Assembly: GCA_022072165.1 (NCBI GenBank) | Contig: JAJVIF010000001.1 | Location: forward strand, 273,353-337,352 | From: a bacterium | GTDB taxonomy: Bacteria; JAJVIF01 | DNA: 64,000 bases | Direction: 5' to 3' | Shown: positions 1 through 64,000 of the stretch, in pieces | How positions within the stretch are numbered: position 1 is the stretch's first letter | Layout: each line of letters opens with the position of its first letter | Program-made: the position numbers and the translations under genes | Notes under the pieces: model-generated | What the model was told of the DNA's origin: nothing | What the model saw: only the letters and a program-made list of their open reading frames with translations | The model's database searches: none

Positions 1-329
1 TTGGCGAGCCGGTTGGAAATCTGGTTGTTCTTGTGCTCGAACGTTGTCCAGTAGTTCAGGTACCGGTTTTCGATCCCGAAGTTGCGGTAGAACGTCCGGA
101 CATACCCCACCCAGTCATCACCTTTACTGTCGGTCGGCTGCGCCATGTGCGCCCGGGCCGCCAGGAAGGCGTAATAGTTGACGCAAATCTGCCGGTTGGT
201 GGTGAGGATCACCTGAATGGAGGTCATCGTGAGGGCGAGCCACATGATGAAGAAGAACCAGAACTCCACCAGGACGCTGCCCCGTTGGCGACGCGCCAGC
301 CAGGCTCGGGATACGGGCACAGGAAGCAT
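1..329 (-). CDS. TadE-like pseudopilin / Tad pilus assembly protein (partial; extends beyond left window edge)
   Basis: Minus-strand ORF starts at ATG 327-329 with a GGAGGTGA RBS. The N-terminus 'RRQRGSVLVEFWFFFIMW' resembles the TadE-family leader followed by a hydrophobic segment. It lies immediately downstream of the four flp genes, co-directional. Not in the ORF track because it is truncated by the window. Confidence 0.5.
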   Translation of the reverse strand, partial: MLPVPVSRAWLARRQRGSVLVEFWFFFIMWLALTMTSIQVILTTNRQICVNYYAFLAARAHMAQPTDSKGDDWVGYVRTFYRNFGIENRYLNYWTTFEHKNNQISNRLA

Positions 330-350
330 GGTGGTCACCTCCGGACGATC

Positions 351-539
351 CTAGTTGGGGAACTGGGAAAAGATCTGATTAAACCGGGTCAGCGTGGCCC
401 GGATCAGGGGGGGCGTATAGGCCCGCAGTGACCACGCCAGTACTCCCGTAAGCAGGATGGTGAGCATGGCGTACTCGAGCATGGTCGCGCCGCGACGCTG
501 GCGTCGGGCCATCAACAGGTGATAACCAGGGCCAGTCAT
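351..539 (-). CDS. flp: Flp-family type IVb pilin (paralog 1)
   Basis: 62 aa with the Flp motif 'RRGATMLEYAMLTILL' (G/XXXXEY prepilin-peptidase site followed by a hydrophobic helix). AAGGAG RBS upstream of the ATG. Confidence 0.75.
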   Translation of the reverse strand: MTGPGYHLLMARRQRRGATMLEYAMLTILLTGVLAWSLRAYTPPLIRATLTRFNQIFSQFPN

Positions 540-683
540 GCGTCGCTCCTTTCCCGGATACGGTCGTGGTCACAGGATGTCACAGGCGCAGGGCTAAAAA
601 GATGTCCCGGCGTCCGGCGAGGATGCCGGGACATCGATGATGCTGTCAGGTCAGTGGCGAGGTGAGGTAAGCCGGTCCAACCC

Positions 684-908
684 TTACGGGTTGTTCCACG
701 GCTGGCCCTGGCTCGTCGCTTCCATCTGGGTCTTGATGGTGTTGGAGCTCTTCTTGGCGTTCGAGGAGACGCGGTCACCGAACTGCTTGAAGAAGAGGAC
801 CAGACCGACCACCAGGATCACCACGAGCAGCGCGTACTCCAGAGCGGAGGCACCACGCTTGGTGCGGGCCTGGCGAGCGTTCCAGACGAGTTGCATGAGG
901 TTGCTCAT
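684..908 (-). CDS. flp: Flp-family type IVb pilin (paralog 2)
   Basis: Internal start MSNLMQLVWNARQARTKRGASALEYALLVVILVVGL... with an AGGAGG RBS. The listed 154-aa ORF is an upstream in-frame extension that is not protein-like. Confidence 0.75.
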   Translation of the reverse strand: MSNLMQLVWNARQARTKRGASALEYALLVVILVVGLVLFFKQFGDRVSSNAKKSSNTIKTQMEATSQGQPWNNP

Positions 909-964
909 TCTTGTGTCCTCCTGAGCGATACGTACTGAGATGAAGGAAACCGGATGCCGGAGCC

Positions 965-1150
965 TTACGGCCGGGGCAGCAGAAAGTTCTGCAGCATGCG
1001 GCCCAGTCGTTCGATGGGCTGCATCAGTGGTCCTGCCAGCCGCGACAGGAAGACTGCTGTGATCAGAATGATCAGCAGCGCCTGTTCCAGTGCAGTGGCT
1101 CCACGCCGCAGTCGACTGCAGGCCAGGAACCAGGACTTGATGACCCACAT
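965..1150 (-). CDS. flp: Flp-family type IVb pilin (paralog 3, LEQA variant)
   Basis: MWVIKSWFLACSRLRRGATALEQALLIILITAVFL...; GGAGG RBS before the ATG at 1150. The motif Tyr is replaced by Gln. Confidence 0.7.
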   Translation of the reverse strand: MWVIKSWFLACSRLRRGATALEQALLIILITAVFLSRLAGPLMQPIERLGRMLQNFLLPRP

Positions 1151-1289
1151 GCTGGGGTTCCTCCGGGTGCCATCAGTGTACACCGTTCGCATGTCCTGCC
1201 TCCAGTCTGTCGTTTTGACCCGGCCTGGGGAACTGCCATCCTGCCAGTACACCCCCTGTGCCAAGAGGTCACGAAACCGTTGCCAAATC

Positions 1290-1330
1290 GCAAAATGAAA
1301 ACGCCATCCTGAAAATCCAGGATGGCGTCC
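1290..1330 (-). terminator. Rho-independent terminator downstream of flp paralog 4 (minus strand)
   Basis: Perfect 11-bp inverted repeat acgccatcctg / caggatggcgt (1301-1311 and 1318-1328) with a 6-nt loop. On the minus strand it is followed by TTTTCATTTT. Confidence 0.7.
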
Positions 1331-1356
1331 GCCAGATGCTTGGGGCCGCAGTCAGA

Positions 1357-1530
1357 TCAGACTGTGCCGCTAATCATGGTGCCGAGGAGCACGCGGTAAT
1401 AGCCAGGCAGCAGTCGCATCACCGTGTAGGTGATCACGATCATCATGACGCTGGTGAACATCAGGATGAGGGCGTACTCGAGCATCGCGATCCCCCGCGA
1501 TACCCGGCGCCGGTTCCACAGTCGGTGCAT
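1357..1530 (-). CDS. flp: Flp-family type IVb pilin (paralog 4; own terminator, candidate major pilin)
   Basis: MHRLWNRRRVSRGIAMLEYALILMFTSVMMIVITY...; GAGGAGG RBS. Followed by a strong terminator. Confidence 0.75.
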   Translation of the reverse strand: MHRLWNRRRVSRGIAMLEYALILMFTSVMMIVITYTVMRLLPGYYRVLLGTMISGTV

Positions 1531-1633
1531 CACCGCCTCCTCTGTCGCTACTACAGCCTCTGTGAGTCTACCACTGAGCAATAGACACATGACGCGCCAG
1601 AAGCCCGCAACCTGTTGGGGGGGGAACCGATGC

Positions 1634-3061
1634 CTAGAGCAAGTCCTTCAGGGGGAGTTCGACATTGAACTCCGGGACATCCACAGACCACCCGAGTTCC
1701 GTCCGGAGCAACTCCTGCAGGGATGACACCGCCTCAGGTTCGCCGTGGACCAGGAAGCAGCGACGGGGTGGGGTTCTGAAATGTCGAGCCCAGCGGAGCA
1801 GTTCGGCACGGTCCGCATGGGCTGAAAAGCCCTTAATGGAGCGAACTTCTGCCCGGACCGGCACCTCACTCCCCAGCAGTTTGACTTCTGCGGCACCATC
1901 CAGCACCCGGCGGCCTAGAGTCCCGGGGGCCTGGAAGCCCGTAAAGAGGATGGTGTTCTCCCGCACCGGCGCTCGCATCCGGAAGTGATGCAGAATGCGC
2001 CCCCCGGCCATCATGCCGCTGGCAGCGATGATGATGCAGGGACGGAACCGGTCGTTAAGTTGCTGCGAATGCTTGCGGGTCACGACCTCCGAGAACTGGG
2101 CCGGGAGTTCCATCACTCCGCGTCCTGGATGGGCGGCAGGGTCCAGGACATCCGGATACTTCTTGTAAAGCGCGGTGGTCTGCCGGGCCATTGGTGAATC
2201 CAGAAACACGGGCTGGATGGGAATGCGGCCCTGCCGCTCCAGTTCAGCCAGATGCCAAAGGATGGCCTGTGTCCGGCTGATGGCGAAGGCCGGAATCACC
2301 AGGATTCCGCTTCGCTCATAAGTGTCATTCACCACTGCCGCCAGTTCCTCCGGCACATTGCCCGAAGGGTGATACCGGTCGCCGTACGTCGACTCCATCA
2401 CCACGATGTCCGCTTCCGGGGGCGGGGCGGGATCCCGCATGAGTGCGACGTTGTAGCGCCCGATGTCGCCGGAGTAGAGGATGGATGCCGGACGGTTGCC
2501 CAGTTGCAGCCGGAGTTCGACGTGTGCCGAGCCAAGGATATGACCAGCGTCGTGCAGCCGGACGTCAATGCCCTGAGCGACCGGGGCCCAGCGCCCTCCC
2601 AGACGGTGGGTATGAAAGCGCTTCAGGGTCTGATTGACATCAGCCGTGTCATAGAGGGGAGCGGTGAAGGGGTCGAGGAGGGGATCCTGCCCCTTGCGCA
2701 GGGCCATCTTCAGACGGTATTTCGCTTCTTCGAAACTGAGCTTTGCCGCATCGCGCATGACGATCGCGGCGAGTTCCCGGGTCTGCACGGAGGTGTGGAT
2801 CGGTCCGGTAAAGCCATCACGTACCAGTCGGGGTAGACGGCCGCAGTGGTCCAGATGCGCATGGGTCAGGATCGCCGTCGTTATCTGTTCTGGTGCCAGG
2901 GGCCAGGCACCATAGTTTTGCTCCTCCGCTTCCCGGGAGCCCTGGATCATGCCGCAGTCGATCGTCCAGGTAGTCCCCTGATGCTGTCCAAGGTGCATGC
3001 TGCCGGTGACATGGTGAAGGGCACCGAAGAACGTCAGGCTGGAAGGGTGAGTGACAGGCAT
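1634..3061 (-). CDS. MBL-fold metallo-hydrolase with beta-CASP / RNA-specificity domain (RNase J-like family ribonuclease)
   Basis: HAHLDHCG metal-binding motif, TYGDR motif, and a beta-CASP-like C-terminal half. Start chosen at MPVTHPSSLTFFGALHHVTG; the longer listed ORF has an Arg-rich non-protein-like N-terminus. Confidence 0.8.
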   Translation of the reverse strand: MPVTHPSSLTFFGALHHVTGSMHLGQHQGTTWTIDCGMIQGSREAEEQNYGAWPLAPEQITTAILTHAHLDHCGRLPRLVRDGFTGPIHTSVQTRELAAIVMRDAAKLSFEEAKYRLKMALRKGQDPLLDPFTAPLYDTADVNQTLKRFHTHRLGGRWAPVAQGIDVRLHDAGHILGSAHVELRLQLGNRPASILYSGDIGRYNVALMRDPAPPPEADIVVMESTYGDRYHPSGNVPEELAAVVNDTYERSGILVIPAFAISRTQAILWHLAELERQGRIPIQPVFLDSPMARQTTALYKKYPDVLDPAAHPGRGVMELPAQFSEVVTRKHSQQLNDRFRPCIIIAASGMMAGGRILHHFRMRAPVRENTILFTGFQAPGTLGRRVLDGAAEVKLLGSEVPVRAEVRSIKGFSAHADRAELLRWARHFRTPPRRCFLVHGEPEAVSSLQELLRTELGWSVDVPEFNVELPLKDLL

Positions 3062-3063
3062 GT

Positions 3064-3936
3064 TCAGGCGTGACCCCCGGTGGGTGGCGGAATAAGAGGT
3101 GGGATATCGCTGCCGATGCGCCTGGCTGCGGGAAACTCGGGCAAGCCCTCGCCCCATTCCGGGACACAGAGCACCGGGCAGGGGGCTTGACGAATCAGCG
3201 CCTGCAACGTGGCATCGAGCGGCTGCCCGCCGAAGGGTGTATCGATGCCGATGCCCGCCCCCGCTACGCCCAGGACCAGCAGCCCCGGCCGCAGTTGCGC
3301 GGCATAGTGCAGGAGATCATCAGTGTCGGCATCGGGCAGCAGGGAGAGCTGATAGTCGGTGGCAAAGGGGGCCAGGATGGTTTCCAGGAGCGCGACCACC
3401 TGATCCACCTGGGGCTCGGCGACGCAGGCGAGGACCTGCAAGGGGACCTGGAGCGTGGTCGTGAGTTCGGCGGCTTGTGTCAGCCCCCGTTCGCCTGCCG
3501 CAGTGAGGTCGTAGAGCCCAACAATCGCCCCGGCCTCCTGCGGAGGGGCATCGGGCATCAGCAGGAGCGGGACCGGGCACCAATGGAGGAGTTCCGCCAG
3601 CTCTTCTTCCCAGGCCGCCGCTTCCAGCAAGGGATAGGTCACGACCAGCCAGTCGCCCGACTGCAACTGACTCGCGACCTCGCCCCAGGAGTCGCCATCC
3701 CCCAGAGACCAGGAGATGGGAAGTCGGGTTTCCTGCAGCACCTGCAGGAAGACCGGGTCCAGGGCCCGACGCATGGCAGTTTCATCCACCATCTCCCCTT
3801 CGCGTCCGGACCAGGGCTGCAAGGCGACAGGAATCTTGCGGGAGGCATCCAGAGTTGCGATGAAACGCAAGGTCGGCCCGAGAGCGACCGGGTCCTGAAT
3901 CAGGCAGAAAAAGCGCGAGGGCAACACAAACGGCAT
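3064..3936 (-). CDS. Universal stress protein family (tandem Usp domains)
   Basis: Two Usp-like halves ending in PVLCVP / LLVLGVAGAG-type motifs. 290 aa. Confidence 0.65.
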   Translation of the reverse strand: MPFVLPSRFFCLIQDPVALGPTLRFIATLDASRKIPVALQPWSGREGEMVDETAMRRALDPVFLQVLQETRLPISWSLGDGDSWGEVASQLQSGDWLVVTYPLLEAAAWEEELAELLHWCPVPLLLMPDAPPQEAGAIVGLYDLTAAGERGLTQAAELTTTLQVPLQVLACVAEPQVDQVVALLETILAPFATDYQLSLLPDADTDDLLHYAAQLRPGLLVLGVAGAGIGIDTPFGGQPLDATLQALIRQAPCPVLCVPEWGEGLPEFPAARRIGSDIPPLIPPPTGGHA

Positions 3937-3960
3937 CGTAGCACCCTGTCCAGGAGGGCC

Positions 3961-5511
3961 TTACCAGCAGGCGTGGTAAGTCGCGGTGCCATGATCATGC
4001 TGATGCAGATCGGCCAGCGCTGCGAGTTGGGCGGCTTGCGGCACCCGGTCAGTCAGGCGGGAAGTGTTGGCCAGCTCCCAGATCGTCAGCGCCATCGTTT
4101 CCGTCACCTGCTCCCAGAGGAGCCAGTTGCAGCCATCTTCCTGGAACGTCCCCAGCTGATGCACCGGGTGTTTGCGGTCCCCGCCATTCAGCACCATGAC
4201 CGCCGGGATCCCGGCACCCCAAAAGGGGACATGGTCGGAGGCGGCAGCGACATCATTCGTCTGAAATGGCAGCTGGTGCAGTCGACGATTCATCTGCTCG
4301 GAGACACTCCGCAACTGTGGAGTCCGATCGCTGTTGTGGACCATGAAGGTGTCGCCCTGACCGGTCATGTCGAAATTGAACATCGCCCGGACCCGTGTCA
4401 GCGGTAGCGTGGGGTGCTCCACCCAATAGCGGGCTCCCAGGAGCCCCATTTCTTCGCCAGTAAAGAGGATGAAGAGGAGCGAGCGTTTGGGACGTTGCGG
4501 GGCGGTGGCAAAGGCCTGGGCCAGCTCCAGCACCGACGCCGTGCCGGAGGCGTTGTCCTCCTGGCCACAAAAGATGAACTCGTCTCCCATCAGTCCGACA
4601 TGGTCCATATGTCCGCCGATGACTATGACTTCGTTGCGGAGTTTGGGATCGGAGCCTTCCAGGAGCCCGACCACATTACAAGTGGGAGCGGAGAGCTCCA
4701 TGGTGCCCCGGACCCGCAAATCGACGTCGCTGCCCAGGGGTGCTGAGATGGTCGTTCGTTCCTCGTTCGAGAGCCTGATCAGCGCTGGCAGTTGTAGCCC
4801 CGAGAGAGCAAACAGCGCGTGAGCGACCCGGTGATTTCCCTGGATGGCGGGAAAGCCCGGATCCCAGGGGATGTCTCCATTGGAGAAGTACACCGAGCCG
4901 ATCAGCCCACCAAAAGCCCCATCTGCGGAGACATCGAGCAGGATGAGCCCCGCCGCGCCATGATCACGGGCCGCCCGGACCGTCCAGCCGGTCAAACCCC
5001 AGTCCCCATCGACTTTGGGATGTCCACCCCGCAGGGCGACCACGACTTTGTTATGGACATCAACCCCCGCGTATTCATCAAAGCCCTGCTCCGGGGCGGA
5101 GATACCCCGTCCGACAAACACCGCTTCTCCCCGGACCTTGCCTGAGCCACCATCGAGACGACTGATGAAATCCGTGCCGAAAGCGAACGACTCCTCATTC
5201 ACGGTGAGTGACGCTTCGTGAATGACATTGGTCGCCAGATTAAAGTGCTGCAGGTAGGTCCCATCATCGCCCAAAGGTTGCAGGCCAATGGCCGCAAACC
5301 GCTCGGCCGCCAGCTGGGCGGTGAGCCACTGTCCTGGCTGACCGGTCATACGACCGGCGAACTCCGGCGAGGATAGTTGGCGGATCAGTGCATAGCCATC
5401 GTCGTAGTCGATGGTCGCCAGTGCGTGTTGTCGGAAGCTGGAGGCAGGTGAAGCTGTCGCCGCCGACGTCAGCAGCGTCAGACACAACAGAGAGGGGATG
5501 AGCGGGCGCAT
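3961..5511 (-). CDS. M28 family zinc aminopeptidase with PA domain (secreted)
   Basis: Signal peptide MRPLIPSLLCLTLLTSAATA. M28 metal ligand motifs HMDHVG and FTGEEMGLLGA, followed by NFDM. Confidence 0.8.
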   Translation of the reverse strand: MRPLIPSLLCLTLLTSAATASPASSFRQHALATIDYDDGYALIRQLSSPEFAGRMTGQPGQWLTAQLAAERFAAIGLQPLGDDGTYLQHFNLATNVIHEASLTVNEESFAFGTDFISRLDGGSGKVRGEAVFVGRGISAPEQGFDEYAGVDVHNKVVVALRGGHPKVDGDWGLTGWTVRAARDHGAAGLILLDVSADGAFGGLIGSVYFSNGDIPWDPGFPAIQGNHRVAHALFALSGLQLPALIRLSNEERTTISAPLGSDVDLRVRGTMELSAPTCNVVGLLEGSDPKLRNEVIVIGGHMDHVGLMGDEFIFCGQEDNASGTASVLELAQAFATAPQRPKRSLLFILFTGEEMGLLGARYWVEHPTLPLTRVRAMFNFDMTGQGDTFMVHNSDRTPQLRSVSEQMNRRLHQLPFQTNDVAAASDHVPFWGAGIPAVMVLNGGDRKHPVHQLGTFQEDGCNWLLWEQVTETMALTIWELANTSRLTDRVPQAAQLAALADLHQHDHGTATYHACW

Positions 5512-5606
5512 GGGGTCTCCAGGAGGGGGAGTCGTCGTGTGCAACAGGAGGATAGCAGCAGGAGTTGATCAGCCAGGTATACGAGTATCTCCACGCGCTG
5601 TCGCTG

Positions 5607-6023
5607 TCAGTAGGAACTGAAAACGGTGACAAGCAGACCGATAACCGTCATTGCTCCAAAGTAGATCAGCCCAGCCCACATCAACAATCGGACGAAGAAG
5701 AGGAGCCATCGACTCGGGGGAGCTGACTGACGGCCGAGGTAACGCTCCAGGGTTTTCGAAGCGTCGTTAGCAGCAGCTGTGGCGACCAGCAACTCCTCGC
5801 CCGCTGACCGGATCAGCGTGACATCTCTGCTGGCAACGGCCGCTTCATACGCGCTCTGGGCCGCCGCTTCCTGCTGGCGTGCCGCTTCAAAAGCGCCGTA
5901 AGCTTTCAGGCGAAGCCGCTGAGTCGTCTGGCTGGCGGGGGACCAGGCGTGGGGTGGGGGAGTGCGCTCTGCATAGAAATTCCCTGCCTGATAGCTCGGA
6001 GGTCGCTGGAATTCTGCTGACAT
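5607..6023 (-). CDS. Hypothetical protein with C-terminal transmembrane helix
   Basis: Start chosen at MSAEFQ with an AGGAG RBS. C-terminal 'WLLFFVRLLMWAGLIYFGAMTVIGLLVTVF' transmembrane segment. The longer listed ORF would overlap the upstream gene by 58 bp. Confidence 0.45.
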   Translation of the reverse strand: MSAEFQRPPSYQAGNFYAERTPPPHAWSPASQTTQRLRLKAYGAFEAARQQEAAAQSAYEAAVASRDVTLIRSAGEELLVATAAANDASKTLERYLGRQSAPPSRWLLFFVRLLMWAGLIYFGAMTVIGLLVTVFSSY

Positions 6024-6091
6024 CAGCCGCTCCTCGTTAACAGGTGCTCGGTACTCCATCTGACACCTGATCACGCCTGACGGTTGCGGGT

Positions 6092-6625
6092 TTAATCCTC
6101 GAACGTCACCAGGACCTGATCGAGATCCACGTTCGCGCCTTCTTCGCACAGGACCTTCTTCACCTTACAGGCCCGGGGGGCGGCTAGCTCGTTTTCCATC
6201 TTCATCGCTTCCAGCACGATGCAGAGCTGACCGGGCTCCAGGGATTGCCCCTCTTTCACCTTGATCGCCACGATCTTCCCGGGCATCGGCGCGGCAACCG
6301 CATTCCCGGCGGCCTCCTGCGAGAGCCCAACGCCCTTCTTTTTGGTGAGATTTCCCTTGCCGGCGAAGTCGATGTGGACCGGCTGGGGGCGTCCGTTGAT
6401 CCAGGCCTGGGCAGGGAACCCATCATCACCAGCGTCGAACTGCGCTTCATACGGCACCCCATCCACCAGCAGAGACCGGGGAAAGGAACTCAGCCATTGG
6501 TCGCCCTGGACATCGATGCTGACTGTCCGTCCGTTGACCGTGATCTGGCCCGGCACGACTTCATGGGGTTGCGGGGTGATGTCCACCACATAGTCGCTGC
6601 CTTCGATGGTGACCGTGATTTTCAC
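6092..6625 (-). CDS. Biotin/lipoyl-attachment domain protein (BCCP-like, atypical N-terminal domain)
   Basis: C-terminal biotinyl domain with the 'EAMKMENEL' motif. GTG start with an AAGGAG RBS. The roughly 90-aa N-terminal region is unlike canonical AccB. Confidence 0.75.
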   Translation of the reverse strand: MKITVTIEGSDYVVDITPQPHEVVPGQITVNGRTVSIDVQGDQWLSSFPRSLLVDGVPYEAQFDAGDDGFPAQAWINGRPQPVHIDFAGKGNLTKKKGVGLSQEAAGNAVAAPMPGKIVAIKVKEGQSLEPGQLCIVLEAMKMENELAAPRACKVKKVLCEEGANVDLDQVLVTFED

Positions 6626-6665
6626 GTGCGGACTCCTTCTTGACTCACCGAAGTGGCGCGATTGA

Positions 6666-8201
6666 CTAGCCGAAGTGACGCGCAGCGTCGTGACGGGCCG
6701 TCAGACGCCAGTTGCTGGGCTTGCTGCCGGTGGAGTGACGCTGTGTGACCTTGTCCGGGGCGGGCTTCGCCCGGGTGTACAGGAAGACTTCCAGCGCTGC
6801 GGCGATGGCGGCCACTTCTTCCTGGGCGCGATAGTCCTTCAGCAGATTGTCGAGGTGCTTGCCGATGTAGTTCGTGTCGTACCGGGCGTAGCGGAAGTCA
6901 TCGGTGGCGAGGATGGCTTCATGGAAGGCCTCCGTGGTCCGGATGCCCTTGATTTCGAGCTCGCGTAAGGCCTGCAGCATCTTGCGAATCGCGGCATCAC
7001 GGTCCGGACCATGCACGATGATCTTGGCGATCATGGAGTCGTACTGACGCGGGATCGTGTAGCCAGCGAACGCAGCGGAATCGACCCGTACGCCACCGCC
7101 CGCCGGGAAGCGGAGATCTGTGATCAGCCCCGGATTCGGGGTGAAGTTGCGGAAGGGGTCTTCGGCATTGATGCGCACCTCGATGGACCAGCCCTGGATC
7201 TGTACCTGCTCCTGGGTGACGGAGAGCGGCGCACCCCCTGCTACCAGGATCATCTCCCGGATGAGGTCCAGGCCGGTGATCATCTCGGTTACGGGATGCT
7301 CCACCTGGATCCGGGTGTTCATCTCCATGAAGTAGAAGTTGCGGTGGGTATCGACCAGGAACTCCACGGTCCCTGCGCCGACATAGTTCACCGCTTTGGC
7401 GATCTTCACCGCCTCGGCCCCCATCCGTTCCCGCAGGTCAGCATCGAGGAACGGCGATGGCGCTTCTTCAAGGAGCTTCTGATGCCGCCTTTGCAGTGTG
7501 CAGTCGCGTTCCCCCAGGTGAATGACATTGCCGTGGGTGTCGCCGAAAATCTGGAACTCGATGTGTCGAGGCTCCTCGATGTACTTCTCCAGATAGACCG
7601 ACTCATCGCCGAAGGCCGCTTTGGCTTCCGACCGGGCTGCCCGGAAAGCCGCTTCGATCCCCGCGGCATTCTGGATCAGCCGCATGCCGCGTCCGCCGCC
7701 GCCCATCGCCGCCTTCAGCATGACCGGGTACCCGAGTCGCTCCGCGACTCGCCCGGCCTGTTCTACCGACTCGATGAAGCCATCTTCGCCTGGCACACAG
7801 GGGAGTCCGGCCTTGAGGGCGGTCCGCTTGGCGATGGTCTTGTTCCCCATGTCGCGGATGGCATCGGGCGAGGGGCCAATGTAGGTCAGTCCCGCGGCGA
7901 TCGCCTTACGGGCGAAGTCAGGGGACTCCGCGAGGAACCCATACCCCGGGTGGACCGAGTCGGCCTGGCTCTTCCGGGCGACCTGGAGGATTTTGTCGAT
8001 CACCAGGTAGCTCTCGTTTGCCGGGGCCGGGCCGATGCAGTACGCCTGGTCAGCCAGGCGGACATGCAGGGCATCCCGGTCGGCCTCGGAGAAGACCGCG
8101 ACCGCTTCGATACCGAGTTCGTGACAGGCCCGGATGATGCGAACCGCGATTTCTCCGCGATTCGCCACCAGGACCCGCTTCAGGGGCTTGATGGCAGGCA
8201 T
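6666..8201 (-). CDS. accC: Biotin carboxylase (acetyl-CoA carboxylase subunit C-type; ATP-grasp)
   Basis: Full-length collinear match to the biotin carboxylase family: RVLVANRGEIAVR..., GYGFLAE, ATP-grasp Gly-rich loop, EMNTRIQVEHPVTE. Includes a roughly 60-aa C-terminal extension. Confidence 0.9.
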   Translation of the reverse strand: MPAIKPLKRVLVANRGEIAVRIIRACHELGIEAVAVFSEADRDALHVRLADQAYCIGPAPANESYLVIDKILQVARKSQADSVHPGYGFLAESPDFARKAIAAGLTYIGPSPDAIRDMGNKTIAKRTALKAGLPCVPGEDGFIESVEQAGRVAERLGYPVMLKAAMGGGGRGMRLIQNAAGIEAAFRAARSEAKAAFGDESVYLEKYIEEPRHIEFQIFGDTHGNVIHLGERDCTLQRRHQKLLEEAPSPFLDADLRERMGAEAVKIAKAVNYVGAGTVEFLVDTHRNFYFMEMNTRIQVEHPVTEMITGLDLIREMILVAGGAPLSVTQEQVQIQGWSIEVRINAEDPFRNFTPNPGLITDLRFPAGGGVRVDSAAFAGYTIPRQYDSMIAKIIVHGPDRDAAIRKMLQALRELEIKGIRTTEAFHEAILATDDFRYARYDTNYIGKHLDNLLKDYRAQEEVAAIAAALEVFLYTRAKPAPDKVTQRHSTGSKPSNWRLTARHDAARHFG

Positions 8202-8349
8202 AAGGTCAGGATTATAGGGAACAGGCGACAGACCGGGCGTCGGGGGAGTTTTCGTGAGTCAACGGAGCTTCTCCAGCCCCTTCCGCCGAGGGGACCCCCC
8301 ATGGCGTACATTCCTCCCCATGGCGACCGCTCTCCTTCAACAACGCGTC

Positions 8350-10422
8350 ATGCAGCCCTTCGAACTCGCGTCCGAGTTCGCCCCTTCGCCTGCCCAGCTG
8401 GAGGCGATCAACGCCATCGCCGGACATCTGGAAGCCGGCCAGCGCTTCCAGACCCTCCTGGGCGTCACCGGGTCAGGCAAAACCTATGTCATGGCGAACA
8501 TCATTGCCCAGGTACAGCGACCGACCCTCATCATCGCGCACAACAAAACCCTCGCCGCGCAACTGGCCGCCGAGTTCCGGGAGTTCTTCCCCAACAACCG
8601 GGTGGAGTACTTCGTCTCCTACTACGACTACTACCAGCCGGAGGCCTATGTCCCCTCGAAGGACCTCTTCATCGAGAAGGACTCCGCCATCAACGAAGAG
8701 GTGGATCGTCTGCGCCATGCCGCGACCCAGGCGCTGCTGACGCGGCGCGATGTAATCATCGTCGCCAGCGTCTCCTGCATCTATGGACTCGGGTCCCCGG
8801 CGGACTACACCATGATCTCGGTCACCCTCCGGAAGGGGGAGTCGACTAACCGCACCAAGCTCTTCAGGAGCCTCATCGATATGCAGTTCCTGCGCAACGA
8901 TGTCGCGCAGGCCCGGGGGACCTTCCGGGTGAAAGGCGACACCCTCGAGATTTTCCCGGTCGATGAGGAAGTGGTGATCCGGGTCGAGATGTTTGGCGAT
9001 GAAGTCGAGTCCCTCGCCAAGCTCGACCGCATCACCGGCGAAGTGCTCGGCGTCTATGAGGAATACACGATCTTCCCGGCGTCGCACTACGTCATCCTCC
9101 CCGAGCGTCAGGAACTGGTGATCCACGCCATCGAGCAGGAGCTGGAGCAGCGACTGCCGGAATTTGTCCGGGAAAACCGCCTGATCGAGCACCAGCGACT
9201 GAAGGAGCGGACCCACTACGACATCGAGATGCTGCGGGAAATGGGGTTCTGCAACGGCATCGAAAACTACTCCCGGCATTTCGCCGGACGCCCCCCCGGA
9301 GAGCCACCGTCAACACTGGTGGAGTATTTCCCCGACGATTTTCTGATGTTCGTGGATGAGTCGCATCAGACCATCCCGCAGATCCGGGCGATGGCAGTCG
9401 GGGACCTGCAGCGCAAGCAGACACTGGTCGACTATGGCTTCCGGCTCCCCAGCGCCATCGACAACCGCCCCTTGCGATTCGAGGAGTGGGAGCGGCTGCT
9501 GAATCAGGTCGTGTTTGTTTCCGCGACTCCGGCAGCCTATGAGATGGAGAAAAGCGAGAGCATCACCGAGTTGCTGATTCGCCCGACCGGGCTGGTGGAT
9601 CCCGAGATCGAGATTCGCCCAGTCTCGACGCAGGTCGATGACCTGCTGGGGGAAATCCGGGCCACCATCGAGGCCGGTCACCGGATTCTGGTGACCACCC
9701 TCACGAAGAAGATGTCCGAGGACCTCTCGGCCTATCTGAAGAGCCTCAACATCCGGGTCCGGTATCTCCACTCTGAAATCGAAACGCTGGATCGCATCCG
9801 CATCCTGCGTGACCTGCGACTGGGCGAGTTCGATGTCCTGGTCGGCATCAACCTGCTCCGCGAGGGGCTCGACCTCCCGGAGGTCGCGCTGGTCGCGATC
9901 CTCGATGCGGACAAAGCGGGGTTCCTCCGCTCCGAAACTTCTCTCATCCAGACCATGGGACGCGCCGCGCGGCATGAAACCGGCCGCGTGATTCTTTACG
10001 CCGACACCATGACGCCGGCGATCACCGTGGCCGTGGAGGAAACGCGACGCCGTCGGGAGCGGCAACTGCTGTACAACACCGAGCATGGGATAGTCCCCAC
10101 TGGGGTGAAAAAGGGGATCCGCGACATTACCGGGGACCTGGGAGGCGACAAGGAAAGCCTGCCGTCGACCATCATGTATCGCGGGCTGGAACTGAAGCGC
10201 GAAGAGGTTCCGCTCATCATCGAGGAACTCCGCAAGGACATGTTTCAGTACGCCACCGACATGAAGTTTGAGAAGGCCGCCGAGGTGCGCGACGAGATCA
10301 CGCGACTGGAGGACCTGGCGCTGGGGCGTGCGCCGTCGGGGGATGGCACAGGCGATATGCGGCGGGGGCGTCCGATCAACAAGAAGGTAGAACGGCGGCG
10401 GCAGAAGCACAAGCAGTGGTGA
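8350..10422 (+). CDS. uvrB: Excinuclease ABC subunit B
   Basis: LLGVTGSGKTYVMANIIAQVQRPTLIIAHNKTLAAQL... and VEYFVSYYDYYQPEAYVP, collinear with UvrB through the C-terminal UVR domain. The start could also be 8320 or 8254. Confidence 0.95.
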   Translation: MQPFELASEFAPSPAQLEAINAIAGHLEAGQRFQTLLGVTGSGKTYVMANIIAQVQRPTLIIAHNKTLAAQLAAEFREFFPNNRVEYFVSYYDYYQPEAYVPSKDLFIEKDSAINEEVDRLRHAATQALLTRRDVIIVASVSCIYGLGSPADYTMISVTLRKGESTNRTKLFRSLIDMQFLRNDVAQARGTFRVKGDTLEIFPVDEEVVIRVEMFGDEVESLAKLDRITGEVLGVYEEYTIFPASHYVILPERQELVIHAIEQELEQRLPEFVRENRLIEHQRLKERTHYDIEMLREMGFCNGIENYSRHFAGRPPGEPPSTLVEYFPDDFLMFVDESHQTIPQIRAMAVGDLQRKQTLVDYGFRLPSAIDNRPLRFEEWERLLNQVVFVSATPAAYEMEKSESITELLIRPTGLVDPEIEIRPVSTQVDDLLGEIRATIEAGHRILVTTLTKKMSEDLSAYLKSLNIRVRYLHSEIETLDRIRILRDLRLGEFDVLVGINLLREGLDLPEVALVAILDADKAGFLRSETSLIQTMGRAARHETGRVILYADTMTPAITVAVEETRRRRERQLLYNTEHGIVPTGVKKGIRDITGDLGGDKESLPSTIMYRGLELKREEVPLIIEELRKDMFQYATDMKFEKAAEVRDEITRLEDLALGRAPSGDGTGDMRRGRPINKKVERRRQKHKQW

Positions 10423-10448
10423 TAGCGAGAAAGTGCGGATACATCCTA

Positions 10449-11372
10449 TCAACTAATTGGTGCATCGTCGGCTGTTTGCGCTGCCCGCAACTCGTCCAGT
10501 AGCTGCTTTGCCAGACCCATTTGCCTCTGCGGATCAATCTGCCGCGGGAACCACCGCGCTGCGGAAAAGAACCCCTGCCAGACCAACATCGGTAACCCGT
10601 CGATGGCATACCGCCCCGACTCCAGTGCCTGACGTACCAACGCCGGGGTCCGGTAGTTCAAATCCCAGGTGTCGTAGGCGCCGTCGGGCAGCGCTGTCAG
10701 CGGACCCGGATCAGCTGCCGTGGTCGCGTTCACCAGCAGACCCTCCAGCACCGATGGCAACCGGTGCCACTCTTCACACCGAATCGCCAGCTGCCCCTCG
10801 GCGGTCTCGCGCAGTCGCTCGAGGAGTGGTTCGACTTCCGCCAAGGGTCGACGCACATAGCAGATCGCCTGCGCTATCCCCGGATCGGGGCGTCCTGCCG
10901 CCCGCTCCCGGGTCCGCTCTGCTCGCCAGAAGCGGAGGTACGCCAGTAGCACCGCCCGGGCGGCCGGCCCGCAGCCGAGCAGATGCACGGTCTGAAACTG
11001 ACGCAACGAACGCTCCGGTCTGGCGGCCCGGATGCCCTGCAGCGTGAAGTACGCCCCATCGACATCTTTGTTGTCCCCGAGGAGTGCGCCATCCTGCCGG
11101 ACCCATATGTGATTCACGGCTGCCAGCACGGCGGCCGCCTCGCTGCCGTGATCACAGGCGGCCCAGGCGCGCTCTTTATGGGGGGTCGTGACATTCAGTC
11201 CCAGCCAGCCGCGACGGACCTGGTCGGGAAAATCTGCGGGCCAGTCCTCCGCTGTCAGGGGCCACAGGTCGTACATCGCATCGACCCCCGTCAGCCCGTA
11301 CAGCGTCTGATGCAGCAGCGGCGAGAGCGATCCTTCGACCGGCCATCCCAGAAGTCCGACACGGCTGGTCAT
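10449..11372 (-). CDS. aroE: Shikimate dehydrogenase
   Basis: N-terminal 'GLLGWPVEGSLSPLLH' and 'LNVTTPHK' motifs; Rossmann GCGPAARAV. Confidence 0.85.
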   Translation of the reverse strand: MTSRVGLLGWPVEGSLSPLLHQTLYGLTGVDAMYDLWPLTAEDWPADFPDQVRRGWLGLNVTTPHKERAWAACDHGSEAAAVLAAVNHIWVRQDGALLGDNKDVDGAYFTLQGIRAARPERSLRQFQTVHLLGCGPAARAVLLAYLRFWRAERTRERAAGRPDPGIAQAICYVRRPLAEVEPLLERLRETAEGQLAIRCEEWHRLPSVLEGLLVNATTAADPGPLTALPDGAYDTWDLNYRTPALVRQALESGRYAIDGLPMLVWQGFFSAARWFPRQIDPQRQMGLAKQLLDELRAAQTADDAPIS

Positions 11373-12091
11373 TGATGCAACTCCCAGCCTTCGACCTTGA
11401 TCAGCGGAATCCGACCACTGAGCAACACTGCATCGATGTTCAGGGGGCGTGGTGCCTGTCCGGTGCTGCGGAAGCGATAGACCGATTTCTTTCCGCCAGA
11501 GTCGAAGTAGTCGACAAAGCCCGCTTCATCCATCAGGACCAGTCCATCAACCGGATCCATCACTGGCAGGAACGGCCCGGATTTCCCACCAAACAGGCGT
11601 CGCGCCAGGTCTGGCGAGAGCCGGCCTGGCGGGACATAACTCACGTGGAACCCCTCGGTGAAGTGGTTGTGGAGGAGCAGGGGATCCTCTGTCGCGCACA
11701 ACGCGGCGAAGTCCAGTTTCTCCTGCGTCACCTGATACCCAAACTGGCGTCCGACCCGGGGAATCATCCAGGGGTAGGTGCCGAAGACGGTCGTGCCCAG
11801 TGCCGCGGTTACCGATCGCTGCTCAGCCTCGACTCCCTGCTGACGCAGCAGGGTTGTGAAAGCCGCCGGGACACAGGTGAAGTCCGTGCTCTGATGCACG
11901 ACACCAAACTCATCGACTTCGGTGTACTCCGGGATGACCTGCGTGAGGGTGTACCAGTGCAGATAGCGCTCCACTCCGAACATGACCAACAGCAACCACA
12001 CCAGGATCATGCCCCAGAGACGCCACTGGGGATGCCGGCTTTCGATCCGGAAAGTCGTGAGCTGATTGTCGACCAGCTTCACACCTCCCAT
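11369..12091 (-). CDS. Membrane-anchored peptidase C39-like (papain-fold) domain protein
   Basis: N-terminal TM helix. Putative catalytic Cys in 'DFTCVPAAFTTLL' and His in 'GFHVSYV', spaced as in the Peptidase_C39_2 family. 4-bp overlap (ATGA) with the aroE start. Confidence 0.5.
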   Translation of the reverse strand: MGGVKLVDNQLTTFRIESRHPQWRLWGMILVWLLLVMFGVERYLHWYTLTQVIPEYTEVDEFGVVHQSTDFTCVPAAFTTLLRQQGVEAEQRSVTAALGTTVFGTYPWMIPRVGRQFGYQVTQEKLDFAALCATEDPLLLHNHFTEGFHVSYVPPGRLSPDLARRLFGGKSGPFLPVMDPVDGLVLMDEAGFVDYFDSGGKKSVYRFRSTGQAPRPLNIDAVLLSGRIPLIKVEGWELHQ

Positions 12092-12097
12092 GACGCT

Positions 12098-12874
12098 CTA
12101 GTCCCCCTGCGATGTCGTAGCAGGTGCTGCAACTGGACGCTCGCTGAATCGCAGACTCGGGAGAATCCGCTCCTCGACTTCCGTGGTGCGCTGGAGGAAC
12201 GACGATGGGGGAGCCACCACCTGCCCAATCCAGACGTCATCTCCCAGAATCCAAAGATAGTGTCGTGAAAGCCGTCGCGACCCCTCCGGCGCGAGTTCCA
12301 GGTAGTGCTGCTGCATCAGTCGCAGCTGTTCCCAGTCCTCGTCGGGCATCTGGTCCATGGTCCCCACTGGTCGGCGAATCAGCATGGTGACTGTCAGGAC
12401 CTCATGCTCGCCGAACAGCACCCGGGAATAGCTGAGGACGGTCTTCCGGGCTCCCAGAAAGTAGTTGTCTGCCAGGGCCACACCCTGCGCTGCATGTTCA
12501 AGTAGCAGTTCGTCTACCGCTTCCGGCGGGACATCACTCGCGTTCGCCAAAAAGAGGGGTCGCATCCCCGGGAGGAAACCGATGCTGAAATAGGTATCAG
12601 CCCCCTGTCGCAACTGAACGACCGAATTGGGATCGGGGTAATACGTCGGCAGGGTCCAGGTGGTGGGAAACTCGCCAGCGAGCCCATAAGCGGCCACCTC
12701 AAAGGGAGTCACCGGCAGCGCTGCCACCGCCGGGTGTGCCTCGGGGAGGGGAGGGGTTGACTTGCGGGTCCCAGGGCCGGCCCCCAGGCCGGCTCCTGGC
12801 GGACGCCATCCCTGACAGCCCCCCAGTAGGGGCACGACCAGCCAGAGGAGCCAGCAGCGTCGCAGGTGGGCCAT
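12098..12874 (-). CDS. Hypothetical lipoprotein
   Basis: Lipoprotein signal MAHLRRCWLLWLVVPLLGGC. 7 bp upstream of the C39-like gene, same strand. Confidence 0.5.
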   Translation of the reverse strand: MAHLRRCWLLWLVVPLLGGCQGWRPPGAGLGAGPGTRKSTPPLPEAHPAVAALPVTPFEVAAYGLAGEFPTTWTLPTYYPDPNSVVQLRQGADTYFSIGFLPGMRPLFLANASDVPPEAVDELLLEHAAQGVALADNYFLGARKTVLSYSRVLFGEHEVLTVTMLIRRPVGTMDQMPDEDWEQLRLMQQHYLELAPEGSRRLSRHYLWILGDDVWIGQVVAPPSSFLQRTTEVEERILPSLRFSERPVAAPATTSQGD

Positions 12875-13040
12875 CGCCGCACAGTATGCCCCCTGCGGTG
12901 GACTGAAGTCGCCCCCGCATTTGCCTCTCTTCCTGCCCTTCGCTACCCTACGACACTGGCGCTGCAGGATCGGTCCCGCAGGCAGGAGCAGTCAGCGCCA
13001 CACGCCCCAGGATCGCGAGGCAGGAGCTGACCCACCGCCC

Positions 13041-13994
13041 ATGGCCTACAACGAACTCAAGATCTTTGCGGGGACTGCATCCAACGCTCTCGCCACGGAG
13101 ATTTGTGATGTCCTTGGCGTCTCCCTCGGACGCTCTGAAACGCTGACGTTTAAGAACGAAAACCTCTTCGTCCGGCTCAATGAAAACGTCCGGGAAACGG
13201 ATGCCTTTGTCATCCAGACCTCCTGTCCCCCGGTCGACAGCAACCTGCTGGAGTCGCTGATCATGGTGGATGCCCTCAAGCGGGCGAGTGCCCGGCGCAT
13301 CACCATGGTCTGTCCCTACTTCCCTTACAGCCGCTCCGACAAAAAGGATCAGCCCCGCATCGCCATCACGGCGGCGCTGATCGCGAATCTGATGCAGGTC
13401 GCCGGGGTGCATCGGGTCCTGACGATGGACCTCCACGCCGAGCAGATACAGGGATTTTTCACGGTGCCGGTGGACCAGTTGCTGGCCCGACCCATCATTG
13501 CTGGCTACTTCCGGGAGAAGTACCGCAATAGCGATGGTCTCAACAATGTCGTCGCGATGGCTCCCGATGCCGGATCGGCTCGTCGGGTCCGGGCCTACGC
13601 CGCCATGCTCGGTGTCCCTCTTGTACTCGCCGATAAGCGACGCCAGGACATGGATACGGAGATCATGAACATCGTCGGCGATGTCGAGGGACGTGATGTC
13701 ATCATCTTCGATGACGAAATCGCCACCGGCGGCTCCATCCTGGAAGTGGCGCAGAAGGTTCTCGACTCCGGTGCCCGCACGGTATCAGCCGGCGTGACGC
13801 ATCCTGTCCTGTGTGGCGGAGCCCCCGGACGGGTCCAGCAAAGCTGCCTGCGGGAACTCGCTGTGACCAACACGATTCCGCTACCACCAGACTACGAGCA
13901 ACCCAAAATTACGGTCCTGTCGGTGGCGCGACTCTTCGCCGAAGCCATTCTGAGCATTCACACTGGACAAAGTGTCAGCCGACTCTTCGCCTGA
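13041..13994 (+). CDS. prs: Ribose-phosphate pyrophosphokinase
   Basis: MAYNELKIFAGTASNALA..., and the PRPP-binding site 'VIIFDDEIATGGS'. Confidence 0.95.
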   Translation: MAYNELKIFAGTASNALATEICDVLGVSLGRSETLTFKNENLFVRLNENVRETDAFVIQTSCPPVDSNLLESLIMVDALKRASARRITMVCPYFPYSRSDKKDQPRIAITAALIANLMQVAGVHRVLTMDLHAEQIQGFFTVPVDQLLARPIIAGYFREKYRNSDGLNNVVAMAPDAGSARRVRAYAAMLGVPLVLADKRRQDMDTEIMNIVGDVEGRDVIIFDDEIATGGSILEVAQKVLDSGARTVSAGVTHPVLCGGAPGRVQQSCLRELAVTNTIPLPPDYEQPKITVLSVARLFAEAILSIHTGQSVSRLFA

Positions 13995-14045
13995 GCCTGC
14001 TACTGGAGCCTTTGCGCCAGACCCGGCATACTACCCGGCAGGACC

Positions 14046-15593
14046 ATGCCTTTCCATCAGATTCCCTGGAGCCCTACAAGTCCCATCCCGCTCCCGCCGG
14101 GACTGGTGATCCTGCAACTCCGGCGATCCGCCGATTCTGGTTACCTCTTACGTCTGCTCGCTCAGCATTTTGTGGCTGAATTCGGACTTCCCCAGGCCGC
14201 GTTTCGGCTCTGTCACATTAGCGTCGAAGATACGCTCCTTGGCACCCATGCAGATCCGATCATCCGGCAGGCGCATTGGCGGAGTCTCTGGCAACTCCTG
14301 CCGGAATCCGGCGAAAGCGGGAGCGCATCACTCGCCCAGCAGATAGCGGAATTGCGTCAGGAACTCCTGGCGTTGGAGCAGTCAGGCGACATGCAGATCA
14401 GCGACGTGGCATCCGCTAACGGCACCGACCACCGTCTGGCACTGCAGCACCAACTCGCCCGCATCGAGTCCGAGTTGCGGCGTGAAATGCCGGGACTCGT
14501 CGATACCCCGGATGCCGCCCGGCAGGTCACCCGGCTGGGGGAAGCCCAGGCCCGCATCCGGCAGGAATATCTGACGCTGCAGGAGCAGCTGAAGGAACTC
14601 AACGGACGTCTTGAATCTGCTACCGGGGAAACACGCCGCCTCAAGAAAGAAGAAGGCCGCAAGGTCACCCTCGGAGGCATCTTCGTCCTGCTGGGAGCGA
14701 TTTCGCTCATGGCCGATGGAGTCCCCGCTCATTTGAGACCCCTGGGATGGGCCGTGATCGCCCTCGGGATCCTGTTTGCTTACGTCGCCAATCGGAACGC
14801 GTCCGCCAAAGAGAGCCCAAAAGAAGCCCAGGTCCGACGCCAGGTTCAGGAGACCACAGCCCGACTCACGGAGGTCGATGAGCGACTCCGGGAAGCGGAC
14901 CGGCAGGTGCGTCAATACTGCGCGTCCATCGGCTGCACGTCGCCAGGGCAGGTGCTGGAACTGCAGCGACGCTTTGATCAGCGTCGCGCAGAAAAGGCGG
15001 AACTCGAAGCGGAACTGCAGGCCTTGGCTCTTACAGGCACGGAGCAAGAGTCCCGTGGTGGCGTGGCAACCCTGACTCGGGCAGAGGACCTCCGGATGGA
15101 GTTGATGACGCTGGAAACCGAGGTGCAGCGTCGCGCAGCGGGGCAAGGCTTGCGACGTCCTGCCTTTGCGACCGTGCTCGAAACCGCCAATCAATGGTTG
15201 CGCCATCAAGATGGTGGTGCCACCGGACTTCAATGGGGCCTCGATGGGTCGCAGACTCCGCACCTCTCACCAGAAAATAGTCCATCTTTAGCGTCGAAAG
15301 TGATATCCTATTTGAGCCTCAGGCTTGCGCTAATAGCGTCAAGTGAAGAAATTCCGTCAAACTTACCGCTGGTACTGGACGATCCCCTGAAACTTTGGGA
15401 CGATGACGAATTGACGGCTGGCTATGCGACCTTTGCACGGGTTGCACGGACCGGACGTCAGGTGATCTATATAACTTCGCGAGGGGTCTTGCTGTCCGCA
15501 TGGCGGCAGGCGAGCCGGGCGCAGGGTGAGGCACTCACCCTGGTCGAGCTGGGAGATCCCCCGTCGAACTGGGACGCAGTCGAGGGCGAATGA
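14046..15593 (+). CDS. Coiled-coil membrane protein with degenerate SMC/ABC-type ATPase C-terminal domain (no Walker A)
   Basis: Long heptad-like Gln/Glu/Arg-rich segments. Central TM hairpin 'LGGIFVLLGAISLM...GWAVIALGILFAYVA'. C-terminal 'LSLRLALI...LPLVLDDP...ITSRG' resembles a signature / Walker B / H-loop region with substitutions. Confidence 0.55.
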   Translation: MPFHQIPWSPTSPIPLPPGLVILQLRRSADSGYLLRLLAQHFVAEFGLPQAAFRLCHISVEDTLLGTHADPIIRQAHWRSLWQLLPESGESGSASLAQQIAELRQELLALEQSGDMQISDVASANGTDHRLALQHQLARIESELRREMPGLVDTPDAARQVTRLGEAQARIRQEYLTLQEQLKELNGRLESATGETRRLKKEEGRKVTLGGIFVLLGAISLMADGVPAHLRPLGWAVIALGILFAYVANRNASAKESPKEAQVRRQVQETTARLTEVDERLREADRQVRQYCASIGCTSPGQVLELQRRFDQRRAEKAELEAELQALALTGTEQESRGGVATLTRAEDLRMELMTLETEVQRRAAGQGLRRPAFATVLETANQWLRHQDGGATGLQWGLDGSQTPHLSPENSPSLASKVISYLSLRLALIASSEEIPSNLPLVLDDPLKLWDDDELTAGYATFARVARTGRQVIYITSRGVLLSAWRQASRAQGEALTLVELGDPPSNWDAVEGE

Positions 15594-16357
15594 ATTCCCC
15601 TGCAGGAAAGGTCCTGCGTCAGCATCTGGAGCAGATCCGGCAGCGGATTGACTCCGCCAGGGCGCGCCGTGGAGGCGGGCCTGTGATGCTGTTGCCGGTG
15701 ACCAAAGAGCAGCCTCCTCGCATGGTCGCCTCGCTGCTCAAGCAGCAGGTCTGGGCGATTGCGGAGAACCGGGTACAGGAAGCCCGGAAGAAGTTCCCGG
15801 ACATCGAAGCGGTCCTTGGGGCTGACTGGAAACTCACCGAGCGTCATCTCATCGGGACCCTCCAGACCAACAAAGCTAAAGAAGCAGCCACCCTCTTTGA
15901 CTGGGTGCAGAGTGTCGATCGGCTCAAGCTCGCCGAAGCCCTCCAGGAAGGGGCATCCGCCACCAATCGCACACTCCAGGTGACCCTGCAGGTGAAGTAC
16001 GGCCAGGAGCCGACCAAGCAGGGGCTTCCTGAAGCGGCACTCCTCGAGCAGTTCGAGGATTTCTGCGAATTCCCCAATCTGAGACTGCGGGGGCTCATGC
16101 TCATTGCCCCCCTGGGCATCGACCCGCAGCTGACCCGGCAGTACTTCCGTCGGTGCAAGCAGCTCTTCGAAAGCCTCCGTTTGGAGGCCAGTCGACGCAA
16201 GTGTCAGTGGGACACCCTCTCTATGGGGATGAGCGAAGACTTCGAGATGGCCATCGAAGAGGGGGCCACCATGATCCGCATTGGACGGCTCCTTTTTGAC
16301 GGGGTCCCCGAGGATGTCGAAGAGCCGCGCATTCCATTGGACATCATGGACGAGTAG
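15590..16357 (+). CDS. yggS: YggS-family pyridoxal-phosphate homeostasis protein
   Basis: TIM-barrel PLP-binding family motifs 'LLPVTKEQP', 'HLIGTLQTNKAK' and 'LSMGMSEDFEMAIEEGATMIRIG'. 4-bp overlap with the upstream gene. Confidence 0.85.
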   Translation: MNSPAGKVLRQHLEQIRQRIDSARARRGGGPVMLLPVTKEQPPRMVASLLKQQVWAIAENRVQEARKKFPDIEAVLGADWKLTERHLIGTLQTNKAKEAATLFDWVQSVDRLKLAEALQEGASATNRTLQVTLQVKYGQEPTKQGLPEAALLEQFEDFCEFPNLRLRGLMLIAPLGIDPQLTRQYFRRCKQLFESLRLEASRRKCQWDTLSMGMSEDFEMAIEEGATMIRIGRLLFDGVPEDVEEPRIPLDIMDE

Positions 16358-16976
16358 CGTCGGTTTTCCCGTCGGGCATGTTGGAGGCTGCAATGTGCGG
16401 ATCGTAGGCCGTCTGACGACTGCGCCACCATTGCCACCCTGCCACCATCAGCCCCACTGCGAGTACTCCCAGCAGCCACGGACGGGCAGCGGGGGACTTG
16501 ATGAACAGCCCGACGCCCCCCGTAATCATCAGCACGTTCATGCTGTTGAAGAGGCAGTTGCGCAACAGACTCCAGCCCAGGAAGACATGGACCGGGATTC
16601 CAAGCACCGGGGCAAGGTAGTTCATCACCGGTCGCAGGAGCGACAGGGCATAGCTGAGAAAAATGGCGGGTCCGGGGCCATGCGACAGCAGCTTTTTCAC
16701 AATCGGGTGATCGCGACGGGAGTAGAGCCGGGGGACCAGTCGGTTAATGGCCGGCCCAAAACCACGCGACAAGCCATACGCCGCGAGATCCCCCAGGGTC
16801 TGCCCGGTAATGAACGCGATCACGACCTGCCACAGCGCCAGTTCGCCACGTCCAACCATGACTCCCAGGGGGGCCAGCACCAGCACCGAATGCAGGGGAA
16901 TGCCCAATGACTGCACGAAGGCAGTCACGAAGACCGCCGGGAGCGGGGGGATGGCAGCGAGCCAGTCAGGCATCAA
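16344..16976 (-). CDS. DedA/VTT-domain family membrane protein
   Basis: Multi-TM protein with a DedA-like core 'GIPLHSVLVLAPLGVMVG...FITGQTLGDLAAYGLSRGFG'. Confidence 0.7.
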   Translation of the reverse strand: MMPDWLAAIPPLPAVFVTAFVQSLGIPLHSVLVLAPLGVMVGRGELALWQVVIAFITGQTLGDLAAYGLSRGFGPAINRLVPRLYSRRDHPIVKKLLSHGPGPAIFLSYALSLLRPVMNYLAPVLGIPVHVFLGWSLLRNCLFNSMNVLMITGGVGLFIKSPAARPWLLGVLAVGLMVAGWQWWRSRQTAYDPHIAASNMPDGKTDATRP

Positions 16977-16991
16977 CAGAAGGCTAACACG

Positions 16992-17864
16992 GTGTGTCCG
17001 ACTGCTACTATCCGACGCTGCAACCGTATCGCCCGCTCAGGAGTCTGCTTTCAGGTGACCACTGCCGCTCCCGACCCGACACCTAACGCAGCGCCGGAGA
17101 ATCCTGCTCCACGTCCCGGTCTCCCCCTCGGCGCGCTCCTTGGAGGCATCGCCACGCTGCTTACCATTGGGGTGGCCTCCTCACAGCTCATCCTCAACAG
17201 CCTGCAAATCCGGGAAAAGGCGCAAGCGCTGCCGGTCACGGCGACCGTCGACCCGCCGGCGTCGGGTGCTGTTCCCCCCCAGCCAGAAATCACCGATCTG
17301 CCTGCTACGGCTGACACTTCAGCTTCGACCGCTGCTGACAGCGAGCAACCGTCGGGTTGGTACACGTACCCCCCAATCGGCGGAGCAAAAGTGCCGGCAG
17401 CGCTGGAGCCATCAGTGCATCGGCTGTATGTCGCACTCGAGAAGGGCATTCGGAATGCCCGGGACTTTACCTATCTGGTGTATGTCGCAGACACCACGGT
17501 GCTGCGCCAGATCCGCAAGCCCGAGAAAGTGGGAACTGCGCTCTCCCTCGATCCTGCCTGGCCGAGCGCTCATCCGACACCGACAGTCACGTGGACTCCG
17601 TCCCTCTGGAACACGCTCCAGCAACAAGGCACCGGGCAGGTGGTGTTTGTGGCGTGTGTGTGCCAGTCAGAGCCCTGTGCTGCCCCGGTCATCGAATGGG
17701 ACATGCTGCGCAAAGCCCTGAGTGGATCCGGCATTCAGGTAACTTCAGCCGAATGGGATCTGGGCGTGATGACCCTGCCGGTGACCGTGATGAGTCCTGA
17801 CGGTACGCCGTGTACTATCGGTGGGCCACTTATTCTGGCCCTGGTGCCGACCGCAGGAGAGTAA
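16992..17864 (+). CDS. Hypothetical secreted/membrane-anchored protein (start uncertain)
   Basis: Pro/Ala/Thr-rich linker after the hydrophobic segment LGALLGGIATLLTIGVA. Cys-containing C-terminal domain. No recognisable family. Confidence 0.4.
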   Translation: MCPTATIRRCNRIARSGVCFQVTTAAPDPTPNAAPENPAPRPGLPLGALLGGIATLLTIGVASSQLILNSLQIREKAQALPVTATVDPPASGAVPPQPEITDLPATADTSASTAADSEQPSGWYTYPPIGGAKVPAALEPSVHRLYVALEKGIRNARDFTYLVYVADTTVLRQIRKPEKVGTALSLDPAWPSAHPTPTVTWTPSLWNTLQQQGTGQVVFVACVCQSEPCAAPVIEWDMLRKALSGSGIQVTSAEWDLGVMTLPVTVMSPDGTPCTIGGPLILALVPTAGE

Positions 17865-17870
17865 TTGCAC

Positions 17871-18776
17871 ATGCCGGCTGCCCGTACGGTGGAGTACATC
17901 GGAGTCCCGTTTGATTGGGGGGCTTCGAAGCGGGGGTGTCGCCTCGCGCCGGATGCGCTGCGTGCCCTCGACCTGCACACACGCCTGCGTGCTGGTGGTC
18001 AGGAGGTCCTGGAAGGTGGAAACATCGCGCTTCCCCGCCACACCCCTGCCCATGTTTCCACCGGCAAGCTCAATCATCTCCCGCTGGTTGAAGCGATGGC
18101 GCTGGCCCTCGCGGAACGGGTAGAGAACGCCCTGGTGCTCGACCGGTTTCCCCTCATCATGGGTGGCGATCACAGCATTGCCCTGGGAAGTCTGGCCGGG
18201 GCGTCCCGGGTGATCTCGCCCCTCGGAGTCCTCTGGATCGATGCCCACGGCGATTTCAATGACGACCTCACCTCGCCGAGTGGCAACATCCACGGGATGC
18301 CCCTCTCTTCCCTGGTGGGGATGGGCCCCGACATTCTGAATGTCCTCGCAGGACCCTCCCCCAAGATTCAACCCGAGCATGTCGCACTCTTTGGAGTCCG
18401 GGATCTGGATGTCGCCGAAGCCCCAAAGCTGGCTGCCAGCGGAGTCCGGGTCTTTCCGATGACCGCCATCCGCAAGCGGGGGTTCGATGTTGCCCTCGCT
18501 GAAGCGCTGGAAGTGGTGACCACTGGCACCGCAGGCTTCGCCTGCAGCTTCGATATCGATGGCCTGGAACCGGAAGAGATGCCGGGGACAGGGACCCGAT
18601 CACCAGAGGGGCTCAGCCTCGCCGAAGGGCAACAACTGCTTCAGGCAGCAGCTGCTACCGGACAACTGTGCGCATTGGAATGCACGGAACTCAATCCCTT
18701 GCTGGACCAGGAAGGGATTACCTGCCGTCGGACGCTGGAACTGCTGCTCGCCGCCTTCCCCGACGCTTCCGCTTGA
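17871..18776 (+). CDS. Arginase/agmatinase/formiminoglutamase family ureohydrolase
   Basis: Mn-binding motifs 'GGDHSIALG', 'DAHGDFN' and 'SFDIDGLEP'. ATG at 17871 with a GGAGAG RBS. Confidence 0.8.
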   Translation: MPAARTVEYIGVPFDWGASKRGCRLAPDALRALDLHTRLRAGGQEVLEGGNIALPRHTPAHVSTGKLNHLPLVEAMALALAERVENALVLDRFPLIMGGDHSIALGSLAGASRVISPLGVLWIDAHGDFNDDLTSPSGNIHGMPLSSLVGMGPDILNVLAGPSPKIQPEHVALFGVRDLDVAEAPKLAASGVRVFPMTAIRKRGFDVALAEALEVVTTGTAGFACSFDIDGLEPEEMPGTGTRSPEGLSLAEGQQLLQAAAATGQLCALECTELNPLLDQEGITCRRTLELLLAAFPDASA

Positions 18777-18778
18777 AG

Positions 18779-20086
18779 CTAGACCGCCGGACCGAATCCG
18801 GCGGCTTCCAGGTCCGCCACCACCGCCAGCGCTGACCGCTCGGGGTGGAAATACGTCTGGGCCGCCCGCTGAATGTCATCCTTGGTCACGGACGTAATGG
18901 CTTCGATGTGATCGCGGAAGTGGGTGAGGGGGAGTCCGTAGCGGGCGATCGATAGCAGCTGCCCCGCCATCGCTCCATTGGTCTCGATAGTGAGGGGGAA
19001 CCGGTCGCGGAAGAAGCTCCGGGCGTCATCCAGTTCCAGGTCTGTGACCTGTTCCTCCTGGAGCTTCGTCATCTCGCCACGGACTCCGGCCAGCGCCTGC
19101 TGCGCGGTGCTGTTCGACGTCTGTAGCACGACTGAGAAGACCCCGACATGCTCAAATGGTGAGTACCGGCTGGCGACCTGATACGCCAGCCCCTGGTTGT
19201 CCCGGACTTCCACACCAATCCGGCTGGAGAGACTGGAGGCCCCGTAGATGTAGTTCAGCATAAGGAATGGGTAATAGTCCGCATGTCCCCGCGGGATCGA
19301 CATCCAGCCCAATCGGAGATTGGCCTGCTGGATGGGCCGGTGCACCAGTACCTGCCGCGACTCAGTCATCGCTGGTGGCAGCGTCGGTGCTGGCGGCTCG
19401 ACCTGAGGACCCTCCCAGCTACCGAAGTGCGACTCGATCAGCCCCAGCGTTGCGGCAGGATCAAACGCCCCAGCCAGCGCGATGATGGCGTCGCGAGCAC
19501 CGTAGTGACGTGTATGAAACGCCGCCACGGCTTCCCGGGAAAGGAGCGGGACCGACTCCAGCGTCCCCTCGACATGCCACCCATAAGGTGAGCCGGCGGC
19601 CACCTGCTCCACAAAGACCCGCTCACACAGGTCGCCGGGGCGCTCGAGCTCGGAACGAATCCCGCCCTCGACCTGCTTCTTGCCGCGGGCCACTTCCTCT
19701 TCGGGAAACTGCGAGTGCTGGAGCGTATCCCCCAGGATTTCCAGCGCCAGCGGCAGATGCTCGCTCAGGAACTGCATCCCGCCCGAGCTCCCCTCAGAGC
19801 CGGCGGAAAAGTGATACGAGCCACCAACGAAATCAATCGCCTCGTCGAGGGCTTCTTTGCTGCGAGCTGGTGTGCCGTCACCGATGCCCCGGGCGGTCAG
19901 GTGCGCCAGTCCCATGAGCGGTTCGGGGTCAAGGATGCCGCCGGCGCGAAGCCAGCAGCCGATGGCGACACTGGGGACCTGCGGTCGGGGCAGGAGTAGC
20001 ACCCGCAGTCCGTTGGGCAGCGTGTGATCCTGGATGTCCTGGATGAAAGCGAATCGCGATTCCGGAGAGGTGAGTGTGGTCGACAT
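18779..20086 (-). CDS. M16-family peptidase-like protein, non-catalytic (HxxEH motif degenerate)
   Basis: Insulinase fold. The position of the zinc motif reads 'GLAHLTARGIGDG' instead of HxxEH. Start chosen at MSTTLTSPE. Confidence 0.8.
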   Translation of the reverse strand: MSTTLTSPESRFAFIQDIQDHTLPNGLRVLLLPRPQVPSVAIGCWLRAGGILDPEPLMGLAHLTARGIGDGTPARSKEALDEAIDFVGGSYHFSAGSEGSSGGMQFLSEHLPLALEILGDTLQHSQFPEEEVARGKKQVEGGIRSELERPGDLCERVFVEQVAAGSPYGWHVEGTLESVPLLSREAVAAFHTRHYGARDAIIALAGAFDPAATLGLIESHFGSWEGPQVEPPAPTLPPAMTESRQVLVHRPIQQANLRLGWMSIPRGHADYYPFLMLNYIYGASSLSSRIGVEVRDNQGLAYQVASRYSPFEHVGVFSVVLQTSNSTAQQALAGVRGEMTKLQEEQVTDLELDDARSFFRDRFPLTIETNGAMAGQLLSIARYGLPLTHFRDHIEAITSVTKDDIQRAAQTYFHPERSALAVVADLEAAGFGPAV

Positions 20087-20094
20087 AGCGCTGG

Positions 20095-21393
20095 TTACAC
20101 CTCCGCCAGGGCAGGAGTAGATGCATTGACACCGGGCATCGCACTGGCATCGAGGAGCGTGGCGATCGTGCAGTTGGTCGGGACCAGATAGGTCTTTGCG
20201 ACCCGCTGACAATCCTCTGGAGTCACTGCCTTCAGCCGTTCGAGGTAATCGAAGTAGAGCCCCAGGTCGGCAGTGATCGCACTCAGCGCGATCTCCCGGG
20301 CCTGTTGGGCAACCCCCTCCCGACCATATACCTCATCGGCCACCATCTGATTCAGCGCCTTCTGGAACTCCCGCGCCGGGATCCCCTCCTGCTGCACCCG
20401 GGCCACCTCCGCCAGTAAGCCCTCTTCCAGCTGCTCCGCGGTATGACCTGGGGCGCATTTACCGTAGAACAGGAACCACCGGGGATCGATAGAGTCGGCA
20501 TCATAGAAGCCGCCTGCGAACAGGGCGAGCTGCTGTTCGTACACCAGCGACTTGTGCAGCCGCGAGGACTCCCCATCGCTAAGGATGCGCTCCAGCACCA
20601 TGAGCGGGAAGCCATCCGGATGCGCCCAGGTCGGTACATGGTAGGAACAGAGGACCATCGGCAATTCGACATGCTCTTTGTACACCGTCGTCCGTCGTAG
20701 CCCCTTTTGTGGCGGCTCGACGGTTCGCAAGACTGGCGGCTCCGGACCCGCCAGGATCAACTCAAAGCGCTCCCGGATCATCGCCAGCGCCGCTGCCGGA
20801 TCGACATCTCCCACCAGAACTGCCATCGCGTTGTTGGGCGAGTAGAAAGTTCGGTAGTACTCATAAGCCTCATCCCGGGTCACGGTAGAAATATCAGAGG
20901 CCCAGCCAACCACCGGATGCCTGTACGGATGCGCCCAGAAGGCGGTCGCCGCCATCGCTTCAAACAAGGTCCCGAACGGTTGATCATCGGTCCGCAGTTT
21001 TCGTTCCTCATTGACGACAGTGCGCTCGCTGAGGAACTCCGACGGGTCAAACAGCGCTCCCCCCATTCGATCCGCTTCCAGCTCGAGCGCCAGAGGGAGT
21101 TTGTCGATTGCCATATGCTCGTAGTACGCCGTCACGTCCGGGGTCGTGAACGCGTTGAAATTCCCGCCATGTCGCTGAACGGTCCTGGAGTACTCCCCCT
21201 TGCCGACCTGCGCGGTCCCTTTGAACATCATATGTTCGCACAGGTGCGACAGCCCGGTCTGGTTGGGACCTTCGTTTCTGGCACCGACGCGGTACCAGAC
21301 CTGGAACGAAAATACCGGGGATTTGTGGTCCGGCAGGATGATGACCCGCATGCCGTTGGCAAGGGTGGTGTCGAGCAGCGTCGGGGGAATAGC
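20095..21393 (-). CDS. M16-family zinc peptidase (pitrilysin/insulinase family), catalytic subunit
   Basis: 'GLSHLCEHMMFKGT' HxxEH zinc motif with a downstream Glu region. Start at MAIPPTLLD. Confidence 0.85.
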   Translation of the reverse strand, partial: AIPPTLLDTTLANGMRVIILPDHKSPVFSFQVWYRVGARNEGPNQTGLSHLCEHMMFKGTAQVGKGEYSRTVQRHGGNFNAFTTPDVTAYYEHMAIDKLPLALELEADRMGGALFDPSEFLSERTVVNEERKLRTDDQPFGTLFEAMAATAFWAHPYRHPVVGWASDISTVTRDEAYEYYRTFYSPNNAMAVLVGDVDPAAALAMIRERFELILAGPEPPVLRTVEPPQKGLRRTTVYKEHVELPMVLCSYHVPTWAHPDGFPLMVLERILSDGESSRLHKSLVYEQQLALFAGGFYDADSIDPRWFLFYGKCAPGHTAEQLEEGLLAEVARVQQEGIPAREFQKALNQMVADEVYGREGVAQQAREIALSAITADLGLYFDYLERLKAVTPEDCQRVAKTYLVPTNCTIATLLDASAMPGVNASTPALAEV

Positions 21394-21502
21394 CATATCC
21401 GCATTAGACCACGAACCATCCCGCTGAGGAACACCTGCGGCTTCAACAAGACGGGGCACCCCGCAGGATGCCCCGTGCCCCTGTTCTCCTGTTGCGCGGC
21501 GA

Positions 21503-22279
21503 TTACTCCGCCTGCGCCAGATTTGGGCTGTCAGACTGTACTTCGCTGAAGAATGCTTTCAGTGTCTCCAGCGTCGTGGTGGGGTCCGCCTCGAACCCCT
21601 TCACGCACCCCGCGCAGCAGAACTTCACGAGGAAGTTGTCCTTGATAATTTCCACAGGTTCGCCCATACCGCCAAGCTCCTCACCAGTGGTGGGGCAGGC
21701 CGTAAGGGGATAGAGCGCACCCTGCTGCTCTTTGATCATCACATCCAGGTTAGTCAGGAACCGCGCCGGATCCGCCACGAACCGCTTTTCACAGCCGGGG
21801 CAGCAGAGCACGATCAGGCGGCCTTCATGGGTGAAGGTATGCAGCTTGGGGCTGGCGGGATCCAGGGTTTCGCCGGTGACGCAGCAGGTGTTCACCGGGA
21901 AGTAGCCAGCGGCGGTCATGATGCCAACCTTGGGCCAGCTCGCGGGGCGGACATCGATGATCTCCTCACCCTCGTCGTCGCAGGGGGCCAGATTCATGCC
22001 GGCGACTTGCACTTCCTTGTCGCCTTTGTTCTTGCAGCATTCCTTGGCTTCGCCGCTATCTGCGGTCTTGACCGCATTGGCATCAGTCGAACAGGACTCC
22101 TTCGCTTCGGCGGAGCAACAGGCATCGCCGTCTTGCTTGGCTTCTTTGGCTTCCGCCGAGCAGCAGGCATCCCCGGACTTGGAGTCGGGATCCCCGGCAT
22201 AGGCGACATCAAGCGCTGCTGCTCCCAGGAAGAGCAGGGCGGACATGCCCAGCACCTGGAGCGATCGCATCGAGAACAT
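21503..22279 (-). CDS. Secreted Cys-rich repeat protein with two YHS/TRASH-like metal-binding domains
   Basis: Signal peptide MFSMRSLQVLGMSALLFLGAAALDVAYA. Tandem 'GDACCSAEAKE' repeats. Two C-terminal modules of the form 'C..TGE.L......(H).......(F)CC.GC...F..DP' reminiscent of YHS/TRASH domains. Confidence 0.6.
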   Translation of the reverse strand: MFSMRSLQVLGMSALLFLGAAALDVAYAGDPDSKSGDACCSAEAKEAKQDGDACCSAEAKESCSTDANAVKTADSGEAKECCKNKGDKEVQVAGMNLAPCDDEGEEIIDVRPASWPKVGIMTAAGYFPVNTCCVTGETLDPASPKLHTFTHEGRLIVLCCPGCEKRFVADPARFLTNLDVMIKEQQGALYPLTACPTTGEELGGMGEPVEIIKDNFLVKFCCAGCVKGFEADPTTTLETLKAFFSEVQSDSPNLAQAE

Positions 22280-22415
22280 GGATGAACTGACCTCCGTCGA
22301 GTCGTTTGTAGTCGGCACCCGGCCGCTCCTGACTATACCGACTTTTCCCGCTGGAGACCCACATTTCTGGGCGGATTTCCCACGTAGAGCGTGACGCCGG
22401 GTACACTTCCGCGCC

Positions 22416-23552
22416 ATGTCACACGCGCCCGCGACCCTGCAGGTTCCCTTCATCGATCTGGCCCGCCAGCATGCGGAGCAGCAGGAAGCCCTCGAACAGG
22501 CCCTGCTGACCACCTTCCGCAAAGGCGCATACTGCAACGGGCCGACCGTGCAGGCCTTCGAGCGGGCGTGTCAGACGTATCTCGCCCCGGACGGCGGACT
22601 GACAGCGCTGGCCTGCGCCTCAGGCACGGATGCGCTGGTCCTTGCCCTGCAGGCGTTGGGGGCGGGTCCCGGCACCAAAGTCATCACACCGACCTTCTCG
22701 TTCTTCGCATCGGCGTCGGCGATCAGTCTCAATGGTGCGACGCCGGTCTTCGCCGACATCGACCCGACCACGTACTGCCTCAGCCGCGAGACCCTCGAAG
22801 CCGCCTGGCAGTCCGGCGTAGTGGGCATCATCGTGGTCCACCTCTATGGCCATCCCGCGCCCCTCGATGAGATCCTGGCCTTCGCAAACGAAAAGGGCAT
22901 CTGGGTCCTGGAAGACACGGCGCAGTCCTTTGGTGCCCGGTACCGGGGGCAGGCCGTGGGGACCCTGGGTCGCGCCGGGGCGGTCAGCTTCTATCCCACC
23001 AAGAATCTGAACGCCTGCGGCGATGCCGGGCTGATGACCACCACCGATCCCGCCCTCGCCGAGACCCTGCGCCTCCTTCGGGCGCACGGTGAGCAGCCCC
23101 GCTACACTCATACAATTCTTGGGCGGAACAGCAGGATGGACGATCTGCAAGCGGCCGTCCTCGCGGTCAAGCTGGAGCGCCTCGACCACTGGAATGCCCA
23201 GCGTCGTGACATCGCCGCGACCTTCTCCGCTGCCTTCGCAGACCTGCCGCTGGTGACACCCCCGGGTCCGGCGGAGGGCATCGAGCCCATCTTTCACCAG
23301 TACACCATCGCAACGCAGCAGCGGGATGCCCTGCGTCAGCATCTCACCGACCTCGGCATCGGTTGTGGTGTCTATTACCCGGTGCCGATGCATATGCAGC
23401 CCCTCTATGCCGGATCAGGCGTGGCTCCAGAGAGCCTGCACAACGCCCACCGACTCGCGCAGGAAGTCCTGTCACTGCCGATCTTCCCGCAGCTGACCCC
23501 GGCGGAGATCGAGGCGGTGATTGCCGGGGTCCGGAGTTTCTACGGCAGCTAA
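22416..23552 (+). CDS. DegT/DnrJ/EryC1/StrS-family PLP-dependent sugar aminotransferase
   Basis: Family-typical order: 'TFSFFASASAI', 'FYPTKNLNACGDAG', and Lys in 'SFYPTK'. Confidence 0.85.
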   Translation: MSHAPATLQVPFIDLARQHAEQQEALEQALLTTFRKGAYCNGPTVQAFERACQTYLAPDGGLTALACASGTDALVLALQALGAGPGTKVITPTFSFFASASAISLNGATPVFADIDPTTYCLSRETLEAAWQSGVVGIIVVHLYGHPAPLDEILAFANEKGIWVLEDTAQSFGARYRGQAVGTLGRAGAVSFYPTKNLNACGDAGLMTTTDPALAETLRLLRAHGEQPRYTHTILGRNSRMDDLQAAVLAVKLERLDHWNAQRRDIAATFSAAFADLPLVTPPGPAEGIEPIFHQYTIATQQRDALRQHLTDLGIGCGVYYPVPMHMQPLYAGSGVAPESLHNAHRLAQEVLSLPIFPQLTPAEIEAVIAGVRSFYGS

Positions 23553-23618
23553 CGCTATCTGTCGTTCGGCCTCGTATACTGTGCTTGTGCTTGAGTCCGG
23601 CGAAAGCGGCGACTGACC

Positions 23619-24023
23619 ATGCAGCAAGCCCCCGGCCTGACCCTGGTCGCCCTCTTCCTGTGGCTCATCCCCCTCCTCACGTTGCCGCATGAATGGCGCT
23701 TCCTGCGCAACACCCCCGGCATTCCAGTGTCGCAGTGGGTGCTGTCAGTGAGCGTCTTTGTCCTGTTCGCGGTCATGGATTTCATGTTGCTGTTTCATCC
23801 CCTGTTTAACATCATCGAACTCACATCCGTCGTCATGGGCTGCCTGATCCTGATGATCCTCTGCAGCCTCTTGCTGATGACGGGACGCTTGCGGCTCTTC
23901 ACCCGGCTTCAGGCAGAACGTCGCGCAGAGCGACGTGAGGTGCTCGAAGGCATTCGTGACCTCATTGATGAGCGCAAACGCGAAAAAATCAGGGCGCGCT
24001 ATGGAGAGGATTCGCCCGCCTGA
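23619..24023 (+). CDS. Hypothetical small membrane protein (3 TM + charged C-terminal helix)
   Basis: Hydrophobic segments followed by 'RLQAERRAERREVLEGIRDLIDERKREKIRARYG'. Confidence 0.45.
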   Translation: MQQAPGLTLVALFLWLIPLLTLPHEWRFLRNTPGIPVSQWVLSVSVFVLFAVMDFMLLFHPLFNIIELTSVVMGCLILMILCSLLLMTGRLRLFTRLQAERRAERREVLEGIRDLIDERKREKIRARYGEDSPA

Positions 24024-24082
24024 GGTCCAGTGCCCGCCGAACTATTCCGCAGCCGGAGTCATCAGACTGACCAGGGAGCCCG

Positions 24083-25030
24083 ATGTCCACGCAGACCGCC
24101 AGCCCACTGACAGCTCAGGGAGGACCGTCGATGGCGGGGCGTGTGGTGCTGGAGGAAGGGTTCCTCGCCCGGCTGGAGCGCCTGCATTATCTGACACGGC
24201 TCATGGTGGTGGGAGGGATGCGGGGCGAAAAGAAATCCCGACGTCATGGGTCCAGCATCGAGTTCGCGGACTACCGGGCGTACAGCCGTGGCGACGATCT
24301 GCGGCGGGTGGACTGGAAAGTCTTCGCCCGGACCGATCGCTTCTACACCAAGCTGTTCCACGAAGAAGAGGACCTGACGGTCCATCTGCTGATTGATGCG
24401 TCGGCCAGCATGGCCTACGGGAAACCACAGAAGTTCATGGTGGCGCAGCAGGTCGCGGCCGCGATGGGTTACATCGCAATGGCCAATCTGGAGCGCACCC
24501 GTTTCCGGGTCTTCGGTGACCGGCTCTATGCCAACGATACCGGGTACCTGCGGAGCAAAGGGTCGGTGCACAAAGCCTTCCGTTTCCTGGAGGACCTGGA
24601 GCCGCAGCGGGAAGCCCGTACGGACTTCCGCAAGAGTTTCGAAACGTTCGCTGGACAGACAAAGGGCCAGGGGCTGGTGATCATCCTCTCCGACTTCCTC
24701 GCAGAGGAAGGTCTTGTCGAGGGGCTCAAGCGCATCCTCTACGCTGGTCACCAGATTGTCTGTGTCCAGTTGCTGGATCAGCAGGAGATGGAGCCCGACC
24801 TCCGGGGCGAACTGGAACTGCGGGATGCGGAAGAGGGGACCCTCCGGGAGGTCACGATCTCTCCCCGCCTCCTCCGGATGTATCGCGCCTACCGGGATGC
24901 CTACCTGCAGCAGTTCGAAACCACCTGTCGTCGGCTGGGAATGAGCTACATCCGGGCCCTCACCAGCGAGCCGATGGAAGAGATCGTGTTGCAGGGGCTG
25001 CGTCAAACCCGTCTGGTGGGCCGCGGATGA
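24083..25030 (+). CDS. DUF58 domain protein (MoxR-system partner)
   Basis: 'RRHGSSIEFADYRAYSRGDDLRRVDWKVFARTDRFYTKLFHEEEDLTVHLLIDASASMAYG' is the hallmark DUF58 core (degenerate VWA). Confidence 0.8.
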   Translation: MSTQTASPLTAQGGPSMAGRVVLEEGFLARLERLHYLTRLMVVGGMRGEKKSRRHGSSIEFADYRAYSRGDDLRRVDWKVFARTDRFYTKLFHEEEDLTVHLLIDASASMAYGKPQKFMVAQQVAAAMGYIAMANLERTRFRVFGDRLYANDTGYLRSKGSVHKAFRFLEDLEPQREARTDFRKSFETFAGQTKGQGLVIILSDFLAEEGLVEGLKRILYAGHQIVCVQLLDQQEMEPDLRGELELRDAEEGTLREVTISPRLLRMYRAYRDAYLQQFETTCRRLGMSYIRALTSEPMEEIVLQGLRQTRLVGRG

Positions 25031-26949
25031 GCTTTCTGAATCCCCTGGGAGCCCTGTTTCTGGCGACCCTGCCCGTCATCCTCGGGCTCTACATCCTGCG
25101 CCTCAAACGACGTCAGGTGACGGTCTCGACGAATCTCTTCTGGCGTCAGGTGCTGGAAGATGTTGAGGCAAACACCCCCTTCCAGCGTCTCCGGTACTCG
25201 CACCTGCTGTTGCTGCAGCTGCTGATCGCCTTACTGTTCGTCCTGGCGCTGATGAATCCGGCGATTACCTACTCGTCTACCCGGGGGCTCGACACCATCT
25301 TCGTGGTCGATACCACCGCCAGCATGGGTGCCATCGAACAGGGCAGCAGTCGGCTGGCGACCGTCCAGAATCAACTCCAGCAACTCATCGGGGACAAAGA
25401 TCGTCACGACCGCATCGCCATCATCGCTGCAGGTCGCTCACCACAGTTGCTGACATCGCTGACCGCCGATACCGCCATCCTGCGGGGTGCGGTAGAGCAG
25501 CTCACAGTTGAGCCGGTGAGCGGAAATCTGTCGACTGCAGCAGACCTGGTACTGCAAGTGGTCCAGGAAGCCCGACAACGGGATGCCAAGCCAGGCGCAG
25601 CACTTCCGGCGCTGGTGGAATCTGATGGTCCGCTGGCTCAGGCGATCCTCTTCACCGATGATCCGGTCGGTTTTGGGGCACCACCGGAGACTGAGTTGCC
25701 CCTCCGCTGGGCGGTCCAGCCCCTGGGCTTTGCGAACACAGTTAATGCTGCTCTGCTCGCGGCGTCGTTTACTAACCCGGACCCCGCCACCAGCACGATG
25801 ACTCTGTTTCTCACGACGGCGCTGGTGGGACCAGAGCCCGTAGAGGCCGAACTTCGTGTGACTCGCGAGGACACCCTGCTCGATTTGCGGACCCTGACTT
25901 TGCAGCCGGGCACGGAAGAGAGTCATCTGTTTGATGGGGTGCCGATGGAACCTGGTCGTTTTCAGCTGGAACTCAAAGCGACCCGGGTGGCAGCCTCTCG
26001 GGAGCCCGTCACAGATGCGCTGGAGGCCGATAACACCGCCTGGATGGTGTACGAGCCCCAGTCCCGGTTCCGGATACTGGTCCTGTCATCGAACGGCATC
26101 TACGGACTCCTGCTGGGCCAGCTGCCGGATGTCCAGGTCTTCCAGCGGAGTCTCAGTGGTGGTGTGCCAGAAGGCGTCTTCGACCTGATCCTGGTTGATG
26201 GCGACCTCCCCCTCAATGCACCCCCCGGGAACTATCTCGTCGTCCATAGCAACAATCATGATCTCCTGCCCGTCAGTGTCACCGGCGAACGTGAACGTCC
26301 GGTGATCAGCGACTGGAAAGCAACCGACCCCCTGTTGCGCTTCGTGAATCCGCAGACTTTCCGCATCAGTAAGATGATGGCTGCTGAGCCCCGCGAGTGG
26401 GGGCGGGTGGTCCTCGATACGAACCAGGGACCGGCGATTGTGTATGGCGAACAGGGACAGCAGCGGGTGGTGTACTGGGCATTCGATCCCTTCGCCACGG
26501 ATCTTCCCTTCAAGGCTACCTTCCCGATTCTCCTCTCGTCGCATGTCGACTACTTCAGAAGCCGTCGTGGGGAGCAGACCCTCTCCACTGCGGACCTGAT
26601 GCATTTCAGTACGCCTGCCGCGCAGGTACAGGTGAGTCGCCCTGATGGCAGCAGCGACACCATCTCGACCCAGGCGGGCGAGGAACTCGGGCTGGTCGCA
26701 GAGCAGCTCGGGTTCTGGAAACTCACCGCGCAGACCAGCAAGGGTACCTGGTCCCGGGAATACGGAGTCAGTCTCTTCGCGCCATCGGAGTCGATGCTCC
26801 CGGCCGGGGAGTACTACTCCGGCGACACCGGCCTGGCGACTTTCGACCAGGCGCGCCGTGGTACCCATCCGCAGTGGCGCTGGCTCGCCCTGGCAGTACT
26901 CATATTTCTGCTCGCGGAGTGGTGGATCTACCACCAGCGCATTTTCTGA
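25027..26949 (+). CDS. BatA-like aerotolerance-type N-terminal TM domain + VWA domain protein
   Basis: 'MSFLNPLGALFLATLPVILGLYILRLKRR' BatA N-terminal motif. VWA 'DTIFVVDTTASM'. C-terminal TM. Confidence 0.75.
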   Translation: MSFLNPLGALFLATLPVILGLYILRLKRRQVTVSTNLFWRQVLEDVEANTPFQRLRYSHLLLLQLLIALLFVLALMNPAITYSSTRGLDTIFVVDTTASMGAIEQGSSRLATVQNQLQQLIGDKDRHDRIAIIAAGRSPQLLTSLTADTAILRGAVEQLTVEPVSGNLSTAADLVLQVVQEARQRDAKPGAALPALVESDGPLAQAILFTDDPVGFGAPPETELPLRWAVQPLGFANTVNAALLAASFTNPDPATSTMTLFLTTALVGPEPVEAELRVTREDTLLDLRTLTLQPGTEESHLFDGVPMEPGRFQLELKATRVAASREPVTDALEADNTAWMVYEPQSRFRILVLSSNGIYGLLLGQLPDVQVFQRSLSGGVPEGVFDLILVDGDLPLNAPPGNYLVVHSNNHDLLPVSVTGERERPVISDWKATDPLLRFVNPQTFRISKMMAAEPREWGRVVLDTNQGPAIVYGEQGQQRVVYWAFDPFATDLPFKATFPILLSSHVDYFRSRRGEQTLSTADLMHFSTPAAQVQVSRPDGSSDTISTQAGEELGLVAEQLGFWKLTAQTSKGTWSREYGVSLFAPSESMLPAGEYYSGDTGLATFDQARRGTHPQWRWLALAVLIFLLAEWWIYHQRIF

Positions 26950-26995
26950 GCCTGGCAGGTACAGGCGCGATCCCTGACAAAGGAGGGGAGTCCGG

Positions 26996-29956
26996 ATGCC
27001 CGACATGAAACTGCTCTACCCGCTCTGGCTGTTGGCCCTGGCCGCGATTCCCCTCGCCTGGCTGCTCGAGCGCAATTCCTTCAGCGCGCTGGGACTGCTG
27101 CAGCGGCGTTTCGCGACCGTTATCCGGACTATTCTCTTTCTGCTCCTCGTCCTGGCCCTCTGCGGCTTCCAGACACGCGATCCCAATCGCACCATGCAGG
27201 TGATCTATGTCCTGGATGCCTCGCGATCGATTCCCACCGCGGAGGTCGACCGGGCGCTTGCCTGGATCGATGCGGCCAGTTCCACTCTGACCGAACAGCA
27301 GCGGGAGCGTACAGAGTCTGCGCTGATGGTCTTCGGACGGAATGCATCCTTCGAGCAGGGGTTTTCCCGGAAGCTGGAAGTTGGCACTCTCCAGAGCGTG
27401 ATAGATGACGGCAACACGGATCTGTCCCGCGCGCTGGACCTGGCGTCAGCTGTCTTTGAGCCCGGGGCAGACAAGCGGGTAGTCCTCTTTTCCGATGGTC
27501 GGGAAACACTGGGGAATGCCGAAGAGTTTGCCCGTCGCCTGCGACAGCGGGGGGTGGCAGTCGATACTGTGCCCATCGGCGCGGAAGTGGCCGACGATGT
27601 CCTGGCCCGCAAAGTCATCGTCCCCCAGGCTGCCGATCGCAAAGAAACATTCGCCGTAAAGTGCGTCGTGGATTCGTCCTCTGAAAAAGAGGCGACACTC
27701 AAACTCTTCCGCAATAACGTCTTCATCTCGCAGCATCCGGTGTCGCTGAAGCCGGGTCGCAATGTCTTCAGTTTCAACCAGACCGAGCCCGCAAAGGGGT
27801 TCTACACGTATTCCTTCGAGATCGATGCCCCTGGTGACTCAGTCGGAGCAAACAATCGCGCCCGAAGCTTCACGTTTGTCGAAGGCGAGCCCCGGCTCCT
27901 CTACCTGACCGGCGACCCCAACGAGCAGCCCGACCTCGCCGCAATGCTCGCCCCGAAGGAAATCAACATCGAGTTCCGTCAGACCGGCTTCATGCCCCAC
28001 GACCTCGCGGACCTCATGGTGTATGACGCCCTCTTCTTCTCCGATGTCTCAGCTGAAACGCTGACGCCGGAGCAGCAGACCCTCATTCAGGGCTATGTCA
28101 AAGCCCTCGGTAAGGGCTTTGTCATGCTGGGCGGACCGCAATCCTTTGGTGTCGGCGGCTGGTACCGGACACCGGTCGAGGAAGTCCTCCCGGTCACCAT
28201 GGATTTCAAGCGTCAGCAGCACTTCCCCTCCACCGGACTCTGCATCGTGATCGACCGCTCCGGCTCCATGAGCGCGATGGCCGGCAGTTACACCAAGCTC
28301 GACCTCGCCAAGAAGGCTGCCGTGGAGTCGGGGAGTGTGCTGACCAACCGGGACTACATCGGGGTCATTCAGTTCGATGATGCCGGTTACTGGGTCACCG
28401 ACAAGATGCAGCAGCTGACCAGCAAAACCCGCTTCCGGGCCCAGGTTGGGAGCATCTCCATCGGTGGCGGCACCAACATCTATGCCGGTCTGCGTCCTGC
28501 TGTGGATGAACTCACGAAGCTGCCAGCACAGGTCAAGCACATCATCCTCCTCACGGATGGGATGTCCGCACCTGGTGACTACGATCGCATCATCCGGGAC
28601 TGCAAAGCCGCCGGGATCACGCTGACCACCGTGGCCACTGGTCCGGACTCGGATGAGCGCTTCCTGAAAAATCTGGCAACCCGGGGAGGTGGCCGCTATT
28701 ACCCGCTGCCCGACGCGCGGAATCTCCCCCGTATCTTCACCAAGGAAACCTTTCTCGCCGCCACGAAGTCGGTCATTGAAGAGCCTTTCACGCCAAATCC
28801 GGGCGAAGTCCACCCCATCACCGATGGCTTCCCCTTCGTCGGCAGTCAGCCCCTCCTGGGCTACAACGCCACCACGAAAAAGGATCTGGCGAGCGTCACG
28901 ATGTTCACGCCGCAAGGGGATCCCCTCTTCGCGCACTGGAACTATGGACTCGGCAAGTCGATGGCCTTCACCAGTGATGCACGCCGCCGTTGGGGAGCCG
29001 CCTGGATGGGGTGGAGTCCGGCTCAGGTCCTCTGGACGCAGAGTGTCCGGTGGCTCACGGGCGAGCAGGAAAGTAAGGAACTGGTCGCGCAGGTGAGTCG
29101 TGATGGAGCGAGAACCACCATCACTGTCGACTCTTTTACAAGTCGCGGTGACCTGGATGCTGAAGGAAAAGTCACCGCGCATGTCGTCACACCGTCGCTG
29201 GAGACCCTGGAACTCCCGATGCGGCAGGTGGCTCCCGGAAGATTCGAACTGCAGGAGCTGTTCGCCGATGATGGCAACTACATCGTGAATGTGGTGAAGG
29301 AGCAGGGAGACCAGGTTACCGGCGTCCTGCATACCGGCTTCGCGGTGAGCTACAGCCCTGAGTACGACGCTGGGCCCCCCAATACATTCCTGCTGACCCG
29401 CATCGCTGAGTTGACCCAGGGGACGATGAACCCGGAGCCACCGCAGGCCTATCGTCCGGTGGAGTTCACCGGCGAGCTGGGGTCCTGGAAGGACTGGAGC
29501 TTCCCCCTCCTGATGGCCTGCATCCTTCTGTTCCCCCTCGACATCGCTGTCCGCCGCATTATGCTGCCCGAAGAAGGACTCCGGACCTGGAGCGAAGCCG
29601 CGATCGCCGGTCTTCTGGGACTCTTCCGTCCGGTGGAAGCAGCTGCCCGACGTGTCTCACGGCCGGCAACGGTCGCCCCCGCCTGGCGTCGGGAAGCTGA
29701 AACCTCTGCTCGTCGCGCCGAACAAAAGGCTCCGCCCTCACCGGAGGTGCCTCCCAGTGGTCCTGTCAGGATCAGCAAGCAGCAAAGTGGCGATCCGGAG
29801 GCGTTGCAGCGACGGGTCGGGAGCATTTTGGCCGGGAGCGGCAAGGGGAACGCCCCCGGGGAGGCAGAGGCAGCCGGTGATGACACCTACGCCCGGCTGC
29901 TGGAAGCCAAGCGTCGCGCCAGGGAAAAAGCTGACGGGTCCGAGCCTCGCACCTGA
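26996..29956 (+). CDS. BatA-like protein with two VWA domains and Pro/Ala-rich C-terminal tail
   Basis: BatA N-terminus 'MKLLYPLWLLALAAIPLAWLLERN'. VWA1 'VIYVLDASRSI'. VWA2 'CIVIDRSGSMSA...GGTNI'. C-terminal TM. Confidence 0.75.
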   Translation: MPDMKLLYPLWLLALAAIPLAWLLERNSFSALGLLQRRFATVIRTILFLLLVLALCGFQTRDPNRTMQVIYVLDASRSIPTAEVDRALAWIDAASSTLTEQQRERTESALMVFGRNASFEQGFSRKLEVGTLQSVIDDGNTDLSRALDLASAVFEPGADKRVVLFSDGRETLGNAEEFARRLRQRGVAVDTVPIGAEVADDVLARKVIVPQAADRKETFAVKCVVDSSSEKEATLKLFRNNVFISQHPVSLKPGRNVFSFNQTEPAKGFYTYSFEIDAPGDSVGANNRARSFTFVEGEPRLLYLTGDPNEQPDLAAMLAPKEINIEFRQTGFMPHDLADLMVYDALFFSDVSAETLTPEQQTLIQGYVKALGKGFVMLGGPQSFGVGGWYRTPVEEVLPVTMDFKRQQHFPSTGLCIVIDRSGSMSAMAGSYTKLDLAKKAAVESGSVLTNRDYIGVIQFDDAGYWVTDKMQQLTSKTRFRAQVGSISIGGGTNIYAGLRPAVDELTKLPAQVKHIILLTDGMSAPGDYDRIIRDCKAAGITLTTVATGPDSDERFLKNLATRGGGRYYPLPDARNLPRIFTKETFLAATKSVIEEPFTPNPGEVHPITDGFPFVGSQPLLGYNATTKKDLASVTMFTPQGDPLFAHWNYGLGKSMAFTSDARRRWGAAWMGWSPAQVLWTQSVRWLTGEQESKELVAQVSRDGARTTITVDSFTSRGDLDAEGKVTAHVVTPSLETLELPMRQVAPGRFELQELFADDGNYIVNVVKEQGDQVTGVLHTGFAVSYSPEYDAGPPNTFLLTRIAELTQGTMNPEPPQAYRPVEFTGELGSWKDWSFPLLMACILLFPLDIAVRRIMLPEEGLRTWSEAAIAGLLGLFRPVEAAARRVSRPATVAPAWRREAETSARRAEQKAPPSPEVPPSGPVRISKQQSGDPEALQRRVGSILAGSGKGNAPGEAEAAGDDTYARLLEAKRRAREKADGSEPRT

Positions 29957-30022
29957 CGTTCATGCTGCTACACTTAGGCCGCACGCAATTTCGCGTCCCA
30001 CAAGGGAGGACCGCGCCGCATC

Positions 30023-30346
30023 ATGACTGACCAACAGGACCCGCAGCAGCAGCCCGCGCAGGTGAGCTTTGCTCCCCAGGCGCACTCGGTGCTCTACAGC
30101 GACTTCGCCCAGATCACCATCAATCCGCATTCCGCCACGCTTCGCTTCGGCACCCAGGTGCCCGGACGCAACGAGTTTGTGGTGCACACGCAGCTCGCGA
30201 TGCCCCCCCAGGCGCTGGTGGCGTTCGCCAACGCGATCCAGCAGCACCTGCAGGCCATCGCGCAGGCGCAGGCCAACGCCCGGCAGCAGGAAGACTCTGG
30301 TCTCGTGGGGCCGGATGGGCCGATCGATCTGTCGCGCCTGAACTAA
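30023..30346 (+). CDS. DUF3467-like small protein
   Basis: 'YSDFAQITINPHSATLRFG...NEFVVHTQLAMPP' resembles the DUF3467 core. 107 aa. Confidence 0.45.
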   Translation: MTDQQDPQQQPAQVSFAPQAHSVLYSDFAQITINPHSATLRFGTQVPGRNEFVVHTQLAMPPQALVAFANAIQQHLQAIAQAQANARQQEDSGLVGPDGPIDLSRLN

Positions 30347-30376
30347 GCGGATTCCGCGATCTCTGCTCGCTGGTAG

Positions 30377-31333
30377 CTAGGCGGCTCCCGCTACGGGGGC
30401 CGTCGCTGCTTTTTTCGGTCCGCCACTGATGAGCTGCCAGAGGGCCACCGTGACGAGAAAAGCTCCAAACGTCAGCTTCAGATGCGGACTGGAGAGTGAC
30501 TTGAGCAGTAACCCCCCCAGGTAGACTCCGCCGACACTTCCGGGAGCCAGCCAGAGGACTGTCGAGATCTTGCCGGCCTTTTGCTGAAGATATTTGACCG
30601 CGCCCGTAAACACGATCGGGAACATCGCCCCGACCGCATAGCCCTGGGCGTATTTCTGATCGATGTGCAGCAGCTCCGTAAGAACTGGAACCATCACAAC
30701 ATTGCCCCCGATGCCCGTAAAGCCGCTGGCGATGCCGGCGATCGTGCCAGTCCCCAAAAACTCCAGCCCAGTGAGGAGCGTCAGCGGGGTATCGGGCAGA
30801 ATCGGCGCGTGCGCGCCTTCCGCCGCCTGTATCAGGCCCCCCCGGATCATCCAGAAGGCAGCGAAGAGCATGATCAGCGAGAAGATTTTGGTCAGCTTGT
30901 CCAGCGGGAGTTTCAGCGCCCAGCCACTGGAGAGCTGCGCGCCGACCATCCCTCCCGCAGCCATGCAGACGGAGAAGATGACGGCGTTCAGATCCCAGTA
31001 GAGGAGGCGAGGCGTCTGATTCCAGTAATTGAAGAGATTCGCGATGACCAGAATCACTGCCAGGGCGAGGCTGGTTCCCTGGGCCGACCGCTGATCGATA
31101 CGCACAATCCACACCAGCAACGGAATAACCACCACTCCGCCGCCGATCCCCAGCATCCCGCCCATAACACCAGTAATGATGCCCAGCAGCACCAGCAGCC
31201 AGGGCCATTCCCGGGTGCCGGACTGCTGGATGGCAGTGGTTGTTGCTGGTTCCGGTGCGGAGATAGCCGCCTCCTGAGTGATACACTCCCTGCTGCTGCG
31301 GTTGCCCGGCACTGGGCGGTCCGCCACCAGCAC
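30377..31333 (-). CDS. TauE/SafE (DUF81) family anion exporter
   Basis: Two TauE repeats with 'GGMLGIGGGVVVIPLL' and 'GFTGIGGNVVMVPVL' Gly-rich helices. Confidence 0.8.
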   Translation of the reverse strand: MLVADRPVPGNRSSRECITQEAAISAPEPATTTAIQQSGTREWPWLLVLLGIITGVMGGMLGIGGGVVVIPLLVWIVRIDQRSAQGTSLALAVILVIANLFNYWNQTPRLLYWDLNAVIFSVCMAAGGMVGAQLSSGWALKLPLDKLTKIFSLIMLFAAFWMIRGGLIQAAEGAHAPILPDTPLTLLTGLEFLGTGTIAGIASGFTGIGGNVVMVPVLTELLHIDQKYAQGYAVGAMFPIVFTGAVKYLQQKAGKISTVLWLAPGSVGGVYLGGLLLKSLSSPHLKLTFGAFLVTVALWQLISGGPKKAATAPVAGAA

Positions 31334-31377
31334 GCCGCTGCGTCGCTGGCAGTGAGCATAGTACCCGGAGGAACAAC

Positions 31378-31818
31378 ATGCACGTGCGTCAGCTTGGCTG
31401 GCTTGTGACCCTGAGCCTGCTCCTGTTCAGTCTCTTTGGTTGCGACAAACTCTCCAACATCGGGACCAGCGTGGCTGGCAACATCTACAACCGGGGGACC
31501 CCACAGGGTGGTCACATCACCCTCGTGGATTTCGCCACTGGGTCCACCGCCTATCAGGGCCAGAGCCAGGATGGGCACTTCATTATCCAGGATGTCAAAG
31601 CGGGCGAGTACGTCATCCGCTACATGAACATGAACGCCATCCCCATGGGGGGCGGACGGTACATCAAGGTCCTTCCCGGACGCCCGGTCACCGAGATCAA
31701 GTTCGAGATCTGGGAAGTCGTCGGGCCGGACACCAAGGACAAAGAGGGGAACCTCCTGATGACCAAGGAGCAGTTCATGGAAAAGTTCGGGCTCACCGAC
31801 CAGGTCCCCACCGGCTAA
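31378..31818 (+). CDS. Hypothetical lipoprotein (carboxypeptidase-regulatory-like beta-sandwich)
   Basis: Lipobox 'LLFSLFGC'. 'GHFIIQDVKAGEYVIRY' is a CarbopepD_reg-like pattern. Confidence 0.5.
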   Translation: MHVRQLGWLVTLSLLLFSLFGCDKLSNIGTSVAGNIYNRGTPQGGHITLVDFATGSTAYQGQSQDGHFIIQDVKAGEYVIRYMNMNAIPMGGGRYIKVLPGRPVTEIKFEIWEVVGPDTKDKEGNLLMTKEQFMEKFGLTDQVPTG

Positions 31819-31845
31819 CGCACGCTCACACCAGCGTAGCGACTG

Positions 31846-31876
31846 AAGCCCCCGGGTCCCCCCGGGGGCTTTCATT
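31846..31876 (+). terminator. Rho-independent terminator after the lipoprotein gene
   Basis: aagcccccggg tcc cccgggggctt stem-loop followed by TTCATT. Confidence 0.6.
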
Positions 31877-31948
31877 CCCCCGGTCCCGCACCCCCTGTCT
31901 GCCTGCGTATACTCGCCTCTGGCCGCTGCTCACACCTGCGAGGTAACT

Positions 31949-33007
31949 ATGAGTCCCACACTCCGGACCGGCGCAATCGAGGTCACCGACCTCACGAAAA
32001 TCTTCGTCAACTTCAAGCGACGCGAAGGGGTCTCTGGTGCGTTTCTCGATCTCTTCAAGCGGGACTACTCCCGGCAAGTGGCCGTCGATCACCTGACCTT
32101 CCAGATCGCACCGGGGGAACTGGTCGGCTACATCGGGGCGAACGGCGCTGGCAAGTCCACCACGATCAAGATGCTCACCGGCATCCTGGTCCCCACCAGT
32201 GGTGAGGTTCGGGTCAACGGGCTGATTCCGTATAACAACAATCAGCACAAGAAGCTGATCGGTGTCGTCTTCGGGCAGCGGACCCAGCTCTGGTGGGACA
32301 TTGCGGTTATCGAAGCCTTCCACCTGCTGCAGAAAATCTACGAAGTGCCCCGGGCGGAGTACCTGACCCGCCTGGAAGAATTCACCCAGCTGCTGGACCT
32401 GGAGGAACTCCTCCATAAGCCCGTACGCAAGCTCTCCTTAGGGCAGCGGATGCGTTGCGACCTGGCCGCCTCGTTACTCCACAACCCGCCTGTGGTCTTT
32501 CTGGATGAGCCCACCATTGGCCTGGACGTCTCAGTGAAGGCCCGCATCCGGGCGTTCATCAGGGACATCAATCAGAAACATGGCACCACCGTCATTCTCA
32601 CCACCCACGACCTGGTGGACATCGAGGAAGTCTGCGAGCGACTCCTCATCATCGACCAGGGAAAGCTCCTGTATGACGGACATCTGATGACCCTGAAGGA
32701 ACGCTTCGGTCGCATCCGGCGCCTGGTGGTGGACTTCGTGGACCATCTCACGGAAGTCGATCTGGCACCGGTGCTGGAACCCTGGGGCGAAGCCGTCGAG
32801 TTCACCTGCGGCGTCGAGGGGCATTGCGAAATCCGGTTCGACCGGACCCGGGTCACGGCGACTGACCTGATTAACGCGATCCTGCCCCGCTTTTCCGCCA
32901 GGGACTTCGCACTGCAAGAGCCTGAAATCACCGACATCGTCAAAAGCATCTATGACCAGGGGTATGAGTATCGCGTCATGCGCGAGGAGGCCGGACTGGC
33001 AGTATGA
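31949..33007 (+). CDS. ABC transporter ATP-binding protein with ~110-aa C-terminal extension (no adjacent permease)
   Basis: Walker A 'GANGAGKST', signature 'LSLGQRMR', Walker B 'VVFLDEPT', H-loop 'LTTHD'. Confidence 0.85.
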   Translation: MSPTLRTGAIEVTDLTKIFVNFKRREGVSGAFLDLFKRDYSRQVAVDHLTFQIAPGELVGYIGANGAGKSTTIKMLTGILVPTSGEVRVNGLIPYNNNQHKKLIGVVFGQRTQLWWDIAVIEAFHLLQKIYEVPRAEYLTRLEEFTQLLDLEELLHKPVRKLSLGQRMRCDLAASLLHNPPVVFLDEPTIGLDVSVKARIRAFIRDINQKHGTTVILTTHDLVDIEEVCERLLIIDQGKLLYDGHLMTLKERFGRIRRLVVDFVDHLTEVDLAPVLEPWGEAVEFTCGVEGHCEIRFDRTRVTATDLINAILPRFSARDFALQEPEITDIVKSIYDQGYEYRVMREEAGLAV

Positions 33008-33963
33008 CCACGCTGTACGTCCTGGCAGGACCCACCGCCAGCGGCAAAACCGCGCTGTCGGTGTCGCTCGCACAAGCTCTCGATGCTGAGATCATCGTGG
33101 TCGACTCCCGGCAGGTCTATCGCGGGATGGACATCGGGACCGCCAAGCCGACCGCCGCCGAGCGGGAACGGGTGCCGCATCACGGCCTGGATCTGCGGGA
33201 TCCCGATGAGGACTTTTCGGTCGCCGCGTTCGTCGAGTTTGCAGCGCAGACGATCAGTGACATTCACCGACGCGGCCGGCGAGTCCTGTTGGTCGGTGGG
33301 ACGGGCATGTATCTCAAAGCCCTGCAGGAGGGCTGGGATTTCGCGGGGGTCGGCACGCAACGAGATCTGCGCGAAGAGTTGACACAGCAGCTCGAATCCG
33401 GGGGCGTCATTGCATTGGTGGCCGACCTGCTCTCCCGGGATCCTCAGGCGGCGGAACTCGTAGATCTCAACAATCCCGCCCGGGTTTTGCGCGCCCTCGA
33501 AATCGTCATCGCCACCGGACGCCCCCTTGCTGATGTGCGTGCACAATCCGGCACCGCCTGGCAGCTGCAGGGGATCGTGCTGACACGTCCCAAGCCCGAG
33601 CTGGACGCCCGCATCGAATTGCGGATCAATCAGATGATGCATGAGGGCTGGCTCGATGAGGTCCGGGATTTGGCGGCCCGACCCTGGCCCGCTACTTCAC
33701 CAGCGATGACAGGCATCGGCTACGACGAGCTCCGGCGGCATCTCGCAGGGGAGTACACCCTCCAGTTTGCCCTCAAGCGGGCCGCCGCCAGAACCCGGCA
33801 GTACGCCAAGCGGCAGCTCACCTGGTTCCGGGCGCAGCAGTTCCCCTTCCTGGAAGTCTCGGGAGAACAAGACTGGCCGGCCATCGCTACGGTCATCGCC
33901 GGGGGCTGGCGGACAATGCCTCTCACCACCGCATCCTCTACAATCCCGCAACCATGGGCCTGA
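33004..33963 (+). CDS. miaA: tRNA dimethylallyltransferase
   Basis: 'LAGPTASGKTALS', 'VVDSRQVYRGMDIGTAKP', 'LVGGTGMY'. 4-bp overlap with the ABC ATPase stop. Confidence 0.9.
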   Translation: MTTLYVLAGPTASGKTALSVSLAQALDAEIIVVDSRQVYRGMDIGTAKPTAAERERVPHHGLDLRDPDEDFSVAAFVEFAAQTISDIHRRGRRVLLVGGTGMYLKALQEGWDFAGVGTQRDLREELTQQLESGGVIALVADLLSRDPQAAELVDLNNPARVLRALEIVIATGRPLADVRAQSGTAWQLQGIVLTRPKPELDARIELRINQMMHEGWLDEVRDLAARPWPATSPAMTGIGYDELRRHLAGEYTLQFALKRAAARTRQYAKRQLTWFRAQQFPFLEVSGEQDWPAIATVIAGGWRTMPLTTASSTIPQPWA

Positions 33964-34820
33964 AACCGCTTCCCTTCACGAAAATGCACGGCACCGGCAA
34001 CGACTTCGTGGTCGTGCGTCGCAACGATCTCCCCGAGGGGAAGGACCCCGGGGCGATTGCGATCCTGAGCTCGCATCGACGCTTCGGAATCGGCTCCGAT
34101 GGCCTCCTCCTGGTCGGACTCGCCGAGGGCGACGCTGATCTGGAAATGATCTTCTACAACCCGGATGGCACCACGGCAGAGATGTGCGGTAACGGCCTGC
34201 GCTGTGTCGCCAAGTACGCCTACGACCATCGCCTGGTGCACGGCACCACCTTTCGGGTGCAAACCGGGGCAGGTATCAAGGACGTCGAAGTGACCGTCGG
34301 GGCGGAGGGCAAGGTGTATGCCGTCGAGTGCAACATGGGAGCTCCGGTGTTCACCTGCCAGGAGATCCCGGTCAACTGGCCAGAAGACACGGCGATCCAC
34401 CAGCCGCTGAAGGTCCCCCATGGCGATCACGAGCACCTGGTTCGCTTTACGGCAGTCTCGATGGGGAATCCCCATGCGGTCATCCCGGTCGATGACCTGG
34501 ATAACCTCAAAGTCAGTCATCTGGGACCTCCAATCGAAACGCATCCGATGTTCCCGGCGAAGACCAATGTGGAGTTCGTCCAGCAACTCAGCCGTGACCG
34601 GGTCGCGATCCGCATCTGGGAACGCGGCGCTGGGGAAACCTGGAGCTGCGGTACCGGTATCTGCGCGGTCTTTGCTGCCCTGCGAGCCCACGGCGATTGC
34701 GATGACGCCCTCTCAGTGGAAGTCAAAGGCGGGACTGTCGAGACCCGCTGGACCGAAGCTGGCGAAATCCTGATGAAGGGGCCAGCCGTCGAAGTCTTCT
34801 CCGGTACCATGCAGGTCTGA
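33954..34820 (+). CDS. dapF: Diaminopimelate epimerase
   Basis: 'KMHGTGNDFVVV', catalytic Cys 'NGLRC' and 'SCGTG', 'GNPHAV'. Confidence 0.9.
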   Translation: MGLKPLPFTKMHGTGNDFVVVRRNDLPEGKDPGAIAILSSHRRFGIGSDGLLLVGLAEGDADLEMIFYNPDGTTAEMCGNGLRCVAKYAYDHRLVHGTTFRVQTGAGIKDVEVTVGAEGKVYAVECNMGAPVFTCQEIPVNWPEDTAIHQPLKVPHGDHEHLVRFTAVSMGNPHAVIPVDDLDNLKVSHLGPPIETHPMFPAKTNVEFVQQLSRDRVAIRIWERGAGETWSCGTGICAVFAALRAHGDCDDALSVEVKGGTVETRWTEAGEILMKGPAVEVFSGTMQV

Positions 34821-34879
34821 ACACGAGGGCTAGCGTCCATCAGCAGGCAGCAATAGCGATAAAGGAAGTGGCAGTCCGC

Positions 34880-36085
34880 ATGACCTCTCCGACCCCGACA
34901 CTCAAACTCTCCCGTCGCGTGACAGAAGTCCCGCCGTATCTCTTTGCGGCGATCGACAAAGCCCGCGACGAAGCCAGGGCGAGGGGACTGGATGTCATTT
35001 CGCTTGGCATCGGCGATCCGGACCAGCCGACCCTCGATCCCATCGTTGAAGAGATGCACCGCGCCATCGACCGTCCGGCCAATCACCGGTACCCGGCGTA
35101 CGAAGGCTCAGCGGCGTTCCGGGAGGCGGCGAGTCGCTGGATGGAGCGTCGCTTCGGTGTCCGGCTGGCACCCTGCGAAATCATGGCGCTCATCGGAGCC
35201 AAAGAAGGGATCATGCACTTCTCCCTCGCGGTGCTTGACCCAGGGGATCTCTGTATCGTGCCGGAGCCGAGCTATCCCACTTACCGCACGTCTGCCCAGT
35301 GCGCCGGAGCGGACATCTACGATGTCGCGCTCACCGAGGCCAACGATTTCCAGATTGACCTGGCCTCAATTCCCGAAGAAATCGCCCGACGAGCCACCCT
35401 GATCTGGGTGAACTACCCGAACAATCCCACGACCGCCGTGGCCTCGCGGGACTTTTTCACCGATCTCATCGCCTGGGCCCGCAAGTACGAGGTGATCGTC
35501 GTCAACGACAACGCCTACTCCGAGATCTACTTTGACCCTGCCGACCGGCCCATCTCGATTTTCGAGTTCGAGGGGGCGAAGGATGTCGCGGTGGAGCTGT
35601 ACTCCCTCTCGAAGGGATACAACATGACCGGCTGGCGCATCGGCTGGGCGGCAGGGCGTAAAGAGTTCATGGACGCCCTGGGGGTGATCAAGAGCAACAC
35701 CGACTCGGGCGTCTTCACTGCGATTCAGGAAGCCTCGATGGTCGGACTCGATCTCCCCTTCGAGGCCCAGGATCCCATCCGGCAGCTCTATCGCGAGCGA
35801 CGGGATCGGGTGGTTGCCCGCCTGAGTGCTGCCGGCATCACTTTCTACCCCTGTCGCGGCACCATCTACCTCTGGGGCAAAGTTCCGACCACGGAGAGCA
35901 GTGTGGAGTACGCCTCCCGGCTCCTGGAGCAGACCGGGGTTGTCATCGGCCCGGGGCGTGGTTGGGGTCCGAGCGGGGAGGGCTGGTTCCGGCTCTGCCT
36001 GACGACCGCCGATGACCGGCTGGATGAAGCCGTCGGGCGCATCATTGCAGACCTCGAGCAGTGGCGAGCCGCTCACCCCGGTTAG
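34880..36085 (+). CDS. dapL: LL-diaminopimelate aminotransferase-type class I aminotransferase
   Basis: Class I/II aminotransferase with 'YSLSKGYNMTGWRIGW' (PLP Lys). Directly downstream of dapF, and about 400 aa long. Confidence 0.75.
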   Translation: MTSPTPTLKLSRRVTEVPPYLFAAIDKARDEARARGLDVISLGIGDPDQPTLDPIVEEMHRAIDRPANHRYPAYEGSAAFREAASRWMERRFGVRLAPCEIMALIGAKEGIMHFSLAVLDPGDLCIVPEPSYPTYRTSAQCAGADIYDVALTEANDFQIDLASIPEEIARRATLIWVNYPNNPTTAVASRDFFTDLIAWARKYEVIVVNDNAYSEIYFDPADRPISIFEFEGAKDVAVELYSLSKGYNMTGWRIGWAAGRKEFMDALGVIKSNTDSGVFTAIQEASMVGLDLPFEAQDPIRQLYRERRDRVVARLSAAGITFYPCRGTIYLWGKVPTTESSVEYASRLLEQTGVVIGPGRGWGPSGEGWFRLCLTTADDRLDEAVGRIIADLEQWRAAHPG

Positions 36086-38487
36086 CGAAAGACGGGATAC
36101 CCCTCAAAGTCGTTATCTGTGTTGCTGATATTGATCAGCTGCGACGAGGGCGCGTCTTCGTCATAGACCCAGATGTCCGCGTCGACGATCGAAGGGGATG
36201 TGAGATCCGAAAGGTCCGCTTCCAGGGCGACAAACGCCACTTTGCGACCCGTCCGATTAAAGACCGGCTGAATCGGAATGTACGCCGTGGCTGGGGCGGG
36301 AGGGGTGCCCATCCCCGACAGGTTGATCTCTGTCAGTGCGCCGCTGGAGGCGTTCACAAAGGCCAGCTTGAAGCTCCGGGGCAGGTTCAGCAGATTGACA
36401 TCAATGTAGGTGCAGACCAGCCGGGTCCCATCGGGTGACCAGTCGGGATAGAACACGCCGCGGGTGGTTGATGAGTCCGCGATGGTCGTGAGCTTCGTAA
36501 AGCTGGACCCCGGGTTCTGTGGGTCGAACGTGTAGAGGTTGCCGTTCGCCCGGAGCGGCGGCAGCGCAGCGCTGGCGGAAATGCCGGTGCCCGATGAAAT
36601 CACGGCCCGGTCACTACGCGAGGGATCCCAGTCCGGACCCGCCAGGTCCGCGAAGAGGCGTTCTCCCTGGATGGTTAGTCCAGGCAGTCCCCGGGGGACG
36701 CCGCTGAATGTGCCGAGCTTCAGGCCGGTCAGGAAATCGCCGACCACCAGCTCTGGAGCGAGACCCGCTTCCAGTGCCAGGAACGGATGCGCTCCCGGAT
36801 ACCCGCTGCTGGGCAATTGTCCGATACTGGGGTGCAGATAAAACGTGTCTTGCAGCGGACGAGGAATCCGTCGGAATGGATGACTCTGCTGAATCCCGGA
36901 GCGATCAAGCGAGTTCAGATCCCCAGCTGGCCCGATCAGCATCAGTTGCCGCGCTTGTGGGCCTACGAACTCGGCAAAAGCAGTACCGAAGACCACACCC
37001 ATACTCCCCGGAACGACCTCACGAAATGGCAACAACTGGACCAGCCTCGTGGTGCCGCCGCCGAGCAGCGTCGCGGTCGATGTCGCCAAGAGCACCTCAT
37101 TGCTGTCCGGTCCTGCCCCGCCTTTGATCAGCTGGTAGCTCCGGATGGGAACCGCACGCTCCGCGCTCGGGAGCAGGGTGCCCGGCTCGACCCCGAAGCG
37201 ATAGTTCGCTGCCTGCGGATCGCTGTCTTCGGGGTCGATGACTCGCACCAGCCCATAGCTGTTCCCAGCGCCAACGGTAAATTCTGACGTTATCGTCCCG
37301 GAATACCGCAAAGGCGTCAGCGGACCACCATCGCCCGCCACATGTGTCAGTTGCTGTGGGGTAGAGGTCAGTCCGTCAAGAAAGACCTCCACGACGGGCA
37401 CACCGCTTGCCCCTGGCTGCACCAGCTGTACGTCTGTTTCATCGCTGAGATTGGCATCGCCTGCTTCCTGCGCGAAGGTGTCCCAGTCGCGGATGGCGGT
37501 GACAAAGGTGGCAGTGGATCCGGCATTAAGCCCAATCTCAGTCATCCCAGGCACGATCACCTGCGACACATCAAGGGCGTTGTAGGGGAGGCGATAGGCG
37601 AAGAGCAACGGATCGCCGGATTCGGCAGGGAAGCGGCGCGTGATCCCCCCTTCACCGCGGGGGTCGGTCCACTTGGCGAGGAGGGCAAAGGTCAGCGTCC
37701 AGGGGACCGCAATCCCCGGACCTTCCAGCAGCAGGACCCCTTCGGTCTGCTGCCCGCCATGCAGATAGTCATAGCCGGTCCAGCCGATGTTTTCCGCGCC
37801 GATGTTGCTGCGCTGCCAGCCGCCACCATCCCCATCATAGGAACCGGTCATGAGTCCCTCATTGCTGACATTGGCGCGCGAGTCGTATGCCTCGTTCACC
37901 AGCAGCCAGGCCGGGAAGAGGTCCCCGGGATTGATGAAATTTTGCGGCGGCACAGGCACGAGCCCCTCAATCTCCACATACGCATCCGGCAGAAGGGCAC
38001 CATCATTACGGACTCCCTGACCATCGTAGGTGCCGATTTGATCTTTGGAAATCAGGACGAGATACCCCGTGTACCCCAGGTCGGCTCGATTTTTCCCACT
38101 GATGGGGGCCTCGAAGTTTGGCGCCGGGAACGGGTGCGCGTGACGCCATTCGAGAAGCAACGAACCTGCCGGACCCCGCCGGACACTGGTGATGCGGAAA
38201 TCAACCGGTTTCACGAACGGGCTGATGTCGATCTGATAGCTCAGCGCTTGCGGCGGCTGGGCCGCCAGGAGCCGGGAGGGCTCCACCTGTGCACTGAGTG
38301 ACAGCGGGTCGATGGTGACATTAAACATCCCGATGGTGGCGAGATCAGTCCGGACCTGGGATTCCGGAACGTGCTGGGGCACCGATGGCAGCCGGTTTCC
38401 TGCCTGGCAGGCGAACAGCATCCAGGGAAGCGTGAGCAGCCCCAGCTTCAGGGACCACTGCGAGTAAAAGAGGGGATTGGCGGCCAT
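36082..38487 (-). CDS. Large secreted lipoprotein with C-terminal PD40/TolB-like beta-propeller repeat (start uncertain, 38487-38592)
   Basis: 'LLTLPWMLFAC' lipobox. C-terminal 'DWSPDGTRLV' PD40 repeat. No other recognisable domain. Confidence 0.5.
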   Translation of the reverse strand: MAANPLFYSQWSLKLGLLTLPWMLFACQAGNRLPSVPQHVPESQVRTDLATIGMFNVTIDPLSLSAQVEPSRLLAAQPPQALSYQIDISPFVKPVDFRITSVRRGPAGSLLLEWRHAHPFPAPNFEAPISGKNRADLGYTGYLVLISKDQIGTYDGQGVRNDGALLPDAYVEIEGLVPVPPQNFINPGDLFPAWLLVNEAYDSRANVSNEGLMTGSYDGDGGGWQRSNIGAENIGWTGYDYLHGGQQTEGVLLLEGPGIAVPWTLTFALLAKWTDPRGEGGITRRFPAESGDPLLFAYRLPYNALDVSQVIVPGMTEIGLNAGSTATFVTAIRDWDTFAQEAGDANLSDETDVQLVQPGASGVPVVEVFLDGLTSTPQQLTHVAGDGGPLTPLRYSGTITSEFTVGAGNSYGLVRVIDPEDSDPQAANYRFGVEPGTLLPSAERAVPIRSYQLIKGGAGPDSNEVLLATSTATLLGGGTTRLVQLLPFREVVPGSMGVVFGTAFAEFVGPQARQLMLIGPAGDLNSLDRSGIQQSHPFRRIPRPLQDTFYLHPSIGQLPSSGYPGAHPFLALEAGLAPELVVGDFLTGLKLGTFSGVPRGLPGLTIQGERLFADLAGPDWDPSRSDRAVISSGTGISASAALPPLRANGNLYTFDPQNPGSSFTKLTTIADSSTTRGVFYPDWSPDGTRLVCTYIDVNLLNLPRSFKLAFVNASSGALTEINLSGMGTPPAPATAYIPIQPVFNRTGRKVAFVALEADLSDLTSPSIVDADIWVYDEDAPSSQLINISNTDNDFEGYPVFR

Positions 38488-38602
38488 GGCGACGTCCTCG
38501 TGCAGGAGATGCCAGAGATTGTAGGCCCCCGGAGCACCCCCGAGACATTGATTCGACATTCTGTCGGCTGGCACCATTGCGGTACGCTTCATCGCGCATC
38601 CT

Positions 38603-39628
38603 ATGGCCACGACTCGCACCGCCCCGGCTCCCGCCCCCAGTCCGCTCCCTGTCGCTGAGCGCGAGGCGTCGCCCTGTCTCGACATCTCGGTCGTCATTCC
38701 GCTGCGCAACGAAGAGGGGTCGCTCCGGGAATTGCATCGGCAGCTCAGCGAGGTCCTCGGAGCGTCGGGGCTCACATTCGAGCTGCTCTTCATTGATGAC
38801 GGGTCCGACGACGGTAGCGACACCATCCTGCGGGATTTGCACCGTACCGATGACCGGGTCACCGTCGTGACCCTGCGTCGTAACTTCGGCAAAGCGCAGG
38901 CTCTGGCGACCGGCTTTGATCTGGCTCGCGGACGCATCATCCTGACCATCGATGCGGACCTGCAGGACGATCCTCACGAAATCCCTGAGTTCCTGAAGAC
39001 CCTGGACACCGGTTACGACCTCGTGGTGGGCTGGAAACGCCGTCGCCGCGACCGGGTCACCCGGGTCCTGGCGAGCCGGGTGTTTAACCTCGTGAACCGG
39101 GTCTGCTTTGGGTTGCCTTTGCACGACATGAACTGCGGCTTTAAGGCCATCCGACGGGAGGTCTTAGGCGAACTGGGGCTCTACGGCGAGTTGCATCGGT
39201 ACATCCCCATCTATGCGCACGCCCGGGGCTTTCGGGTCACGGAGATCCCGGTCCTGCATCATCCGCGGAAGCACGGACGCAGCAAGTACGGACTGGAGCG
39301 GTACCTCCGCGGATTCTTCGACTTCCTCACCAGTCTGCTCCTGACCCGCTTCGCGAAGCGGCCGCTGCACTTTTTTGGCGGCGTGGGGTTCACCGTAGGG
39401 ACCATCGGGCTCGCGATCTGTATCGTGCTGACCCTGCAATGGCTCCGGGGCAACACCGCGCTGTCCGAGCGCCCGCTGCTCATCCTTGGGGTGATGCTCA
39501 TCATTCTGGGGGTCCAGACCATCTCCATCGGACTGGTCGGGGAAATGCTGATTCATCGCGAAGAAACCCGCAGCACTCAGGGCCAGCATCCGATCCGGGC
39601 GTTGCTGCGCCGGGCCGCTGTCAGCTGA
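38603..39628 (+). CDS. GT2 polyprenol-phosphate glycosyltransferase (ArnC/GtrB/DPM1-like) with C-terminal TM helices
   Basis: 'ISVVIPLRNEEGSL...FIDDGSDDGS', DAD motif 'TIDADLQDDP', and two C-terminal TM segments typical of ArnC/GtrB. Confidence 0.85.
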   Translation: MATTRTAPAPAPSPLPVAEREASPCLDISVVIPLRNEEGSLRELHRQLSEVLGASGLTFELLFIDDGSDDGSDTILRDLHRTDDRVTVVTLRRNFGKAQALATGFDLARGRIILTIDADLQDDPHEIPEFLKTLDTGYDLVVGWKRRRRDRVTRVLASRVFNLVNRVCFGLPLHDMNCGFKAIRREVLGELGLYGELHRYIPIYAHARGFRVTEIPVLHHPRKHGRSKYGLERYLRGFFDFLTSLLLTRFAKRPLHFFGGVGFTVGTIGLAICIVLTLQWLRGNTALSERPLLILGVMLIILGVQTISIGLVGEMLIHREETRSTQGQHPIRALLRRAAVS

Positions 39629-39632
39629 CAAC

Positions 39633-40478
39633 GTGGCTGCTGCACCGCTCCCCCTCGCGATATGCCTCGTTACCTGGAATCACTGGGCAGACACCGCCGA
39701 GTGTCTCGCTTCCCTAAAGGCCGCAGATTGCGATCCTCCCCCTGAGGTTTGGGTGGTCGACAACCAGTCTGCCGATGACACAGTTGAGCGCATCCGCCAC
39801 GAATTTCCTGACATCCGACTTCTGGAGAACGCCTGGAACGCCGGATTTGCGGTCGCCATGAATCAGGCCCTGGGTGCGGTGCTGGCAGCGACCCCAGCTG
39901 ACCAGGACCGGCTGATCCTGTTGTTAAACAACGACACCCTGCTCGCCACCTCCTGCCTGACCCAACTCACCACCGGGTTGGAATCGCAGCCCGTCGCCGG
40001 GATCGCAGCCCCCACGATCTACTACCACGCATCCCCGGAACAGGTCTGGTATGCCGGCGGGGGCCTTGATTCGGTGCGCTGTCGCGCCTGGCACGAGGGG
40101 CTCCGGACAGTCGCAGCACCGTCAGGGCCACCGACACCTACGGGCTATGCCACCGGGTGTGCACTCCTGGTGCGGGCCAGCGTCCTGCGCCAGGTGGGGC
40201 TCCTCGATGAGGGGTACTTCATGTACTGGGAGGATGCCGATCTCTGCTGTCGCGCCAGAGCGGCAGGCTGGGAAGTCCTGTGGATTCCCGAGGCCCGTCT
40301 CTGGCACAAAGTCTCCACCTCCACGGGTGGCAACCTGGCTCCACGGAAACTCTGGCGAAAGTTCGCCAGTGGCTGGCGATTCTGGTCGCGATGGCATGAG
40401 CGTCCCCTCTGGCCCCTCGCGTACCTGCAGACTTCGTGGCAGGACTTCCAGCGTGCGCGACAGGCGACCGCAGGATGA
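39633..40478 (+). CDS. Family 2 glycosyltransferase
   Basis: 'ICLVTWNHWADTAECLASL', 'VVDNQSADDT', and the 'YWEDADLCCRA' GT2 motif. Confidence 0.8.
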   Translation: MAAAPLPLAICLVTWNHWADTAECLASLKAADCDPPPEVWVVDNQSADDTVERIRHEFPDIRLLENAWNAGFAVAMNQALGAVLAATPADQDRLILLLNNDTLLATSCLTQLTTGLESQPVAGIAAPTIYYHASPEQVWYAGGGLDSVRCRAWHEGLRTVAAPSGPPTPTGYATGCALLVRASVLRQVGLLDEGYFMYWEDADLCCRARAAGWEVLWIPEARLWHKVSTSTGGNLAPRKLWRKFASGWRFWSRWHERPLWPLAYLQTSWQDFQRARQATAG

Positions 40479-40482
40479 CCCC

Positions 40483-41841
40483 ATGACCGCACCGCTCAAC
40501 GTGCTCCTCGTGACCTATGCCTTCCCACCCCGGGGGGGAGTCGCGGTTCAGCGGGTCCTCTCCTGGGCGCGGCACCTGCCAGCGCATGGCATTCGGCTTA
40601 CGGTCCTGACGGCCACGCCGCCGCTGGGAACCGTTCAGGCCGACACGTCCCTGCTGACGGAGGTACCGGACGACGTACGGGTTATCCGGACCCCATCGCT
40701 GGAGCCCTACCGGCTCTACCGCGCGCTGGGAGGGAAGCGAGCCCAGGATGATCCTCGTCAGCGCGCGACACAAGTTGCAGGATCGAGACAACAAGGGGGA
40801 GTAGGGGAGCGAATCTATCGCTGGGTGCAGGAGCGCTGGCTGGTCCCGGACCCGAAAATCGGATGGTTCCCCTTCGCGCTGGAAGCCGCAAGGGGACTGC
40901 AAGAGGAAGGCTATCGCCCCGATGTCGTTCTTGCTACGCAGCCGCCGGCGACTGCCCTGGTGATCGGTGATGCCCTCGCCCAGCGCTGGAAGGCGCCCCT
41001 GGTGGTGGACTACCGGGACCCCTGGAACAGTGGGTACTACCCGCTGGATCGACCACCAGCTGTCGCGGACCGGGAGATCGCCCTGGAGCGCCGGGTGCTC
41101 CAGCGTGCAGCTGCGGTCGTGACGGTCTCCGCCAGCTTCGCCGAAAAGCTTTCTAGATTAGTACAAGATGATTCAGGTTTAATGGAGAAACTGGCGCTTA
41201 TTGAGAACGGTTATGATCCTATTTTTGGTGAAAACATAGAGTCAATTGGGGAAAACAGGCCAGTGCTCCTACACGCTGGATCGCTCTATGCCCAGCGTTC
41301 CCCGGAGCCCTTCTTCGCTGCCCTGCGTGCACTGACAACCGAGGATCCTGCCCTGACCGCTGACTGGACCCTGCGGCTGCAAGGGAATGTCGCGCCGGAT
41401 TATCTTCGCGATGCCGAGGCGACTGGTGTCCGCGTGCAATTCGACGGCTTCGTGAGCCATCGCGATGCCCTCCTGGCGCAGCGGCAGGCTGAGATTCTGC
41501 TCCTTTTTACCGAGGGGATGCTCACCGCCAAGGTCTACGAGTATCTGGCAGCGCGCCGACCGATCCTCGCCATCGGTCCTGCGCCAGATCTGGACGCGCT
41601 CCTGCAGTCCTGGGGAGCTGGTCGCTGTTACGACCCTGCAGACAATAAGGGGATCCGGGACGCCCTCAAAACGCTGATGCAGCACCGAAATGCGACGGGG
41701 CAGACAGCTCCGCTCTCGCTCCACAAAGACCTCGCCACGATTCAACGGTCGGCATTAGCGGGCGATCTCGCCAGACTCCTCTACCGGGTGGCCGGCCGGC
41801 CAGCACCGGTGCACACGTATACTCCCTCATCCCATGCCTGA
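40483..41841 (+). CDS. Family 4 (GT-B) glycosyltransferase
   Basis: N-terminal 'VLLVTYAFPPRGGVAVQRV' and C-terminal 'E(X7)E'-type retaining GT-B region 'AEILLLFTEGMLTAKVYEYLAARRPIL'. The listed ORF 40051.. is an out-of-frame upstream extension. Confidence 0.75.
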   Translation: MTAPLNVLLVTYAFPPRGGVAVQRVLSWARHLPAHGIRLTVLTATPPLGTVQADTSLLTEVPDDVRVIRTPSLEPYRLYRALGGKRAQDDPRQRATQVAGSRQQGGVGERIYRWVQERWLVPDPKIGWFPFALEAARGLQEEGYRPDVVLATQPPATALVIGDALAQRWKAPLVVDYRDPWNSGYYPLDRPPAVADREIALERRVLQRAAAVVTVSASFAEKLSRLVQDDSGLMEKLALIENGYDPIFGENIESIGENRPVLLHAGSLYAQRSPEPFFAALRALTTEDPALTADWTLRLQGNVAPDYLRDAEATGVRVQFDGFVSHRDALLAQRQAEILLLFTEGMLTAKVYEYLAARRPILAIGPAPDLDALLQSWGAGRCYDPADNKGIRDALKTLMQHRNATGQTAPLSLHKDLATIQRSALAGDLARLLYRVAGRPAPVHTYTPSSHA

Positions 41842-44251
41842 ACCCCCCGTCACGACAGGGGGAGACCCGGAGTCCCATCGCGAGGACCCGGCGTCTCAGA
41901 CTGCTCCTGCTCCGGACTCCACATCGCCGTCGAACGCCGCCGCCGGTGACCCGGGGATCGGGATGGTGCGGGATTCTGTCCAGACCTTTCTCGCGCAGCT
42001 GGTTTCCATCGTCGTTGCGATCGTCTCCTCCGTCCTGCTTGGGCGGACCCTCCTTCCCACCGGAAAAGGACTCTTTTCCATCCTCATTCTGATTCCCAAG
42101 AGTGCCTGGACCTTCGGCACGCTGGGTCTCGATCAGGTCAACACCGTCTACGCCGGCCGCGACCCGGAGCGTCGGCATGAACTCGCCACGACCAGCCTGT
42201 TTCTCGGCATGGCGATTTCGATTCTTGCCTGTCTGCTGGTGGCGATTTTCCTCTACTGGCCCGGACGCGGCGCGGCCAGGGTCGACATCCAGCCTGGGGA
42301 TTTCCTGGTCGCAATCGATGGCGTACCGGTCGCGCCAGGCTCTCTCGAACCCCTGGCCTACACCCCCTTTGGCCGGGAGGTACCGGTCACGATCTGGCGG
42401 CAGGGGACCTTGCTGGAGCGGAGCATCCCGGCTGAAGCGGTTGATGGACCATTCGCCATCGAGCAGGAGTTCCGGCTCTCGGCCCTGAATACCTGGCGGT
42501 TTGGCCTGACCGTCAACCCGCTCTTTAGCCAGCAATACTGGGTTCCCGCGCTGAATGCCGGACTGGTGCCTTTGACTCAGGAGCACTGGGATGAACTCGC
42601 AGCCCGCCGCGAGGCCGGGCTCCTGCCATCGGACATCCCGTTCCCTGATCCGCAGCCCGCCTATCTGGTGGGTGATGTCGGCGAAAGTGGGCGGCTGGAA
42701 CGCCTCCGCGGCGAAAGACCGTCCGCCACTGACCTGCGTCGGGGCGATGTCATCCTCGCCATGAACGGCGCACCCCTGCGACCCGTGCTGATGGATGTCG
42801 CGCCGGAAGTGCCTCGTGGTGGGTCGCTGACATTGACCGTGTTTCGGCAGGGAGCATCGGTGGACATCACGGTGACTCCTGAAGCTACCGCAGGCTCCCC
42901 GGAACCACGGGGACTGCAACTTTCGCAGCCCGGACTCCGGGAATTGGGCCTGTTGAAAAATCTGCACTGGCAGGAGCAGCAGTACTTTCCAGCAAGCGGC
43001 ATCGCGGTGGCGTTTATGACCCCGGATCGACAGCAGGATCTGCGTTTGCGGGCTGGACTTCCCGGGGTCTTCGCGGTCGGCACGACAGTCCCGGATGGCC
43101 CCGCCGCCCTGGTCTGCCAGGTGGATTACCCCTGGTTGCGGCGGTGGTCCCAGGACCTGCCCCGCAATCTTTTCATGCTGACCATGCTCTTTTTTCCGCT
43201 CACCGCTGCGGCGTACCTTATGGACAGCATCCTGTATGGCCTCAATCTGATTCGCCTGCGCAATCAGAAAGCGGTCATCACCAACATCGTGCTGGCGCTG
43301 CTCTACTTTTTCGGGCTCTATCTCTATGGTCATCAGCATCTCGCCCTTACCCCCCGGAGCGCGGAGGGGCTGCTCCAGCTCATTGAGATTGCAGTCTGGA
43401 TCACCCTGATTCATGGAGCGTTCATCGCGCTCTACTCCTGGTACCTCATCGCCCCCCGGGCGAAATTTGCCCGTAAGTTTCTCAATCTGCCCTACGTCTT
43501 CGACTGCTTCCGGCACATCGGCTGGCAGTCCTATGTCGCCAACTCGGCGTCGTACCTCTTTTACGACGTCGACATCTTCATCATCACGTCCATCATCGCG
43601 CACGGCACTACGACCCTGACGCTCGACAATCTGGGGAACTACACGCAGGCGACCAACATCGTGGAGCGGGTCTGGATTGTCCCCGGGGCCATCGCCACCG
43701 CATTGCTCCCGAAGCTCACAAACTTTGGAGTGGCGAAGGCGGGGGAACTGACACCCAAGGGGATCCGCCACACACTGATTCTCACCATCGCAATTCTGGT
43801 TCCCCTCTGTATCGTGATGCCGTGGCTGATCCCGGTGCTCTGGGGACCGGAGTTCCTGCCGACTTTGAGCCCGTTCTATCTGTTGGCTCCTGGCATCCTG
43901 CTCTTCTCGTTGAGCAAGGTCTACTCGGCACACTTACTCGGCATCGCCAAGCCGGTGTACGCCATGTGGTACTCGATCCTGGCAGTCATCGTGAACGTGG
44001 TGATGAACTACCTGCTCATCCCGCAGGAAGCCATCGTCATGGGCGTCGCGATTGGTGGGATCAACGGCGCGGCGATCGCCTCGACTGTCGCGTATTCTCT
44101 GCATTCGTTTCTCATGCTCTCGGCGTACTGCAAAGAAGCACAGACCACACCAGCGCAAATCTTCCGATTCACCAAAGATGACTGGTACCTCTATGTACGC
44201 GGGGCGCAGGCTGGCATCAGCATTGTCCGGAAGCTCCTGCGATGGTCCTAA
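41834..44251 (+). CDS. Wzx/PST-family oligosaccharide flippase with ~330-aa inserted PDZ-domain region
   Basis: N-terminal three TM helices and C-terminal about nine TM helices match the polysaccharide-biosynthesis (Wzx/MurJ-like) flippase pattern. Between them are 'GDFLVAIDGVPV...PVTIWRQG' and 'GDVILAMNGAPL...LTLTVFRQGASVDITV' PDZ-like modules. Confidence 0.65.
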   Translation: MPEPPVTTGGDPESHREDPASQTAPAPDSTSPSNAAAGDPGIGMVRDSVQTFLAQLVSIVVAIVSSVLLGRTLLPTGKGLFSILILIPKSAWTFGTLGLDQVNTVYAGRDPERRHELATTSLFLGMAISILACLLVAIFLYWPGRGAARVDIQPGDFLVAIDGVPVAPGSLEPLAYTPFGREVPVTIWRQGTLLERSIPAEAVDGPFAIEQEFRLSALNTWRFGLTVNPLFSQQYWVPALNAGLVPLTQEHWDELAARREAGLLPSDIPFPDPQPAYLVGDVGESGRLERLRGERPSATDLRRGDVILAMNGAPLRPVLMDVAPEVPRGGSLTLTVFRQGASVDITVTPEATAGSPEPRGLQLSQPGLRELGLLKNLHWQEQQYFPASGIAVAFMTPDRQQDLRLRAGLPGVFAVGTTVPDGPAALVCQVDYPWLRRWSQDLPRNLFMLTMLFFPLTAAAYLMDSILYGLNLIRLRNQKAVITNIVLALLYFFGLYLYGHQHLALTPRSAEGLLQLIEIAVWITLIHGAFIALYSWYLIAPRAKFARKFLNLPYVFDCFRHIGWQSYVANSASYLFYDVDIFIITSIIAHGTTTLTLDNLGNYTQATNIVERVWIVPGAIATALLPKLTNFGVAKAGELTPKGIRHTLILTIAILVPLCIVMPWLIPVLWGPEFLPTLSPFYLLAPGILLFSLSKVYSAHLLGIAKPVYAMWYSILAVIVNVVMNYLLIPQEAIVMGVAIGGINGAAIASTVAYSLHSFLMLSAYCKEAQTTPAQIFRFTKDDWYLYVRGAQAGISIVRKLLRWS

Positions 44252-45261
44252 GTCGGAACAGGAAGCTCAGCCGGGCTGACTGGCCGCACTACGGGCTTCC
44301 CGTCCGCTGACAGTTCTGACCCCATCACAAATTCCCGATTGGCCATTAGCCCGGTTCGGATGGGATGCTGGCTCGCGCCAATCCGGGCCAGCTTGCCAAA
44401 CCGCAGGACCCCCGCCTTGATGCGGAGCGTGGCGTCGAGGGAGCGAAAGGTGGAACGGGCCGCCCGGACTCCATAATGCTTTGCCAGATACTGGAAGGCT
44501 GACCGGAAAAAGCGCTCATGCACCACGATCTGCGCGGCTTCATCGTTGCCCGATGAGCCGCCCCCTTCGTGCATCGCCACAATGTCAGGATGCACCATCA
44601 CTTTCCAGTGGGTTTGATGACACCGGGTTGCCCAGTCGGTCTCCTCGAAGTACAGAAAGAAGCGTTCATCAAACGGTCCCACCTCCTCCCACGCGGACCG
44701 TCGCAAGAACCACATCGCTCCACAGGGATAGCCCACCTCGAAGGGCTGGTCCGTACCAGGAGCCAGGCCTCGACCCAGATCCCAGGCCGGGTTGGCCAAA
44801 AGACGCCGGAGTCCGGAGTAGGCGAACCAGAGTTTGAACGGGGACGGCAGAGCCCCGTAGACCAGCTCGGAGGTACCGCGTGGATTCAGGAGATTGCCCC
44901 CGACCAGTCCGACCTCCGGAGTGGCATCCAGATACGCGCAGGCGCGTTGCAATGTTTCGGGTCGCAGCTCCAAATCCGGGTTGAGTATCCCCAGGTAGTC
45001 GCCGCCGACATTCCGGGCGATGGTATTGACCCCCCCGGCATACCCCACGTTGTCGGGGCGGGCGATGAGCCGGAAAGGAGCCCCCGGCCAGCGTTCTGCC
45101 AGATAGGCTGCCGTGCCATCTGGCGAAGCGTTATCTACCACCACCAGATCCACGCCCGGCTCCGCTTCCATCGCCCGGAAGACCGATTCCAGACAGCGAT
45201 CAATGTGTCGCCGGGAGTTGTACGTGATGATCCCCAGCCCAAGCCGGGTGTTGCTGTTCAC
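44248..45261 (-). CDS. Family 2 glycosyltransferase
   Basis: 'GIITYNSRRHIDRCLESV', 'VVDNASPDGT', 'FFLYFEETDWATR'. Convergent with the flippase, with a 4-bp overlap. Confidence 0.8.
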   Translation of the reverse strand: MNSNTRLGLGIITYNSRRHIDRCLESVFRAMEAEPGVDLVVVDNASPDGTAAYLAERWPGAPFRLIARPDNVGYAGGVNTIARNVGGDYLGILNPDLELRPETLQRACAYLDATPEVGLVGGNLLNPRGTSELVYGALPSPFKLWFAYSGLRRLLANPAWDLGRGLAPGTDQPFEVGYPCGAMWFLRRSAWEEVGPFDERFFLYFEETDWATRCHQTHWKVMVHPDIVAMHEGGGSSGNDEAAQIVVHERFFRSAFQYLAKHYGVRAARSTFRSLDATLRIKAGVLRFGKLARIGASQHPIRTGLMANREFVMGSELSADGKPVVRPVSPAELPVPT

Positions 45262-45268
45262 CCGTGGA

Positions 45269-46267
45269 TCACCAGACTTCCATCTTCCAGCTGCGAGTCA
45301 TCAACGCTCCCACGGTGTCTGCCACGGACCGCTCCCCCTGCACGACGGCTGCGACGCCTGCCGTGATGGGGAGGTCCAGCCCCTCGCTCGACGCATACGC
45401 CGCCACATGCCGGGCCGTACCCGCCCCTTCGGCGATCCCATTGATCCGAAGCGAGGCTTCATCAAACGTCAGCCCCTGAGCCAGGGCATGTCCCAACTGG
45501 ACATTGCGGGAGAGGGGCGACAGCGCCGTGCAGATGGCATCGCCCAGCCCGGCGATGCCCAGCAGCGTGTTGGGATCAGCGCCCAGCGATGCCCCAAGCT
45601 GGGTCATTTCCGCCATCCCCCGGGAGAGCAACGCCGCCTGGGTGTTCATCCCGAATCCCACGGCACTGGCGATGCCAGCCGCGATCGCGAGGATGTTCTT
45701 TACCGCCCCGCCGAGTTCGACGCCTGTGACATCCCGGGAGCCGTAGAGCCGGAACGTGGCACTCCCAAAGTACGCTCGAAAGACATCGATGGTGGCTTCC
45801 GAGTCCGACGCCACCACCGAAACACTCGGGTCCCCGCGCAGGACTTCCCGCGCCAGATTCGGTCCGGAGAGTGTCGCGTACGGATGCGCTCCCAGCACCT
45901 CCGGCAACCCCTGCGACACCCGGCGCAACTGGTCATCGAGGAATCCCTTCACCGATGAGCAGACAGGCAGGTCAGGAGAGGTCAGCCAGGGAGCCAGGGG
46001 TGTCAGGGCACCGAGGAGGTGCTCGCTGGGAATCGCGATCAGCACGGCATCCGCCGCAGCGAGTGCTCGCTCGGGGTCTGCGGTGAAGTGCACCGACTGG
46101 GGCAGCTCAATGTCGTCCAGATAGGCCAGATTGCGGTTCGTCGCCTGGTAGCGCTCCATCGCGATGGGATCACGGCCCAGGATGTGGACCGTATGCCCAT
46201 TCCGTGCCGCGAGGGTGGCCAGTGTGGTTCCCCAGGCCCCCGCGCCGATGACCCCCAGCTTAGCCAT
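45269..46267 (-). CDS. gpsA: NAD(P)H-dependent glycerol-3-phosphate dehydrogenase
   Basis: 'KLGVIGAGAWGTTLA', 'GPNLAREV', 'GGAVKNILAIAAG'. Confidence 0.9.
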   Translation of the reverse strand: MAKLGVIGAGAWGTTLATLAARNGHTVHILGRDPIAMERYQATNRNLAYLDDIELPQSVHFTADPERALAAADAVLIAIPSEHLLGALTPLAPWLTSPDLPVCSSVKGFLDDQLRRVSQGLPEVLGAHPYATLSGPNLAREVLRGDPSVSVVASDSEATIDVFRAYFGSATFRLYGSRDVTGVELGGAVKNILAIAAGIASAVGFGMNTQAALLSRGMAEMTQLGASLGADPNTLLGIAGLGDAICTALSPLSRNVQLGHALAQGLTFDEASLRINGIAEGAGTARHVAAYASSEGLDLPITAGVAAVVQGERSVADTVGALMTRSWKMEVW

Positions 46268-46970
46268 GTCCGGGCTCCGGCAGCGGCTGTCCCGCCCGCT
46301 TTTGCCCGATGCGCGGCTCGGTGCCATTCAGCAGGCGTCTGATGTTCTGGGCATGTTTGAGCACGAGGAACAGTCCAATGAAGATGGCGAAAACGAGAAA
46401 GGTCCGGTTGCCAGCGGGGTCACTTTCGGGGAAGACCCGGTGTTCGGTCGTAGCTCCCACGAGAAACAGGACTGGCACCGTGATGCCGCCACAGATGCTG
46501 GCGAGCGAGACATAGCGCGTGACCAGCAGCGTCACCAGGAACACACCGACCGGAATCAGCATCCATTTCCCCGCGATGGCGACCATGACCCCGAGTCCGG
46601 TAGCGACAATCTTGCCCCCCCGAAACTGAAACCAGACCGGGAAGGCGTGGCCCATGATGGCCGAGAGTCCGACGAGGCAAATCACGGAAGACCACAACAG
46701 TCCGTTGTTGCCGAATTCATCCAGCCGAACTGTCCAGAGCGCGGATGTCACGGGCAGCAGCCCTTTGGAGAAATCGAACAGCAGCGTCACAGCGCCGGGG
46801 AACGCCCCCAGAGTCCGCCAGACATTGGTCGCGCCTATGTTGCCAGACCCATGCTCCCGGATGTCGATGTCCCCATAGGCCCACGCCACCAGATACCCAA
46901 AAGGTATCGACCCCACCAGGTAGGCGAGGATGATCAGTAGCAGCGCTTTGGTGGCGGGATCCATGAGCAC
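46260..46970 (-). CDS. plsY: Glycerol-3-phosphate acyltransferase PlsY
   Basis: 'GSIPFGYLV...GSGNIGATNVWR', 'KGLLP'. Overlaps the gpsA start by 8 bp (plsY-gpsA arrangement). Confidence 0.9.
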   Translation of the reverse strand: MLMDPATKALLLIILAYLVGSIPFGYLVAWAYGDIDIREHGSGNIGATNVWRTLGAFPGAVTLLFDFSKGLLPVTSALWTVRLDEFGNNGLLWSSVICLVGLSAIMGHAFPVWFQFRGGKIVATGLGVMVAIAGKWMLIPVGVFLVTLLVTRYVSLASICGGITVPVLFLVGATTEHRVFPESDPAGNRTFLVFAIFIGLFLVLKHAQNIRRLLNGTEPRIGQKRAGQPLPEPGHG

Positions 46971-47036
46971 AGCGGGCGGGCAGACGTCTCCTTCCGGGTC
47001 GCGCAGGGATTATGCCCCAAGCCCCAGCAAAGGCCG

Positions 47037-48473
47037 CTACTCTGCGGCCTTCCGCTTCCTGGCCCTGTAGCTCACCCGAATGGGGCTGCCTGGGAGTTGC
47101 AGGGTCTCATGCAGCGCTTTGTAGAGATAGCGACGCCAGGAGTCGACAAAGAGCACCGGATTGTTCACCGAAAGCACGATGTGGGGCGGCGAGACCCCCA
47201 CTTGCGTGGCGTAGTAAATCTTCCCGCGCCGATTCCGCCAGACCGCCGGCGGGTTCTGATCCCAGATGGCCCCGACGATGCCGTTGAGCTCGCTGGTCCC
47301 TATCCGCTTGTTGAATGATTCATGCGACTTCCTGATGGCGATCAGGAGGTCGGTCAGACCCTCCCCCTCCAGCGCCGAGGCAAACACTACCGGCGCAAAG
47401 AAAAGGTAGTGCAGCTGGTCGTGGATATGGCTGATGAAGGCCTGCTGATGCTTCGACTTCCCCTCGGACAAATCCCACTTGTTCGCCACAATGACGCATG
47501 CCCGGTGACTGTCCCTGATCAGTGCGCCGATTTTCTGATCAAGATCGGTAATCCCCAGCGAGACATCCAGCACCAGGACCGCGACATCGGCCCGGGTCAA
47601 AGCCTGCTCCGCCCGACGCATGGAGTAGAAGTCGACATCGGTGTCGATCTTGTTCCGACGCTTCAGCCCCGCGGTATCAATCGAGCAGAACTCCCGGCCC
47701 TTCCACTCGAACCGCGCATCGATCGCATCCCGGGTCGTCCCGGCCAGGGGCGAGACGATCGCTCGTTCGCTTCCCACCAGCTGATTGAACAGGCTCGACT
47801 TCCCGGCATTCTGGCGCCCCAAAATAGCGAAGGTCAGGGCCGTCTCTTCGGCGGGGACGGAGTCCGCTGGGGCCTCAGTGGCTTCCTCCATCGTCTGGTG
47901 CAGGAACGGCTGGGTCGCTTCGAGGAGTTCGACAATCCCCCGGCCATGGATCGCGCTGATCGGCCAGGGATCGCCGAATCCCAGCTCGTAGCAGTCGTAC
48001 AGCATGTCGTCATGGAGCGGATCATCGGCCTTGTTGGCGATCAGCAGGATCGGTGTCCGGTCCCGTAACGTGCGGAGGCGCTGGGCAAGCTGCTTGTCCT
48101 CGGACGTGATACCCGCCTGACGATCCACCACAAACCAGATGACATCGGCCTCCCGCAGGGCTAAATCAATCTGCCGGTTCATTTCCTCGCGGAAAGGATT
48201 TTCCCCCGCTGCTTCCCAGCCTGCCTGGTCAGTGAGGGCAAAGTAAACCCCTTCCCAGTCAGCGGTCCGCTTCAGACGGTCCCGGGTGACCCCCCGGGCT
48301 TCATGGACAATCGCTTCCCGACCCCCAATCACCCGGTTGAAAAGGGTGCTTTTCCCAACATTGGTCCGGCCCAGGATCACCACCTGGGGCAGGTCTTCGG
48401 GGGCTGGACGCTCCCCGGACGGATTCGGACGAGTCGGGGGAGCCAGCTTTGGGGCGGAACGTGCGCGTGCCAT
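47037..48473 (-). CDS. der: Ribosome biogenesis GTPase Der (EngA), tandem GTPase domains + KH-like C-terminus
   Basis: G1 motifs 'GRTNVGKST' and 'GRQNAGKSS'; 'DTAG' twice. Confidence 0.9.
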   Translation of the reverse strand: MARARSAPKLAPPTRPNPSGERPAPEDLPQVVILGRTNVGKSTLFNRVIGGREAIVHEARGVTRDRLKRTADWEGVYFALTDQAGWEAAGENPFREEMNRQIDLALREADVIWFVVDRQAGITSEDKQLAQRLRTLRDRTPILLIANKADDPLHDDMLYDCYELGFGDPWPISAIHGRGIVELLEATQPFLHQTMEEATEAPADSVPAEETALTFAILGRQNAGKSSLFNQLVGSERAIVSPLAGTTRDAIDARFEWKGREFCSIDTAGLKRRNKIDTDVDFYSMRRAEQALTRADVAVLVLDVSLGITDLDQKIGALIRDSHRACVIVANKWDLSEGKSKHQQAFISHIHDQLHYLFFAPVVFASALEGEGLTDLLIAIRKSHESFNKRIGTSELNGIVGAIWDQNPPAVWRNRRGKIYYATQVGVSPPHIVLSVNNPVLFVDSWRRYLYKALHETLQLPGSPIRVSYRARKRKAAE

Positions 48474-48651
48474 ACCCCCATTGTGCGCCACGAAGCAACG
48501 AAGGGGTAGTTTCTCCAGATGCTGTTTCAGTACCAGACTTTCCTGCTGGATAATGCCCTCAGGGTCAACCAGGACCGCGGCGAAGCGCTCTTAGAGGCTG
48601 AACGCGCCCTGGCAGCCGGGCGTATTTACGCGTCAACACGAGGAGCCACCC

Positions 48652-50244
48652 ATGAGTCTGCGGACCGTCCAGACAGGTCACACCCGCCACCCGCTCTATC
48701 CCCTGTTCCTGGGCATTTTCGGAATTCTCTGTGTGATCGCAGGCGTCATCTTCGCCGCGGAGTTCCGTCCACCCAATCCAGCTTATGCCGATGAGCCCGA
48801 AGCGCTGACCCTGCAGACTGCGGTCAACGTGCCCGGCAACTTCACCAACAACCCCTTCCGGGAAGTCGTGCGGCAGGTGAAGCCCGCGGTCGTCAACATC
48901 GAAACGGACCGCAAAGTCGCTGCTGGCTCGCGCAATCAGAACCCCTTCGGCGACCTGCCGTTCCAGTTCGGACCGCCGCAGCGGCCGGAGGCGAAACCTT
49001 TTGGCGATGAGCCCGAAACTGTCCCGACCGGAGGTTCCGGCTTCATCGTGGACCCCAGGGGCTACATCATCACGAACAACCACGTCATCGAGGAAGCCGT
49101 TCGGATTCGGGTCACGCTGGATGATGGACGGGTCCTGGATGCCGATATCGTCGGACGGGACCCCAACACTGATGTGGCGGTCCTGAAGCTAAAAAATCCC
49201 AAAGGGACCCTGCCGTTCCTGAAGCTGGGTGACAGCGATGTCGCCGAAATCGGCGACTGGGTCATCGCAGTTGGCAGCCCCCTGGGGCTTTCGCAGTCAG
49301 TCACCGTCGGTGTGGTAAGCGCCAAGAACCGTAATTCGGTCAACATCCCTGGTGCGGGAGCCAAGTACAGCGATTTCATCCAGACCGATGCCGCGATTAA
49401 CTTCGGCAACTCCGGCGGCCCGCTGCTGACCATCGATGGCACCGTACTCGGCATGAACACCGCCATCGCTGGCGGACAGGGTGTCAGCGGGATTGGATTC
49501 GCGGTCCCGGCGAACAAGATCAAGTTCGTCTACGACAACCTCATTCGCGAGGGAGTCGTTCGACGGGGCTACATCGGCCTGCTCGTCCAGCCAGTTTCGC
49601 TGAATGAAGCGAAAGCCAATGGCCTGGAAATCGCCAAGGGCGCAACCGTCGCCCGGGTCGAGCCCAAAGCCCCCGCTGAGCGAGCCGGCCTGGAATTCGG
49701 CGACCTCATCACCCACGTCGATGGCATCGAAGTCCAGAACAACCAGCATCTGGTGAATCTCATCGCGGAAAAAGGCGTCGGAGTCACCATCAAGCTCAAA
49801 GTACTGCGCGATGGCAAGCCACTGGAAAAGACCCTCCGCACCGAACAGCGTCCCGATGAGCTGGATCAGGCGCAGCCCGCGTCTACCCCAGGCGCAGCCC
49901 CCGATGATGAGGCTCCCCCGCGGGAAGCCACCCTCATCCTCCAGGACCTCGGGCTCCAGCTGAGCGAGATCGATCCCGCCCTGAGTCGGCGACTCGATCT
50001 GCCCGCTGGTACGACCGGCGTCTATGTCGAGGCCGTGAAGCGAACCTCGCCTGCTCATGACGAAGGATTTGCGGAAGGCGACATCATCACCCACATCGAC
50101 CGAACCGCTATCACTGGGCTCGCCGGTTTCGAGGACACCCTCAGGCAGGCGGGATCGGGGACTGGCTTTGCCCGACTTACCGTCAAGCGCCTGCTGCGGG
50201 GCGAGTGGGTAAGCTTCCCCTTCCGGCTCCCAGTCGAGCAGTAG
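48652..50244 (+). CDS. HtrA/DegP-family serine endoprotease with two PDZ domains
   Basis: N-terminal TM anchor. Catalytic triad context 'ITNNHV', 'DVAVLK', 'GNSGGPL'. Two C-terminal PDZ domains. Confidence 0.9.
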   Translation: MSLRTVQTGHTRHPLYPLFLGIFGILCVIAGVIFAAEFRPPNPAYADEPEALTLQTAVNVPGNFTNNPFREVVRQVKPAVVNIETDRKVAAGSRNQNPFGDLPFQFGPPQRPEAKPFGDEPETVPTGGSGFIVDPRGYIITNNHVIEEAVRIRVTLDDGRVLDADIVGRDPNTDVAVLKLKNPKGTLPFLKLGDSDVAEIGDWVIAVGSPLGLSQSVTVGVVSAKNRNSVNIPGAGAKYSDFIQTDAAINFGNSGGPLLTIDGTVLGMNTAIAGGQGVSGIGFAVPANKIKFVYDNLIREGVVRRGYIGLLVQPVSLNEAKANGLEIAKGATVARVEPKAPAERAGLEFGDLITHVDGIEVQNNQHLVNLIAEKGVGVTIKLKVLRDGKPLEKTLRTEQRPDELDQAQPASTPGAAPDDEAPPREATLILQDLGLQLSEIDPALSRRLDLPAGTTGVYVEAVKRTSPAHDEGFAEGDIITHIDRTAITGLAGFEDTLRQAGSGTGFARLTVKRLLRGEWVSFPFRLPVEQ

Positions 50245-50267
50245 CTCCCTGGAGGTTGGTCAGACAC

Positions 50268-50308
50268 CAGCGCGCCCTTTGCTGAGCAGGGGGCGCGCTT
50301 GTTTTGTT
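50268..50308 (+). terminator. Rho-independent terminator after htrA (possibly bidirectional)
   Basis: cagcgcgccc ... gggggcgcgctt hairpin followed by GTTTTGTT. Confidence 0.55.
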
Positions 50309-50333
50309 CATCTGGAGCGTGCGGCCAACAGGC

Positions 50334-50720
50334 TCAAAACGTAAGCGCAGACCGCTGGGGCCGAAAACAGGCGATGAGGGCATCCAGCTCCTGTGAGGTC
50401 AGGGCCAAATCATCGTTCGCGCTGGTCGCGGGAAGTGCATTCAGGGCATCTGCCAGATCAGTCTCCATCACTGTCGCGAACAACGATTCTGGATCCCAGC
50501 CTGTGGCTCCTGGGAGCGTCATCGCAGGAACATCAGCCAGGATCGCTGGCGGAGAGCAGGCTGATAGTCGATCAAGCAGCTGCGATTCCAGCAAAATCGA
50601 GGTTTCCTCAGAATCCGGTGGAAGCACGGGGATTTGGGCGTAGCGATCCCATGCCATACTCCCCGCGCCAGTGGCGAGGACCAGTCCGGACAACATCAGC
50701 AGGCCGAGGGCTCCGCGCAT
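50334..50720 (-). CDS. Hypothetical small secreted acidic protein
   Basis: Signal peptide MRGALGLLMLSGLVLATGAGS. Asp/Glu/Leu-rich. No recognisable family. Confidence 0.4.
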   Translation of the reverse strand: MRGALGLLMLSGLVLATGAGSMAWDRYAQIPVLPPDSEETSILLESQLLDRLSACSPPAILADVPAMTLPGATGWDPESLFATVMETDLADALNALPATSANDDLALTSQELDALIACFRPQRSALTF

Positions 50721-50851
50721 CGTAGCGGAAGCATACAATGCCTTGGACTGTGATTCACCAGGGCGGGGAAGGCTCACACTACTAAGCTCAGCAGTCGGAG
50801 TGCCAGAGTTGCACGGGGGACCCGGCGGGCATCCAAATCATCCGAACGGGG

Positions 50852-50926
50852 TGGCGGGCGCATGAGGAATCGAACCTCAATCTACGGCTCCGGAGACCGT
50901 CGCACTATCCGTTGTGCTATGCACCC
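50852..50926 (-). tRNA. tRNA-Arg (anticodon CCG)
   Basis: 75-nt cloverleaf read from the sequence. 7-bp acceptor stem (one G-U pair). D-stem GCAC/GTGC. Anticodon stem ACGGT/GCCGT with loop CTCCGGA. T-arm TGAGG-TTCGATT-CCTCA. Discriminator G. Encoded CCA. Confidence 0.8.
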
Positions 50927-51028
50927 GCGGCTGCCCCATCTCCGTCAGGATCACTGGCAGCGACGCCAGCGACCGACGGACTGGATGATGGGTTGTACCG
51001 CCCCTGTGCGCCGATTGCAAGAGGCAAC

Positions 51029-52561
51029 ATGAGTTCTTCAGTCCCCGACATCCTGCAGCGCTTCCTCAGCCGTCCGGAAACCCTCGGGACCCGGCAGGAG
51101 GAAATTCCGCCTCAGGAACGCTGGCCCCTCCTGCTGGCAGCGGTCTCCGGCGGAGCCGACTCCATCGCGCTCTTCGACGCTCTGGACAGCCTCCGGGAGC
51201 CCCTGCAATTCCGTCTGGAGATCATCCATGTCCATCATGGACTCCGGGGAGAAGCCGCAGACCAGGATGCTGCCTTTGTCCGGCGACTGGCGGAGCAGCG
51301 ACAGGTGCCGTTTCACCTGGAAAGAGGTGATACCCGAGCGCTGATGACCCAGGAAAACCTGAGCATGGAAGAGGCGGCGCGGGCAATCCGGTACCGCGCC
51401 TTTTGCCAGATCGCGACACAGCGCCATGCCACAGCAGTCGTAGTCGCCCATCACCTGGATGACGATGTCGAGACCCTGCTAATGCGGCTGATGACCGGTG
51501 CCAGTCTCCAGGGGCTGGCCGGCATGGATGAGATCACCTGGCGGCAGTCCACGGCGATTTGGCGGCCCTTCTTGCGGACCCCGCAGGCCGTGCTGTACCG
51601 GCACTTGCAGGCCCGCCAGCTCCCCTGGCGCTTTGATGCCTCTAACCTCGAGACGGGGCATCTGAGAAATCGCATCCGGCAGGAACTCCTGCCACGACTC
51701 CAGACCGACTTCAATCCGCAAGTGGTCCGGACACTCGGCAAGCTCCTGCAGGAACTCAAGCAACTCCGGACTATGGAACTCCCCGGTCAGGAGCCAGGCA
51801 ATGCGCTCACAGTCAGTGAAGTGGGGAAGCAACTCCCCATCGGTGATGAAGGGCTACATATCGGAGCGCAGCTGGTGCCGGTTGAAGAATGGCAGTTTCC
51901 CGTGGCGGCGGTGCAGGGCCTGGAGCAGCGCGAACGCTGGGCCCTCTGGCGGGCGGTGCTCCGGGGGCTGGGTATCCCGCCAAAAGAACTACAGCGATCC
52001 CTTTTTGACGACCTGGACACGCTCATCAGTCGTACCTACGGCACTCTCGCCATTGACCTGCCCGGAGGTCTGGAAGCGCGACGCACCTACGGCACGCTGA
52101 TCTTCGGGACCCGGCAAGTGCCCGATGAGCCCCCCATGCCAGTTTCTCTCTCGCTTGCACCCTGGTCATGGACCGATCGCTATGCCGGGTGGGTGCTCAT
52201 GGCGGAGTTACTCGACGGGGAAGTCCCGGTGGTCGCTTCACCTCTACAGCTGGGGAAACGTTGGTGGGAGCGCGCCCTCTTTCAGGCCCAGGTCAGCATT
52301 CCCGAGATCACGTCTGAGCTGCAGATTCGTTCGCGACAGCCCGGCGATACCCTGGCGCTGCCCCAGGGGGGACATACCAGCCTCAAGGAATGCTTCATCG
52401 ATCAGAAGCTGCCGCAACTCTTTCGGGAACGCTGGCCGGTCATTGCCCTCCCGGAAGGGGATATCCTGTGGGTCCCTGGCTGGCCTCCAGCAGCCGTAAC
52501 TACCGGCTCCAGATCACGCAAATGGCAGTTCACGGCGGTCAAAACTGCCCATTGGGGGTAG
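51029..52561 (+). CDS. tilS: tRNA(Ile)-lysidine synthetase
   Basis: PP-loop 'AAVSGGADSIAL' and 'HVHHGLRGEAADQD'. Conserved position upstream of ftsH. Confidence 0.85.
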   Translation: MSSSVPDILQRFLSRPETLGTRQEEIPPQERWPLLLAAVSGGADSIALFDALDSLREPLQFRLEIIHVHHGLRGEAADQDAAFVRRLAEQRQVPFHLERGDTRALMTQENLSMEEAARAIRYRAFCQIATQRHATAVVVAHHLDDDVETLLMRLMTGASLQGLAGMDEITWRQSTAIWRPFLRTPQAVLYRHLQARQLPWRFDASNLETGHLRNRIRQELLPRLQTDFNPQVVRTLGKLLQELKQLRTMELPGQEPGNALTVSEVGKQLPIGDEGLHIGAQLVPVEEWQFPVAAVQGLEQRERWALWRAVLRGLGIPPKELQRSLFDDLDTLISRTYGTLAIDLPGGLEARRTYGTLIFGTRQVPDEPPMPVSLSLAPWSWTDRYAGWVLMAELLDGEVPVVASPLQLGKRWWERALFQAQVSIPEITSELQIRSRQPGDTLALPQGGHTSLKECFIDQKLPQLFRERWPVIALPEGDILWVPGWPPAAVTTGSRSRKWQFTAVKTAHWG

Positions 52562-52752
52562 GTTCCTACAGGAAACAGGTCGAACCTCGTCGCTTTTATG
52601 GACTCTAATCTCATACCTGCCGGCGCGTGACCCTGAATTTTCACGGTCTGGCCGCATCCGTGCAGTATATTGAGACCGCGAACGCCTGCGCCCAGGGTGG
52701 GACGAAGCGTGAGCGCTGAGCCCATCTGCGGGCTCCTCCGGGAAGGGCTGGC

Positions 52753-54732
52753 ATGACCAAAAGCTGGAACAGCATCTTCATCCTCATCGTCCTCCTCCTG
52801 TTTGCCCTGCTTTACAGCTTCATCATCGCAAACAAGAAGACGACCCCTCTGACGGCTCCTGAACTGGTGCATCGCCTGGGACAGGGCGACACTATCATCA
52901 AGTCCGTCGAAGTCCATCCCGATGAGGGCTACATCAGCGGCGAATTGCTCCTCCCGCCCGGCAGTGAGCCGCAACCCTACCGGGTCGACTTGCCCAAGCC
53001 CATCTCGATGGAAGATGTCATGCGCCTCTATGAGCGCGCCGGCATCAACCTGCAGGAAGAACCGGCCGGGATCCCCCTGCCGAAAGTCAAACCAACCCCG
53101 CTCTTCCTGTCGCTGGTGGGACCAATGATGGTCTTCATCCTGCCGGTCCTCCTCTTTGGGTTCTTCTACTTCTTTATGGTGAAGCAGGCGCAGGCCTCCG
53201 GTGGCCAGGCTCTGTCGTTCGGGAAATCCCGTGCGAAGCTCCTGACCGATAAGCCCAACGTCTCGTTCAAAGATGTCGCTGGCGTGTCCGAAGCCGTCGA
53301 GGAACTGCACGAAATTGTGGAGTTCCTCAAAGAGAAAAAGAAGTTCATCAGCCTGGGGGCCAAGATCCCCAAGGGTGTGCTCCTGGTCGGACCTCCCGGC
53401 TGCGGCAAGACTCTCCTGGCCCGGGCGATTGCCGGCGAGGCCGGAGTCCCGTTCTTCCACATGTCCGGGTCGGACTTCGTAGAGATGTTCGTTGGCGTCG
53501 GCGCGAGCCGCGTCCGCGACCTCTTCGAGCAGGCGAAACGACATGCCCCGGCAATCGTCTTCATCGACGAAATCGATGCCGTAGGACGGCAGCGTGGGAC
53601 CGGCCTGGGTGGCGGTCACGATGAGCGCGAGCAGACGCTGAACCAGCTGCTGGTCGAGATGGACGGCTTCGACACAAACTCCGGTGTCATCCTCATTGCC
53701 GCCACAAACCGGCCTGATGTCCTGGACCCGGCCCTCCTGCGCCCTGGTCGCTTTGATCGCCGCGTGGTGGTCGATAAGCCGGACTACAAGGGCCGCGAAG
53801 AAATCCTCATCATCCATAGTCGGGAGACGCCGCTGGATGACGATGTCGACCTCCGCCTGCTGGCGCGTCGCACTCCCGGGTTTTCCGGTGCCGATCTGCG
53901 CAACCTGGTGAACGAAGCCGCGATTCTGGCAGCCCGCGAAAACGGGAAAAAGGTCACGATGCATCACTTCGAGGAGGCCACGGAGCGGGTCATGGCAGGT
54001 CCGACCCGTCGCAGCCGCGTGATCTCCGAGAAGGAAAAGAAGGTCATCGCCTACCACGAGTCGGGACACGCCATGGCGATGTACTACTCCGGCGACCTCG
54101 ACCCGATCCACAAGATCACCATCATTCCCCGCGGCATGGCCCTGGGCTACACCATGCAGCTGCCCGGTGAGGATCGCTACCTCACCACCCGCAGCGAATT
54201 GCTTCAGAAGATCAAGGCCGCCCTCGGTGGCCGGGTCGCGGAGGAAGTCATCTTCCAGGAGCAGACCACCGGCGCATCCGATGACCTGCAACGGGTCACC
54301 GACCTGGCGCGTCGCATGGTTATGGACTTCGGCATGAGCACCAAGCTCGGTCCCATCACCTTCGGCAACCGGCATGGGGGATCGGTCTTCCTGGGGCGCG
54401 ACATGATGGAAGAGCGCAACTACTCTGAGGAGATTGCGTATGAGATCGACAAGGAAGTCGATGCCATCGTCACCTCAGCCTACGAAGATGTAAAGAGCAT
54501 CATGTCGACCCACATCGACCGGCTCCACGCCCTGGCGACTGCCCTGTTGGAGCGCGAGACCCTCGACGCCGAAGAAGTCCGGCTCCTCATGGAGGGGCAG
54601 GAACTGCCGCCGGAGTCGGTCTCCCGACCCCAGCCGCCCTCCAGCGGGACCCTGACTCCGGTGGAGGAGCCCGGGCGGGAGACCCCGCGACGGGAACCCG
54701 GCATCGGGGGGCTGGCACCCAGCCCCAGCTAA
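52753..54732 (+). CDS. ftsH: ATP-dependent zinc metalloprotease FtsH
   Basis: Two N-terminal TM helices. AAA Walker A '[11 protein letters not shown]'. SRH region. Zinc motif 'HESGHA' in 'YHESGHAMA'. Confidence 0.95.
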
Positions 54733-54761
54733 GCAACAGCAGCGTCTGCGACGAAAGCACA

Positions 54762-54795
54762 CGACCCCCGGCGTACCCGGGGGTCGTTTCTGTTG
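54762..54795 (+). terminator. Rho-independent terminator between convergent ftsH and downstream minus-strand gene
   Basis: cgacccccgg cgta cccgggggtcg followed by TTTCTGTTGTCGTT. Confidence 0.65.
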
Positions 54796-54816
54796 TCGTT
54801 CATGCGAGTGGCGCTG

Positions 54817-55251
54817 TTAACCCCAGCCGTCATCATCCTCAGCAGCGGCACCAGGAGCGGTCCGGGTGCTCGCGACTGCGGGGCCGACCCCACACAGCTC
54901 ATTCAGCTTGTCGAAGAGCGTCCCCGCTTCCTTCAGCAGGGCCAAAAAGTCGGGATACGACGTCGGTGATGACGTGCGCGACTTGTGGGCATAGCCGATG
55001 AACATCGACAGCTTAGTCAGTAGCTTGTGCGAGCCGAAGCCCAGGAGCGCCGAGAGGTCCTGTACCGGGCAGGCGCAGTAGAGCAATGCGCCGTAGACAT
55101 ACGCCCCCACATAGCAGTTCAGACGCTTGGCATCCGAGGTGGACAGCCGGGCGTACTCATCTTCCGGCCAGCGCTGGAGGTCAGAGAGGGGAATACCGGT
55201 CATGGGTTCCCAGCGAGCGGTGAACTGATCGATCGTGCGCCGTGGTTTCAC
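54817..55251 (-). CDS. Hypothetical protein
   Basis: 144-aa ORF, Cys/Tyr-containing, no recognisable family. Coding-like codon usage. Confidence 0.4.
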   Translation of the reverse strand: MKPRRTIDQFTARWEPMTGIPLSDLQRWPEDEYARLSTSDAKRLNCYVGAYVYGALLYCACPVQDLSALLGFGSHKLLTKLSMFIGYAHKSRTSSPTSYPDFLALLKEAGTLFDKLNELCGVGPAVASTRTAPGAAAEDDDGWG

Positions 55252-55352
55252 GTTGCGCCTCCTGTTGGTCTTGCGAGGGTTCTACGGCATTTTCGGGAGC
55301 ATTGCAAACGCTGGATGTCCGATTTTTGTGAGGTCGGGTACTCTTCCACCTT

Positions 55353-56231
55353 GTGGACAGTGTGCCAGACTACGGTGAACTCTTTATCGGCTGCGCGGGA
55401 TTCCAGTACGACGACTGGATCGGGACGGTCTACCCCCCGGGGACTAAAAAGTCTGAGATGCTGGAACTCTATGCCCACTACTTTTCGTTTCTGGAGCTCA
55501 ATTTCACCTACTACCGGATGCCCACGACCGAATCTATCGCCCGGATCGCAGAGCGTGCGCCGGATCTCTGTTTCGCGGTCAAGGCACATCAGTCCATGAC
55601 CCATAGTCGGGATGCCGATGCCGGAGCGTTTGCCAGCTTTGAAGCAGCGCTGGAGCCGTTGCTGGAAACCGGGCAGCTCCTCGTCTGCCTCCTGCAGTTC
55701 CCCCACAGCTTTCACTTTGGTCCCCCCGCCCTCCGCTGGCTCGAGTCACTCCGTGCCGGACTCCCGGCACTGCCGTTGGTGGCCGAGTTCCGGAGCCGGG
55801 AATGGATTCGCAAGGACGTGCCCACGCATTTGCGCGACCTGGGCATCAGCTGGTGCGCGGTGGATGAACCCGATCTGCCTGGACTTATGCCCCCGCTCGC
55901 GGCGGTCACCGGGCCGACAGGCTATGTCAGATTCCACGGACGCAACGCGGCGCAGTGGTACGACCATGAACAGGCCTGGCAACGGTATGACTACCGCTAC
56001 TCAGAAGAAGAACTGACAGGCTGGCTGCCACGACTGGAACGCCTCCTGCGGGAGACCGATCAGACGATTGTCGTGATGAATAACCACTACAAAGGACAGG
56101 CTGTGGAGAACGGGCAGATGCTGCGCGATCTGCTACCCCCAGCGATGCGGGAAGTCCTGCATGCCCCCGAAGAATTACTGCCCCGGGTGGACAGCAGGGC
56201 TGGGCGAACGGCGACTCCACCAGACCAGTGA
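55353..56231 (+). CDS. DUF72 (UPF0759) family protein
   Basis: GTG start. 'FIGCAGFQYDDWIGTVYPPG...YAHYFSFLELNFTYY' is the DUF72 N-terminal signature. Confidence 0.75.
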   Translation: MDSVPDYGELFIGCAGFQYDDWIGTVYPPGTKKSEMLELYAHYFSFLELNFTYYRMPTTESIARIAERAPDLCFAVKAHQSMTHSRDADAGAFASFEAALEPLLETGQLLVCLLQFPHSFHFGPPALRWLESLRAGLPALPLVAEFRSREWIRKDVPTHLRDLGISWCAVDEPDLPGLMPPLAAVTGPTGYVRFHGRNAAQWYDHEQAWQRYDYRYSEEELTGWLPRLERLLRETDQTIVVMNNHYKGQAVENGQMLRDLLPPAMREVLHAPEELLPRVDSRAGRTATPPDQ

Positions 56232-56561
56232 CGCCGCTACGAGCAATGGCAAAGGCAGCGTCGCGAGGACAAAGACCACAGTCGACACCGGAAAGCTTGG
56301 GTTGTTGGCCGCCAGATACCAGCCTGCCAACCCCAATCCCAGGATCAGCGCGCTCAGTGCCCCAGCGGTCGGCCAGCGCCACAGGAGCCAGGCCTGCACG
56401 ACCACACCCGCAACAACTGCCGCGGGGTAGATCAATTGCTCCAGAGGCGGGACCGGATTCATACTGCTGGCGATGGCGAAGAAGCTCCACCAGGCAGCCC
56501 AGAGCAGGATGATGCCCCGGGCGATGACCAGTGGTCCAGGAGTTCGGACAAGAGATGTCAT
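56175..56561 (-). CDS. Hypothetical 4-TM membrane protein
   Basis: Start at MTSLVRTPGPLVIARGIILLWAAWW. 3' end overlaps the DUF72 3' end by about 57 bp (convergent). Moderate support only. Confidence 0.4.
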   Translation of the reverse strand: MTSLVRTPGPLVIARGIILLWAAWWSFFAIASSMNPVPPLEQLIYPAAVVAGVVVQAWLLWRWPTAGALSALILGLGLAGWYLAANNPSFPVSTVVFVLATLPLPLLVAASLVWWSRRSPSPAVHPGQ

Positions 56562-56610
56562 AAGGATAGTGTATCTGCCATCTGGACCTGGTGCACGACC
56601 CGGCGAGGCT

Positions 56611-57540
56611 CTACGCTGCTGCCGCCTGAGTCGTCCGGGTTCCCCGGGCCATCGCGCTCGCGGCTTGGACCGCTTTCGCGACCGCGGCAGTGCTCCTTTT
56701 AGTCCGCAGGCCCCGCAGGGTCGCCAGGTTGGTGACGTCCATGTTGTCGACTTTAGGGGTCTCCAGACACATCGGGACGTCAAAAAACCGGGCATCGTTC
56801 ACCAAAAAGCGAAACGCCTCCAGGCCAACAAATCCCTGACCGATATGCTCGTGGCGATCCACCCGGGAGCAGCAATCCTTCTTGGAGTCGTTCATGTGAA
56901 AGACCCGGATCCTGTTGATACCGATCAGCCGGTCGAAGTCCGCCATCGTGGTGGCATACCCCTCAGCCGTACGGAAGTCGTAGCCACCCGCCAATGCGTG
57001 ACAGGTATCGAAGCAACAACCGAATCGCTCCGGCTCCTTCACCCCCTCGAGAATCGCACCGATGTGCTCGAAGCGATACCCCAGATTCGAGCCCTGCCCG
57101 GCGGTGTTCTCGATCAGGATCTGGGTCGGATTTCCCTCGGTCGCCTCTAAAATGCGATTGAACGCAGCAATGATCCGCTGGATGCCGAAATCTTCACCTT
57201 CGCCCACATGCGCGCCGGGGTGCATCACGAGGTAGGGGATGCGCAGTTGCTCCGCCCGGTGCATCTCCTCGACAAACGCCGCGATGCTCTTTTCCCACAA
57301 CTCATCTTTGGGCGATCCCAGGTTGATGAGGTAGGAATCGTGAATTACCGCCTGCCAGACATCTGACTTCTCCCAGGCATCAAGCCACTTCTTAATGGTG
57401 GTGTCTTCCAGCGGACGCGCGTTCCATTGGTTGTTGTTCTTGCTGAACAGCTGGAGCACCTGCGCCCCGACCGCTGTGGCCTCCGTGATGGCATTTTGAG
57501 GACCGCCAGCAGCGGACATGTGGGCACCGAGGTTATCCAT
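56611..57540 (-). CDS. nfo: Deoxyribonuclease IV (endonuclease IV, AP endonuclease family 2)
   Basis: 'LGAHMSAAGG', 'HDSYLINLGSP', 'MHPGAHVG', and 'ETPKVDNMDVTNL'-type TIM-barrel AP-endonuclease motifs. Start at MDNLGAH. Confidence 0.85.
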   Translation of the reverse strand: MDNLGAHMSAAGGPQNAITEATAVGAQVLQLFSKNNNQWNARPLEDTTIKKWLDAWEKSDVWQAVIHDSYLINLGSPKDELWEKSIAAFVEEMHRAEQLRIPYLVMHPGAHVGEGEDFGIQRIIAAFNRILEATEGNPTQILIENTAGQGSNLGYRFEHIGAILEGVKEPERFGCCFDTCHALAGGYDFRTAEGYATTMADFDRLIGINRIRVFHMNDSKKDCCSRVDRHEHIGQGFVGLEAFRFLVNDARFFDVPMCLETPKVDNMDVTNLATLRGLRTKRSTAAVAKAVQAASAMARGTRTTQAAAA

Positions 57541-57685
57541 GGATGTGCGGGCTCCCTGCAGTTGACATACTGGCATCTTACCCGGCCTTCGATTCACACA
57601 GCGGGCGTTCAGTCCCCGGTGAAACCCGGATATTATTACCGGGGGGGAACTCTCATCCGGAGAGTCTCTGCCGCCACCAGTCGCT

Positions 57686-58261
57686 ATGGATATCCGCATC
57701 TCCACCGGTCTGAATCCGCGCCCCCTGACACCCCGTCAGGAACAGCAGGCACGCCTCGACCGCTGGCGGGCAGGTGCGTCGGATTTGGCGCAGGCTCCGC
57801 AGCCCGTTGCGCCCGCAGCGAGCAGCGCGCCTCCGCAGAGTGTACCGTCCAATCCGGACCCCTTCCCGTATGTCCAGATTCCGTTCGGGGGCTATCAGGA
57901 AGCGGACCCGGCGCAGGCTTTGCGACGGAGTCGGCAGGCAGCCGCGCAGGAGGATTCTCCGGAAATCCCGTTCCGTCGACCCAGCGAAATGGACGACACG
58001 GCCGCTGCCAAAGAAATCAGCCGTGCCTTGAGCGAGGCGATTGAGAGTGAAGCGCGTGAAGCCGACGCCCGGGCGGAAGCGGCCCGGGAAGCTGCGGCGG
58101 CTCTCGAAGCTGCCGCAGAAGCGCGTCGACCGCTCCAGGAACGCCAGACCGCAGCGCTCCGGGAACGGGTTCAGCAGTTGGGATCTCTGATGGAACTGGT
58201 GGTGGGCCGCTACGGTATGCCCCCTGGTCCGGCCTCGCCGGACACCTCGCGTCAGGCATAA
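57686..58261 (+). CDS. Hypothetical Ala/Glu/Arg-rich protein
   Basis: Low-complexity 'EAREADARAEAAREAAAALEAAAEARR' helix. No family assignment. Confidence 0.35.
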   Translation: MDIRISTGLNPRPLTPRQEQQARLDRWRAGASDLAQAPQPVAPAASSAPPQSVPSNPDPFPYVQIPFGGYQEADPAQALRRSRQAAAQEDSPEIPFRRPSEMDDTAAAKEISRALSEAIESEAREADARAEAAREAAAALEAAAEARRPLQERQTAALRERVQQLGSLMELVVGRYGMPPGPASPDTSRQA

Positions 58262-58346
58262 AGCCCACACAAAGGCTGGTGATATACTCGCTTCGCGCTC
58301 CCAGCTTCCATGCCGGAATCCATGCGCACGTCCGGAATACTGCCGC

Positions 58347-59090
58347 ATGCGGATCGGCTTCGTCTCCGACATCCACAGCAATCGCGCCGCTCTCGATGCC
58401 GCCCTCGCGGAGCTCGACAGCTACGGCATTGACACGCTCTATTGCATGGGCGACATCGTGGGTTACGGTCCGGAGCCAAACTACTGTCTGGAAGTGATCC
58501 GGGAGCGGGCGAGTGCGGTCGTGATGGGCAACCACGACTACGCGGTCCTGCATCTGGAATATGCTGAGCACTTCAACCCCTACGCCAAAGCTGCTGCCCA
58601 GTGGACCGCCGGGGAACTCTCCGAAGAGAATCTGGCGTTTCTCGGCAGTCTCGAAACCGTCCAGATGCGGGATGAGGTGACCCTGGTCCATGGGTCGCTC
58701 CGTAATGGGGGCAACTTCGAGGAGTATGTTCAGGAAGTCCCGCAGGCGAAGAAGAGCTTTGAAGAACTCCAGACGAAGCTCGTCTTTGTCGGACACACCC
58801 ACTACCCCGAGATTTACCTCTTCGATCCGGAGTCCCGTCAGGCGCGACATACCGGTCTGTACAGCTCCGGCTTCCTCTTCCTAGAAGAGGCCAGGCAGTA
58901 CTTCGTCAATATCGGCTCCACCGGCCAGCCCCGGGACGGGGATGCCCGGTCCAGTTGCTGCTTATATGACTCGGAGGAGGGAACCATCGAGATCATTCGC
59001 GTGGTGTATGACATCGATGACACCGCGCAGAAAATTCTCGCCGCCGGCCTTCCCGAGTTTCTCGCCCAGCGGCTCTATGTCGGCCGGTAG
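58347..59090 (+). CDS. Metallophosphoesterase (YfcE/MJ0936-like calcineurin-fold phosphodiesterase)
   Basis: 'RIGFVSDIHSN', 'GDIVGYGPEP', 'GNHD', 'GHTHYPE'. Confidence 0.8.
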   Translation: MRIGFVSDIHSNRAALDAALAELDSYGIDTLYCMGDIVGYGPEPNYCLEVIRERASAVVMGNHDYAVLHLEYAEHFNPYAKAAAQWTAGELSEENLAFLGSLETVQMRDEVTLVHGSLRNGGNFEEYVQEVPQAKKSFEELQTKLVFVGHTHYPEIYLFDPESRQARHTGLYSSGFLFLEEARQYFVNIGSTGQPRDGDARSSCCLYDSEEGTIEIIRVVYDIDDTAQKILAAGLPEFLAQRLYVGR

Positions 59091-59132
59091 CCCTTTTCCG
59101 ACCTCCCGTAGAGCCGGTAGAATCCCACCGCC

Positions 59133-59621
59133 ATGACCGCCGCCCAACAAGCCGTTTCGAACCTGTCAGCCATCCCCCTCATCCTGATGTCGGTGGTGCT
59201 GGGAGCCCTGGGACAGCTGACCATGAAGAACGGCTTCTCGATCCTCGCGAGCAAACAGCATCTTGCCGAACTGACCTACCTGCAGAAGCTTCCCCACATT
59301 TTCACCCAGCCCTTCGTGCTGGCTGGGCTCACTATGTATGTCATCGGGACCTTTGTCTGGTTTGCGGTGCTTCTGAAGGCAGAACTGTCGTTCGCCTATC
59401 CGTTCATTGCCCTGGCGTATGTCATCACCGTGATCGGCAGCTACTACCTCTTTGATGAGCACCTGAACATCTGGAAGATCGCCGCGCTGTGCCTGATCAT
59501 TTGTGGTGTCCTCTGTCTGGCCCGGGGAGCGCAGGTGGCGGCGCAACAGCAGGCGCAGGCCCGGGGACTGAAACCAGATCTCGCCGAGCAACCGGTCCTG
59601 GATACCCTGCCTCCTGTCTGA
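59133..59621 (+). CDS. SMR/EamA-like 4-TM small transporter (ArnE/ArnF-like flippase subunit family)
   Basis: Four TM helices, about 130 aa core, Glu in TM1-like helix context, plus a Gln/Ala-rich tail. Confidence 0.6.
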   Translation: MTAAQQAVSNLSAIPLILMSVVLGALGQLTMKNGFSILASKQHLAELTYLQKLPHIFTQPFVLAGLTMYVIGTFVWFAVLLKAELSFAYPFIALAYVITVIGSYYLFDEHLNIWKIAALCLIICGVLCLARGAQVAAQQQAQARGLKPDLAEQPVLDTLPPV

Positions 59622-59840
59622 CTGGCAGGTCAATCCCAGTTATGTCGCCTTGCCTGAACCTTTCTCGCTGGCTACTATCCTAGGGTTAGGCTTCCGCTCT
59701 CAGGCGGTGGCCTTTTGTGCGACCCGCGCTTCACGGGGGACTGGGCGACAGGCGTCCTGTCCCAACGGAAGCCTCTCGACTCTCAACTTTGCACGACTCG
59801 CGCCGGTGCTGACCGCACCGGCTCCCGTCCGGAGGTCGCG

Positions 59841-60980
59841 ATGATCGACGTCCGTCATATCACCAAGCGCTTCGGCCCCGCCGTCGCCGTGAACAACGTC
59901 ACCTTCAGCGTGGCGAGCGGGGAGGTCGTCGGCTTTCTTGGTCCCAACGGGGCCGGGAAATCCACGACGATGAAATGTATTACCTGCTACCTCGCGCCGG
60001 ACCAGGGAACCATCAAAGTCAACGGCTTCGATGTCTTTAAGCAGCCGCTGCAGGTCCGGCGGCAGATCGGCTACCTCCCGGAGTCCAACCCCCTCTATTA
60101 TGAGATGGGCGTCACCGACTACCTGGGATTTGTCGCCGACGTGCACGATGTGCCGGTCAACGAACGAAAGCGCCGCATCGAGAGCATCATCGACCGGGTC
60201 GGACTGACCCGGATGCGACACAAGGACATCGGCGAGCTCTCCAAGGGATACAAGCAGCGGGTGGGGCTCGCGCAGGCGATGGTCGCCGACCCGCCGGTCC
60301 TGATTCTGGATGAGCCCACGACCGGCCTCGACCCCAACCAGATTGTGGAAATCCGGGCACTGATTCGCGAGCTGGGGCAGGAAAAAAGCGTCATTTTGTC
60401 CACGCACATCCTGCCGGAAGTCCGGGTCACCTGTTCCCGCATCATCATCATTGCCGAGGGACGGGTCGTTGATGAAGGCACTCCGGAAGATCTGATTGAT
60501 CGCGCGAAGGGCGAGCAGATCTACACCGTCACGTTCGTGACCCCGGATGGGGACGCAGTCGACCGCGCACTGGCGGAGCATCCCCTGATCGCCTCGTATC
60601 GCCTCCTCGAGCTTCCGGTACCAGAGGCGGCCAAAGCGGCTGCTGCGACGACTGGCGAGGCCCCCGCGCTGGCGGGGGAAGAAGCCGAGCTCGCTGCCGC
60701 TAACGGGGAGTCCGATCCGGACACCCACACCGCAGATGAGTCGGCTCCGCTGGTCCCGGTGTCGCAGCCCGCATCGGGGGGAGCCCTGGCCGTGGCAGGC
60801 CCATCAGACCGGCAGCGGTACGAAATCATCGCCAGTGGTACGGATGACATCGGGATGGACCTGTTCGAAATGGCCGTCCGCCATGGCTGGCGCCTCTCAG
60901 AACTGACCCGCAAGGAAGTCTCGCTGGAGCAGGTCTTCCAAAAGCTCACCATCAAGGAGACCACCAGCCATGCTGCGTAG
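59841..60980 (+). CDS. ABC transporter ATP-binding protein, GldA-like, with long acidic C-terminal extension
   Basis: GGAGG RBS. Walker A 'GPNGAGKST', signature 'LSKGYKQRV', Walker B 'VLILDEPT'. About 130-aa Ala/Glu/Asp-rich C-terminal region. Confidence 0.8.
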   Translation: MIDVRHITKRFGPAVAVNNVTFSVASGEVVGFLGPNGAGKSTTMKCITCYLAPDQGTIKVNGFDVFKQPLQVRRQIGYLPESNPLYYEMGVTDYLGFVADVHDVPVNERKRRIESIIDRVGLTRMRHKDIGELSKGYKQRVGLAQAMVADPPVLILDEPTTGLDPNQIVEIRALIRELGQEKSVILSTHILPEVRVTCSRIIIIAEGRVVDEGTPEDLIDRAKGEQIYTVTFVTPDGDAVDRALAEHPLIASYRLLELPVPEAAKAAAATTGEAPALAGEEAELAAANGESDPDTHTADESAPLVPVSQPASGGALAVAGPSDRQRYEIIASGTDDIGMDLFEMAVRHGWRLSELTRKEVSLEQVFQKLTIKETTSHAA

Positions 60981-61695
60981 AACCGGGGCCATTTTCCGCA
61001 AAGAGTTTGGGGGGTATTTCAGTACGCCGGCGGGCTACATCTACCTCTTCCTCTTTCTCGTCATCTCCATGGGCTTCTTTTTCGGGGGCCAGGACTTCTT
61101 CACCCGGAATCAGGCAAGCATGCGGGGGTACTTCCTCTTCCTGCCGACCATGTTCCTCTTCTTTATCCCCGCAGTGGCGATGCGGCTTTGGGCGGAGGAG
61201 CGGGCCCGGGGCACCCAGGAAATTCTGCTAACACTCCCGGTTACGGATCTGGAAGTCATCGTTGGTAAGTTCCTGGCAGCGGTGGCCTTTATCGGGGTGG
61301 CGCTGGTGCTTTCGCTCTCCCTCCCCGTGACCCTGAGCTTTATCGGACGTCCCGACTGGGGTCCCATCATCGGTGGCTACCTTGGGGCGGTACTCATGGG
61401 GTCGGCCTTCCTCTCCATCGGCATCTACATGAGTGCTGTGAACTCCAACCAAATGATGGCCTTTCTGGGTGCGCTGGTGGTCTCCGCACTCTTCATGCTG
61501 GTGAGTGCCGAGTTCCTGACCCAGCATCTGCCGGAGAGCATCCGCCGATTCAGCCAGTACTTCGGCATGGGGTACCACTTCGCCAACATCGGTAAAGGGG
61601 TCGTGGACCTCCGGGATGTCCTTTACTACGTCTCTATCATCGTGTTCTTTCTCTTTATGACCGTCCGCGCGGTGCAGAGCCGCCGCTGGGCGTAA
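60970..61695 (+). CDS. ABC-2 family permease (GldF-like)
   Basis: 6-TM ABC-2 permease, with 11-bp overlap with the upstream ATPase. Confidence 0.75.
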   Translation: MLRRTGAIFRKEFGGYFSTPAGYIYLFLFLVISMGFFFGGQDFFTRNQASMRGYFLFLPTMFLFFIPAVAMRLWAEERARGTQEILLTLPVTDLEVIVGKFLAAVAFIGVALVLSLSLPVTLSFIGRPDWGPIIGGYLGAVLMGSAFLSIGIYMSAVNSNQMMAFLGALVVSALFMLVSAEFLTQHLPESIRRFSQYFGMGYHFANIGKGVVDLRDVLYYVSIIVFFLFMTVRAVQSRRWA

Positions 61696-61710
61696 CTGGA
61701 GGCACCCCCC

Positions 61711-64000
61711 ATGAACGCCAGACGCGTTGGCCTCGGAGCCTTCACCTTCATCGAAATCGGTGTGCTGCTCGCCGTCCTCATTGTTCTCAATGCGCTGGCG
61801 TGCAATAACACGGTCCGCTTCGACCTCACGGAGAACCGCGAGTACACCGTCTCACCCGCGACTCGCAAGGTCCTCAGCAGCCTCGATGAGATCGTCAATG
61901 TCCGGGCCTATCTCTCCGATGATCTTCCGGCGGACTATCTGCCCCTGCGGACCGAAATCTACGACCAGCTCCGGACTTTCGAGGAACTGGCGAACGACAA
62001 CTTCCGGCTCACCATCGTTGAGAAAATCGATCCCGCGAAAGAGATGCTCGACATCAAGGGTATCCAGCCGATCAACTTCACCGTCCGCAAGGAAGGGGAG
62101 TCCACTGAGAAGCGCGGCTTCATGGGGATTTTCCTGGAGCGGGTGAATAAGACCGATGCCCTGCCTGTGGTCCTCTCCACCGAAAGCCTGGAATACGACC
62201 TCATTTCGGCCATCGTCCGGCTCTCCAAGAAAGAATCCGACACCGGAAAAATCTCCATCACGCAGGGGAATGGCGAGCCGGATATGGAGTCCCCGGAGGG
62301 TGTGCAGCAGTTCGTAAAAGACCTGCGAGCCGCCAAGTACACGGTCTATCCCACGACGCTTGATGACAAAACCGAAATCCCCAGCACGGCCCGAACCCTG
62401 CTGGTGCAGTCGCCGACCAAACTGACTGACTTCGACAAGTACCAGATCGATCAGTTCCTCTTGCGAGGGGGCAATCTGGTCGTCACGATTGATCGCTGGG
62501 AACTGCCTCGCAACGAACAGGGACAGCCGGAACTCAACGGGAAGCCGACCATTCGCAATTTCGCCGCGGCAGACCTGCTGGAGTTCTACGGCGTCCGGGC
62601 AGAAGCCAAGGTCATCGGCGACCCCTCTTCGGAGGCAGCGCAGTACCAGACTGGACGCATCATCAACAACCATCCATATCCCCTCTGGATCCGGGTGAAT
62701 CAGAACAATCTTTCTGACAAAAACCCCGCCGTCAGTAAGCTGGAAGCGGTGGGATTCCCCTGGGCCAATCCTCTGCGGCTCATCGATGACAACATCAAGC
62801 AACATCCGGATGTCGAGGTCGACATCCTGGCGCAGTCGACCCCTGCCGCCTGGGCGGTCGCGCCTGATGATGATGAGTTCCGGGGCCTCGGTCCCTGGGA
62901 CTACAAAGACTTCGCCTCCATTCGTCCGGACAACGTGCAGTACCCGCTGGCGGTGGAACTCACCGGTACGTTTAAGAGCTTCTTTGCCGGAAAGCCTGAT
63001 CCGGTGGGCGAGCGAACGGTCTCGCAGGATCGCCCCCGCCTGGATCAATCGGAAAAGCCCGGGCGCATCATCGTGATCGGAACCGGGAAATGGCTCACCG
63101 GACCGGAACAGGTCGGCTGGTGGGCGCAGTTCCGCACCAACCAGATCTTCATGTACAACCTCATGGACTACCTGAATCTGGGCGATGAGCTCCTCGGGCT
63201 CCGGAGTCGCCAGATCAAAGTCCGTCCCCTGGAAAAGCAGTGGGTTCCTGAGAATCAGGTGAAGGAGCGTCGGCTGACCCCGCAGGATGAGAACACCATC
63301 ACGCTGCTGAACATCCTGCTCATGCCGGGCCTGTTGGTGCTGTTCGCCATGAGCGCCTTTACGCTGAAGGCCCGCCGCAAGCAGTCCTATGAGTCCCGTA
63401 TGCGCTCCGAACTCGCCCTGGACAGCCAGCTGACCGCAGCCGAACGGGCTGAAATGGCACTCTCTGCCGAAGATCGTGGCGGCTTCAGGCTGCCCCTCGG
63501 TTCCGTGGCTGCGCTGTTGCTCGCCTTTGCCGGGATTCTCGGCCTGGTCATGTGGCAGCTGAAAACCGAGCGGAGTCAGCGGGAAGCGATTCTGGGCGAA
63601 GAGGCCTCAGCCCTCTTCCCCGACTTCGCGAAGTCCGACATCGAGAAGATCGAAATCTGGGAGATTCTCGGCAAGTACGTCATCCAAAAGAGTGGTGATA
63701 ACTGGATGATCGGCCATGTCGGGTACACCCCCGACAAGTCGGAGGAGGAGCGGGGCGCGGCAATGCCCACCGACTTTGCCCTCGCCGACTCCCGCGCCAT
63801 TGAAGCCGTCCTGACCGGAACCGAGCAGATGCAGACCGGGGTGCTGATCACCCGCAATGATGTCAACGCGGTGCAGGCCTATGTTGGACGCATCGGTTCG
63901 GAGTACCGCATGTTCGACTCCAAGGGCCGACTGGTCGCGAAGTTCGTCGTGGGCAAGAACACCGATGACTTCACCGGTACCTACGTCCAGGTTCGTCCGC
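61711..64000 (+). CDS. GldG-like ABC-transport auxiliary protein fused to DUF4340-like C-terminal region (partial, runs off window)
   Basis: Translated manually in frame from ATG 61711: N-terminal TM 'FTFIEIGVLLAVLIVLNAL', a GldG-like periplasmic body, a second TM 'LLNILLMPGLLVLFAMSAF', then a further TM and domain. No stop before position 64000. Absent from the ORF track because it is open at the 3' end. Confidence 0.65.
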   Translation, partial: MNARRVGLGAFTFIEIGVLLAVLIVLNALACNNTVRFDLTENREYTVSPATRKVLSSLDEIVNVRAYLSDDLPADYLPLRTEIYDQLRTFEELANDNFRLTIVEKIDPAKEMLDIKGIQPINFTVRKEGESTEKRGFMGIFLERVNKTDALPVVLSTESLEYDLISAIVRLSKKESDTGKISITQGNGEPDMESPEGVQQFVKDLRAAKYTVYPTTLDDKTEIPSTARTLLVQSPTKLTDFDKYQIDQFLLRGGNLVVTIDRWELPRNEQGQPELNGKPTIRNFAAADLLEFYGVRAEAKVIGDPSSEAAQYQTGRIINNHPYPLWIRVNQNNLSDKNPAVSKLEAVGFPWANPLRLIDDNIKQHPDVEVDILAQSTPAAWAVAPDDDEFRGLGPWDYKDFASIRPDNVQYPLAVELTGTFKSFFAGKPDPVGERTVSQDRPRLDQSEKPGRIIVIGTGKWLTGPEQVGWWAQFRTNQIFMYNLMDYLNLGDELLGLRSRQIKVRPLEKQWVPENQVKERRLTPQDENTITLLNILLMPGLLVLFAMSAFTLKARRKQSYESRMRSELALDSQLTAAERAEMALSAEDRGGFRLPLGSVAALLLAFAGILGLVMWQLKTERSQREAILGEEASALFPDFAKSDIEKIEIWEILGKYVIQKSGDNWMIGHVGYTPDKSEEERGAAMPTDFALADSRAIEAVLTGTEQMQTGVLITRNDVNAVQAYVGRIGSEYRMFDSKGRLVAKFVVGKNTDDFTGTYVQVRP

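Follow-up and report, generated by a model that had tools for sequence, protein, structure and literature searches.

What a flippase of the Wzx type would do with a pair of PDZ domains on its outer face is the question raised by an open reading frame of 805 codons at 41834-44251 (plus strand, stop codon within the span) of the window, that is, the whole 64,000-nucleotide stretch of bacterial DNA analysed here. The data support the assignment of its product as a 12-helix MOP/PST (Wzx-like) transporter with a PDZ insert on the outer face, in which a TM3-TM4 outer loop of 8-11 residues has been swapped for about 300 soluble residues. A preliminary description of the gene, made from the sequence alone, had placed some 330 residues between TM3 and TM4; the location stands, while the length comes down to about 300 (residues 142-443). 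The insertion point is defined by P0009, the closest insert-less relative, a protein of 465 aa from the orthologous locus of a distant lineage. In BLASTP its residues 1-93 align with residues 44-136 of the window protein (38% identity over TM1-3) and its residues 105-462 with residues 433-800 (34% over TM4-12), leaving a gap of about 296 residues with flippase homology on either side, where P0009 has about 11 residues. The transporter is thereby divided into TM1-TM3 of the N-lobe (residues 44-141, 41963..42256, plus strand) and TM4-TM12 with the cytoplasmic tail (residues 444-805, 43163..44248, plus strand).

A search for orthologues returned six full-length homologues (54-100% identity) from separate JGI, ENA and Logan assemblies, all of which share the PDZ-insert architecture and the gene order. 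That a frameshift, a chimeric assembly or a fused gene call joined a flippase to an unrelated PDZ gene, a concern of the preliminary description for which no support was found, is refuted to near certainty by this conservation across samples, since the same continuous frame and domain order recur in all six homologues from independent samples and assemblers, the flippase sequence resumes beyond the insert and GC content is even along the whole gene. The start of the gene may lie further downstream: residues 1-43 (41834..41962, plus strand) form a Pro/Ala-rich extension of 23-41% identity and pLDDT below 50 that may be untranslated, and an alternative ATG at 41963 (M44) has GGGGA upstream, while the ATG at 41834 overlaps the stop codon of the preceding glycosyltransferase gene by 8 nt.

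Hydropathy and an AF2 model agree on 12 transmembrane helices, three ahead of the soluble block and nine beyond it, much as had been counted from the sequence. The full-length model (pLDDT 71.7, pTM 0.72) was built, like the insert-only model considered below, from an alignment of only seven sequences; its top Foldseek matches in the PDB are MurJ, MATE and WzxE (probability 1.00, E 2e-5 to 1e-3, target-normalised TM-score 0.46-0.54). Lysine and arginine are concentrated in the tail and in loops 2-3, 6-7 and 8-9, with hardly any in the odd-numbered loops, so that both termini are predicted to be cytoplasmic and the insert extracytoplasmic, in line with the orientation first proposed. The TM1-TM3 segment contains the conserved motif 'GR.L.P.GKG' (R71...K78), in which R71 and K78 do not vary among relatives with or without the insert; about 40 more core residues are likewise constant across insert-less relatives. 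A family profile search of 1.84 billion representative proteins yielded 9302 relatives, the top ones of about 440 aa, including P0009 (E 3e-85) and P0010 (E 8e-63), both with PF01943 or PF13440 above cut-off; Pfam domains of the Polysacc_synt, Polysacc_synt_3 or MurJ type occur in most of the top relatives scanned. The window protein itself disappointed the expectation of a Pfam flippase match, as Polysacc_synt (PF01943), Polysacc_synt_3 (PF13440) and Polysacc_synt_C do not hit it even at E <= 10. Its orthologue P0003 reaches 27.0 bits on the Pfam flippase model (cut-off 28.2), PF01943 is listed for P0003 and P0005 in precomputed tables, and a weak MATE NCBIfam match covers residues 681-784. 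Membership of the window protein in the PST family is therefore based on its profile homology to PF01943- or PF13440-positive relatives and on the MOP fold.

Like Wzx/PST flippases (PF01943/PF13440; WzxE, PDB 9g9n), the protein has a two-lobe MOP fold of 12 helices, a basic motif at the TM1-TM2 turn and a gene located inside a glycosyltransferase operon, and its nearest relatives are ordinary PST proteins of 430-465 aa (E down to 1e-85). What sets it apart is a TM3-TM4 loop enlarged by roughly 300 extracytoplasmic residues, and its locus differs by the lack of a phosphoglycosyl transferase, Wzy or Wzz. Among the 150 best-scoring of the 9302 relatives, no other full-length protein has a length that would accommodate such an insert, and two longer relatives that were scanned carry C-terminal fusions instead (Bac_transf and GNAT). 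The earlier impression that no such chimera has been described among canonical flippases holds, and the combination of flippase and PDZ pair, present in one rare, uncultured bacterial lineage, was found nowhere else. Gee et al. reportedly described in 2012 a mycobacterial MurJ (MviN) with a C-terminal pseudokinase, an extra TM helix and a carbohydrate-binding-like domain, which is likewise a MOP flippase with accessory regulatory domains, one of them extracytoplasmic; there, however, the additions are C-terminal and of non-PDZ type rather than placed within the transporter core.

The gene lies within the GT2/GT2/GT4 glycan locus recognised at the outset, to which a convergent GT2 downstream can be added. 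The first gene of the operon, GT2a (38603..39628, plus strand), encodes a polyprenyl-phosphate glycosyltransferase of the ArnC/GtrB/PgfS/AglJ type according to NCBIfam (ArnC E 1.6e-51, nearly full length and under the equivalog cut-off; PgfS 4.7e-40; AglJ 3.7e-26), with two C-terminal TM helices (260-278 and 286-304), and the locus thus opens with such an enzyme rather than with a phosphoglycosyl transferase. It is followed by the rhamnosyltransferase-like family-2 enzyme GT2b (39633..40478, plus strand) and by a GT4 glycosyltransferase (40475..41841, plus strand), whose start is approximate, its listed reading frame beginning at 40051 and overlapping GT2b while its orthologues measure 440-460 aa. 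The family-2 enzyme GT2c (44248..45261, minus strand) adjoins the flippase in insert-bearing and insert-less lineages alike. The P0009 locus has the order miaA-dapF-aminotransferase-GT2-GT2-GT4-flippase-(GT4)-GT2, and each of the eight window genes compared (miaA, dapF, aminotransferase, GT2a, GT2b, GT4, flippase and GT2c) is 34-54% identical to the gene at the corresponding position; for the additional GT4 of the P0009 locus the window has no equivalent. No PDZ ligand or partner candidate, polymerase, chain-length regulator, ligase or GT-C transferase was found in the scanned reading frames of the window, nor did Pfam annotations of related loci reveal a PDZ ligand or partner candidate, a polymerase, a ligase or a GT-C transferase. 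An HtrA-type protease gene is located at 48652-50244, 4.4 kb downstream of the flippase gene.

In the Agl N-glycosylation pathway of Haloferax volcanii, AglJ and further glycosyltransferases act together with the Wzx-like flippase AglR/Agl15 (PMC3871713). The window locus is similar in that its AglJ/ArnC/GtrB-related GT2 would charge a polyprenyl monophosphate, several further glycosyltransferases would lengthen the glycan and the candidate flippase is a MOP protein of Wzx-like type. It differs in being bacterial, with no oligosaccharyltransferase seen and a wholly inferred chemistry, and the archaeal flippases lack a PDZ module. From its genomic context, an operon of four glycosyltransferases including an ArnC/GtrB-like enzyme, the 805-aa protein most likely translocates a glycolipid, and from the same enzymes we infer a polyprenyl-phosphate-linked glycan as its class of substrate.

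It is very improbable that the protein is instead the lipid II flippase of this lineage, a MurJ equivalent tied to the cell-wall synthases by its PDZ module, even though the locus directly follows dapF and an aminotransferase gene in both lineages, several insert-less relatives also match the MurJ Pfam model and MurJ structures are the top fold matches. The window protein has 12 helices rather than the 14 of MurJ and no match to the MurJ model PF03023, for most of the scanned relatives the MurJ score is lower than that for Polysacc_synt or Polysacc_synt_3, and lipid II synthesis has no need of the four glycosyltransferases, among them a polyprenyl-phosphate enzyme, whose genes are co-transcribed with that of the window protein. 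Hardly better placed, and still unlikely, is the idea that glycolipid flipping has been lost and that the membrane domain now works mainly as an anchor or sensor scaffold for a PDZ module with a part in envelope signalling or quality control, which might for instance be an adaptor to the HtrA protease encoded nearby. In its favour, the window protein falls under the Pfam flippase thresholds, the protease gene is close by and bacterial PDZ domains occur mostly in envelope proteases. However, within the insert-bearing family no part of the protein is better conserved than the TM core (63-94% identity, 68-94% for TM1-3; dN/dS about 0.12-0.25, a rough estimate with dS near saturation), which also keeps those residues that do not vary among insert-less flippases; the protein is the sole flippase candidate in a four-glycosyltransferase operon with a gene order shared by the locus of the insert-less orthologue, whereas the HtrA gene lies outside the conserved locus and the PDZ domain of its product resembles the insert generically (25% identity).

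The presence of PDZ-like modules in the insert was confirmed by Pfam (PDZ_6 29.9 bits, cut-off 27, E 4.7e-7; PDZ 26.4 bits, cut-off 23.2; PDZ_2 18.7 bits, under its cut-off of 27), by PDB matches of the family profile (E 1e-7 to 1e-5) to PDZ domains of DegP/DegQ and of the RseP family and by the insert-only model (pTM 0.73), whose structural matches are all PDZ domains. The two motifs that had been singled out in the preliminary description each represent the C-terminal half of a PDZ unit. According to hhalign, the insert is a tandem duplication of a unit of about 140 residues (146-283 against 295-431, probability 99.8%, E 1.2e-27), each repeat presenting a PDZ C-half first and then an HtrA-type N-half, which gives the overall order C1-N2-C2-N3. 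C1 (residues 143-200, 42260..42433, plus strand; Pfam PDZ_6/PDZ at 143-195, pLDDT 88-95 in the insert-only model) begins about 4 residues past TM3 and consists of an aA helix, the strand GDFLVAIDG, an aB helix and two strands. It is followed by the conserved, structured linker L1 (residues 201-232, 42434..42529, plus strand), with a strand at 209-212, a helix at 217-222 and invariant F213, S216, L218, W221, G224 and P229, and then by N2 and C2 (residues 233-350, 42530..42883, plus strand), which are contiguous, follow the HtrA order and make up one complete PDZ fold. The homologous and likewise conserved linker L2 (residues 351-379, 42884..42970, plus strand; strand 357-360, helix 366-370; invariant L361, R369, L373, N376 and W379) leads to N3 (residues 380-431, 42971..43126, plus strand), an orphan HtrA-type N-half with hhalign homology to N2 (pLDDT 81-92) that comprises a strand, the strand 'SGIAVAF', a helix and the strand 'ALVCQV'. 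The amphipathic connector 'YPWLRRWSQDLP' (residues 432-443, 43127..43162, plus strand), nearly invariant and with a short helix at 434-437 and invariant Y432, L435, R436, W438, D441 and P443, leads into TM4.

The possible third, partial module suspected earlier is thus real as an orphan N-half, but the insert is a pair of tandem repeats with four half-domains and not a set of two and a half PDZ domains. C1 and N3 would pair into a second, split PDZ that encloses the rest of the module. This pairing is suggested by an artificial fusion of N3 to C1, which scores higher than C1 alone on PDZ_6 (29.8 against 25.4 bits) and on PDZ_2 (21.7 against 15.3 bits) and covers positions 12-76 of the PDZ_2 profile instead of 25-77; both halves are modelled at pLDDT 81-95 in the insert-only model.

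Of the sequences in the PDB, that of aq_1964, a PDZ tandem of the RseP family, matches the insert best (E 1.3e-7). With RseP, a site-2 protease of peptidase family M50, the window protein would share two PDZ domains placed between TM helices in an outer loop of a polytopic membrane protein, and it shares a non-canonical, circularly permuted strand order and a conserved amphipathic connector back to the membrane (PMC7728848). The resemblance is confined to this outer-loop tandem, as the flippase has no metalloprotease domain: the HExxH motif is absent from the whole 805-aa protein and Peptidase_M50 (PF02163) gives no Pfam match. In addition, the permutation point of the flippase units differs, falling between the 'V..V' strand and the aA helix, and these units measure about 140 aa and contain the HtrA-type N-half helix, compared with about 90 aa in RseP. 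In contrast to HtrA, DegP and DegS, the PDZ domains of the flippase are not attached to a protease, their aA region is long and variable and the second of them appears to be split around the whole module.

We lean towards a functional Wzx-type flippase whose outer PDZ pair captures an extracytoplasmic peptide partner. The transporter would export a short oligosaccharide that the co-transcribed ArnC/GtrB/AglJ-like GT2, together with three more glycosyltransferases, assembles on polyprenyl phosphate, and a tandem duplication of the circularly permuted PDZ unit would have given rise to the module of about 300 residues that replaced the short TM3-TM4 outer loop in one uncultured lineage. The C1-N2-C2-N3 chain would fold into two PDZ domains of the HtrA/RseP type, a distal one from N2 and C2 and a proximal one from C1 and N3, the latter joined to the upper ends of TM3 and TM4 through tethers of about 4 and 12 residues, and for this reason expected to hold a rigid position on the outer side of the N-lobe. 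Both domains keep the hydrophobic-Gly-hydrophobic loop ahead of the first strand that is a signature of peptide-binding PDZ domains, namely '(A/C/L/I)G(L/F/V/A)' at 242-244 and '(S/T/L)G(I/L/M)' at 388-390, with G243 and G389 invariant in all seven sequences; the match with 'YIGL' in the HtrA of this organism was judged by eye. The 'AGLVPL' loop of the distal domain resembles a carboxylate-binding loop, while its aA region (residues 286-297) is poorly conserved and of low model confidence, so that this domain may depart from the canonical mode of peptide binding.

The RseP PDZ tandem has been described as a size-exclusion filter, with an amphiphilic helix H1 after the tandem (PMC7728848), and by analogy with this periplasmic cap over a membrane-embedded active site the PDZ pair of the flippase could recruit no partner and instead cover the outward-facing cavity. 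It would then decide which molecules enter or exit the transport pathway, for instance by excluding bulky or incomplete substrates or by preventing back-flipping. Such a function, which we regard as possible though doubtful, would agree with the match to aq_1964, with the RseP-like arrangement, in which a conserved amphipathic connector ('YPWLRRW') comes after a PDZ pair placed in an outer loop, and with the very short tethers, which favour a rigid cap over a flexible fishing line. However, the hydrophobic-Gly-hydrophobic loops with their invariant glycines would be superfluous in a passive lid, TM3 and TM4 belong to the N-lobe, the reach of the module over the central cavity being putative, and the PDZ domains of RseP are permuted differently and only about 20-27% identical to the insert.

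The PDZ pair most likely either binds a partner peptide or gates the exit, and docking of a partner C-terminus and an RseP-like gate may plausibly be treated as equally live alternatives, any ligand and function of the pair being hypothetical. If peptide capture applies, an extracytoplasmic partner, for which a glycan acceptor, a transferase or a regulator would be candidates, would be held at the flippase exit by its C-terminal or beta-strand peptide, and this capture would couple or allosterically control the release of the flipped glycolipid. The insert itself is under purifying selection, with 39-60% identity across the family and a dN/dS of about 0.22-0.43 (a rough estimate, as dS is near saturation); together with the lack of stops and frameshifts in the four orthologous genes that were read as DNA, this argues that the insert is functional.

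On the forward strand an uninterrupted reading frame runs from 41834 to 44251, the 805 codons reported in the preliminary description; the 755-aa open reading frame antisense to this stretch is the usual by-product of DNA with a GC content of 60-65%. A search of 5.8 billion proteins returned six full-length homologues (54-100% identity) and one fragment, derived from separate JGI, ENA and Logan assemblies, and the soluble block that interrupts the membrane part is present in every one of them. Their contigs keep the gene order of the window, namely dapF and an aminotransferase, then in some contigs a large lipoprotein, followed by GT2, GT2, GT4, the flippase, a convergent GT2 and gpsA. The frameshift or assembly join that had been considered at the outset is therefore ruled out, as is misassembly, by six independent full-length homologues with conserved synteny, and orthologues carrying the same insertion do exist. 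The first 43 codons (41834-41962, forward strand) encode a Pro/Ala-rich extension that is weakly conserved (23-41% identity) and unstructured in the model, and the conserved part begins at M44 (ATG 41963, with GGGGA upstream). The ATG at 41834 overlaps the stop codon of the preceding GT4 gene by 8 nt (ATGCCTGA), so that either start is plausible.

The assignment to the PST/Wzx-type transporters rests on relatives and fold, as a Pfam scan gave no flippase-family match for the protein itself and NCBIfam gave nothing stronger than weak MATE, MamE and DegP matches. The family profile retrieved 9302 relatives from 1.84 billion representative proteins; outside the target's own cluster and fragments, the best of these are ordinary proteins of about 440 aa, and most relatives scanned carry Polysacc_synt, Polysacc_synt_3 and/or MurJ domains. 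For the AlphaFold2 model of the full protein (pLDDT 71.7, pTM 0.72), structural matches to MurJ, to MATE transporters and to WzxE, the lipid III flippase, have a probability of 1.00. Hydropathy and the model both give 12 membrane helices, three before and nine after a soluble block at residues 142-443, very much as the preliminary description had proposed. The even-numbered loops, like the C-terminal tail, are rich in lysine and arginine and the odd-numbered loops have almost none, a distribution that fits the standard N-in, C-in topology and would place the TM3-TM4 loop, and with it the insert, outside the cytoplasm, in agreement with the orientation suggested earlier.

The point of insertion is defined by the closest relative without the insert, P0009 (465 aa; L004 8001-9398, also found in loci L005 and L006). 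Its residues 1-93 align to target residues 44-136 with 38% identity and its residues 105-462 to 433-800 with 34% identity, about eleven residues occupying the place of roughly 296 in the target. The P0009 locus, which belongs to a different lineage, reads miaA, dapF, aminotransferase, GT2, GT2, GT4, flippase, extra GT4 (directly downstream of the flippase) and convergent GT2. The eight genes that it has in common with the window (miaA, dapF, the aminotransferase, GT2a, GT2b, GT4, the flippase and GT2c) each show 34-54% identity to the gene in the corresponding position, which makes P0009 and the target orthologues. The PDZ block was either gained in the lineage of the window or kept in that lineage only, and P0009, sitting in the same conserved locus without the module, offers a ready-made experimental comparison.

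The PDZ half of the Pfam prediction made for this protein did stand, with PDZ_6 (29.9 bits, cut-off 27) and PDZ (26.4 bits, cut-off 23.2) found in the soluble block, and an AlphaFold2 model of the insert by itself (pLDDT 81, pTM 0.73) matched only PDZ domains among solved structures, the HtrA2 PDZ with a TM-score of 0.72 over 116 alignment columns. Profile-profile alignment revealed residues 146-283 and 295-431 to be tandem copies of one unit of about 140 residues (probability 99.8%, E 1.2e-27, 136 aligned columns). Each unit begins with a C-terminal PDZ half, made up of a short aA helix, a 'GD.I..i.G' strand, helix aB and two strands that end in 'R.G'. A conserved linker leads from there to an N-terminal half of HtrA type, in which a hydrophobic-Gly-hydrophobic strand is followed by a helix ('T.e.w.dL..R') and a strand 'PA.LV.qV'; the half-domains therefore follow each other along the chain as C1-N2-C2-N3. 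Domain packing was judged by proxy, from the length of the sequential alignment and the TM-score of the structural matches. Since the structure alignment is sequential and gives a near-complete match in HtrA order, and only N2+C2 has an N-terminal half directly before a C-terminal half, we infer that this pair (about residues 233-350) forms the contiguous PDZ. By elimination, C1 (143-200) and N3 (380-431) would together form the other one. This pairing is supported by the pLDDT of both segments in the insert-only model (81-95), by a rise of all Pfam PDZ scores when N3 is placed before C1, with profile coverage extending backwards by 9-13 positions, and by the resulting junction 'ALVCQV-D|PGRGAARVDIQPGDFLVAIDG', which by eye is a normal strand-to-aA connection of HtrA PDZs, with 'GATVARVEPKAPAERAGLEFGDLITHVDG' in the corresponding position of the organism's own HtrA.

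If the pairing of C1 and N3 is right, the proximal PDZ would be opened in one loop, with some 4 residues joining it to the upper end of TM3 and a nearly invariant amphipathic 'YPWLRRWSQDLP' segment joining it to TM4, and the distal PDZ would hang between the original termini of the proximal one on two homologous conserved linkers. This would be an unusual domain insertion, in which a PDZ was opened in a loop, stitched into a transporter loop and duplicated so that one PDZ is nested in the other, a mode of relevance to protein evolution and engineering. In HtrA-type PDZs it is the hydrophobic-Gly-hydrophobic loop that binds the carboxylate group of a ligand peptide; this loop is kept in both N-terminal halves of the insert, where glycines G243 and G389 are invariant.

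Across the homologues identity is 68-94% in TM1-3, 63-83% in TM4-12 and 39-60% in the insert, and Nei-Gojobori dN/dS lies near 0.22-0.43 in the insert and near 0.12-0.25 in the membrane core, rough values with dS close to saturation. Selection thus maintains the insert, if less tightly than the transporter part. Among the 150 best-scoring relatives, the insert is confined to the target family's cluster. Accessory domains do occur on such PST flippases, but at the C-terminus, as in the two longer relatives scanned, P0105 (666 aa) and P0133 (602 aa), where the fused partner is a phosphoglycosyl transferase (Bac_transf) in the one and a GNAT acetyltransferase in the other. A word-indexed search with the insert alignment yielded weak matches to HtrA and S2P PDZ proteins (E >= 4.5e-7), no donor protein or single-unit intermediate, and, for the 140-residue unit outside the target family, nothing above weak generic PDZ similarity. 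The HtrA/DegP-type serine protease encoded 4.4 kb downstream (48652-50244, forward strand) also contains PDZ domains; its PDZ resembles the insert in a generic way only (25% identity across 63 residues) and was not a recent donor. Nor is the target an RseP-like protease, as it has neither an HExxH motif nor an M50 match. Literature searches for PDZ in connection with Wzx, flippase or MOP gave no relevant result, in keeping with the earlier impression that such a chimera had not been described; other MOP proteins that bear PDZ domains may nevertheless exist.

The flippase gene follows a series of glycosyltransferase genes, and the GT2/GT2/GT4 arrangement first noticed there was recovered. GT2a (38603-39628) aligns with the ArnC model for almost its entire length (E 1.6e-51, under the equivalog cut-off), matches PgfS and AglJ as well, and ends in two C-terminal membrane helices, marks that point to a polyprenyl-phosphate glycosyltransferase. 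It is followed by a rhamnosyltransferase-like GT2, the GT4 and the convergent GT2. The mechanical GT4 reading frame (40051-41841, forward strand, 596 aa) shares about 430 nt with the GT2 before it; its orthologues have 440-460 aa, so its true start probably lies near 40475. The window ORFs scanned and the Pfam annotations of the related loci contained no phosphoglycosyl transferase, Wzy, Wzz, ligase or GT-C. In its logic the locus may resemble the Agl pathway of Haloferax, where a tetrasaccharide is assembled on dolichol phosphate by AglJ with three other transferases and a Wzx-like protein is thought to flip it (PMC3871713). A lipoprotein gene on the reverse strand (36082-38949), transcribed away from the glycosyltransferase operon and listed with 955 aa, probably starts at M154 (38490). 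The resulting 802-aa protein has a lipobox 'LFAC', a PD40-like 'DWSPDG' motif near its C-terminus and no Pfam or NCBIfam match. Equivalents of 757 and 790 aa occupy the same place in the related loci L001 and L007 and are absent from L003 and the insert-less L004; as L003 keeps the PDZ insert, an obligate partnership of this lipoprotein with the PDZ pair is not supported.

How Wzx-type flippases select their cargo, and how they hand it over to the enzyme that follows at the outer membrane surface, is poorly understood, and we know of no dedicated extracytoplasmic interaction domain in these proteins. We lean towards a working flippase for an oligosaccharide linked to polyprenyl phosphate, on whose outer face a rigidly mounted PDZ pair would bind a peptide of an extracytoplasmic partner and thereby couple or control the hand-over of the flipped glycan. 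Within this statement the architecture is far more secure than the whole, and the role of the PDZ pair considerably less so. The target would be a natural flippase with a hard-wired protein-interaction module at its exit. The main rival, which we hold to be less likely, is that the PDZ pair serves as a steric gate; RseP-family PDZs are the best sequence match of the insert among solved structures. Improbable as well is a ligand-gated or acceptor-coupled MOP flippase, of a kind that to our knowledge has not been described, in which a specific extracytoplasmic peptide bound by the PDZ domains on TM3/TM4 would switch glycolipid export allosterically or couple it physically. Such a peptide could be the C-terminus of a glycan-receiving protein or enzyme, or one of the C-termini that envelope damage exposes, as in DegS. 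If this is true, the lineage with the insert and the one whose orthologue lacks it in the same locus would form a natural pair for dissecting cargo hand-over. R71 and K78, in the motif 'GR.L.P.GKG' noticed in the preliminary description, do not vary between relatives with and without the insert, and the same holds for some 40 further positions of the core; a repurposed scaffold that does not transport is unlikely, as are a lipid II flippase and an artefactual reading of the gene.

Work on the favoured reading, a peptide-binding glycan flippase, faces a practical limit in its uncultured, deep-branching host lineage. The Der GTPase of the window (47037-48491, reverse strand), used as lineage marker, has five relatives at 58-96% identity among 5.8 billion proteins, and the next best, from Armatimonadota, Bacillota and Anaerolineae MAGs, reach at most 44%, which points to a deep-branching, barely sampled bacterial lineage. 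The target family was not found in GTDB species genomes, and scanning JGI metagenome contigs with the insert gave a single match, to a contig already in the homologue set; the rarity of the protein therefore reflects that of its lineage, in which it appears to be a core gene. Elsewhere in the window, a run of DUF58, BatA-VWA and VWA-GATase1-like genes (24083-29956, forward strand), unrelated to the flippase, resembles an aerotolerance-type (Bat) operon. Sizeable reading frames without a Pfam match lie at 14046-15593 (forward strand), 11369-12874 and 30120-31379 (both reverse strand), the last of which, with 419 aa rich in Arg, Ala, Gly and Pro and no hydrophobic segments, looks like a high-GC artefact.
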